A stretch of DNA of 57,369 nt, counting the filler, from Sphacelaria rigidula (Eukaryota), in NCBI GenBank assembly GCA_964200075.2. It is 5 parts of 5 records of this genome, joined end to end, with 100 filler letters (N's around TTAATTAATTAA, not from the genome) between each part and the next. Parts side by side here need not be neighbours in the genome. Positions count along the whole stretch, not along the records: positions 1 to 11,396 come from CAXNAA020004970.1; 4 more parts are not named here. The stretch is one strand, 5' to 3'. Shown here in pieces: positions 1 to 57,369 of the stretch (position 1 is the stretch's first letter; the number at the start of each line of letters is the position of its first letter). The translations under genes and the position numbers were made by a program. The notes below the pieces were generated by a model. That model was not told the origin of the DNA. It did no database searches and saw nothing but the letters and a program-made list of their open reading frames with translations.

Positions 1-139
1 GCAGACTAGGCTCCTCTCTCTGGGGTGATGCAAAGTGTCCGAGACGTATGCTGGCGATTTTCCCTGTTTGGGGGTCAAAAAGTGGCTCAAATGTACCAAA
101 AGTGAACAATCCGTGGGCCAAAAATCTGTTTGCCATAAC

Positions 140-800
140 ATCCAGCCTTAGACCACGAAACTTTGCAAAAATGTATGAGTCATCACGCAAGTTTAGTTCA
201 ACAATGTTTTTCTCCTTGCATTTTTTACCGTTATTCGAAGGTCCGACGGGATCCAAGTCGTTTTTTCGAAGTCGTCCATTCTGGGTCCCCGGAAAACCGG
301 CACTACGATTTTTTTTTCAATTTTTTCGAAAACGCCCTGTCGCCTCAAAACCCAAGGAAAAGCCCCACAAAGGTTCGTGACCAAACGCGATAAAGTGATG
401 CTTGAATTTTCATGTTCAAGTCAAAGAAGGCCCCCAAAACGCTTTTCACACTAAAATCTAGTAGTTGGCGGTCTCACCGTGACACGGCGAGGTTCATCGC
501 ACAAACGCGAAAAACTTCATGCCGTTTCAAGGAGTTAGACCCTGAAGGTTTGCACAGGTGTTTTATGGTTCATTACGCAACGTTTGAATGAACGAGGTTT
601 CCGATTGTTGTCGTTATTACCGTTTTACGTGGGTCCGACTGGACCAAAGTTTCCCCCAAAAAACTGGGACCCCTGAAAAACGGCGAAAAAAGTGAAACAT
701 TAACATAACACTCGACCTTGGAAAGTTGCGTCATGACCCATAAAACACTTGTGCAAATTTCAGGGTCATACTCCTTGACCTTTTTGGGACGGACCCCCCA
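140..800. repeat. Subterminal repeat array with inverted repeat, probable DNA-transposon end
   Basis: 527-585 (TCAAGGAGTTAGACCCTGAAGGTTTGCACAGGTG...) is inverted against 722-778; a further direct degenerate copy lies at about 145-195. Confidence 0.6.
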
Positions 801-1189
801 CTAACACAGGCTTGACCCTGCGTTGGTGAAACAATTAAGAACAAGTCTTCGAGCGACCAGACCCGAACGGCCAGCGCGGGGATTGTTGGCGAGTGTGACG
901 CCACTGCGAAGATCGTGTGGGGGCCCTATCCCTGGCCCAGATAAGCCTTCCCAGGTTTCCAAGTGAAGGGCGGTCGGAACTTGGTTATATGATATCACTT
1001 GCACTCAGTACAGCGTTCCCGAGTTTTCCGGTGTTTTTTTTGGCTCATAATTTAATACTAAAACGTAGTAATTACACAAACACAAGGTCGACCGGAAACA
1101 AGGGGAAGGAGTGTACATGCTACAATGTGGTCATTTTCACGAAGCACTAAACCCAGGTGGGCCGTGGAAAGACAAGAGGAGCTGCCGTC

Positions 1190-1550
1190 ATGAATTCTGC
1201 TTGTGCAGTTGACATGCATGTAGTGGGCGGGGATGAAGAAGCGGTATATAGGCAGTTGATCTCGGTAGCCGAGAATTGCCCAGAACGTGCAAGGGGGTAT
1301 GCAGGGGCAGCTGCTGCTTCAGTCGGAGAGGCGTACTACACTGTACTATACTGTCTGTTGTATGCATGTGCCCCGCAACGCTGATATCCTTGCGAAGCGA
1401 ATTTGCCGTATGCAACAAAGGGGGAAATGGGGGCCCACCCCGACCACAAAGGGCTGTGGGACAAGATGATGAGGACAAAAGTATCATCCAAAGCCACAAG
1501 TGACGGGCGGCCCGCCGGTCTCCGCATCATGTCGGAAGCTCTCTACCGTA
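1190..1550 (+). pseudogene. Possible Academ-like transposase core remnant
   Basis: HVVGGDEEAVYRQLISVAENCPER...VGEAY resembles V.T.DQ.LY...I....PE...G.FH; GLWDKM...LRIMSEALYR resembles SGL......R....EAL.R; frameshifted. Confidence 0.3.
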
Positions 1551-4500
1551 ACCCATGCTGCTTGCTAAATCAGATGTGCACCGCCCAATGCGCTGCACCT
1601 GAAAATGAAAAAGATGAAACTTTCGGTCTTCATCATAACCCTGTGGTTACATACGCGGATTTTCAGCAACACGCCACTGTTTCGCTTAGACGCCAGACAC
1701 GTCATTCCTGACCAGCCTCATTGGTCGTTCTGGACGCCCGGTCCCAAAAGGGTTCAAGCGGCGTGAAGTTTTGCCGATGAGTGTTTTTTGGGTCTTCTCG
1801 ATGAACCAGCCTGTAGGGTAGCTAGCCAAAAGATACTGGTCTCTCGCAAGATCCTGCTACGAGTACAGTGGTCCAAAATTGTCGACGCGATCTTTGATCG
1901 ACATAATTTTCGACGGCTTGTCCGATGGTGGCTTTGCTATAAAAGGTTTCAAGGAATCAAGGGTTGGTTGCAGTTAATTCTGGTCAATTAACTTCGTGCT
2001 GAGTGCGCAGTAGTGTTACAGTTGTAGCACCGCCCACAAGGGAGAGGCTCGGTTGAGCTTGACTATGCGAGTTATTACGAACCGTGTGGTACTCGCACAG
2101 TAGTGCAACATTGTCGACCCAAGTATATCTTTGCAGCTGCACCGTCGAAAACTTCGCCTGTGTTCTATTCGCCACAGGGCAAGCACTGGCGAGAATACTG
2201 GCTCAAACAGTACAGTGTTGCGCCGAAAAACGAAAAACGAAACAGAACCCGACCTCTTTTCACCCCGGTAGGCACGCACACACGGCGCAACCCCAGATTC
2301 AGCAACATGAGGTTGTTGCCTGTGCTATACATGACATGCGGCCGAAGTTTTAGCGCGTAGAAGCGCTGACAGCGCGTGCACGGCCGTACCTCCTGAAGTG
2401 AGAATCTCTACAGGAGATACGAAGATGAGTACCGCGAAAAATGTTATCATCCAGAATGTGTCCCAATACAGATCGATGTTTCTTTGCCGGCGCAGAAGCC
2501 GGCCAGTAAGTCATGACGAGGAAGCGAGCGCACTCGCGCATCAACACATGCATCCACGGACGTCTCACGCAGTCTGGGCGGCGGAGAGGCCTTGTTGAGA
2601 GCGTATCGACGGTATTGCCCAGAATCCGTATTCGCTTTGTGCTTCTTGCGCACACCCCAACACGTGCCGCCGAACGGGGTATATGCTGCATGTGTTGTGC
2701 TCTACCCCTGTGCCAAGTGTCAAGCCGGTTGGTTCGGACACGGTGGCGAAATCCATAAAGTAACGCTTCTAAAGTGAAAAATGCAGTACTGAACCTGCGA
2801 AAGATACATGAGGTGCGGTTACGCCGCATATCACCGATGCGGTGAGCTACCGTCAAACTACCCGCACCCCTTCGGCGACCCACCACCGAGTACGATGACA
2901 ACAAGTGCAGGGTCCGCGAGCGCGTCGCGTCTTGGGTGATGTACCTCACCCTCAGATGCTTTCTCGTTTCAACGTTGTCTGCAGCACAAAACACTGCGGA
3001 CTGAGGTATCGCGCAGATGCCAAGTGGCGCGCGTGTGTGGATTTGTGTCAACGCGGATGGTGCAGTCGATGCTTGCACATAATTCGGGGTTAACAAACGC
3101 CTACTTTCTTATTTCTTCGTTGTATTCACGGAAAATATCTCGGTTTGACCACTCCTGGCGTGTAAAAAAAGACTTGTTGAAAATTGCCTTGTTGGCCCTT
3201 CCCTGTCGTATTTCGCCCGAAAATGAGGTTTAGACGGATGTTGACACCTCGGAATGATTTGATCTGTTCGTTGATACCGTTCCACGGCACTTTTCCCGTT
3301 TTCCCTGTGTCACGGTTCTATTTGTGGCCGAACTTGCAATCTTAGTACAGTAACAAGCGGTCGACACATATAAAAAAAACGAAACATTTTTTTTTTTTTT
3401 TCGTTTTATACGTTGATCGGTTGTTACTGTATTGAAATTGCAAGTTCGGTCGTTAACGAAACTGCCACGTACAGAAAACGCGAAGGTGCTCTGTTTTTTT
3501 GTTCTTGTGACGTGACCGCCCCTGTCATTGAGAATGCAGGTTCGGCCGAACGAAAGTGTTGTGGGGATTATCAAGGTGCTCTGGAACGGCGCCGACGAGT
3601 AAAGCTCGTCATTCCGAGGTGCCAACATCCGCCCATCTCTCTTTTCGGGCGAAAACCGGCGGAAAACGCCATAAAAGCCCTTGCCAACAACATATATTAT
3701 TCTACACATAACAAGTGGCCTTGGAATCGGGACTTCACAGTAGGACTTTCGTCAGACTTTGCAAAAAAGAAAACTGTAGGCATGTCGGTTATTACAGTCC
3801 TGCGATAACGAAAACATGTGTAGAGATCAACGCCGACAGAAGGCAGTCATAGCGTGCTTTTCCAGCTGGTACCAGCCCCGTTATGGTCGGGACCTTCACT
3901 GCATACGTCTCCGAAATTTACAACGAAAACAAAATCAAAGCCAGAACAATACTGTGATATTGCATCGCAACAGATCAGGTCACTGATACATTTTTGAGGG
4001 ACTGAAAACGGATGACTTTCGCAATCTAGCGCCGAAATTAGTTTTTGTTCCACTGAGTAACATATTTGGAGAAGTCTACACAAGAGCCGGTATCTCTTTC
4101 AAACAAAACGCACAGTATATCCGGAGGAAGTACCTGTCATCAACACTCAATACCCTCATGTTATGACAACTGTATGCTTCATAGCGGCGGAAAGTTCAGG
4201 CCGTAAAACCGTCCGAGGAAATTTCGATCGCCGACATCAAAACGGACGATGCGTCGGCGTCGTTCGATACCCAACTAATCGTCGCACTTTCTATGGAAAA
4301 CAACCGAGAGGATATCGCGCCCATCGAACCCTCCACCGCTGTCGCCGAGGGCACATCTACATTTATTGCTCGGAGACATCAAGCGCATAATGTGAACGAC
4401 AACCGATCCTTTAATGGCCCAAGATTACATTCTACAGTGTACATAGTCTTCATCCATCCACACTGTAACCCGTGGCAGCCTCACACTCGGGGTTCGCCGT

Positions 4501-5369
4501 TGGTGCACCTGAGGAGAAACGAAGCGCGCACGGTGACAAATAGACGTACAGTGGGTCAACGAGATTGAGTCGTGTTCCATTCGTGTACGGGGGGGGGGGG
4601 GGGGCATAAATCACCCTAGCATGGGAAATAGGCCGTGGCCGCCGCGCAGCACACTGATCAACAAAACCCGGATGAAACACCCNNNNNNNNNNGGTGCAAG
4701 CAATGGGCGAGGAGCGTGGGCGGGGCGGCGGAAAGGGGGGCGGGCGCAGGAGCAAGTGCCATACATCACCCTAGCATGGGAAATAGGACGTCGTCGCCGC
4801 GCAGCATACTGATCAGCATAAACCGGATGCAACATGCTCGCGAATTTCCCACGAGATCCAGTTTTCCGTTGCTCACACAATGGCAGCTTCAATCATCTTG
4901 TAGAGCCACATTGTGCTCCCCTTGTCCAACAAAACCCCAGATTGCAACACTAAATTTACTCCAACCCCTCCGCAGCCCCATCCATCCAAAATAATACCCC
5001 GGAGTATCAAACATGATCATTATTCTTCGAGATTGCGGTCGATGTACGGGTATGAGGACGATACTAAACGAAAAGGGAAAACGGCGGATAACTCTCGGCG
5101 CGAACCTGCTTCGCCGAATCTCTTGGTATCATACCTGTGCGTTGACCACCCTCACGCATCGATCACCCGTTCCGAGTATTATCCCACTACGTGCTGGCCC
5201 GCGTCTCCGAAGCACATGACTTCTCCAATGGGATGCCACGATGACACTCACAGTCTTCACCCGCACTCACCCCTGCTTCGTCGCCGCTGTCACCTCCGGA
5301 TTCCACTTCATCCGCCACCACTACTCCGAACCCTTCGCTAACCGGTACGCTTTGCGCGTCGATAGCCGG

Positions 5370-6698
5370 ATCGCACCGCCCCTTGCACCCGTACATTGTG
5401 GAGTGGTAATCCTTCCCCAGCTTCGCGCACTTGTAGCTGCGTTTGCACCTATCTTTCTCGGCCGCCGATAGGTTGAACCCGCACAGAAGACGGTTGATCT
5501 TCCCCATGGGATCAATGCGTGCGTGCGTTCTCAGACATCGTATTCCAGCCGCGATTGGTTGAAGTCCACGTCCGATGGACATTGCCATCCCCCCCATCCA
5601 ATATTCTAACACAGCTCCAGCTCGCTGCGCTTGGAAGCGAAGGGCATCCGCGGGCGGCACGAGGTCTGTTGGCTTCCTACCGCCCAACTTTCACCTCGAA
5701 AATCTGACCCAATCCACGAAAAGTGTAATGTCTGCCCCCGCCAGTTCGTGCAGGATTTACTTTGCGCTGGTGCCGGCCGATTCCTGAGCCAGGAGCAACT
5801 CCATCACGGTGTCAGCAGGCACGGCATGTTCCTGCGCATTCGGCGGAGTCTGGTGCAGATTATCCTGCTGCCGCGAGCTGGATATCTGCGAGACTTCCGG
5901 GCGCCACCTGCTGTCGGTGGTGATGACGGCGGCGATGAAAAAATCGAGGGGGGTTGGCCACGGCGATGGTATGGAGATAGTCGAGTGTGTGCTGGACATG
6001 ACCTCTGTGCGTTGCGTTCTGTCGAACATGCATGGGGGCGTTTCTTGCATGTGACCATTCCTCCCTGAACACCACCCACACCGGGCACATGACCTGAGAT
6101 AACCGTAGGCAGAATTACACGACATCTACCCACCCCTCCGCGAACGTTGCAAGCGCCTGCCACTTGGAATGGGAAATACGCGGGCTTCTACCGTGGTTAA
6201 GAGGAGCATCTACGAATATCCATCCGCCCTTGGGCGGAGTACATGGTACATGATGGAAGCTGAAAAATATAAGGTTATAGTCGATGTGATGAGACATATT
6301 CGGGATATCTCACCGGTGTCCCAGGGGTGCGTGTGTTGTCCTTCGTGAAAGAGCTGGCCTATCGCCCTGGGATCCCCACGGCGCGTGTCCATTCTCACAG
6401 AGCTGCGAAAAAGCGGCACGATGATGTAGGCAGGCACGGTTGCGCGATCGAGTGCGACTGTCAACATCACCCATGTAGTGCCGATCCGTCTCCGCCGCTC
6501 AACTGCCTACATACATGGACATTCAGCATGTATTGTACCCGCCGTGACCCCCACATGAACGACGCAGAAAGCCGGTGATTCCTTGGGGAACATTGGAGGC
6601 GACATGTTTGCGCCCAAGAGTAACAGCGTGAAGATAATGTAGGGCCTGAACCATCGTTGGACACAGGCGTGCTGCGCGCGTGGGGGGCACCCCCATTG
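5370..6698 (-). pseudogene. Academ(X)-like transposase C-terminal remnant (XPG/PIN-like region plus Cys-rich CxC tail)
   Basis: Ordered motifs NGGA (DGGA), LTVALDR..RRG, NH(V)EA (needs a 1-nt shift), HELAGADIT (HALSGCDTT), LVPPADALRFQAQRA..W (LPPT.DAL..H..RA..W) and LLCG..DRCKRSYKCAKLG..GCKGRC; stops and frameshifts present. Confidence 0.6.
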
Positions 6699-6777
6699 AA
6701 CATCAGACAATACTATACAAAGGGGTGTCCGCAAAAACGAGATTCAACTCCAAGACAGTGCTTTCCCCACACCTACA

Positions 6778-7327
6778 TTTGATTCGATTTGATGGATTGA
6801 TTGATTGTCGCACTTTGACTGACCCCCCAGGGATCCAGCCGTGGTCACATCATAGACGTACCCGAGACAAGACAAAACTGGAACACTTGCTGAAGACAGA
6901 GAAGGCACAGAAAAGGTAGAACGGGACAACATACTGTTGTAGACTAAGGCCGCTGCTTGTAACAGACAAAAATAAAAATCTGGAAAAGTGCCTTTTTGGA
7001 GCGTCTGAAAAGAAAACAAATAATAAAAAGGAGAAGAAAACAAAAGAAAACAAAAGAGAATAAGGAAATGGCCGGTCTCTGCCACATGGCTTCGGGGTAC
7101 AAGGTCTTGCGCAAAACCACACTCATACCGAGTCGTAGAAAACAGAAGGCCGTGGGAAGGAAAACACTGCAGTTCATCTACTACAAACGCTTTATATTGG
7201 GTATGGACCCTCTTATTCACGAAGAAACACAATGAAAAGGGGTACCACACTGCTTTGCCATACGCCGGTCAGGAGAGAATACATATATAGCGAGAAAGAT
7301 GGGGAAAAGGGAGAACAGGGAAGGAGA
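6778..7327 (-). mobile_element. 5'-truncated non-LTR retroposon (LINE/SINE) 3' end
   Basis: Minus strand ends CCACGGCTGGATCCCT...TCAGTCAA...(ATCA)n; flanked by CTACA direct repeats (6773-6777, 7328-7332); similar tail at about 55610-55681. Confidence 0.65.
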
Positions 7328-7594
7328 CTACAGAAGAACTCAGTGACTTTTTTTATGTTTGGCATCACGCTCCTCAATCGCGTATATACTTTTCTAGAGC
7401 GTTTTACCGACTCTTGTGAGTTTCCATCGTTAAGCGGAACCCTCATTGGTTTCGTTGATTTATTTGGGGGGGGTGGTATCAGGGGTAGGCGAGGGTTTTG
7501 TTCAGTGGTGGAAGCTCACAGAATCGGTAAAACGCCCTGAAGAACTATGTACGCGATTGAGGAGCATGGTGCCGACATGAAAAAGTCGCTGTGA

Positions 7595-8849
7595 GGCTAC
7601 TTCTTGTGTATTGAAAAAACATGTTATCAGAAAAGCCCTTCTTCAACAACACGTTTTTCAACATAACTTTTCAAAGTAGCCCTTCTTACGTGATCGACGC
7701 ACTATCAACATTGAAAACGCAGTGTTCATCGTCTTCTATGAGGTGTGCAGGCATGATTTCAAATTCTGGGGCGCGCGAGAGAGACGCAGCACTCTGCTGT
7801 CCTGTCGTGGTGTACGGTCCGTACTGACTGTCTGTACTACTGTGATACATTGCTTGAGCAATACATGGTGGACTGCGTGACGCAAGCCATCAATAAGAAC
7901 ACCGCCTTGCTGCACCAACTGACTGTAGAAGTGACGGTTGTGCTTTTCTACTGCACGGTAGTACTTGACTGAGAGGACAACACGGACAACAGCACACACA
8001 ACAGTGCTCTATTGCATGCATCGGCTGTAGTACTGCAACAGTAGCACTGTTCATAGTCTTGTGTCTACTGTCAGTACGGTCCTGTATCTACAAGGCTTGG
8101 GTGCGTAGGCAGCCCGTAGTGCAAAGCGACGTCTGTTCGCAACACGCTGCATGCACAGATCTCAACTAAGCTGCAAGTTCGCTGCACTGTAGTACTCCGT
8201 TGTACGGGCAGCACAGACAACAGTACAGACACCACTGTTGTGTTGTATGCGGTGGATGTACTACAGTAGTGGCACCACCTATCTCATAGTCTTGTGTGTA
8301 CTGTCAGTCCGGCCCTGTCTCTACAAGGCTTGGGTGCGTGGACAGTCTGTAAAGCATTGCGACGGCTGTTCGCAACACGCTGCGTGCACAGACATGAACT
8401 GAGCTACAATATTGTACTGACGACATACAGCATAGACTGTCCTGTTTGTACAGCAGTCGTCATCGACCCTGCCCTCTGTTGTTCTCATGGGGTGAAGGGC
8501 CACCACGCTACTAGCGGGCGAAGGGCAATGATACAACGCACTGATTGCCCGCGAGCGCCAGCGATAGCAGTAGTAGTGATGGCAGCCAAGCTATCACAGG
8601 TCCTGTCGTGGGCTGTATTGTGTGTTCAAACGTGTTCAAACGGGGTTCAAACGCTTTTTCGATAAATTTTTTCGATAGCTAGAGGTTGTCGGAAATCCTG
8701 ATTTTCTGATAAATTTGGGCGATCGAAAATGTTATCAGAAAAAATTCTATCAGAAAACGCGTTTTCTGATCACATAATAAGTGGGTTTTTGGTGATTTAT
8801 CAGAAGACGCGTTTTCTTATGAAGGTTTTGTAATTAATAAGAAGTAGCC
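7595..8849. mobile_element. PIF/Harbinger-type non-autonomous element
   Basis: TIR GGCTACTTCTT / AAGAAGTAGCC; 3-bp flanks TGA/TAA; subterminal TATCAGAAAA motifs at both ends. Confidence 0.65.
8051..8410 (+). repeat. Internal tandem duplication, 233-bp offset
   Basis: TCATAGTCTTGTGT...CTACAAGGCTTGGGTGCGT...GTTCGCAACACGCTGC at 8051 and 8284. Confidence 0.85.
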
Positions 8850-8923
8850 TAAGTGTGGGGAAAGCACATTTTAGGGCTAGAGCCTCATTTTTTAGACCAA
8901 CCTCATGTCTACGATCGGCTGTT

Positions 8924-9700
8924 ATTAAGATGGACGTGGGGACACGTTGATATCATGCCCCACCCCTCCAGACTGCGTTCCCACCACGAAAACAGCCGGC
9001 ATGAAGACAGGCTTCATATAACAGCTGCCCAACCAATGTGGACTGGCGCCAGAACACTGGTGGTTAACTCGTCCGCTGCATGTGTGCTTGGACAGTCGAA
9101 CATTACAGCAAGCAGCAATCATGGTACACCCCTCCAGGCTGCACGGCACAGGCGCTGCAAATAAGACGGGCGGATCGGGGTGCAACGCGTGTTGCAGCCC
9201 GAAGGCGATGGTGTGGGCGTGTGTGGTCACCCTTCGACGTGCCATGAAGGTGTCCATGTCGAGTGCAGTGTACAGCATTGTAGCGAACAGCACGCTACAG
9301 TACGCTTTTGTGTATACAGGTACTCGAGGACAGTATGTTACGGTACAGTGAGTGCAGCCCAAAACGTACCGTACGGCAAATACAGGACAACTAAGTACTG
9401 TACAGTAATTTCAGTACAGCAAGTACAGAAGCGTACAGCGGTGCATGGCAGTGTATGTATTGGAGCTCATGAAGAAACTGGTGCACTCGACGAACTTCAG
9501 ATCGTTCAACTTCACCACCAGGGATGCCTGCGGATCATCGTGTCGTGTTTCCCACGCACCAAACCGTTCGACGCAGTTCTTTCCCCGATGGAATCTATAC
9601 ATTATGGGCAACACCGTACGCGTGCCGCAGATCCGGCTGGTTCTACGTGGCCGACACACATCGACATGCCATTGTGCCCGCAGCACACGAGTACACAGCA
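8924..9700 (-). pseudogene. Upstream part of the same Academ-like transposase remnant
   Basis: RGKNCVERF..KLNDLKF and FGLQHALHPDPPVLF (cf. F.HEL.P.PPSLF); joins 6694 to read HVHLNGGAPH when the foldback and one TSD copy are removed. Confidence 0.55.
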
Positions 9701-10453
9701 ACGCTATTTATACCACCCAACGCGTTAATTGGTCCCCTAAACGTCATCTTTCCAGCCAGGGATCAGCCCCGATGCTTCCGCTTTGAACACAGCTTCCCAG
9801 CGGTGTCCCGTGTTGGACCGGCACTCCTTCGTGGGGAGCTCCCCGGTCGTGTGAAGTACGTTTACTTTGCGGCTAGTTCCACCCGAAATGTTTCACTATG
9901 ATTCTTGTATGCGGGCATTTTCGTATTTTCGATTTTATCTATTTTGGTGCAACACTGCGAAGGTAACATATTTCGGTGTCTATGCAAAGGTCATTCTTCA
10001 TTCATTCCGGTGTGCAATCCATGTTCGATCCAGAACTCACTCTTCACTGGCGACAGTGTACTGAGATGCCACATATAGTCGCCCTTCAAGAGCAGCTATT
10101 GTGACCTCACTGCCATGCATACATGAAAAACAAATGCGATACTTGCAGAAATGTGACGGTGTCTAGCTCAGGGTTTTGATTCCCAAAAATATTCACTGAC
10201 GGGACTCGAGGACGTAACAGCTATGGCAGCTATTTTAGAACAGCTGTATGGGACAGTTTGAATTGCTTCGGATCGGTGTCTGTGCGAAGAGCTATCGTTC
10301 ATAGCGTGGGTTCGATCATTAAGAGGTGAAAATGCGGCAATTCCAAGTTGATACAAACCCAAGTTACCAATATGCCCCATTCCTAGTCGGCTGTTGTAAC
10401 TTGATTTTGGCTGCGCGTTTTTTCCTTGCGTAGCTGCACGGTTGCGCAACCTC

Positions 10454-10477
10454 TGTTGTTGTTGTTGTTGTTGTTGT
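10454..10477. repeat. (TGT)n microsatellite, possible retroposon (ACA)n tail on minus strand
   Basis: Run of about 8 TGT units. Confidence 0.7.
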
Positions 10478-11396
10478 CTTCACATTAAAAGCCGTTCCGA
10501 TATCTGCGCGGTACATTGGTACTGGGCATCTTATGCGGACGCCTTCCGTGGTCACAGGCTATACGCAGGAATTTCCTTACGAGGCGCGGGTACAGTGCAA
10601 TCGCGAGTACAGTACGGACCCGCTGATAAGATATCGGCTCAACATCATGTAAGGCTCAGAAGTGACGTGTCGAGACACCCCCAAGAAAAAAAACGGGGGG
10701 CACGAATAAAAAACGGCGAAGTCTATGGTTCCCACAGAAACACGGGCACCTCACAAGGATGCGGTACAATAGGAAACTGCATCCCCCCGTCTTTCCGTGC
10801 ACCGTGGGTCGGAGGGACCACATTACTCTAGACCGCGGGCCTGAGAATCTCTTTGTGTGATACAATCTCTTGTTTATCCCATACTGAAGATGCGAGCTGT
10901 TCCGTTGACCGCGTTGCCGCACGTATGTATCCGTTGTGTTGCGAATCGGTTTCGCGGCAACATGTCTCTCCAGTGAACTCATGGGCTACCCCGTCTGCCG
11001 GCATTTCTTGCTCGAACAACAACAAACGTCGCGAAAACGTCGGTCGGGAGTGACGCGCGATGAATGAATCCCCTCCAGTTGTCGCGCGACGACCCCGTCA
11101 CTCGTTTCGACGCTTCACCTGGTTGTCGATCGGATACACTTACGGTAGCTGTGTACTGGAAACATGCAATGTGGCGGAGGAGTGCCAACTTTTATAGCCC
11201 ATGTTACTTGAGATGCTGAAACTGCTGCTTTTTACGGGTGCTAGAGAAGCACCTCGAGATACAAGACCAAAACAAATGTATATAGAGAAAGGACGGCTGT
11301 GCGAAAATCGGGAAAGTGTTCGCCCCTCTCCCCCCCCCCCCCCCTCCGAGCCTTGTTCCGGCGGAACCCAGGCGTCCCCGCTACCGCTTTTGTGCG

Positions 11397-11496
11397 NNNN
11401 NNNNNNNNNNNNNNNNNNNNNNNNNNNNNNNNNNNNNNNNTTAATTAATTAANNNNNNNNNNNNNNNNNNNNNNNNNNNNNNNNNNNNNNNNNNNN
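11397..11496. other. Artificial scaffold-concatenation linker (N44-TTAATTAATTAA-N44)
   Basis: 100-nt spacer with stops in all six frames; identical design at four places. Confidence 0.97.
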
Positions 11497-13799
11497 GGAT
11501 CCAACCAGATGTAAAGAGGCATGTTTATGTATTCCGTCTCTCGACGGATTTACATAACGCCTCACCCCTGACTGCGGTACTAGCCAGTCCCGCAATCAGC
11601 CCTCCGGGCGCGTAAGTCGTTTTTAATCGACGGCCCATCATCGTACTACCCTTATCCACCACGCCACACCGCGATCCGTAACAAATGTTGTGGCATTTGG
11701 TTTCATGAACATACTGGGTATACCGCGGCCGATCGCGTACCCATATATTTGATGCACACCTGTGAGGTGCTGTTCACAAACGTACCGGTGTGCTCAGGTC
11801 ATTTTCTTCGGAACAAATCCTCACAATACGGGCGTATGCGTTCAAACCGTCGTCCTCAACATCGCCATTCGCGCGGTTCAAACAAGCACCCCCAATTTGA
11901 TGTTGTAACCACGGTAGTGATCACATGGATCTCAACCCACAGTGCATCAGTCGTATTTTTAGGCTTACGCGCAAAGGTTTTCGGCCTAAGCCTACCCATA
12001 TCTCATCCTCGCGCTTTGCACCCGTATGCACGGGGTCCACCATAAGACGGCATACGCCCCCTTGTGATTGGACCTCGCACAACGGTTGAGCCCCGCCAGA
12101 TTGATTTCTATCCCTCCACTGATGCTACACGCGCTACTTGACGATGTTTTGGAAATGATCAGACCCCGTGTTATCAAATAAGCATACAGTGGAACGATTC
12201 AGGGTGCACCACTGCCTCAAAATTAGGCCGTCATCTTCTGCCTGTTTTGATTACACTTCGCGTTCATTCCTCAATGTCTGCCACAGGCCCACATTAGGGA
12301 ACCAACGATTGAAAGTATCCCCCCTTTTCTTTCGCTCGGCCAGTAGACACACATCACAGAACTGAATCAATGTCGTACGGCACAGGTTGAGGTTTATGGT
12401 GCGGATACTCTGGGCTCGACCAGACTGTCATAATGGGTTCCATGGCAGCAGAATCCCGAGTATATTCGCATAACTCCCAATTGCGCAATGACCAACCCAA
12501 GTGTTTCAATTCTGGAGCTGATCACCTAGTTTGACCCCAAGTGATATTAATCATAGCCAGTCAGATCCTTTCTCCTCGCGGGATCGGCAGTCATGTAGTG
12601 TTACACCTCCCGTCCCCGAAGCAGGAACATCTTTTGGCGCGGTAGCTGTTACCCCTGCGACCGCTCATCGTAGGAAAATAAAATCATGACCACACACCAG
12701 GCCCCAAACAGGCTCAGGTACCAAGCCGACCCCTGTTACACCCACGAACGAAATGACGTCGGTGCCCGGTCCCCTTTCGTTTGTTGAGCATAATTTTCGA
12801 GCACGGAGCGCAACCATGTCGAACCCGGCTTTCCGTCGCTCAGCGGGATGGGAAGGAAACCCAAGCAACAGCGCCGGTGGAGCGCCACGAGCGTGACCGA
12901 GGGCGAACTGTCCTTGATCAGTTCCCAATAATCCCCGGAGCAGCCGAGGCGTTGGTGCGCTATACGCGTCACCCTCGGCGGGGTCCTCCGGATGACACTG
13001 TAGATATCCCTGACGACGCAGTTACACCCGTTCACAGAAGTCGTGAACGGGTGTGGGTTTCATTAGATGAAGACGATACTGTCGTTCAGGCCGCTGTTTT
13101 CCAGATTTCGAACAGATCAGCACTGCTCCCTGCCGACCCCTCACATACTATGTTAGAACCCACCACCAGAATAGCGTTGTCATCTCTTGGGTCGGATAAC
13201 TCGCGGCTAATTGGGCGTTCGCCTCCTCGTCATGAAAACCCCCCGTCTGAGTCTTCATCACAAGGAAAACATAGCGTAGTGACCGACGAGCCGTCCACGC
13301 TTGACCGCTCGTCCCCTGTTTTACCAATGTTGTCCCCAACTAAGACGGGTAGCGAATTGACTTGTGTAGCCAAATCGTCGTCACCCTTTCCCGAAACGTC
13401 CCTGCGTTAGCCCGTACTAGATGCTGTAACCTCGCCAGCTTTGCAAACTGACGCTTTGCTACTTGTTGCGGCCAACCAAGGTATCTCAAACCAAACGCAA
13501 CAGTTGTCGCGGCCAGCCACGACAACTGCCCTTCCCAGGCATCGTCCATTCTTTACAGCATACGAAATTCAACACTAGACAGATCATTCGCCAACTGCGA
13601 CCGAACCTCCGTTCCCCAACCACCTTAGGACAAAAATCTTGCTCCAAAGGATGATCAGCGTGTGTATTTCACCACAGCCGCTCACAACCACAAGCACGGT
13701 TTGTTCACAGATTTCTTGCCAGACTTTGGACCGGATCTAGTCAGCGGTACTGCAATCATGGATGATGCTTCGTTCAGAACAAAAATAGGTGTACAAAGT

Positions 13800-16700
13800 G
13801 GAATGCATGCAACATGCCCTTTATTAGCTGTTGCGTTGCCCGATTCAGGCTCAGGCTCGCCTCAAACGTTCATCACCGCCAGCTGCTGGTAACAAATGAT
13901 CAACACGGGGGCTGCGGACACGCATTGCGTTTCTACGCTTTCCCCCCGTGTTTTCGGCGGGTTTGGTGCTTCCGCTTCACTTACGGTTGACCGACCAGTA
14001 AGACGTAGTGTGTACGTTTTCGATGACACGGGCCCGACTGCGCAATTATCCGTATGGATTCTCATAGTGCTCGATGGTACCATGTCGGTTGATATTTCGC
14101 TGGGGCGTGATAGTTGGCTACGGTTTTCTACTCATACATACACGTCAGACACACCTGTTTCGCACCATCCCAAGAATGGCGGGTTGAAATTGGGATATCA
14201 CGACACTGCTTCGGGGGCGCATGCCTATGTTGATGATTCAACACAAACAGGTGACGCTCTCCGACTGTACTACGTTGGCGAAAACGTAACCTCCTCATCC
14301 CTTAAACCTCAACTCATGCATGTGAACCTGGTGAGACGGAACGGGTCCCCTGCCCTCACTAGGCAATACTTGGTCGAACTCATCAATCCCAATCAACCGG
14401 CCGATGATGTAGGTGCCTTCGACCAGACCGAAGTATTCGTTAACGGAGGTAGACAATCCAATCCTCTCACGTCCTCTGCATGTTTCGATATACTCCCCGG
14501 TCAGTTGTTAGGTTTTGCTCAGGCGCCCCTCCTACGAACAGGCTCGTCAAACGTGTGTCTGGCAACCGAACGGAAAATGACACCAGACACCTCGATCAAC
14601 GCAAACTCTCCGCCGTTAGACACACCTCGCCCGATGGTCGTGGACGATGCGTCTCACGCACCTGACCCAACCCCCCCAACTGCATTGCTAGATAGATTAT
14701 AGCCAGAGCAACGTGTTAGTTTCCAACTTTGATGGGACGGTATCCCCCCACATTTGCGACATATTGCTTTTGATCTATCTGGCGAGGGTCGGACTCCCAC
14801 GGTGATCGATAGGCTCCGCATCATTTTGATAAGTTATTCTGAACGGCTCTTCAAAGCGCCCGTAGATCTAGGCCGCTGCACCACTACACCGTCAAAATCA
14901 AATTTCCTGATGAAACCACCCATCGCTACCCGTCCGTACCGTACAAACCCCCTCTTAGCGGATACAATTGAGTTTATCCTCGACGGATACTCATCCGCCG
15001 GTTCAATACGGCACTCGACGTCCCCGTGGGCCTCGCCACTTGTTGTCGTTCGGAAAAAGAACGGTAAGATCAGACTGACGGTCAATTACCGACGACTGAA
15101 CGAATCACCAAAACCGCACGTCTACCTCTTCCCCGGATAGATGAAACCATTGACTCTATCGGCGGCGGTAAAGTATTTTCGAACTTAGACATGCAGTCCG
15201 GCTACCACCATCTTGTGATGGATCCGCAATCTATAGAACTGACGGCGTTGTGTACACCGTCAGGCCTGTACAAATGGTTGGTAACACCTCAAGGTGCCGC
15301 CGGCGCCCCCGGGGCATTTCAACGTGTTATGTTTCGTGTGACCGATGGGTTGTCCAAGTGCCATATGTACCACGATGACGCGGTCATACACGGAAGCACC
15401 CCTTCCGAACACGTCGAGCACTTGGCATCTTTCTTCGCTCGCTTCGGACAACACAACTTGAAACTTGCCTCGTCCAAATCCCGCTTTGGATCGACTAACA
15501 TCGAATTCCTGGGCCACTGTATCACTCGTGAAGGTCGTAGTCCAAACCTCAACAAGGTTGCCGCACTTACAGATATTCCCATGCCACGGAATATATCTCA
15601 ACTGTGCTCCTTGCTCGGCGGTTTGAGCTACTACCGACAGTATTTGCCGAACCTAGCCCAAATCCTCAAACCTCATCACCTCCCTTCTCAAAAAAGGAGT
15701 GAAATTCGCGCTCACCTCAGAAGTGGAGAAAATAGTGCGTCAACTACTTGACAACCTTTCGCGACCACCAATCTTGGTTTTCCCAGAATGATCGGCCGCT
15801 GAAAATGGTTCACATCCATTCCGACTTCACACGGATTCCTCCAAAATTGGGTTTGGCTGCACGTTGGAGCAGGAACAACCAAATGCTAATATTCGCTCCA
15901 TTGTATATTTGAGTCGAACCACCTACCTAAACAAACAAAATTGGTCGGTCATGGAGCAAGAGGCCCGTGCGATTGTTTGGGGAGTGAGACGTCTCCGTCA
16001 GCACTTGTATGACATTCCGTTCGTGATTTATACAGATCAGAAGTCCTTAGGAAACCTCGCCAAAATGGCGGAACACAACGCCTAGGTCCAACGCTGGTTT
16101 GAAATCCTGTCTTCTTACAACTTCACGCTGAAGTATCGAACAGGACCTCGAAACGCAGACGCTGATTTTCTGTCTCGTTTGCCCGTCCCGGCCCAACCCA
16201 TCGACAGGTCCGCGCTGGGATGTATCATGGATCTCACCGAAGATGTCGTATATTTCATCAGCAGAAACGGTCATAATGGAATCTACACACCACTCTGACT
16301 GAACATCAACTCGTCACTTGGCATGGATGGGCTGACGACTACAGCTCACGCTTCTGTACTAGGCCGTATGCCGCCACAAACGTTGTGTTCAGTTTGGAGT
16401 GGAGCTAGTACAAACCCGAGCGGGTATGATCATTTCCGTGTAACTGGTCATCGTATGGTTCGTGCCGCAGATGTAGAACCATCTTGTGCTGACTTCATCC
16501 TCCCGGTTCAAGCGCGAAATTTCATCCCGAGTAGAACCCGGGGACGGCGGGCCGCCGAAACGGCCACCACCCTGGCGGCCTCTCACCCGGACCTTCCCAT
16601 CCCAAGCCCCATATTCGGTGCCCGATAGTTTGCTTGCGCCCCCTCAACCACCGCGGCACGAGGCCCTCAGAAGATCGACTCCATCCACGGCACCTCTTCC

Positions 16701-19396
16701 TCCCATATCCGAAGCCTCGACTTTGCCCCCCTTCCCCGGTGATGATGTACCGGCTGGTGCCTCATCATCCGATGCGCTAGTCAACGCAGGATTCGAAGAC
16801 AATGTTCCGCTTGAAAGTACACAAACTGATCCCCCCGCCCATGATCCAAATATTCCTGATTCGAGTCAACACCGCCGTGACACGAACCCATTTATTTTGG
16901 ACAAACCGTCGGATAGTGTGTTTGAGGAACGTTTGACCCTTCTCTCCCACGCCGATTGGGCCAGGGAACAACAAGCTGAAGCTGCTTGTAGAGCGGCTAT
17001 GCATTATATATCCAAAGGCTGCCCGTCTCCTTTTCCAGCAACCCAATTCCTCTTGCCCGTTGGGAACCACAAAGCCCCTACACAGGATGAAGTTACTGAA
17101 CTATCGCGAAAAGTTATGCTTTATACGGATGGTAATGGTGTCGTTCTCTTAGTTCGCCGGCCCACAGCGCCCCTTCGTGTGGATAAACCTACCAGTAAAC
17201 ATGCCTGTTTGTTAGGTGATGATCCCACACGAATGTATGTGCCGATGCTTCTGCGTCCATGGGCTCTCCGTGAGTGTCATTCGCAAGCATCGACACATCT
17301 GGGAGTTGCTGGGACCTCCCAGATGCTTGAGCGTTTTTATTGGTGGATTTGTATGGATCAGTGTGTACGTTGGTGAGTGAGGCGGTGTCTGGTATGTCAG
17401 GCGCGAAAACCTTCACGTCAAACAGTTCGTTGGCTGATTGTTTCCATGCCACTCTCAAACGTGCCTGGTGAAATAGTTTCGTAGGACTATTTTGACCCCT
17501 TACCCCTGACGGATAGCGGTCAGGAGTATTTTTTTTTGTTTACAGATAGATTTAGTAGATATGTGGTGATGCACGCCGCCCCTGCAAGTGGCTATAGCGC
17601 GGAAGGTACCGCCAACATTCTTGTACACGCGTACATTCCGCAATCGGGTGTGCCCAAACGTTTCTTGTCCGATGACGGCCCGCATTACGCTGGCAAACGT
17701 TCTGCTACGATCAGGACCCTCCTGGGTGCCCATCGTATTTTCGTTGGCTCATACCATCCGTCCACAAACGGTGGGACCGAACGAGTGAACCATACGATGG
17801 CTCAAATGCTTCCAGCGATAACCAACAAACGACGAACAGACTGGGACTTGCATCTGCCCCTTGTTCAGATGAACTACACCAATTCAATCAATGCCGCGAC
17901 GGGGAGAGGTCCGAATGAAGTTCATATTGGTCATATGCCCAGATTGACACTGACGGTGTTCGAACGGAAGCCTTACGGGAGCCATCAAAGTTTGGATAGG
18001 GATATCGCGGAGTACCATATTTCTGTTAGTAATCGTCTTCGCCTTGCGTATGAGGTGGAACGCGACGCTAATGCCGAGGTAGCCCTCCCACGAAAAGTGC
18101 ACACCGGAGACCGTCCGGTGAACCGGCTGCGATCCCACTATTGGGCTCGTTTGCAGAAATTCCACCCACATGAGAGGCGTTTAGCAGTCCAAAATCAGCT
18201 ATAACGCCCAAATGAGTCGAGTCGTAAGGCTCAATACCAGCTCTGACAGCATTTATGATCATCGCCTCCGTGCACCGTTTGGGCAGGTTCGGGGGCGGGC
18301 TATCTCGGCAGCAGTCGCGAGCAGAACCAAATCAAAGCAGCGAAAGTGGCCAGGGTAAACACCGTGTTGGATGATGCGGTCAACAACCGTCCGGTGTGAT
18401 AGGTAGATCAATGGGCATGGGTGTACAAGGATGTGAAGACCGTAACTCAGGAGGCTAGCTCCAATGAGTCGTCGTTGGATAAGGTGTTGAAGTCGAAACT
18501 GTCCTTGAATTGAACTGGCGCCTGGAAAATCTTGGCGGTTGGGTCCTGTGATGCCGCACCCGACAATAGTCTGGTAGGCGAGAACCTTTTGTATTTGGAT
18601 TTTCCCACTGATAAACCTGGCATCAAACCCAAAAACCGAGTATCGATGCTTAGGTGTAAACCGTGTCTGCCCCCGCATGATACATCCGACATGCCCAAAC
18701 AATTACCAATGGGTCTCAGTCAGTACGTACGTGTTGACCAACTATGCGGCCACCCCCCCCCCGTGTCACATGACGGATGGAGATGCCAATGGCCCTCTTG
18801 AGCGAGTGGTAGATCGCAGCTCGGGCCATCAATTAGTTCGAGGTCGAGGAGGTAAAATAGCAGTCATGTATCAGACCCATTGGAAGGGTATCATGCGTGT
18901 TACATGGGAACGAGAGGTTGACTTACGTCACTTTTGTCGGGAAATGTTGCTGTACTGGGTAGGAGATGCCGTCCAACACCGCCCATTGAATAAGAGATAT
19001 CGGTCGATGCGCAAGGGAGCTGCCGCTCGGGAACTGGCACGAGAGCACTCGGCGCGATTTGCCGTATCAGGATATAGCTTTCTCTCGCGTTCACAATACA
19101 TGCAGTCTTCTCACGGACAACGTTTGCCGAAGAGGGCGTATTTTTGGTACAAGGCTTTGGATTCACTGTGGTTGTTGGGTAAAATTCCTTGGGTCGATCC
19201 TACTTCTGACAACTCCTACTTTATCCGTTTCCTCGATGACCCAAGCCCCCTTAAGATTCGCTTGGATGATGCCTACTACACCGAGGTGCCGACCGCTCGC
19301 CGAGGATCCTGGTGCCTCCAAGGACATGACCAAGGCGATCTCGACGCAGCCGTTCTACGCAACGCGGACACCGCTTGGGATGCAGAAGGCTCATGA
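13800..19396 (+). pseudogene. pol: gypsy pol pseudogene (protease, RT, RNase H, integrase, chromodomain, C-terminal extension)
   Basis: ALPDSG and LGRD (PR); PWASPLVVVRKKNG, DMQSGYH, PQG..GAPGAFQR, YHDD (RT); HTDSSKIG, YTDQKSL (RH); H..HLG..CLVC, LSDDG, TERVN (INT); YQTHWKG..TWERE (chromo); many stops and frameshifts. Confidence 0.93.
18065..18315. mobile_element. MITE of about 250 bp inserted in integrase of copy 1
   Basis: Imperfect TIR TGCCGAGGTAGCCC / GGGCTATCTCGGCA; CGCG on both sides; removal restores EVEREQNQI, matching copy 2 EVVREQNQI. Confidence 0.8.
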
Positions 19397-21011
19397 TGCC
19401 GCATCCGTGTCTGCTTCCCCACTCACCTTGCGTAGTGTACCATCTTCGAATGGTTTGTCTGGCGTTGTAGCATCGTTGGAAAACCATGTGTTCCCGCCCC
19501 CCCTTCATTTTTTTCTTTTTCGTGCGGTTGTAGACCCGATCCCCTAGTGGTTGTTGTATTCCGTACTCATGATTGGCTTGGGGCCTTCCTGTGTTTTCTC
19601 TTGTTTTATGTGTTTTTTGTTTGGAGTTGATACATATATATATATATTGGTATTCCTGGGTTCATATATCGGCGTATTCCGTGATGACCGTTCCACAAAC
19701 ATTCCTGACCCCGAGTCGGGAACATTTTGAACCTTCGTCCTCCGCGCCGTGCACTCACGACCAATCCGTATACTGGAATGGCCAACACGAGTTGTTATTT
19801 TTCCTTCCTTCGTTGTAAACACCTTTGTCTTGCTTTGGTTTTTATGCTGTTTTCTTTTTGTTTTTTGTCTTGTCGGTCGAGAGTTTCCGGGGCGAGCGCT
19901 ACACATACCTGACCCTTCCGTCTGGAATTTTTGCACGCTTGTCCAGTCGCTCCGCACACGACTACCATCTCCCTCTTGAGGATCGGTCGTGACGTGTCTC
20001 CTTTTGCGTGCGTTCCACGTTGTGTTTTTGTATCATGGGCGATAGCAATCTAGGTCAAGAGTCTGAAATACTTTGACCTTGGCTGAAACACTTGACTCTA
20101 CTTGCTTCGTAGACACGATCACCGCTTTCGTTTACAGGGACGGTCGACACGTGTTATCTTTCTGCTTTGTTTTTCGGTTATTTTGTTTTCGCTGTCACCA
20201 TGCGAACCCCTGGTTTTGTGTTTGTCTTGGTTTTGGTTTTTGCGTCTGTATCGGGAATTTCGCAATGAGTGTTCCAACGTCCCTGACTCTCGAGTCTAAG
20301 AATACTTCGCCTACTTTTTTTCTGCGAGTCCTGCAGCCGTGCGGGCAACCTCGTTTATATAAGGGTCACGTGTAATGCGACGCAATGAATGATTTATACT
20401 CTAGTGATTGATGAGGTACAACGAGGCCACCACTGACCGCGCTGTACGTGACGATGTTGAGCAATTGTCATTGAGGTAGTGCGTGTTATATTTGGGTGCA
20501 AACGTCTCCTCATACAGGACCATCACGTATCATGATAGAAAAGGTTGCTCTTCCGGGAACAAACCGTTCCGCCATGTTGATATTCGACCATTGGTACAGC
20601 CTGCAAGCTCAGAGTCCGTCACTCGCTATTTTCTTGTCACTGCTTACACAAGTGTTTTTGGGTACGGTTACCCGCCCATGAAATCGGTTGGTAGTGTTTT
20701 GTTTTTATCAGAGATTATTGGACGACGTTACGTGACGGTACGAACGGCTGTGGTTTTTACTCCAGTTTGTGTACGAACCAGTCTCGTTTTAGTCCGAACG
20801 GACAAATACCGTGAGGAGTGGACTGCGTCGGCCCTTTCTCTTCCGTGTATTTGTCGTGGTTCAAAAATTGTTGGGCGATCCGCCTCGGCACTACGTGGTA
20901 GCGCCGATGGTTGTGTTTTGACTCAAATGCGTTTTTTTACGTGTGCAGATACCCGACCTCACAAACCGGTCGTTGTTTTCGTGTCTCGTCGTGTGAGAAA
21001 ACCAAAAAAAA

Positions 21012-21251
21012 TGTTGTACGACTGGATCATGACCCAGACGTCCTCAACGAGTCGCTGCTCTTTCACACATTTACCGACAATCAACTCACGTCAACCGGGT
21101 TAATTGTCCGTATCATGCGTATTTCGTGTTTTCGTTTCGACGTCTGGTCCTCGTGGGAAACTTCCCTTTCCGCGACGAAACAGCTGTACGTTGTTGATTT
21201 TGCCGATTGCCTGAGACGTGTGATCAGCAGAAACTGGTCATTGGAGTGATA
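21012..21251 (+). repeat. Candidate short 3' LTR of gypsy copy 1
   Basis: A-rich purine tract, then TG...GGAGTGATA; homologous to 44222-44460; no 5' partner visible. Confidence 0.35.
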
Positions 21252-21254
21252 TAA

Positions 21255-22495
21255 TCACTACACGCGTTGCGATCCATTCTGGTCCAAACGCTACCATGCC
21301 TACGAAATGCGTCCGTATCCTTGTTGGACAGCCGCAGCCCGCAAACATTTATTCGAGAATCAACATGGAAACACATGAAACAGACTGGTGCTGCTACTGC
21401 AGCTTGCGAAACCAACACCCAACCTCGAGTATGGGGCGGTTTCGGTGATTTTGCCGCACCCCTGGTGACACGCAACTCCGTACATCTCAGTGTGCAACTC
21501 TTTCACAACACCACTCGTTCTGCCAGCCTGGCAGTCTGAGCATACATTGTCCCCGACAGCACAGTGCACCGCGCCATATTATTGGGCATAGATAGCTATA
21601 TGCGGTTGAATAAATGAACCTACCGCATGCTTCCATCACCATCGCCACATTCCACGCCTCGTGAAGAATTCAATCTTGAACACTTTGGTACCCTCCACGG
21701 CGCCCTGGCCTACCAGAGGAATACTCAAGCAACCGGAGCCGCTTACCACCTACGATACAACGGTAGCGTTGGTATTGCACTCTCCGACGATCCTCAACTT
21801 CTAAAAGTTGCACTAGTTCGCCGAAATGGCGTGCCAGCACTTACGGGTCATTATCTTGCCGAAGGGTTACCCCGTATTGGCGCACCAGCCGACACAGAGC
21901 ATTTTGTCTCGGCGGGACAACAACTCCTCCCTCTTGTGGGCGATGCTAACTTGGAACCCGGTGGTGTTTTAGAAATCGTCGCTGCTCCCCTGATGCACAT
22001 CCCACTCGAGAAGTGCGTGAAAGGGCTTGCCGCGCCAAATCCACATCTCCGACAGAGTCAGTCCATTGTGTCGATGAACCTTATTTCGACCTCGCCTCTG
22101 CGACTCCACCCCAGGTCTACGCCGTGGATCCTGCCCAGTCAAATCCAGATCCCCCTGCTGAAGTGCTTCAACGCTTATCACCAGATTCTCGGAATAGTTT
22201 CTTGCAAATATGGCACCAACCGCCGCCACACACACGCGACATCAATTTTGACCTTCATGGACCCGGCTGGGAACCGGCAGTCATCTGAGAACTCAGTGAT
22301 GTCTTGCTACAGTACCAAGACCGATTTTCCCGATCCAAGACGGATCTTGGGCATTGCAAAACGCTGCCCTGTGAGGTTACCCTCCAACCCGGCGTCTCGC
22401 CGATCTCTTCTCGACCATACCGAACAAACCTAATCCTTACCAAGAAAGTTAACGCCATCTTGGATGCATATTTGGGAGCGGGACTAATAGAAGGG
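21255..22495 (+). pseudogene. Protease to RT-start fragment of a third, diverged gypsy family
   Basis: LLDSRSPQTFI, RVWGGFG, LVRRNGVPALTGHYL, DLGHC, RPYRTN..ILDAYL.AGLI; truncated at about 22495 by unrelated sequence. Confidence 0.85.
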
Positions 22496-22890
22496 CAATG
22501 GCCTATAAAAGGTATACCGTCTGTTTTTTTGCCTAAGAAAGGTACGAAAAATGGCCAGAAACACAATAACAGCCAAACACGCCATTTTGATCGTTTTCGC
22601 TCCGGATTTTCGCGCACATCATTTTGGGGGGCCATTGGCATTCGGGACTCGAAAAAACACGGATAAAGAACATGTTACTCGATAGATATGACCACGCGAA
22701 AACGGGCATGTCGCCTCCAGAAACCGCTCACCTTTTGTAGGCCACATTTCGCCAAGGTATACCTGATCTAGGAATTCCTTTTCAATCGTACCTTATCTGG
22801 GCCGCCGATCGGCCGAGAACGTACCTCTGCTAGGCCATCGCTCTCTCCACCGTATCGGGCAGTCTACGCCCACACTCCAACCATGGCGCC

Positions 22891-22990
22891 NNNNNNNNNN
22901 NNNNNNNNNNNNNNNNNNNNNNNNNNNNNNNNNNTTAATTAATTAANNNNNNNNNNNNNNNNNNNNNNNNNNNNNNNNNNNNNNNNNNNN
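22891..22990. other. Artificial scaffold-concatenation linker
   Basis: Same N/TTAATTAATTAA/N spacer. Confidence 0.97.
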
Positions 22991-24644
22991 CTCGTTTTCC
23001 TCACCCTAATGGCGACAGTCGGACCATTACACCACCGGGGCGCACTGTACATCACATAACACGCGCTGCAACTCACAGATTGCAGTATACCAGCCCCCAT
23101 GCGGGCCATGCTAGCAGCAGCCAAGTCACCGCCAGAGGTGCCTTGTTTCACTCTGCATGCCGAAAAAGTCTTCGTTGTCGTGGGCTCTTTGCTACATTCC
23201 CCGAACCCGAATGTGTTCGGCTGTCCTTGTATCAAGCCGTAGGCCAAATTTAACGATTACACCCCTCACACGCGATTGGACCTTCGCGGAACGGTCATTA
23301 GTGGATACACCGAAATGCCACGGTTTGAGGCATACTTCGATATCACAGTAAACATTCTGAAATCTGTTAATTTCCGTTAGATTCCCAACCTGATGGTTAC
23401 AACGATTCTTACAACACTTGATAGCTCTGGTGCGTGGGAAACGCACGCATCAAAACCGCAGTTCAATGCTCTGCTTCGTTGCCGAGAAATTTGCGTTGAA
23501 AAATGAGCACAACAAGAGCAGCAGCTTTATTCGCCCTGTTGTTGTAACCCTGTGCACAGGTGTACAGCAACGTCAGTCACAGGGTTGTTGTAGAATGTAC
23601 TATAGCGATAGTGCGTTATATATGAGCGCCGTCGTCATTTCGAGTGACGCGTGTACTTGTGATCGATACTAATTGGCTCATTTACGTTTCATTTCTTCTG
23701 GATTCAACTGACGGTAGTTGGTCGGTCCATTTTCCCTGTTCAAAGTGCCCAAAATTGGGCCCCATTCACGGGCATAGCTGTATCAACGATGTGACACATT
23801 GTGCAAGTCGTGTTCCACGGCAGACACAGTCAGCAGCACACCACTCGTGTGCATAGTGACTGCAGTAGCTCTGAGAACACAGTACCCACTGAGTCATCAA
23901 GTCCGGCGGGAGGGCAGGTTTCGAGTAGCACCCCGTTGCGATCTGCGCAGTGAAATATTTCTTGTCTGGACTCAACATAAATGACACAGTGGAACATTAC
24001 TACTTCGACTGGAGCACTGCAGGTGAAGTTAAGTAGAAAGTCAGTATGCATCAAGTCCAGCCTTGCGCCAAAATAGAATAAAAAATGGAAAAAAAAGTAA
24101 ACGATCTCGAACAGAATCTAACCTCTCCTCACCTCATCGCGCACTGCTGCAACGTGCGACCCCAGATCGAGGCAGGTGGGCTTGTGACTATGGTTTACAT
24201 GATGTGTGGCAGAAGTTTCAGCGCGTTGCAACGCCGACAGCGAGCGTACGGCCATGCCTCCCGAACCGAGCACCTCCACAGGCCATACTTGAATGACTTT
24301 GTACATACTGCCATTATCCAGACATTGTCCCAACACAAATCTATGGTTGCTGGCGAGCGCAGCACCCCCCCAGGTGCTCATCATGTGAAGATGAGTGCAG
24401 CAGTGTATCCGGATATGCGCTCACTCAGGGTATCTTGCCTGCACGCCCGAACGCGCCCCCGACTGATAAACATGCCGTCTGTGTTGTGCCCAGTAGAGTT
24501 TCCACTTGGTAAGCGTGGAACTTTCCGACTTGGCTTGAGTTTGAACACCGAAATCTGTATCTGAAATGGGGGCTGTGCTCCTAGTGTATGGAGAACGCGT
24601 ATTTGTCGGCGCCGATGTGAGGTCTCGCAACGTACACTTTGTTG

Positions 24645-24687
24645 GGGTGAGGGTTAGGGTTAGGGTTAGGGTGAGGGTGAGGGTTAG
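24645..24687 (+). repeat. Interstitial telomere-like (TTAGGG/TGAGGG)n
   Basis: About 7 hexamer units. Confidence 0.85.
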
Positions 24688-27443
24688 AGTTAATCAAAGT
24701 AATAAATTTTCGAAAAGGTTCCACGCATACCAAGTGGTAAACTGACCTCGTTGTGTCCGGCTAGTGCACCAAATTCCAGGGTGGTGAGACTGTGTCTCAT
24801 CACAAAAAGTTTGACTAGAACGAATTCGTGAGGCGGAATTGATTCAGATCGTTTTGCTGCGTTGGGGTCCAAGCTTATTTTCACACTTTCGATCGAAAAG
24901 CTCAGTGAAACTCGTCAAGCGTCACTTGTTCACTGACATTCAACATTGACAGCACAGTGCTGTCTGTACTGTCTACACAACAGTGTGTGCCTTTCGTGCA
25001 GTAGGATGTGAAAATGGGGGCAACATGCACAGCACAGACAGCACAGGATTGCCCATACTTTCTACATACAGAAGGATGTGAAAAATATTCGAACAATGTT
25101 CAGTTTTCTGCTGCCTGTACAGTGCTGCCAATGAGCGCGTTCGCAAGTCGATCGTCCACCCGACCATGCAGTTCCGTCCCCAATTCCCGCCATGCACAAA
25201 CATGCTCGAGTTTCGTCAACACACAACAAACATCATACCCAACTATTGTATTGTATCCATCCCTGTGCTCAACTCGTGCTCTACGCTGCTGGGTTGCGGT
25301 GGTAACTGAGAATGAGTTGCGTGGAGTTTGCATGGTCCTATGAACGGGTGGTATCTGACGTGAGGGTCTGCAAGATAGGAGTCACGTGCCCCTTCTTACC
25401 TTCCCTGCGGGTGTTTTCGATCCAAAGAGCTAAGCTCTTTTCAGCCCTTCACCGTGCCCATCGCGCGCAAATAATTGCAAAATAGACTTGAACCCATCTG
25501 AGAGCAAAAATGCCGTGGACATATCAGATACGAGCTAATTACGACCAATTCGATTCCACCGCACGTTTTTGAGTCGAAACGAATTTGATGAGGCCTATTA
25601 CTATCGAAGATATCTTTTTTTGAAGACAAGGTCTCATATTAAGTGGAGCTCCCAACCGCCCATTATCATCGAAATCTGTTGTTGCTGTTGGACATCTCAT
25701 TACGGACACAGTGCTGATCTCGTCATTTGCTTGCCTTCGCCGGCAAAAGGAAAGACAGGGTGATGCTGCCTGCCCGTGTATGGCGTTCATAAGTACGGTG
25801 AAACTCTTCATCGAAACTTCTCTGTGAAACGGGGGGGCAGTCGGAAAGGCGAGCGCATCATCGACCGGCCCTCCCCGAATGCAGCAGCAGCGCACACGAA
25901 TAAAAATGCCAACTGCAGAAAATTCCGTGCAAAGATTACAGTGTACTCGCTTTCTGTCAGTTGTATGCGCCAATACACCCACTGACCACCAGCTTTAGAC
26001 TTTACAGTCGGTGAGGTAGTGAACACCTGTAGCAGTACAGCGGGCAAGCAGGTAGCGACTGCATTGTTTATGCTCTTCACTTCGAAAGTGCTCATGTCCG
26101 CAAACGACGACCCTGTGCTTGACCTCAACAGCTCCACCACCGCTGCCGACGCACACACCGCCAATCGACGGTGCTTTACTCTTCCACATGGCCTAGGGTG
26201 TCACTAGCAAGGTTTCCTGGTGACACGCGCACGCTTGGGAGCGCCACGGCTTGCTCACAGGGCAGCGCTGCGAGGTGTTGTGCTACAGTCCGAAGTGATC
26301 ATATTTCTCCTCACATGAACCTTCGGAGAAAAAATCAAGCCGCTTCATTTTCGGAGAACGCTGAGGTCCGAGTCTGAAGACGCCCAAAATTTCAGGGATC
26401 TCCGAAAAAACAGTGGCGATAACAGTGGGCCTAAGGCCGTGCCTTATAAAAAAAGACCCCGACTCGAACAAGTTCGTGCGGCGGAATTGATTTAGTTCGT
26501 TATGCTATGTTTGGTTCCGAGCGAATGTGCATGCTTTCGATAGCAAAAGCTGAGCGAAGCTCGTGAAGCGGTACTTGCTTACTTGTATTTAGTACAGACA
26601 ACACACACAGCAAAGTGCCGTGCCGTCTCTGCGCAGTACAATGTGTGTTTCGAACAGCATGCAGGTACATGAAAGAACACCGGGAAACGTGAAATGCAGA
26701 GAGTAGAGCTGCTTGTACTCTCTGCATACAGGAAGGTATGAAAAAGATTTGAACCACGTGCAGTGTTGTACTTCCTCTACTGTTATTGGTAGGATTGGGG
26801 GCCCTAACGACCAATAATCGACACAATATTTAAAATAACTGATAACGCGGAGGAATAATGAACACGTCAGTAGGTGGTCGGACCTGTGCGGAGGCCCTCA
26901 CGAACAGAACACATGCTTCGTGACTCATTCACTTGGTCTAGTGTAGGAAACCTGTGGCACTGGAGATCGCTCGGTTCTCGACACAGGAAGCAAACCAGTC
27001 CACGGCACTTGACAGCCCCCCGCATACACGCAAGATCTGGGGGACCTAGTTTGATATTTTGCTGGCGACGCGTCAGCGGCCCGAAAATCCCCCCCCAGAG
27101 CGGGAAACATCTTATTTTACTGCATTTGGGTTATTCGAGTCAGCATCACGATCAAACGCGAAAAACAAACTAGGCGGCGTAGCTTGGGTGTGTGGGAGAC
27201 GCACGCAAGAAACCGCAGTCCAAGCCCCCGCTTCGATGCCGAGTAGTAAGCGTTGCGCGATCGGTACTTTCGGGTTGAGGGTCAGTAGCGTCTTTCGAGG
27301 TCGAAGATGGCAAATTCAAAAAAATCGGTGCGCATACTTCTTTTCCTGCCGCAAGCAAGCTGTGACAACATGAACTTTGGTTGCGTGCCCCCAGGCGTTG
27401 CTTTGTTCTGTGCGGCTGTGCAAAAAGGGCAATTTCGATTCTC

Positions 27444-27822
27444 TGTTCGTGATAGCTGCTGTAGTATCGACTGATTTGCGTAGAATATCTGATTGAACGA
27501 CTTGAGTAACGGAACTGTCGATCTATAAGTTGCTGAGCTACCACATATTTGAGAATTGCGAAGAACGTTCGCGGTCCTTTCTGTTGCTTATGTGGGAGTA
27601 CTCTTTGTGGATACTGTATTAGTCCGAGCATGGTATTTGTGGTGAGGGGAACAACCCGAGGTTTTTGTGGTGCGTAAGAAAGTGCGTTGATCCGAGTTCT
27701 TTTGGTTGTAGATGACATGAGCTCGCCTACCGTGTTCACGTCACTTTCCCGACCCGTCTCTCAGGAACAAGGTCTCAATAATACGATACATTTTTTCTCC
27801 AGAAGTCACGAGTTTACCAACA
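27444..27822 (+). repeat. copia 5' LTR (379 bp)
   Basis: TGTTCGTGATAG...TTTACCAACA; about 9 substitutions and 1 indel versus the 3' LTR by manual count. Confidence 0.96.
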
Positions 27823-27909
27823 CGCTATAGCGCATCGGTCGATTGCTGCTTCGTCCCCCTGGACTGTGCACGAGATTGTCGAGGCAGGCTTGATTAACCT
27901 ACCTCCATC

Positions 27910-30900
27910 ATGGCTGAACTCGGGAGCAAGGATCCTGCGGTTGACCCAGCTGAGGGTAGATCGCAGGAAGTTGGTGAGATATTTTGTTCCATAGAGACAC
28001 AGTTGTCTCAGCTTACGACTCTAGTATCATCGCTAGTTGAGCAACAGGGAGAGGAAGTGGAGTCCTCTGGTTTTGTAGCTGCCGCGCCAGGAGGTGGCGG
28101 GCCAGAGACAAGTATGCATCTTTCTGACGATGCTACTGGTGGATCGCGGGAGGTACGGGCGGCGATGCCCAAGGCTTAGGCGTGTCCAGCATGCAGGTTG
28201 GGAGTAGTAGTCTCGCAGACTGAACCCTCATGTATCTACTGTAATTCGTTACTGGTGGGGCCGCGGGAGGGATGGGCGGCGAGGCCCAAGGCTTAGGCGT
28301 GTCCAGCATGCAGGTTGGGAGTAGTAGTCTTACAGACTCAGGCTTGAACCCTCATGCATCTGCTGTAAATCGTTCCTCTGTTGCTGCAGTAAACTTTGGT
28401 TCAATCGGGACTGTAGGTGGGGCTTTGGGCCAGTCCTTTGTTCCGCCCGCTCCTACTCTGTCGAGTAAGTGGTGAGAAAACGTCGCCAGTGGAAACACAC
28501 TGATTCTTGGGGCTGACATTTCTGACACAGTAGAGAAGTTGGGGTAGGGGTCCTTTCAAAGTTCTCAAAGCTCTTGTTTTTGACGGTAACGACGTGTCGT
28601 CTCCCTCATGGTCGCAGAACTTTCTGTTGAGTGCCCGACACAACAATCTGTATGAGGCGTTTGTTTCTGAGGCTGAGATTCCGATTGCAGACATTGATGT
28701 CGACTTATCACCAACATGATACTGTTGAAATTTCATACAGCCAGTAATCTAGCTGTTCTTGAAGTTTTGTCTGTAGCAAATTAGCGGTGCAACAGCTTCC
28801 GGTTCATGAAGGGCCCCATCAATGACCCTGGGTGCAGTACCGTTTCATGTGGATCCTTGATGGTAGATATCTTCCAAGCTGAGCCGCGTAAGCTCGTAGG
28901 ATACGACAGTGTGCTCCCATTGTTTGTGAGTAGCGTACTGTACTCTCGTAGGTGGAGGAGAAACTGAAGACGCTACGCATGCGTTCGAACGAGAATCCAG
29001 CAAACTTCTTTGCATCCATGAGAGAGACGCTTGGTGTTAAACAAATGGTTGAAGTCAAGAACGATGACAGAGAGGTGTGCAACCTGATGCTTGAGGGACT
29101 GTCGCTCGAATACAAGACTTTCCGTGAAACTCTTGTGTTGTTCTGTCCGAATGACCCATCGTTCATAGAGAGAAGGACTGCCTGGCTCGCGTGATCGCTC
29201 ATCCTACCCAGACCGGGAAATCCGAGGATGCCGAGGATGAGGACGGTGAGAGGTCTAGTTTGGTGTTGCTCTCTCAAACCAGCTTGAACAACTCGAGTGA
29301 TGTGACATGTCTGGTAGCATTTCACGATGCCATGCTGCGTGAGTGCTTGTCCAGTGATGATGCTGTTCGTGAGTTCTCTTCTCTTGTAAGGAAGGATAGG
29401 TGTGTCGATGATTGGTATGCAGACATGGGTACTGCTTTCCACATGACTGATTCTCTTGTATGAAGGATGTAAAGCCTTGCCACAAGAACGAAAACGGGAT
29501 TGGTGGTGTGACTGGTGAGGTAGCACTCTCTGAAACACTGGAGTTGGTGTTTGTGACTGCTGACAGCAAATTTTCCATAGAGCTGGAGAACGTGCTGTAC
29601 TCTCCCAACTTAGGGTATCACCTCTTTTCCCCCAGCGCAGAGTCTGATGGCAAGTCATGGAATGGTCTTGGTGGTCCCGATGGTGTGATGATTGCTTACG
29701 ACGGACATGTTACTTCTCATAACTTCGCTGACATGCTAATTACGACTGCGTATCGTCTGGGAAATAACTCTGTTGGTTCGGTGTTGGCTGCCCTCACTCC
29801 TTCAAACCGCAAGCATGAAAAGAAGATGAATGTGAACGAGTTCCATAACATTTCAGCTCATTCACACGAGGGATTACTTCGTACTACTGCAAAACGACTA
29901 GGTACCGAGTTGACCGGTGACATGCATGCTTGTACGGGATGTTCGATGTCGAAGGCTAACAGGAAAGGAATTGCTCATGAAACTAAACGTAGATCGGATA
30001 AAAAGTTGGGCAGAGTTTTTGTTGACCTGGAGGGGAGGAAGGACGTTGCGTCCGTAGGGGGTAAACACTACTCCATGATTATGAAGAATGATTTCACAAG
30101 GCGTGCATGGATGTATTATTTCCTGAGACGTAAATCAGATGCTGGGAGTGCTTTCCGAAGTTTTCTTGCTAGTGTGCGTGCTGATGGAATCCCATCATTA
30201 GTTGAGCTTGCTAGATCTGACAATGGAGGGGAGTTTTTCGGGGGGGGATTTGCATCCGTGTGAAATGAGCTTTTGATCAAACAAGAGTTCACTCCGGCTT
30301 ACAGTCCCCAATAAAACGGTGTTGCAGAGCGTGGATTGGGATTGATTAAGGAGGTCGCTATGGCGGCTCGTATTCACGCGAAAGTTCTGTTTGGTCATGT
30401 GCAGTTACCTAAGACTAAAGACTCTGGGCTGAGGCAATGCGTTAGGCTTGCGAGGCACTTGACCACACAGCGTGCTCTGCTAATTTTGACTCTAAGTCGC
30501 CGTATGAGATGTGATATGGAGAACCTCGTCATGCTAGACCGTATCCGTTTTTGAAGCCGGCTTACTGCAGGTGGCCGCGACCGTCTAAGCTGCTACCGAA
30601 AGGTGAGAGTTGCTTTTATGTCGGTCCTTCAAGAGACCACCCGCGTGATTGTCATTGAATACTTACGAGGGCTGGGACTATTCAGGAAACGAGAGATGTG
30701 ACGTGGGGGGCGTTGCCGTCACAGCTCCCTCCATCGCAACCTCCTCTGCCGATTGAGATCGCGGAAGAGGGAGAGGAGGAAAGTGACGATGTAGAAGCTG
30801 AAGTGTGGCCGCTTGCAGGAAGGGGAATTCAACACATTTATATTCGTGTGAATCGTGATGCCGTGTTACCCTATGGTGCAGGAATCGACGAGGTTGGCCG

Positions 30901-32976
30901 TGTTGATGCAGGCAGTGTAGGCCAGTCCCCTTCTGTTCCATCTTCCCCGTCTGTACCGTCTTCGCCCGTGACCAACTCCTCTAGTATAGTGGCTGCCTCT
31001 GTGTCTTCTCTAGCACTTGAGATAGACTTGGGGGGGCAGGGAGGGCAGGAGACAGGGGAAGTAGAGACGGCGGATCCGGGAGGGAATGATGAGGTAACGT
31101 CGATTGGGCCGGGAGGGCATGGTGATGTAGAGTCGATTGGGCCGGGAGAGCAGGAAGAAGAGGCGGAGGCACCCCCTCCAGCCGCTCGTCGTCTGCGGCA
31201 TGTCGCTGAGCTTGCTGATTTTAATACTGCTGCGCGTGAGAATGATAAAGTAAGAGAAGGTAGAACTCGTGCGAAAACCCGTGCAGTTAATCAGCAGAGC
31301 GTGTCTGGCCTTGTGACCACCCTAGGACCCATCTCCGCATCAGAGATAATGTACGCACTCATAGCGGAACAGGGAGCAGGTGACGTCGTGGAATTGCCGA
31401 AAGAACTCGTTCAGAATGTTGAGTCAGAGCCTGGTTGGTAGCTGTCAACAAGCCCGGCAATCGAAGCACGCAAAGATTTGGGATGGAGCCGTGTCTGCAG
31501 AAGTTGAAGGCTTGATAAGAGCAGGAACGTTCACGTTGGCAGTAAAGATCCCGGTAGGCTGCAATGTGATTGATGCTAGATGTGTTTTCGAATAGAAAGC
31601 AGACGAAACACGGAAGATCGTGAAGGCCAAGGCTAGGCTTGAAGCGAAGGGCTTCAAGCAGATGGTGTGGACTATCTCGAGACTTTCTCGCCTACTGCAA
31701 ATGCTGCATCGATGCGATTACTAGTAGCGTTGGCGTGCAAGTACAACTTGGAATTGCTCCACAGGGATATTGAGCAAGCGTTTGTTCAGTCGGAATTGGA
31801 TCACGAGGTGTTTATGAAGTTGCCTCCTGGCTGCGGTTTGATGTCAGGAAAGGTTATCCGTTTGAACAAGAATTTGTACGGATTGAAGCAGGCATCTAGA
31901 ACACTTTACAAGAGGCTAGTGTCGGACCCGAAAAGGATTGGTTTCGAGCAGTCTCTGTCTGACCCCTGTATCCTGCGTTTCATGATGGGAGACGAGGTGG
32001 TGGGTATGGTCGCGATTCACGTGGATGACATTCTGTATGCAGGAACCAAGAGTCTTGCCAAGGTGGTAGTGAAATCGCCAGGTGACTCTCTTCCTACGAA
32101 GAATTTGGGTGAAGTCAAGTTCTTTCTTGGTTGCGCATTTATTCGCGACCGCAAGGCTGGCACGACTGAGATTTCTCAAGAAAGTTACATGATGAGTATT
32201 CTCGATAGAATTTATATTTGTCGCGCCAGCTCGATCCCTGCTTCCCTTGCCAACGATATCAGGTCCTTCATGGAGGATAAGGGGGCAGGAGATGTGCCGT
32301 TCCGAGAGGTGGTGGGGAGCCTGTATGGATCGCCAACCAGACAAGGCCCGACATCTCGAATGCTGTGCGGGCGGTGGCGAGACACTCTCACGAGCCAAAG
32401 AAAAGCCACTGGAAGGCAGCCCAGAATATTCTGAATTATCTTCTGGAAACGGCGCATCTAACTGTGAAGTTCAAGCAGGACAGTACGGTAGATGTAGGCA
32501 CGTTGGTGTACGTAGATGCCGACTTTGCAAGCAAGGCCACTGACCGTAGATCAGGTTCGGGAGCGTTGGTTTTTGTGGCTGCCATGCTTGTAGTTTGGAT
32601 TTCTAGGACGCATAAATGCGTTTCACAGTCGACTTCTGAAGCAGAGTATCTTGCGATGGGTGATGGTGTGTAGGAGGCTCTGTTTGTGAATGGAATGCTT
32701 CAGTTCTTGAGGCCTAGTGTGAAGCCTCGTAAGATTGAGATACTTGAGAACAACGAGGGTGCGATTGCCCTTGCAGGAAATCCGCTTAGCTTGTGCAGGA
32801 GTATACACATTGACGTGAGGCACCACTTTCTTAGGAATTTGACCGAGGAGGGTGTGATCGAGATCACGCATGTTCCCAGCGAAGAACAGCATGCGGACAT
32901 CCTCACGGAGGCTCTGCCGAGGGATCATTTTGAAGTTCACCGTGACTGTGCTCTTTGGTTGATAAATGAGAAGTAA
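27910..32976 (+). pseudogene. copia gag-pol pseudogene
   Basis: WYADMGTAFHMT (PR); HSHE..CTGC, VFVDL, RSDNGGEF, NGVAER (INT); YGLKQASR, HVDDIL (RT); YVDADFA, STSEAEY, HIDVRHHF, ADILT (RH); multiple stops and frameshifts. Confidence 0.95.
28168..28370 (+). repeat. Tandem duplication in copia gag leader
   Basis: GCCCAAGGCTTAGGCGTGTCCAGCATGCAGGTTGGGAGTAGTAGTCT at about 28167 and 28284. Confidence 0.9.
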
Positions 32977-33047
32977 AAGTCTGGCTCGTAATTTGGTTTC
33001 GTAATAGATGTATTTGGTCTGGTAGATACAACAGCCCCAAGGGAGGG

Positions 33048-33427
33048 TGTTCGTGATAGCTGCTGTAGTATCGACTGATTTGCGTAGAATATCTGATTGA
33101 ACGACTTGAGTAACGGAACTGTCGATCTTTAAGTTGCTGAGCTACCACATATTTGAGAATTGCGAAGAACGTTCGCGGTCCTTTCTATTGCTTATGTGGG
33201 AGTACTCTTTGTGGATACTGTATTAGTCCCAGCATGGTATTTGTGGTGCGGGGAACAACCCGAGGTTTTTGTGGTGCGTAAGAAAGTGCGTTGATCCGAG
33301 TTTTTTTGGTTGTAGATGACATGAGCTCGCCTACCGTGTTCACGTCACCTTCCCGACCCGTCTCTCGGGACCAAGGTCTCAATAATACAATACATTTTTT
33401 TCTCCAGAAGTCACGAGTTTACCAACA
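33048..33427 (+). repeat. copia 3' LTR (380 bp)
   Basis: Direct repeat of 27444-27822, preceded by the PPT. Confidence 0.96.
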
Positions 33428-34384
33428 CTTTCAACGGCGGGTATCCTTTGAAGTGTCGAATCACAGAGGGAGAGTTGACAGAAGAAGAAAGACAAAGCTG
33501 GCGGCTGCTTCATGTCAGGGCTCCAGTGCAAGGCCAAGGTGTCGAGAGCGATTCTAGTACGAGTATGTGCGATACATCTGCTGGCGACCGCGGTCATGTA
33601 TATCGTAACTGTCTGTATATACTACTAATAGTATCAGAATGAGATGCAAACTATACGATGTTCGACAAGCTTCGTTTTGGGCTGCGTCTTTTTTTCATAC
33701 GGCGAGCAGTGTGTGACGGATGGCATTTCACTCTGTGGCATGCCACCAGGTGCTGCTTCGTTCTGTACGGCTGTGCACAAAGGGCAAATTCGCCCTTCAA
33801 CAGCGAGTATCCTTCATGTATTGAGTCGCAGAGAGCGAGGTCACACATGAACTTCGGCTGTTGCGTCTGAGGGTTTCAGTGGAGAAGCCAAGGCGCGAAG
33901 AGTGATTTTGATTTCAGACTGCGCATCATGTATGCCTAGGTCGGGAGAGCCACGATGTTTCAAGTGACTGCCTGTACATATTGAAAATAGGGAAAATTGA
34001 CGTTGATGAAGATGTTGATCTGGACAGAGAGAGCCAGACCGTGCCCAAGCGACTGAGAAGATGGGATTCCTCCACGGTTAGGACAAATCAACTCGTTAGT
34101 CAACTCAGAGACCATCATTTCAATGAATAGATCGTACTATTCGTACATCATTTGTAATTCATACAGCTTCTTAGCTTGTACGTGGCTCAGTATAACCCGA
34201 AGGTACTCGCTTCATACCTTCCATGACTACCGGGGTAAACAATGGGCACATAGTCAACCCTGCACTGAAAATTTGGATGCATCGATTGTACATGTCACGC
34301 ACTTCTTATCATCATGAGTCGGGAACGTCATGTACAACTTGCTTGACCAACTTGTTGGAGATGAGCGCCCGTACATTTTTCCCA

Positions 34385-34484
34385 NNNNNNNNNNNNNNNN
34401 NNNNNNNNNNNNNNNNNNNNNNNNNNNNTTAATTAATTAANNNNNNNNNNNNNNNNNNNNNNNNNNNNNNNNNNNNNNNNNNNN
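34385..34484. other. Artificial scaffold-concatenation linker
   Basis: Same spacer. Confidence 0.97.
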
Positions 34485-34549
34485 GAGAACACTGTTTTAG
34501 GCTGGAGCCTCATCTCGGGGTTAGACCTCAATTCGCACAATTTGTTGTT
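34485..34549. mobile_element. Right end of an AACA...TGTT foldback element at scaffold edge
   Basis: GAGAACACTGTTTTAGGCTGGAGCCTCAT...TGTT aligns with 38340-38407 and 8855-8923. Confidence 0.6.
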
Positions 34550-37500
34550 AAATGCGTACCTGTGAAGCACCGTTCGTGAACGCATTCGGCGTCTTGGACA
34601 ACATGTTTCATGGTCCTCAATACGCATCATGCTGACCAACTTGGCAAGCACGTATGCGTTTTTACCGTCGCCCTCAATCCGGCGACGTGCGTGGTCAGCA
34701 AGATCGTCCTAGACGGGGACATCGCCATCAAGGCAACGATAACCGCTACTTCATCTCGCAGTACCAACAACCGTTCTATCAGACTAGACCCGCTGACGCT
34801 GCGCCACGTCTAACACAGTCTGACCCGGCTACTTCTCAACCACGCGGCCAGGTACAATCACAAGATGGACGACGCCCACTGATGATTGCACCTGGCCCCA
34901 CGGGCGAACTCTGCCAGGAAGACTCGCACCCACCTAACCCAGATGCTCATCGTACAACTTAACCACTTTCTGGAAACGTTTTTCACACTCCAGCGGTTCC
35001 AAGCAGCAGACACTGGGGTAACACAGGACGAGTGACTACACCCAAATTTCGGGCGCCACCACCTGCCCGTACATTTTCTACTTCTGATGACCGTTCATTC
35101 CTCAATCGTCAGCACAATTCCGCAATCAGGAATCAACGTTCGCCGGTAACTCACCGCCGAAGTACCCAACAATTTTCTTTCGCTCGGCTAGTTCACAGAC
35201 ATTACACACGTGAATCAACGGCGGCCACCGATGGTTTAAACATATGGTGTGGGTTCCCTGGAAATGCTGATACTGCGAAGGATTCCAAGACAGTCAAAGC
35301 CCGTGCACCATTGCATGGCTATCAATTGAGCAGTGACCACACCCAACGTTTTAATCCTTGATTTTATCATCCAGTTTTACATCCACCAGGTACTAATAAT
35401 ATTCAATCGAATCCCTTTTCTTCGGAGGAGAGGAAGTCATGTAGTGCAGCTTCTAACGCATCCGGAGCCGAAATATCTTATGGTACGGTAGACGCTGCCT
35501 CTTCGACCATTCATCGGAGGATACCAAATTCAAAGCCACACACTCAAGCACTCTCCAGCTGCTCGAGTGTCCGACTAACCATCCTGCCTAGTTCCGCAAA
35601 AACTACGGTACCCAGTTCCCTTTTATTTGATGAGCGTAATTATTTCTTCAAGGGTCGCAACCGCAAAGGACCCATGTTTTCCGTCGCTCAGCGGGTTGGA
35701 ATGAAACCCCAAGTGACAGCGGCTCAGGTGGTGCGCCAAGAGCGTGACCTAGGTTCGACTGTCCGAGAACTCATTTCAATAGCCCCTGGAGCCGCCGACC
35801 CTTTCGTGCGCTATACGCGTCACCCTAGGCGGGCTCCTCCAGATGATCATGTAGATAACCCTGAAGTAGCAAGTGCACGTGAACTCCAAGAAAGAGATCG
35901 CGTGTGGGCTCAAACAGATGAAAACCTTAGAATAGAACAGGCCGGTACTCCCCAGATTTCGAACAGATCGTTACTGCTCCCTGACCACCACTCGCGCACT
36001 GCGTTAGAACCCATTTCCAATGAAGCGTCGCCGTCTGTAGGGACAGAGACTTCGCCGACTCATGGGCGTTCGCACCCTAGTCATGAAGACACCCCAATCG
36101 TGTGTTCGTCACCAGGCAGACAAAGTGTTGCGCAAGACGACTCGTCTCCTAACTGACCCACGTTGGCTCCTAAAATGAACGCCGGGTTGAACAGCACAGC
36201 TCTACCAACCCCGCGTCCTGACGAATCGTCTCCAAAACCTCCCATATTGGCCCTAACTTGTGACGGTATTGAGTTGATAGGCGGATCAAACTCAACACCG
36301 CGCCCCGATGAATCGTCTCCCATTCTGACCAAGCTGGATAATATCATTGATCCCGCTTTGCACGATGACGATCCGCCCCCTCTGTTGGCCAATAAGGGTG
36401 AAACACCACACACAAACCAGTTGTCGGGTCCAACCACGACAACTGCCCTTCCCTGACATCGCCCCTCCGTTGCAGTATATGAGATTCAAGCCTCGACTGA
36501 TGAGACCAATATTTCAGGCACAAACACTGACACTCCATGCACGCACCATCCTTCCGACCAAAAATTTGTCCCGCAGGATCATCAATGGGTGTATTTTGAC
36601 ATCTACGTTAAGAACGCAAAGTAGGATGTGTCAGATGTCGTACCCGAATTCGGGCCCGATCCCGTCAGTGGTACCGCAACTATGGATGATGCTTCTTTCA
36701 CGACCAATATAGGTTTACATAGTGGAGCGCGTGCAAAGTGTCATTTGATAGCTCTTGCACTACCAGATTCAGGTTCGCCTCAAACGTTCATTACAGCCAG
36801 CTGCTGGTAACAGATGATCAACGCGGGAGCTGCGTGCGAGCATTGTCTGTCCACCGTGCACCCTCGTGTTTTTGGCCGGTTTGGTTCCTCCACATCCCTT
36901 ACGGTTAATCAGCTCTTCCAGGATACTACTCCCACTGCTCTGTTATCCGTATGGGCACTAATTGTGCCCGACGATTCCATGTCTTTTGATGTTTTGTTGG
37001 GTCGAGATAGTTGGCTTCGTTTTTCCACACACACGTATACGTCGGACACACCTGTCCCGAACCGTCCAGTCACAGGCAAACTGTCACTGGTGGTCACTTC
37101 GACACTGATTCGGGGGCTCATGCCTACGAGGATGATTCCACGCAAACAGGTAATGGTTTCCGTCTGTAACATGTTGGTGAACATGTAGTCTCGCGCTTTC
37201 TCGTGAACCCCAGCTTATCCATGTGAACCTCGTGAGACGCAACGGATCGCCCGCCTTCACAGAGCACTATTTGGTCGAATTGTTCAATCCTGACCAATCA
37301 CAGGTTGGTCCTTTTGAACAGGCCGAAGTATTTGTTCATGAAGGCCGGCAGGCCATTCACCTCACGTCCCCTGCATGTTTCGATATACTCAACGGACAGT
37401 TGTTGGGTTATCCTCAAACGCCTTTCCTACAAACTCCCCTGTCAGATATGTGCCCCCCCTGCGGACAACAACTTGTCAACCAACCCCCCGAAATCCACGG

Positions 37501-37993
37501 GCCCCCTTCCGCTACACATGCCTGACACCGTGGTGGTGACGAACCCACCAGATGCGCCTGAACCCAAACCCCCAACTGCATTACTGGACAAACTTTCCCC
37601 AGAACAACGCGCCACTTTTCAAACGTTGTGGAATGACATCCCCCCTCACTTGCGGCATATTGTTTTTGATCTATCCGGCGATGGTTGGACACCCACTGTA
37701 ATCGATAAATTGAGATCCATCTTGATTATATAATCTGAACGGTTTTCTACTGCACCCTTAGATTCGGGTTGATGTACCACGACACCGTTCAAGATCAAAA
37801 TCCCTGATGGCACTCCACCTGTTGCTATGCGTCCGTACCGTACGAACCCCCTCTTAGCGGATAAGGTCCAAGTAATTCTCGATGGTTACTTATCCACCGG
37901 TTTAATTCGGCACTCGATGTCTCCGTGGGCCTTGCCTTTGGTAGTCGTCCGCAAGAGGAATGGCAAAATCAGACTGACGGTCAGTTATCAACG

Positions 37994-38407
37994 AACAGAG
38001 GATTCTATAAAATGAGATTCATCAATGAAATGAGGTTCGAGCCCACAACAGTGCTTTCTCCACACTTTCAGCGATGGTGACCAATGGCTTTTTTGTGGGC
38101 CTAATGCCCCTCGATCGCGTAGATACTTTTTCAGCGCATTTTACCGACTCTGTGAGCTTACAGCGCTGACCGAAACTGCTGTTTTCCCTGATATCACCCC
38201 CCTAAAGAATAAGTAGAAATGGCGGTTTCGGACAGCGCTGTAAGCTCACAGAGTCAATAAAATGCGCTGAAGAAGTATCTACGCGATCGAGGGGCATTAG
38301 GTCGACAAGAAAGTCATTGGGCACCATCGCTGAAAGCGTGGAGAACGTACTGTTTTGAGCTCGAACCTCATTTCATTGATGAACATCATTTTATAGAATC
38401 CTTTGTT
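37994..38407. mobile_element. Intact 414-bp foldback element in RT of copy 2
   Basis: Inverted arms of about 190 bp, AACAGAGGATTCTATAAAATGA...TCATTTTATAGAATCCTTTGTT; perfect 4-bp TSD AACG; removal restores YQRLYAVTK. Confidence 0.93.
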
Positions 38408-41400
38408 AACGATTGTACGCTGTCACCAAAATCGCCAGGCTGTTTCTTCCACGGGTCGATGAAATTATTGCCTCTGTTGGCGGGGGTAAGGTATTTTCGA
38501 ACTTTGACATGCAGTCCGGCTACCACTAACTCGTGATGGATCCGAATTCTATTGAACTGACGGCGTTTTACACGCCATCAGGTTTGTACGAGTGGCTGAT
38601 TACACCACAAGGTGCTGCCGGAGCTCCAGGTGCGTTTCAACGTGTAATGTTCCGTGTGACTGATGGATTGTCCAAATGCCATGTGCGCCTTGATGATGCG
38701 GTGTGCCACGACTGCACACCGGTCGAACACGTCGAACAATTGGCACCATTTTTCAAGTGGTTTGAACAACACAACTTGAAACTCGACCCCTCCAAATCCC
38801 GCATTGGCGCCACGAAGATTGAGTTCTTGGGTCATTGCATCACCCCCGAAGGTCGTAGCCCATACCTCAACAAGGTCGCCGCACTCGCTGATATGCCCAT
38901 GCCACAGGACATTTCTTAACTGCGGCCCTTCTTGGGAGGTCTAAGCTACGACAGGCAGTACTTGCCAAACGTTGTCCATACGCTAAATCCCTCACCACCC
39001 TCTTCGAAAAAAGGGGTGAAATCTGTGTTTACATCGGAAATGGAAAAAACCGTCCGCCGCCTTCCTGACACCCTTTCGCGCCCGCCGATTGTCGTCTTTC
39101 CCGACTGGTCGGCAGCAGAACATGGTTCCCGCCCTTTCCGTCTCCACACAGATTCTTCCAAAATTGGGTTTGGCTGTACATTAGAACAGGATCAAGACGA
39201 TGCTACTGTTCGTCCCATTGTATATCTGAGTCGCACCACTTTTCCAAATAAACAGAACTGGTCTGTCATGGAACAAGAGGCCGGCGCAGTTGTTTGGGGC
39301 GTGCGACGTCTGCGTCAGTATTTGTATGACATCCCGTTTGTGATTTATACGGATCGTCTTTGAAAAGCCTCACCAAAATGGCGGAACACAACGCTAGAGT
39401 ATAACGCTGGTTCGAAATCCTGTCGTCTTACAACTTCCAGTTGAAATATCGCACAGGCTCGCAAAATGCAAACGCCGACTTTCTGTCACGCTTGCCGACA
39501 CCGGCTCAACCTATCGATGAATCCCTATGGGACGTATCACCGATCCCATCGAAGACGTTGTATATTTCATTAGCAGGAATTGACATAAAGATCTCTACAC
39601 ACCACTTTCCCTGAGAGAAACGCCGGCTCTAGGCATGGGTGAGCTGACGACCACAGCCCACGCATCAGTTCTGGGCAGCTTGCAACCTCAATTGTTGTAC
39701 TCAGTTTGGACTGCCTACGAATACTGTTGGCTATGATCATTTTCGTGCAACTGGCGAGCGCACGGTTTTCGCAGTAGGTGTAGAACCGTCCTTTGCTGAC
39801 TCCGTCTTACCAGTTCAAGTTCGAGATTTGATTTCGAGTGGTACTCGTGGACGGCGGACCGCCGAAACGGCCACCAAATTAGCCGTATTTGGTCCTGACC
39901 TTTCCCTCCCTGCCCCCATCCCGGTCCCCGATAGTTTCTTTGCGCCTCCCGAACCTCTGCGACGCAAGGCCCCCAGAAAATCGACCCCGACCGTGCCGCC
40001 CCTGCCAACCATAGCCGAAACCTCGGCTATGCCCCCCTCCCTTGCTGACGATATTGCCAACACCACCACAACACCCGCCACGCTAATCGACGCAGGAGTA
40101 GACGTCAACGTTTCGCCTGAGCATACACCACCTGGAAGGTTCACCCTTGATTCCGATATCACCGCTTCGTGTCCCCCTCATCCCGACCCGACCCAACGCG
40201 AAGTAGATGCTTCAATAGATGGCGTATTCAAGGAACGTTTGACCCTCTTCTCCCATGCCGATTGGACCCGGGAACAACATGCAGAACCTGCTTGTAAATC
40301 AGCTATGCATTATCTATCCAAAGGTTGCCCATTTCCATTCTCAGAAACCGAATTCCTTTTGACCGCCGGGAACCTCAAAGCCCCCACACAGGATGAAGCT
40401 ACTGAACTTTCGCGGAAAAGCATGCTGCATGCGAATGATGATGTTGTAGTTCTTTTGGTTCGTCGGCCTACAGCGGCCCTCCCAAGGGGGAAGCCTACAA
40501 CTCGACATGCCTGCTTGCTAGGTGATGAACCCATCCGCACCCATGTCCCGGTGCTTCTGCGCCCATGGGTTCTACACGAATGCCATTCACAGGCATCGAC
40601 TCATTTGGGCGCCATTAGGACCTCCCAGATGTTGGAACGTTTTTATTGGTGGATTTGCATGGATCATTGTTCTCGTTGGTCGGTTCGGCGTTGCCTTTTG
40701 TGCAAAGCGCGCAAGACTTCATGTCAAACAGTTCGTTGATGCACGCTGTCCCTTCCAGTAGCTATAACACGGAAGGTACCGCCAACATTCTTGTATACAT
40801 GTACATCCCACAGTGGGGTGTGCCCAAACGATTACTGTCTGACAACGGCCCGCATTTTTCAGGCAAATGTTTGGTCGCAGTCAGTGACCTTTTGGGTGCC
40901 CATCGCATTTTTACTAGTCGGTATCACCCTTCCACCAATGAGGGAAAGAAACGAGTGAACCATACGATGGCACAAATGCTTGCTGCTGTGGCAAATGAGA
41001 GACAGATGGACTGGGATCTGCATCTGCCCCTTATTCAAATGACCTATAACAATCCAGCCAATGCCGCTACGGAATTGTCACCGAATGAAATTCATATTGG
41101 TCGCATGCCTAGGTTACCCTTAACGGTATTCAAACGCAAAAATACAGGCGGACATCAGAGTCTGGATCGTGATGTTGTAAAGTATCATTTATCGGTTAGC
41201 AATCGTCTTGGTCTTACATATGAAGTGGTACGAGAACAGAACCAAATCAATTTGGCCAAGGCGGCTAGGGCAAACTCGATGTTGGATGAGGTGGTACATA
41301 ACCGCCCGGTGTGGAAGGTAGGCCAATGGGCATGGGTATATAACGATGTAAAGACCATCAATCAAGGGGCTAGCTCAAAATCATCCTCTTTGGACAAAGT

Positions 41401-41491
41401 GTTGAAGACAAAATTATCTTTGAATTGGAATGGTCGTAAGGAAAGTTCAGCTGTTGGTACAAGCGCTACCGCACCCCGACCAGAGTCCGGT

Positions 41492-41739
41492 GACACTTTC
41501 TACGATAGCCCCCGCCCAAAACCAGCTAAAAGTGCCACGAAAAAATTGGCAATAAAGAGCCTGATGTTGGGGTTCAGGCTGCGTGAAGCGCCTCATATTG
41601 GCGACATTGGCTAAAACAAACCCAAGCGTGGAAATTCCCAGCTTCTCGTTGTGCTCGGATTTCCCTATTTCGATTCACGTTAAGATTTTGCCTCCCAAAA
41701 CCATGCACTTTTGTGGGGGGGGCTATCGTAGAAAGTGTC
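41492..41739. mobile_element. 248-bp MITE in integrase tail of copy 2
   Basis: Perfect 22-bp TIR GACACTTTCTACGATAGCCCCC; TSD CGGT (or CCGGTG if termini are ACAC...GTGT); removal restores PDQSPVGAKIL. Confidence 0.92.
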
Positions 41740-44221
41740 CGGTGGGAGCGAAAATTTTGTATTTGTATTTTCCCATAGATAAACCTGGTTTGAAACCGAA
41801 ACATCGCGTCTCGATGCTACGATGCAAACCGTGTATCTCCCCTCATGACTCCTCCGACATGCCCAAACAACTGCCGCTGGAGCTCAGCCAGTATTTGGTA
41901 ACCAAGTATGCGATCAAAAATCCGCCGTATCATATGACGGTCGAGGATGCGGACGCACCCCTGGAACGCGTTACGGTGGAAAATATTTTGGGCCATCAAT
42001 TGGTCCGCGGCCGCGGTGGTAAGATAGCGGTAATATATCAAACACATTGGAAGGGTATCATGCGTGTTACATGGGAGCGTGAAGTTGATTTGCGTCATTT
42101 TCGTCGTGAGACATTGCTATACTGGGTAGGAGATGCCGTCCAACACCGCCCGTTGAATAAAAGATATCGGTCTATGCACAAGGAGGCTGCCCCTCGGGAA
42201 CTGGCACGTGAGCACTCAGCGCGGTTTGTTGTATCAGGCTTGAGCCTTCTTTCGCGTTCACAATACATGCAGTCTTTTCACCGACAACGCTTGCCGAAGG
42301 GGGCGTATTTTTGGTATAAGGCCTAGGATTTACTGTGGTAGTTAGGTAAGATTCATTTAGTCGACCCTGCATCTGACAGCTCCTACTTTATCCGCTTCCT
42401 CGATGATCCGAGCCCCCTCAGATTCGCTTGGATGATGCCTACTACACTGAGGTGCCGACCGCCCGCCGGCAATCCTGGTGCCTCCAACGAAACGACCAAG
42501 GCGATTTCGACACAGCCGTTCTACGCAACACGAACACCGCTTGGGATGCAGAAGACTCATGATGCCGCATCCGAGTCTGCTTCCCCATTCACCTTGCGTA
42601 GTGTACCATGTTCGAGTCGCTTGTCTCGCGCCGTAGCGTCGTTGGAAAACCATGTGTTCCCCCTCCCCCCCTTTCAGTTTTTTCCGTACTGCTTAGCCCG
42701 GTGCTTGTAGTTGTTGTACTTCTGGTATTTCGTATTTTTTATTTGCTTCTTGGATTTTTTTTCTCTTGGCTTAGACCCTGCATTTGTGTTTCGTTTTCGG
42801 TCTTGTATCGTGTTATTTTCTCTTCCTTCTTACTTTTGTTCTCTTCGCCTGTTTTTTATTTTTGTATTTGATGTAGATTTATGTTTTGTTTTTCTGAGTT
42901 CATATGGCGAAGCATGACGTGACGACCGTTCCACAAACTTTCCTGACCCCAAGTCTGGAACACTTGAACCTTCGTCCCCCGCGCCGTATGGCCGCGACCA
43001 TTCCATATTCTGGAACAGCTGCCACGAGTTATTTGTTTCTTTATTTTTCTTCGTTGTACGCACCTTTTGTCTTGTTTTGTTTTGGTCGAGAGTTTCCGGA
43101 GCGAGAGCTAGACATACCTAACCCCCCCGTCTGAAATATTTACGCTCTTTTTCAATCGCTCCGTACGCGAATACCGCCTCCCTCTTCGGGATCGGTCGTG
43201 ACGTGTCTCCTTTTTGTGTGCGTTCCACGTTGGGCTTCATATTACCATGGGCGATAGTAACCGAAGCCAAGTTTCCGAAATGTTTTGACCTTCTTGGCTG
43301 AAACTCTTGACCCTACTTGCTTCGTACACACGATAATCGCTCCCGTTTATAAGGACGGTCGCCACGTGTTATTTTTCTGCTTCATGCTTCTGATATTTTG
43401 TTTTCGCTGTTGCCCAGTGTACCCCTGGTTTTGTATTTATTTTGGTTGTGGTTGTTGCGTCTACGTCGAGAAATTTGCCATGAGTGTTCCAACGTTCCTG
43501 ACCCTCGAGTCCCGAACGCTTGGCCTACTTCTTCTGCGAGTCCTTCACACACGCGACCGACCTCGTTTACATGAAGGGTCACGTGTGATGCGACGCAACG
43601 GATGATTTATAGTTCGATGATTGGTAAGTTACAAAGAGATCACCACTGGCCGCGTCGTACGTAACGATGTTGAGGAATTGTCATTGCAATAGTGGAATAT
43701 TTTGTGGCAAACGTCTCCTCATACAGGACCATTACGTATCATGATCGGATAGATTGCTCTTCCGGAACAGGCCGTTCCGCCGTGTCGATATTCGACCATC
43801 GGTACAGCCTACAGGCTCAGAGTCCGCCACTCGCTATTCTCTTGTCACTGCTTACACCAGTTTTTTGCGTGCGGTTGCCCTCTCATGAAATCGGTCGGTG
43901 TTGTTTTGTTTTCATCAGGAATATTGAACAAAGTAACGTGACGGTACGAGCGGCTATGGTTTTTACTCCCGTTGGTGTTCGAGCCAGTCTCGGTTTTGTC
44001 CGAACTGGCAAATACCTCGAGGGGTGGACTACGTTGGCCCTCTCTCTCCCGTGAATTTGCCGTGGTTCAGAAATGTTTTGGGTGATCCGCCGCGGAACTA
44101 CGTAGTAGCCCCGATGGTCGTGTATTGCCTAAATTACGTTTCTTTTGACGTGTAAGGATATCTCGACCTAACGAAGTGGGCGGTTGTTTTTCGTATCTCG
44201 TCGTGTAAGAAAAAAAAAAAG

Positions 44222-44460
44222 TGCTGTACGAGTGGATCATCACCCAGACGTCCCTAGCAAGTCATTGCTTTCACAAACAGTTACCGACAATTAACTCACG
44301 CCAACCGGGTTGATTTGTCCGGATCATTTTGTTTGTTTTTTGCAATGTATGGTTTTCGCGGGAAACCACCTTTTTATCCGACGAAATCGGCTGTACGTTG
44401 TTGGCTTTTGCTGATTTACTGGGACGAGTGATAAGCATGAAATTGGTTATCGGAGTGACA
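44222..44460 (+). repeat. Candidate short 3' LTR of gypsy copy 2
   Basis: 15-nt purine tract AAGAAAAAAAAAAAG, then TG...GGAGTGACA. Confidence 0.35.
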
Positions 44461-45515
44461 TAATCCTTGGCGGGCTTGCTTGTTTTCTACTAATGAACTG
44501 AAACAAATCGGACACCCAGAAAATAGTGAACTATTATATTCGAGTCATCCTACGATAGGGGGGGGGGGGTATTTGGTTGCACAAAAAACTAGGCTCATGG
44601 GGATGTCAGATGACCTGCCACACTTGCGTTGCGCTTGTATTTGGTTTCAAACGGTGTCAGGCAGTATGGATGAGCGTTATTAATACACAACAAGCTGGTT
44701 CGAACAACTGTTGCTGCTTTCAACGACGATTTGACTCGGAATTTCGTGCGAGAAATGGTCCAACCCCCCCCCCCCCACCGTAGGCTGATTCATTCATGAC
44801 ATAGTTATGGCAGGGTATGATGATCGTTTCAATGATGGGCCTCTGATTTCCGGTGACTGTCCCGGAAATGCTCACGGCTTTTTGAGGACACTGCATTTTG
44901 GGGTATATCGGTTTGACTTTATATGTTTATTTCTGATTGCCCATGTTCCCCCCTGAGATGCTCACGGAGTTCGAGGACACTGTATTCTTGTATCGCTTCG
45001 ATTTTTATTGGTTTGCCTTATTTTTTTGTGTTTTGTGTTTTTTGGTTTTTTTTCCTCTTTTTTTTTGTGTTGGTCGCACCTTATCGCTCACCGTACCGAA
45101 AGAATACTTGATCTTGGAAACGAGTATCAGTTTTCTGTGGTGTGGGAGTGGTGTGGCTTGATGCAAGTTCGTCCCTTCTGAAGAGGAACTGTACTTTAAC
45201 GATCCAGGGTGGGCTATTGTGATGGTATACGACCGCGTACGTGAACTAAACTAGCACAGTGGGATATCGCGATCGTTTCACAAACGACCGGCGAGTAAGA
45301 GATGAGGATCCTAGTCGAAAGCGTGCTTGTGTAGAGTAGAAATTGGACCATTCGCACAGTTGAATTGGCGTTTTCCTGATTTTATTTCCGGACATTACCT
45401 GTATCGGATTAGTCATATGGGGCACACACCTGCCAACAATTTATATGGATAAAAGGCACACGCGGCGATTATTTTGTATTATGGCATTTGTATGCGTGGC
45501 TACGACAGTGGTTTT

Positions 45516-45837
45516 TGCTGAAACCCTGGCGTCCCCACCCAGTCACTTGCCACAGATCGATCTGTAGGCACCTTTTTGGATATGAGACGAGCTTTCAATC
45601 GTCCTCTACCCCATCGATTTCTCCTATCTACTCGGTCTCAGGTCCACAGCCAACTGACGTGAGTTGATCTGCAAGCTGTGCTGTACTATCATCCTTATCT
45701 ACCGCTTGTAAATATCGTTTCAGGCTTTGGCTGGGTGTTTCCCCCCGAACAGCTGGATTGTTGTGTCGAGAGAGAACCTTCAGCTTTGACATCACAAGTC
45801 GAACACAGGACTGGCTTGTCACATCCCTCCCTTGGGG
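45516..45837 (-). mobile_element. PPT and 3' LTR of a second copia-like family (left boundary uncertain)
   Basis: Minus strand CCCCAAGGGAGGGA-TGTGACA closely matches CCCCAAGGGAGGG-TGTTCG at 33035-33053; scaffold ends just upstream. Confidence 0.5.
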
Positions 45838-45877
45838 TGAGGCTTGCTTTGCTAGTGTTATACTACTACAGGTTGGG

Positions 45878-45977
45878 NNNNNNNNNNNNNNNNNNNNNNN
45901 NNNNNNNNNNNNNNNNNNNNNTTAATTAATTAANNNNNNNNNNNNNNNNNNNNNNNNNNNNNNNNNNNNNNNNNNNN
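45878..45977. other. Artificial scaffold-concatenation linker
   Basis: Same spacer. Confidence 0.97.
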
Positions 45978-47885
45978 GTCTGCGTTTTTATGCAGACTCA
46001 CAGCTTAATGTAACGGCAGACGTGAAGGATGTGTTTCAGCACGCTTTCAACCAGGGGCAGTTTCAGATGGCTGGGATTGTTCGCGTGACAGAGGCAGAGG
46101 ATCGTTCGTTGATCGTGTTGGTCGACTGGGTGAGTTTTGAAGTCGAGGGGCGTACGTGAGAGCCTTTGAAAAATATTTTTGAGGCCGCTCCAGAATTTCT
46201 CAAGAAGGAGTCGCGTAAGGTACGAGTGACTCGTTCTATTGCTGCTCGCATTACGTGTGAGTTTGGTATTCAGTTGTGACTTGTTCAATCGTTTTGGCGT
46301 TATTTTCCCGAGTGTCAAGCTTGTTGCTCGATTCTCGTCCAACGCGCTTTGGGGGTGCTGTGACAAAACCACGCCGTCACGCTGAGTATATTGTTTGATG
46401 ATATGGATGATGACTTGGGGTCTGTAGTGATGGTATGAATGATGACGTGGACACAGGGATGATACCCTGATGCGGGTTATGGAGCGTATGTGCCTGGGTG
46501 GCACTCCAGGATAACAAAAGGTGTTGTGAAGGCTAACAACTAAAACGTGAGGCCAGTGGAACTGGGGAGTCCCTCAACAGCATTAGACACTGCAGTACTA
46601 GCAACCTGCTGGCGTCACAGTCTTTACAACGGTATGAGTTTTGCGTGCACCACCTTCATGTTGGAAGTGATGTCTTCTTGATCGTTATGCCTTGTCGGGC
46701 CCATTGAAAGCGATTCGCGTGAAATCCTACCGCGAGTGTCGCTCTCCCTTTTGATATTCACTCGACCGTGGGTACGACAGTCCCAGTTGCCTACGGGGTA
46801 GCCTGTTTGACGTGGGTTGTCCAGTATGGTTGATCGTGAGACCGTCCGGGTCACGCGCTGATCTTGACGGCGGACCGTAGCTGATTTATACTTCATGTTG
46901 GTGGGTTGATAGTACGACCCTCCGGGCCGCGCGCTAATATTGCAGGTCATAGTCGTCAGGCTAGGCACCTCCCACGTTGCTTTGAGTTTTTCTGCTTCTT
47001 TTGTGTGTACCAGAGGCTGGATGATAGCGCAACCGCGCGGGTCATGTGCTGAGGCTGAAGTCCGTTGTTTGTCAGGCTAGGCTACTCCCCCATTGCTTTT
47101 TGTTTCGTTTTGTCCTACGCCCTTTTTGTGGTGTGGGAGATTGTGGTGAAACGTGAGTCTTCGAAGCTCTTTGAGCTTCTGTATACTCACGCTTCAGAGT
47201 GGGCTATTGTCATGGTATTTGACGGGACTGGCCTCGGGGTCAGTAACCTTTCGGGCACAATGTCTCGGTGTGAAGCAACGTTTGGACATGAATATTTGAT
47301 TGAGCCGTTCAGGGACGACAGCTTGTTGAAAGATCCAATTCGATGTTTCTAATTGTTGACAGCGGTCGACGGGAGATACAAGTTGCATGATTCAAATGAC
47401 TTGTCGGCTGCGCATTAAATGTCCACGTGCACAACAGGTAGTATTGCTGAAACGTCCTTTGGACTCGGGATACTCGGCTTTTCGCTGCTTGTATCATGAC
47501 TGGGCACGGATATAATTCGTGACGTAAGGTAGTTCATGTCGTCGCGTCGAGCACCTCCCAGAGCACTCTCTTTGGGGTACTGAACACCATCAGCTTTGGC
47601 CGCCGTTTCTCTGAGTTCCAAGTAAGTCCTTACCAGTAAGCTTTATAGCTGCGGGGAGTTATTGGCTCTGGTTCGTATCGTAAACTACAAGGGGATATAA
47701 TTCATTTCTGTGAACACCTGGACTGAACTGCTCACTGTGATTTGGATTTGGGCTGATTTGTTGCTGCACAGCTGTACCAGCAACCCTGGGCACATACGGC
47801 TCGAGCCTCTGTTCGTGATAACATAACAGGACAAAGGTGTACTGTCGCTGCCTTCTCGCAGGCGACTTAGCCCAACTCCTTGATA

Positions 47886-48115
47886 TATGGACGACCTCAT
47901 CCCTCCCGACCTTACTCACACTATTTCGGAAGATTTCTAGCCTTCTGTTCCCCCAAAGGGTATGTGCGAAAGCACGATTTTTGGGCCGAAAAACGTCCTT
48001 TTTTCAGCCTGAAATCGAGGTAAAGGTATGCTTTCGCACATACCCTTGGGAGGACGGAAGGCGAGAAATTCCCCGAAATAGTTTTGGGGGGTCGGGAGGG
48101 ATGGGGACGTCCATA
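47886..48115. mobile_element. 230-bp hairpin MITE with TATGG...CCATA termini
   Basis: Imperfect inverted arms of about 90 bp; flanks TGATA/TGAAA. Confidence 0.75.
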
Positions 48116-48211
48116 TGAAAGTCATTTGTCATGGATTTAGTGCAGGGAAAGAACGGCTTTTGAGTTGAACCTCATTCTTGTTTTCAACCCCATTTTCGAG
48201 AACCCGCTGTT
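48116..48211. mobile_element. Right arm remnant of the AACA...TGTT foldback family
   Basis: AAAGTCATT...TTTTGAGTTGAACCTCATT...CATTTT..AGAA..GCTGTT aligns with 38310-38407. Confidence 0.6.
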
Positions 48212-48683
48212 GTTGACGGGTTGCCATACAAGACGGTCTTACTGCATATAACAGCCTGGATTCGTTTTTGAGGTTCGACATTTAATTGAGGTTCGACGGA
48301 TCATCGAAATTTCATATACTTTGTTCGAAAGGGTCGGGATTCGCAAGCGGTTTTGGCCATGTGCCCCTAACCCAGAAGTTTCTGCACGGCAGCGAAAGCA
48401 TGATGATGAGCAGTCCACCAGAAGNNNNNNNNNNCAATTTTCCATTTCGTTTGTGCTTTTCTTTGCCTGTAACTCAAAAGATGCCGCACAAGGAATGACG
48501 GCAGCGAAAGCATGATGATGAGCAGTCCAACAGAAGAGCCGCCGTCATTCCTTGTGCGGCATCTTTTGAGTTACAGGCAAAGAAAAGCACAAACGAAATG
48601 GAAAATTGATCAGGTCCAAGCGAGTTGTATAACCCATTCTCAATCAACCGCTCTGCTCCAATGTCACGAAAAAAATGTTTCAA

Positions 48684-48962
48684 CCCTTAGACCGATGCCG
48701 ACTCAGCAGGTGACCTACCCTCGCGGTCTAAGGGTTTAGCCTTTCGGAACCCATTGACGATTTTTGTTCTTGTGAGTAGGGATCATGTTGACTTGAAAAT
48801 GACGGAAAATCATGCCGATTCACAAGGACAAAAATCGTCAGTGGGTTTTCAAAGTGTTGACCCCTTGACCGCGAGGGTAGGTCACCTGTGGAACCGGCAT
48901 CGATTATCACATGAAAAAAGCACGCGTGATCCAGATGGTCCACCCCCACCGCGGTCTGAGGG
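48684..48962. mobile_element. piggyBac-like miniature elements
   Basis: TCAA|CCCTTAGACCG ... CGGTCTGAGGG|TTAA; internal extra termini at 48734 and 48861. Confidence 0.55.
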
Positions 48963-51122
48963 TTAAATGACGGTGACATGGGTGAAGACCTACCCTGACC
49001 TCAACGTCAGAATTTTTCTTTCCCATCGCACTTTTTGCATTGAGGAATAATTTGAGAAGACACGACCTCACGACGCAAAGGAAGAGGAATGAATATAGTA
49101 TCAGATCGACCGGCACCATGATTTACGATTATGTGTTCTCTTGGGGACCCCATGTCTCACTGCCACAAAGGGACTCTGTGTCATCGAAAACCACTCAGAT
49201 CTTGTCGCAAAAGCGCAAGGGCGGCTTCACGCTCCCACTGCACCTGCGCAAGCGATCGTGCAGGTCTCGGTGTAGCTTTTGTGTGGGGACATTGTCAAAA
49301 TTGGAAAGGGTGCGCCGGGAAGATCACGAGAGGATGCAGCAACGTCAACAAAACTTGTTCATGTTGTGTTGCATCTCCGATAATGCATCGAATTTACCGG
49401 TATTCAGTTGTATCCGTGGTTCTCGGGGTCGAGTACGGGGGCAAGTTGCGCAGGATGTCTTGACTCTTGACATACTGCCCGCGGCGACAGCCTCACTCGA
49501 AGGCAGTTTGCTCCACGAGCGACGCCTCCAGAAAACCGAATAATTTTCCCGCCACCCCCAACCTGATCGGCCGTTAAAGAGTCATCATCAACAAGAGAGA
49601 ATTCATCAACAAGAGGGAATTCATTTGGCGGGACTTGAAAACACACGCTACACCTTGCGCCAAAGCCATCGAGTTTCGCTTCGACGGAAACCTTCAGCAC
49701 GTGGGGTATTCTTTCGCACGGTCTTCAGGCGTGGGAGAAATCAGTCCACAGCAAATCGCGCAAAAACAGAGCAGCCGTGATAAAAGCTGAATCCAGCAGT
49801 CAGGTAATATGCAACTTACATGTTATCATCGAAAAGAAGGAGGGGGTCCGGCTACCTTGAGGGTTACCCCCCCACCCCCGCCTTCCTTCCTTTTTTCGGC
49901 TACATATGTATGCGAACGAGAGCCCCTTCACTCGCGTCATTTTACACGGTAGTGTAACACAAATCAACAAAAGCCAGGACATGGCGGGGACACAACAGTG
50001 GACGAAAAACGTTGTGCGGGGCACCTATCGGCCGCGAAAACGAGCTATTATCGCCTAAACCATCTATTTACGCCAAGAATGTCCTGCCTGCTCTGACCTG
50101 ACGACCAAGGTTGTTATCATACTTGAAGCCAAGTGTGCACGCTCAGTACAAGACCGAGGATCATACCTCATATTTCCATATACACTGTATATAGGCATAT
50201 TGAGTCCTATACGTCATGGTACCCGCCCCTTCAAAGTTCTTCTATACCGCTGCCCCATAACACCGCCCAACACCGTACACGCACAAGTCCACCAGAGGCG
50301 CTCTGGGCACGTCGTACAACATATCCAACGAACTGCTGAATTTTTACTTTGTAGGCACGAACGCAGCGTTTCATACTACTGCCCTACAACGCTATTTCTT
50401 CAAAACAACGTTCCCTCGCCTTAAGCAAGAGCTCATTTTAAAACTTTTGCCAACGTCGCTACAGACATAGAGGAAACAGGAACCCGATCATTCTATTCCA
50501 CATGGCAGTCATCACCCGCGCGGCACATCCCGATCCCAATATAATAATCCAATTCTCGATATACTTGTTGAGAGTAGTTCGTGTGTTTCAAACTCCGTCC
50601 GCCGCCCACCACCCGGAAAACGCGAGTCTGATCATAACCTCGTATTTGCAAAGATCCGGCTCCGTGGTCGCTTGGCGCCCAATCGCGAGATGCGGAAACA
50701 TGTACCAAAACGCAGAACGGCCGGGAGAAACGACTGACCCACCACCCACGTGCAACACATACACTCGAATCACCGACAGACAACAGGCACTTATTCGTTC
50801 ATAGACGCTGGCTCTAATACACACACAAACGTATTCATGGCATACAATTTTCGCCAACTAAAATAAAACAAAGTCACTTGCTGATCCCGACACAAATAAA
50901 CGCACACCACATGACACAGTAGCGTGTGTTACAACATAGAGATGCGCGTGATTGACCGACGTCATGCCGCCCTCGTGCGTTCAAGAATGTATCGAGATAG
51001 ATTTCCATCCAGCGCGGCGCACTCGTCGCCGTTCGTGTACCACCGTCCTAATTCATCATCACCCCCCAGCGAACGCGAACGCTCGCCAACAGCCCCAAAA
51101 GATGTAAGACAGCAAAATGCAC

Positions 51123-51224
51123 CTCCACCGCGGCATCGAAACATTTGTTTTTGGGTGGAGAGGCCCTCGACCACTCGAAATCCGAACGGCATACACGAGG
51201 ACCGAGAGGCTTCGGCGACAACTC
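51123..51224 (-). CDS. Candidate downstream exon (phase 0-0, 102 nt)
   Basis: Acceptor TTTTCCTTTCTCTGTAG, donor GAG|GTGCAT, open frame ELSPKPLGPRVCRSDFEWSR... Confidence 0.25.
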
Positions 51225-52148
51225 CTACAGAGAAAGGAAAACGGAGTCGAAACATTACCGGAAAAAAAAATGCGTGGAAAATCGGAGTGTCGTCGTATGA
51301 CAATTTGCAAAAAGGACGGTGCACACATACGAAAAACCATTGAAAATACCAGCCCCCAACCGCGTTATTGAGATACGCCTGGATAAAAGACACCACGGCC
51401 CACGAACTACACCACACCGACACTAAAAACGTTTCCGTGAGCAACCGCTAAATCAGCGTTAACGCTACTGTTCCCCACCCGTCCGGTAGGGTGGAACACT
51501 GCACTGCTTCAATTTTTCACCCGAAAAAGAGGAGGGACCCCTATAAAAACCGGCGTACGCCGAAATTGCACACACGAGACACAAACACGAAAGCGTGTAG
51601 TAAGTATAACAGATGACACAGCAAAAAAAAAACACTTGAGAGTGGAGAAGCAAAAATGGGGAATCAAGTACCCTACCACTGTCACAACACTCCGTCATAC
51701 AAAAACACAAGACAAAGACAAGCATCGAACAGAAGGGGGGGGAGGGGGGAGGGAAACGGACAAACACACACGTGCTGACACAGAGGAACGCATATCACAT
51801 GTTTTGTGCTCTCTTCTTTCGGGCTACATGCACGACTCATCCTCCATTACACCATACCATACCGATACCAAACATTTGCCACGACATGAAACAACTCATC
51901 AAGAGAAAAAGAAAAAAAAAACATGCGATACGGCCTGCACTGCGTCATGTCAACGTCGGCACGCATGAAAAAAAGAGTTTAGGCGACAGACATACACAAA
52001 TACAGAGGGGTAAGAAAAAGTGAAACGACCGCAAAAACAAGCGGGATATAAAAACTCCACGTCGAAACACACACCCTCAAGTATACCCACGTCCGGGAAG
52101 GAAGCAAACCTGAGTATAAATTACACGCAAGACGTACAGTCAATTCAC

Positions 52149-52317
52149 CAGCAAGTGAAATGCACTCGGCCGATGCTTAGCGCCAATAGCTACTGCTGCA
52201 CCAGCTCCACAGCTCCACAAATTTTCTGGTGGGCGTGCGTTTATGCAGTATCCAAGTTTACTACATAAATCATCATCCATCTGTTCACAAGGATTAGGGA
52301 AAAGATGGTCGTCGAAC
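52149..52317 (-). CDS. Candidate downstream exon (phase 2-0, 169 nt)
   Basis: Pyrimidine tract plus TAG acceptor, donor CTG|GTGAAT; frame FDDHLFPNPCEQ... is compatible with a phase-2 donor at 54200. Confidence 0.3.
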
Positions 52318-53929
52318 CTACGAAATAGAGTATACCAAAAGAAGAGAAGCAGCCCACACGTTCAGTGCTGCTCTCGAAATAAACTCGAGCAGCAAAGACG
52401 AATGGCGAAGAAGCTACAACAAGGTTTTCTCCTTTACAGGAAAATCATCGTACTGCCATGAACCACTGTACTGCACCAAGTGCCGTGTCGCTCAGAGACA
52501 CATGGCGGCCAGTCTCTTGCTCTGCACTTTTTACCACTCCACACCACCCTCGCCGCCATGCGCGGAACGCTCCATAGACCGGTAATCATTGGCACCGCAA
52601 AATGGATCTTTACGATTCACCTTCAACAACGTGCTTGGGATACAGGCAAAGGACGTGAGGGGAAGACAGGGAGCAGGGCGAAAGAAACGCACAAGCGCGT
52701 TCCGACCCGACGCGTATCTGATTGCTCATAACTAGGGTACCGTTTTGATATCTGCGCGACTAGCGCGACAAGGAACTCGTGTACTCTACCGGTCTGTAAT
52801 TTTCATATCTCTCCCCAACGAACCCCCAGCTGACCCAACACATACATGCTTGGGGAACTGTGCGGCGAACTACTAAATACTTGACTGCTAAACATGCGGC
52901 ACACGACGGTTAGTAACGGAAAGGGGTGGGATGGGGGGGGATTGCCACGTTACCGGGTTCGTTTCGGGGAGAGCTAGAAATAAAACAAAAGTGCAAATCA
53001 AAATAAAATGAAGCTAAAAAATCAATGTCGAACTCACAATAAATCAATCCAACCCGCAACTCGCGATCCCGTGAAACGAATACAACTAATCACACCTCGC
53101 TCCCTTGATTCATGTGCTCAACACTGTATGTACCACTGTAGCGAAGAGTCAGCCAACCCAATAATCTTGCTCACGCCACCGTCGTAATATCGCGGCTCTT
53201 CTCCGAACATTCTCCGAACCCAGGGGTGGACACACCCACTTTACATCAAATCCACACCGCCCGTGCGGATATACGATCACCTCCCAGCACTGCTACAGCA
53301 ATTCACGGTCGCGTTTGAAAAATACGAGCTGCAACTGAGTTTCAGTCGCGTTTATAATGCGAGGCATCCTCGAACGTTCCAACACCTGAAGGAAAACACC
53401 ATTTCTCCGACAACTCGCCATCGACAAATGTCCCACCGATTGGCTCATCTATATACCAATCTCATGGGCGATTATTTCACTCTTTGCAGGACACCACCGC
53501 TGCTTTATTCATCCGGTACTATGAGTACTGCTAGTTTAGTTGTCCTGGAACAGCACTGTACGCACCCACCCTCACATCAGCCCCTCCCGTGTATAAGAGA
53601 AAAATAGCTGGCATGAAACTCAGGTTCAAATAAGGATCGCCCATGTTGATACACCCATTTCGAGTGGGGCAATCCATGTCCTAGCTTGAATTAACAGCAC
53701 TCTCCTCGCCACTTCCGTCATTCGTGTACAATAGTCGATGCCCAAAACAAAATATAACAAAATAAGTTTGGCAACCATGCAAGATGAGCCGAGAACTCAA
53801 CGCGGCCATGAGTTCTGCGGAACGAACTCCGAGTACCTTCTTTCCCAAACCCTCGCGCCGGCGCGAGAAAACCATTTAAAATAGCACATATCCATACTTC
53901 GACTTGAAACCTGAATCTTCTTGTATATT

Positions 53930-54015
53930 CATATATGGTCAAAGATCGGTTTCAGTCCCAGACCACCACACTAACATACATCATCATCATCATCATCATC
54001 ATCATCACCACCACC
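53930..54015 (+). repeat. (CAT)n microsatellite, probable retroposon 3' tail
   Basis: ACATA(CAT)n(CAC)n run at about 53975-54015. Confidence 0.6.
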
Positions 54016-54195
54016 CCTGCGGACGTTTCCCGACATTGAGACACCAACCCCCAAAGCACTCAACACTAGACGAGACTCTTCAATAGAATCAGAATAGAAG
54101 TTGAAGTGGAACGGCATCTCGAAATAAAGCTTGTGTTGTAGTACTGTTATCATTACTCATTTGCCCTCCCCTGCCCTCCCCTCCACCGCCCCGCC

Positions 54196-54768
54196 TCACC
54201 CCCAACCTGATGTGCCGGACGCCCACAGTCGCACCCCACTTCCACCAAAAAGCACACAATCGCCGTCATCTTGCATGGTCAAAGTGTACGGCCCAGGGGC
54301 GACGTTGGCCGTTTCAGACGACCACAACTGCCGGCGAGAAGCGTCGATCACCACCAAATTGCCATCATTCAAGAGCACCATACGGTCGCGGTCATCGTTG
54401 TTGCCGTTTCCACCACCACCTGCGGCGTGGTGGAAGGGCACCGTGAGATACACCGGCGTAGGCTGCGGTTCCTCCGGCCTCAACAAGGAAAATCCGAAGT
54501 GGATTCCCCACACGGCATCATCTTCCATCTCTAGGGACAGCATGCGGTATTCCGGGAGCATGATGAAACGAAAGCGTCCGTCCTTTGAGCGAAGATGTCT
54601 AACCTCGGTGCTCTCCCCTCGGACTGTGATGGAGGAAGGCGCGTTGGCTGATCTCATCGATCTAAATGTTGTTGGCGATGATGGTGGTGACGATGAAGGA
54701 GAGCTAGCCTGGGTGTTGCTGCTGTTGTTGGTCTGGACCACGCTTAGTCCGTGTCGCAACACCGTATC
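54196..54768 (-). CDS. Exon encoding a bulb-type (B-/GNA-like) lectin domain
   Basis: LRSKDGRFRFIM, MVLLNDGNLVVIDASRRQLWSSET, YTLTMQDDGDCVLFGGSGVRLWASGT; uninterrupted frame; CAG acceptor at 54771-54769; preceded by a Ser/Pro-rich linker. Confidence 0.88.
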   Translation of the reverse strand, partial: DTVLRHGLSVVQTNNSSNTQASSPSSSPPSSPTTFRSMRSANAPSSITVRGESTEVRHLRSKDGRFRFIMLPEYRMLSLEMEDDAVWGIHFGFSLLRPEEPQPTPVYLTVPFHHAAGGGGNGNNDDRDRMVLLNDGNLVVIDASRRQLWSSETANVAPGPYTLTMQDDGDCVLFGGSGVRLWASGTSGWG

Positions 54769-55026
54769 CTGTGTTATGTCGACGGCGGGTCGGCAGTAAC
54801 ATCACACCGAAGGCGAATAAGTTAGTGTGGTGTGGTTGTATGGCCGAGCACTTCCAATGGTACATCTCCCTCTGTTGAGCACACCGCAGAAGGTACATTT
54901 ACATCTAGATACACAAACAAGCAAGCACACCACAACACATTCAGCATCTAGATCGTGCAGCTGTGAGCATAAAAAGAGAATAACGCCAGAGACAACCGAG
55001 GCCAGCTGCCACCCTCAACACCTGCT

Positions 55027-55086
55027 CCGTCTGGAAAGGGATGCGTGGTCAATGGCCAAACAACCAAGGCAAGGAACAGATGAGTA
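55027..55086 (+). repeat. Dispersed repeat of about 60 bp (inverted copy at 56522-56580)
   Basis: CCGTC..GAAAGGGATGCGTGGTCAATGG.CAAAC in both. Confidence 0.75.
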
Positions 55087-55569
55087 CGCCCCTCAACATG
55101 TGGGGCGATAGTCATATGGGCAACGGAGGTTGAGATGACCAATAGTCGAGAATCCAGTGCGACTCAAGGATCGATTCTCTTCTCAGTAATACACATGTGT
55201 GGGCAATAGCTCGACGTATCGCGAAGAATAATCCGCCCCTCGACCTGCTGGGCCACTTTGAAGATGCAGAAATGTGACCTAAACTGTATAGTAGACCCCA
55301 CTGAACTGTTGAAGCATACAAAAAGAACGTGCGGAGACACGTATTTGCGGTGTGCAATTTTCGCTACCTGCCTGCCGCCCTCGTCCTGTCGAGACACAGC
55401 ACGCTTGTTCACCACTGAGCTAACAGAACAAACGGCGCAGAACTATGTACAACACACGGATCGTACTGTACTGTTGGGTTGGGTGGGAGATCGAAAAATT
55501 ATGCACGTACGGTACAGAAGGAGGGTAGTGCAGTAGTTTAGATAGTGTGACATAGTGACACAGTGCAGG

Positions 55570-55681
55570 GGTTAACCCTACTACGCTTGTGTACATCCAT
55601 CTTGTGGATAATGGCCACGCCTGGATTCCTCGAGAATCAGTCAATTTACTATCTACTACCATCAATCAGATCAAATCAATC
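55570..55681 (+). mobile_element. Short retroposon 3' tail related to 6778-6850
   Basis: CCACGCCTGGATTCCT...TCAGTCAA...ATCAATCAGATCAAATCAATC. Confidence 0.55.
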
Positions 55682-56043
55682 ATGGCGCTAAGCATAACCC
55701 AAACTCCAACTTGAGGCAGGCCGAGACTGCTCGGGCAAGTCAGCCACAAAAGAGTGCCCGAGGCAGTGTTTTTCCTTATTCTAGCAAAAATAGGCGCTTG
55801 GGCCGAAACGCTCTTCGCGCATGCTGGGCGAACGCCTGGGACTCTACTGAGTCCTGCAAAGATGGAATCATGATATTTCATCACTGAAAGGGAACACTTG
55901 CGGGAAAAAAGGGAAGAGGGACGGGGAGGGGGGGGGGGGGGTTCGGGACCCTGTTTGTACAAGCCACAAGAACATTGACCCCCCCCCCCCGCCAAAACGG
56001 GNNNNNNNNNNGCAACAGGGGAGGGGGGGGGGGGGGGGGAAAA

Positions 56044-56077
<34 letters not shown>

Positions 56078-56574
56078 CTCGTGACCCTGTATGTCATAGC
56101 CACATGATCATTGACCTCGCACCCCCGCAAAACCGGGACGGAGCGCGCCGTGTGGTCAAGGTACACAAGTTATCGGGCTACCCCTTGACTAAAATACTAC
56201 CGTGTTGTCGCCTCCTCGTCGCGAGAGAGATGACACTCCACCCAGAGCGTCTTGAAAAACAGGGTGAATGGAATGAGTGGAAGTTGAAAAAAATAGGAAA
56301 AACCAAAATAAAAAGTGAATCAAGTCTCAAAATCTCGTTACCCACTCCTCGAGCGATATAGTGGCGAGCGATTGACATAATAGCAAGTTCCGAACACCAC
56401 TCCTGACTGTACTACACTGGCTACCCCGCGCAAGCTGCTGGTGATTTGCTTGCTCGGTCAACACTCGGTATGTTGGTGCTATTCTTGTATCTGAGACCGG
56501 CTGAGGTGGTGGAGGGATGCTTACCCATTTATTGCTCGTCTTGTCGTTTGACCATTGACCACGCATCCCTTTCG

Positions 56575-56609
<35 letters not shown>

Positions 56610-57369
56610 TCGCCCCAAATCCCGGGAGCTGGACCCAATATCCCCCACCATGGGGGCGGCGAGGNNNNNNNNNNGGCGGGGGCACGGGCGGTCGTGCGAG
56701 CGGGAGGGAGGGGGCCGCGGGGGGCGCAGGCGTTGAGGTTCGCGACCAATCCCGAGAGCTAGACCCAATATCCTCGACCATCGGGTCGTCGAGGAGTGTT
56801 CCATCTCCTGAATCCGAATCACTCTCACTTGAAAAGCGAACACGATCCGGTTGTCCATGTGTGGGCCGTCATCCAACGACCCTCCATTGCCACTAGGTGT
56901 TACACTAAACCGCCGTTCCGTTCATGTTCTGTGTGTGCTGTTGTAATGCATACGCGCACGAAAAAGGATCGACCAGTGAGCGAAACACTCGAAAAACGTA
57001 ATACCATCTTTAATGGGAAAATAAAAGGGTGAGCGGGAGAGTACGTGGCTAGTAGTTCCACCAGCACCAAGAAACGTTCGGCGTTTTCGGGGTCAGCGAG
57101 GTCAAGACGTAATCCTAGAAAAATAAACGAACGAGGCGGGCGAGTAGTAATTAGTCATGTTTCCGTCTGAATCCGACGTCCGGTCACCGACCAGGGGTCC
57201 TCACGTAAGCCTCGTCCCCCATCAACCGAAAGAGTGACTGCCGATCAACGATCGGCAACCCGCACAATGACACAACAGAAGTAAAGTATAGAGGCGGGGG
57301 GGGGGGGGGATGCCTTCGCGTTTGTGAAATGGTACGAATATGAAAAGAAGTACAACACCGTACCTCGAA

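Follow-up and report, generated by a model that had tools for sequence, protein, structure and literature searches.

AcademX transposons reportedly combine a transposase, an XPG nuclease and a Cys8 finger, a layout that is said to go back to Kapitonov and Jurka in 2010 and Kojima in 2020. AcademX elements are described as encoding a nuclease and making 3-4-bp target-site duplications (TSDs), and expansion of Academ has been reported in bivalves and rust fungi. The locus described here lies in a window (the whole stretch of DNA that was analysed, 57,369 nucleotides long) of the brown alga Sphacelaria rigidula. The original prediction made it a fossil Academ-like transposase, with an XPG/PIN plus Cys-rich protein, to be recovered by removing nested insertions. 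What the analysis yields is more modest: we think it somewhat better than an even bet that the locus is a dead copy of a moderately repeated unit that carries the tail of a nuclease gene only, that it is likely to be a deletion derivative, and that it was later split by an element with terminal inverted repeats (TIRs). Nothing functional is left there now.

A 2.2-kb insertion with a 4-bp TSD, as originally predicted, is clearly present. It is a composite non-autonomous TIR element of 2225 bp (6699..8923, minus strand), with termini AACAG... at 8923 and ...GATGTT at 6699. Its ends are imperfect inverted repeats of ~75 nt, scoring 21 over 90 nt, a score that none of 500 shuffles reaches. The upstream copy of the TSD is TAAT (8924..8927, minus strand), the TAA of which is the junction stop in the long open frame discussed below; the downstream copy, CAAT (6695..6698, minus strand), specifies Gln in the same frame. 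Contigs of the locus itself, from three sequencing runs, bridge both insertion junctions. Inside the element are an inverted repeat (7594-7618/8826-8850), a direct repeat (7951-8176/8182-8409) and a very abundant repeat core (6797-6867). A joint spanning 6699-8923, which would mark an empty-site paralogue, is not among the 15 joints listed out of 453, and this weighs neither way. TAAT/CAAT is the duplication made by the nested insertion, not a TSD of the outer unit.

The DNA on both sides of the insertion is repetitive. Summed contig depth (a sum of depths, not a copy number) is 290-1950 over 4924-6715 and 8956-9851, with one lower bin at 6044-6267 (123-298), as compared with 8-31 in the flanks at 10076-10299 and 10748-11195. 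Read depth suggests a repeated unit extending from ~4.9 to ~9.9 kb, ~2.7 kb long without the insertion, with boundaries resolved to about 200 bp (the depth bins). Comparing 4693-5200 with 9700-10300 for inverted repeats of the outer unit gives only 9-nt chance matches, and an inverted-repeat scan of 3000-12000 finds no termini (TIR or TSD) for it. The region is rich in retrotransposons; no tRNA-like gene lies in 1-11396. Depth in one sequencing run (X6) is uneven, being high at 5148-5595 and 6268-6491; the RNA nature of that run is a guess, and the unevenness is not taken as a sign of expression.

The recognisable coding remnant is the C-terminal module of a protein family (5250..5822, minus strand), comprising the last helices of a nuclease fold (all of that fold that the window copy has), a beta region and a 9-Cys cluster. 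Relatives are found only for these last 190-210 codons (about 5250-5822; E 1e-39 to 1e-10), and the matched module corresponds to the RFQAQRAGAVLEYW helix region plus the 9-Cys cluster of a stramenopile/brown-alga protein family. With the read-through translation (P0001) as query against 1.84 billion proteins, phmmer returns 11 matches, all of them in residues 304-496 (E 6e-31 to 3e-4), and no relatives for residues 1-303. Against an alignment of 16 family sequences, hhalign aligns residues 305-443 only (probability 98.7, E 3e-16), and in a six-frame HMM scan of 1-11396 the sole match is 5295-5771. Tblastn detects the module with P0013 (217 aa, 41% identity, E 5e-39), and identity is 69% with P0004 and 59% with P0002. 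Among relatives with a named source, the nearest are entries labelled 'unnamed protein product' from the brown algae Sphacelaria, Scytosiphon and Ectocarpus, in keeping with a probable stramenopile host. The module has two in-frame stops (TAA at 5757-5759, TGA at 5691-5693) and, compared with its relatives, lacks internal stretches ranging from a few to about 20 residues. The Cys-rich tail of the original prediction is indeed a remnant of the family's 9-Cys cluster, with five of the nine Cys kept and four lost to Tyr or Phe. Neither the curated CXC profile (Tesmin/TSO1-type) nor Pfam matches the cluster, whether in the window copy or among its relatives, the sole weak hit being a metallothionein-like Pfam match in P0017 (E 0.018, under cut-off). 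Beyond the module lies a non-coding 3' tail (5023..5186, minus strand) that is common to the relative P0005, residues 110-151 of which match 5148-5023 in a different frame.

A structure model of one family member (P0020; pLDDT 71.9, pTM 0.72) contains a PIN-like alpha/beta core with helical arch and H3TH, which superposes on known folds with Z 13-16.6 over 250-350 aligned residues: EXO1 (Z 16.6, 275 aligned, rmsd 3.7), XRN2 (15.6), XRN1 (15.5), FEN1 (15.0) and XPG (13.7). Foldseek gives XRN1 as the best match for the family model (6.4e-8). On the strength of this modelling, the N-terminal two-thirds of the family is predicted to be a 5' nuclease fold of the EXO1/FEN1/XPG/XRN type. In the family alignments, acidic motifs follow one another as D, D, ExE, DxD, D, and the Cys cluster, which may be the equivalent of the AcademX Cys8, has the pattern CxC-x9-C-x3-CxC-x7/8-C-x4-CxC-x3-C. 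Searches with 21 family proteins for Pfam XPG_N, XPG_I and XRN_N are negative at E up to 1 or 10, and PDB sequence searches with the family profile, P0018, P0001 and a 161-aa ORF from the upstream part of the window frame return nothing meaningful. Two gene models from two species, P0018 and P0036, have a DUF6589-like region, a putative transposase, ahead of the nuclease (Pfam E 6.3e-5, 22.3 bits, and E 0.031, 13.4 bits, respectively; the cut-off is 27). Pattern matches of the query A1 to metagenome contigs (70) and viral contigs (51), and of P0016 to metagenome contigs (35), were in no case confirmed.

Excising 2229 bp (3 x 743) from the window copy leaves a single minus-strand frame of 763 codons, closed by a stop codon at 5187..5189 (minus strand) and interrupted by 6 stops, as against 29.5 +/- 5.2 in 1000 shuffles (shuffle minimum 15). 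Its first ATG (MYRFHRG..., 9582..9602, minus strand) follows the closest in-frame upstream stop at 9708-9710. The upstream part of the frame (8928..9707, minus strand, 260 codons) has 1 stop, at 9411-9413, and a CTGTAC-rich low-complexity stretch at ~9290-9470; the middle part (5823..6694, minus strand, ~290 codons) has 3. Dinucleotide-preserving shuffles support this paucity of stops unevenly: 3 of 1000 are as low as the upstream part, at 1 stop in 225 codons, and 81 of 1000 are as low as the middle part, at 3 stops in 249 codons. All three sub-regions of the frame show elevated GC3 (0.60-0.63). Together with the unusual openness upstream, this speaks for an upstream part that once coded for protein in that frame and is more than non-coding filler. 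As it stands, the upstream part is not protein-like: its content of K (1.3%), D (3.2%) and E (2.9%) is near that of a random translation of its own base composition, in contrast to the C-terminal part (K 5.6, D 6.6, E 6.1). The stop-free 161-aa ORF within it has an Atlas recognition value of 1055, far below the 2300 attained by most real proteins, and finds chance-level matches only in an Atlas search (best 0.81); a Pfam scan of 10 ORF pieces and 2 read-throughs gives nothing above chance. The intron proposed at about 9297-9436 is rejected, since the 142 nt between GT(9436) and AG(9295) are not a multiple of three and both flanks are in one frame, so that splicing would interrupt an otherwise continuous frame. 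A bolder reading of this part of the frame, which we hold to be rather improbable, is that the relatives form an undescribed stramenopile/brown-alga Academ-like lineage (DUF6589-type transposase, EXO1/XRN-fold nuclease and 9-Cys cluster, none with a Pfam model above cut-off) and that the window copy represents a sub-lineage whose nuclease core was swapped for a new, frame-keeping N-terminal region of 560 codons.

The original prediction was built on nine minus-strand peptides in order. All of them are where they were said to be, and seven do share one minus-strand frame: VERF (9561-9572), HALHPDPPVLF (9159-9191), TVALDR (6444-6461), DFFIAAV (5925-5945), HELAGADIT (5724-5750), LVPPADALRFQAQRA (5619-5663) and the Cys-rich tail (5373-5447). 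HL-NGGA (8924-8938 joined to 6677-6694), however, is in a frame that differs from that of these seven, and NH(V)EA (6180-6201) is spread over two frames. The NGGA motif does form upon excision but, being in the wrong frame relative to the other motifs, it was discarded as evidence; of the nine peptides, no more than three or four are real motifs.

As a run of ordered nuclease motifs, the peptides do not rise above chance. Scored with the HMM built from the nuclease part of the family, the upstream 520-575 codons reach -2.9 bits (59 of 500 shuffles are equal or better), and an ordered 9-block chain scores 60.0 versus 62.4 +/- 7.8 for shuffles (182 of 300 equal or higher), where the left-out family members P0036 and P0018 score 326 and 358. 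A chain drawn from three frames is likewise at chance (86.2 versus 80.9 +/- 8.5; 22 of 100 shuffles equal or higher), and the idea of a frameshift masking the nuclease core was rejected on that ground. In the window translation we could identify no counterpart of any of the seven acidic residues (D, D, ExE, DxD, D) that the family conserves. TVALDR or YTALDMDTFM are faint look-alikes of the family's SVDTDQWM (hhalign E 0.075, probability 0.75%). DFFIAAV lies 51 residues from 'VM', a spacing equal to that of the GCDFLPAI motif in P0013; it is possibly a remnant of that motif, so that homology may extend further 5' than can be demonstrated. Of the XPG/PIN plus Cys-rich protein, the tail and two preceding motifs do derive from the nuclease family, but the core is undetectable in the window. 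No transposase is recovered: tblastn with P0018 (1802 aa) across the 57 kb yields nothing at E<1 outside the C-terminal module (5589-5756), and Pfam transposase models match none of the ORFs of the region.

One might hold that the whole 763-codon frame is nonetheless a decayed, Academ-like full-length XPG/PIN-plus-Cys ORF, with a core too diverged or mutated to score. The single frame that runs through the excised insertion with so few stops, the GC3 excess throughout, the spacing of DFFIAAV and the faint SVDTDQWM look-alikes are what one would expect of it. What makes it unlikely is that 6 stops imply mild decay, yet 0 of 7 conserved acidic positions can be identified, and that every core test is at chance where left-out family members reach 326-358; the random-like composition and the lack of relatives for read-through residues 1-303 among 1.84 billion proteins point the same way.

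If the locus is, as we prefer, a dead copy retaining a nuclease-gene tail, then the parent gene would have encoded a transposon-associated 5' nuclease, probably trimming DNA ends left by the transposase, and its last 190-210 codons would survive as the sole recognisable coding remnant. The window copy would have lost the nuclease core or been without it from the start, most likely as a non-autonomous derivative that arose by internal deletion or 5' rearrangement and retained the 3' end of the parent element. Later decay would have brought the stops, the deletions and the four Cys-to-Tyr/Phe changes, and the 2225-bp composite TIR element would then have inserted, duplicating (T/C)AAT. That the family is mobile we infer from its truncated and chimeric copies and the shared 3' non-coding tail: many truncated paralogue-like entries, at 62-78% identity, lie on separate long contigs, and chimeric gene models occur among close relatives (P0011 is the antisense strand, P0006 another frame). 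Given the two gene models with a DUF6589-like upstream region, an AcademX-like layout of the family is plausible; the link from DUF6589 to transposase to Academ is drawn from weak, sub-cut-off Pfam matches and a concordant taxon spread.

Alternatively, a transposon superfamily other than Academ, KDZ/Zisupton-like or Harbinger/ISL2EU-like for example, might have recruited the 5' nuclease. The clusters of three CxC pairs presumably resemble the CxC clusters of KDZ elements, and the literature searched holds no published assignment of DUF6589. Against this, P0018 and P0036 have no Pfam match to KDZ, CxC, DDE_Tnp_4 or further transposase models (E up to 10), and DUF6589-like Atlas clusters come from Mollusca, Basidiomycota and Arthropoda, in line with the expansion of Academ in bivalves and rust fungi; we judge this alternative unlikelier still than a full-length ORF. 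Least probable is that the locus descends, as a pseudogene, from a multi-copy host family that encodes a cellular, zinc-cluster-bearing 5' nuclease and is unrelated to transposition, for although stand-alone members of 575-785 aa lie on contigs up to 919 kb and the unit has no detected TIRs or TSD and no adjoining transposase in the window, the many truncated, stop-ridden or chimeric copies with their shared non-coding tail, the repeat-level depth, the retrotransposon-rich surroundings and the DUF6589-like fusion in two species all argue against it.

Literature searches for DUF6589 / PF20231 / IPR046496 returned a single passing mention, made in a rust preprint, besides a false match; those for Academ in brown algae returned only an unrelated Fanzor paper, and those for Academ with XPG no relevant paper. 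There is no match to DUF6589, PF20231 or XPG in 12 of the 33 supplement files of PMC10294476, and no printed description of the family in stramenopiles was found in the literature searched (Repbase being outside that search). The locus itself matters little, as an ordinary genomic fossil in repeat-rich DNA, and it illustrates that plausible-looking motif runs in an open frame can arise purely by chance. Of wider consequence, the genomes of brown algae and other stramenopiles appear to carry a transposon-linked 5' nuclease family with a Cys cluster, missed by current domain libraries and broken by public annotations into 'unnamed' or chimeric gene models. If the family is Academ-like, it would extend the range of the Academ superfamily and provide intact nucleases for testing the effect of an accessory 5' nuclease on short target duplications.

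Set beside EXO1/FEN1/XPG (Rad2) and XRN1/XRN2, the family is alike in fold, with P0020 residues 53-529 superposing, and in its acidic motif series; it differs in sequence (10-16% identity, with no PDB-chain or Pfam sequence match) and in its added beta module and Cys cluster. Its intact members resemble AcademX in having a large upstream region with a weak DUF6589 match, a nuclease of XPG/EXO1/FEN1 fold and nine conserved C-terminal Cys, and differ in matching none of Pfam XPG_N, XPG_I or XRN_N. The window copy differs further from AcademX, with no transposase, no detectable nuclease core and no unit termini or TSD found; what it has kept is the tail end of its relatives' arrangement.

Homology in the relic, a minus-strand frame of 763 codons in the first piece of the window (1-11396), is limited to ~5250-5822, a result given alike by tblastn, by hhalign and by an HMM scan of all six frames of the piece. 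A read-through of 6692-5190 (P0001, with X at five stops), scored against 1.84 billion proteins, drew 11 matches, every one inside its residues 304-496. This C-terminal module matches the related protein P0013 at E 5e-39, another, P0004, at 69% identity, and the family as a whole, by hhalign, at probability 98.7 (E 3e-16). Among named relatives, those closest to the region come from Sphacelaria rigidula, Scytosiphon promiscuus and Ectocarpus sp. and are entered as 'unnamed protein product'; since these are brown algae, the originally predicted stramenopile host was a reasonable guess. The relatives nearest in sequence, at 51-71% identity, are short fragments. Several are decayed in their turn or are chimeric gene models: Cys residues have been lost from P0003, the P0011 model is an antisense-strand reading that starts with the antisense of the RFQAQRA region, and the P0006 model opens in a different frame of the same repeat. 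The public models of P0006, P0009 and P0011 are chimeric, and current annotation renders the family as spurious small genes. (The P0009 model has an intron-like N-terminus.) P0005 extends beyond the stop codon and matches 5148-5023 in another frame; the repeat thus reaches into a common non-coding tail. The module in the window has itself decayed, with two stops and internal deletions relative to its relatives, and keeps five of the nine conserved Cys, C2 having changed to Phe and C4, C6 and C7 to Tyr.

The locus is best explained as a repeated element, present here as a dead copy that keeps the 3' end of a transposon-linked gene for a nuclease plus Cys cluster and that a terminal-inverted-repeat element would later have split. 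The locus itself is an ordinary fossil. Contigs of at least 80% likeness to it were collected from four sequencing runs, three of DNA type and one that may be RNA. In bins 224 nt wide their summed depth, which is not a copy number, is 290-1950 across 4924-6715 and 8956-9851 (bin 6044-6267, at 123-298, excepted), 85-263 at 9852-10075, and 8-31 at 10076-10299 and 10748-11195. That depth is similarly high on either side of the insertion fits one unit from ~4.9 to 9.9 kb, ~2.7 kb without the insertion; terminal inverted repeats of this outer unit were looked for and not found.

The 2.2-kb insertion is real, as had been predicted: the element runs from 8923 to 6699, with TAAT and CAAT on its flanks, its termini pair as imperfect inverted repeats of ~75 nt (score 21 across 90 nt, equalled by none of 500 shuffles), and both junctions are spanned by locus-identical contigs in three runs. 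Its interior is a patchwork of repeats, and the summed read depth there is very high. Within it lie a tandem duplication of ~230 bp (7951-8176 and 8182-8409, 77-85% identity) and a 65-nt inverted repeat (7350-7414 and 7520-7584) resembling 38088-38312 in another piece of the window.

Nine ordered minus-strand peptides had been put forward as transposase motifs. All are present, but only seven (VERF, HALHPDPPVLF, TVALDR, DFFIAAV, HELAGADIT, LVPPADALRFQAQRA and the Cys-rich tail) share a frame, which is identical on either side of the insertion because the TAAT and CAAT copies are 2229 bp, or 3 x 743, apart; excision with the CAAT copy retained leaves Ser-Gln-Trp at the junction. HL-NGGA is indeed created across the junction on excision, but in a different frame, and NH(V)EA is readable only with a frame change. 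The seven-motif frame has 6 stops in 763 codons, compared with 22 in each other frame and 29.5 +/- 5.2 (minimum 15) in 1000 shuffles. Dinucleotide-preserving shuffles, a stricter null, weaken part of this support: 3 of 1000 equal the upstream part, with its 1 stop in 225 codons, and 81 of 1000 the middle part, with its 3 stops in 249. Among frames elsewhere in the window, 2.2% are as open as the former and 6.6% as open as the latter. GC3 is elevated (0.60-0.63) across all three sub-regions of the relic, and not in the insertion or flanks. Without the proposed intron of 142 nt (GT 9436 to AG 9295) the frame is continuous; with it, the frame would be broken. The dead-copy reading does not account for how unusually open the upstream frame is; this stretch could be an N-terminal region that is novel or evolving fast, or else old coding sequence of a different origin.

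The heart of the original prediction, a nuclease core in the upstream 560 codons, was not borne out, three tests of it ending at chance level. An HMM of the family's nuclease part scores -2.9 bits against the window, with 59 of 500 shuffles equal or better. When the nine blocks of highest conservation are chained in order without gaps, the window scores 60.0, shuffles 62.4 +/- 7.8 (182 of 300 at least as high) and left-out family members 326 and 358; with free frame changes on DNA the values are 86.2 and 80.9 +/- 8.5 (22 of 100). In the upstream 260 aa the sole faint hhalign stretch, YTALDMDTFM against SVDTDQWM (E 0.075, probability 0.75%), would put the DxD elsewhere than proposed. The composition of the upstream translation (K 1.3%, D 3.2%, E 2.9%, C 5.1%, H 4.4%) is that expected from random translation of its bases, unlike the homologous tail, which is protein-like. 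Atlas, a protein language-model map, barely recognises a stop-free upstream piece of 161 aa as protein (recognition 1055; best match 0.81). A single hint favours the original prediction: DFFIAAV lies exactly 51 residues ahead of 'VM', the spacing of GCDFLP in P0013, so that homology, to judge from this spacing, may extend to ~5945. No transposase-like sequence was found anywhere in the 57 kb, and the transposase said to have been recovered is not there.

The window consists of five pieces, each of ~11.4 kb, joined by N44-TTAATTAATTAA-N44 spacers (11397-11496, 22891-22990, 34385-34484 and 45878-45977), and features of different pieces therefore need not be genomic neighbours. Decayed LTR retrotransposons are abundant: a Gypsy-type reverse transcriptase (RVT_1, E 4e-24) with integrase zinc-binding (Integrase_H2C2) and core (rve) domains at 15-18 kb (15068-18201), a Copia-type one (RVT_2, E 1e-32) at 31.6 kb (31643-32431) and a second Gypsy-type integrase at 39.6 kb (39648-40736). 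Two short plus-strand repeats, 6797-6867 and 10300-10561, are extremely abundant (summed read depth at least 1e5, as against ~10-30 for unique DNA) and have a common 3' core (6839-6858 and 10546-10565, 80% alike); other copies continue past 6867 into A-rich tracts and past 10561 into unlike sequence. They have the look of poly-A-tailed elements, of SINE type or another; ARAGORN found no tRNA-like gene in 1-11396. A G16 homopolymer and C-rich runs lie near both ends of piece 1, which also has a (TTG)n microsatellite (4588-4604, 11324-11348, 10455-10478), and a 75-nt direct repeat (4605-4679 and 4760-4834) brackets a 10-N assembly gap. Downstream of the relic are minus-strand open frames at 2350-3108 (252 codons) and 3230-3751 (173 codons), both without a Pfam match; a 73-nt inverted repeat lies at 3221-3293 and 3573-3645.

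Two further searches yielded longer relatives, with lengths of 575-785 aa and, in one case (P0018), 1802 aa; in none does a Pfam domain exceed its cut-off. In the family alignments several acidic motifs follow one another (H-x-[IV]-D, Y-D...P-I-K, G-I-G-E-[GA]-E, S-V-D-T-D-Q, G-C-D-F-L-P), and after them come an R-A-G-A-V-L-E-Y-W region and the nine-Cys cluster. An AlphaFold model of the family member P0020 from 16 sequences (pLDDT 71.9, pTM 0.72) resembles 5' nucleases over residues 53-529 on structural comparison: EXO1 (Z 16.6; 275 aligned, rmsd 3.7), XRN2 (15.6), XRN1 (15.5), FEN1 (15.0), XPG (13.7) and Rad2 (13.0), scores that are effectively tied for this model; the top Foldseek match is XRN1 (6.4e-8). 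The predicted structure places the family among PIN-like 5' nucleases of FEN/XPG/XRN type, and at fold level the label 'XPG-like' is fair for it.

In the gene models of P0018 and P0036 (Ectocarpus) the nuclease is preceded by an additional region. P0018 residues 685-935 match DUF6589, a putative transposase region, at E 6.3e-5 (22.3 bits; cut-off 27), and P0036 residues 33-93 match it at E 0.031; the large, weakly matching region spans residues 380-1080 and 1-330, respectively. In Atlas, P0018 residues 380-1080 adjoin DUF6589-bearing clusters from Mollusca, Basidiomycota and Arthropoda (scores 0.89-0.91), which is a lead only. DUF6589 may be how a transposase family, possibly Academ, shows up unrecognised in Pfam. 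Academ has expanded in bivalves (PMC10294476); it reaches its highest abundance in rust fungi, and was without a Pfam model in 2017 (PMC5751038). A preprint places DUF6589 among the enriched domains of a rust. The taxon spread of DUF6589 agrees with Academ, and does no more than agree; from architecture and taxon spread, it is plausible that the parent family is Academ, as first proposed. The intact protein would be a 5' flap or 5'-3' exonuclease, held to DNA via its zinc cluster, and would process ends or gaps after a DDE transposase. According to a citing passage in PMC10045372, AcademX carries a nuclease gene and generates target duplications of 3-4 bp, which suggests an accessory nuclease tied to these short duplications.
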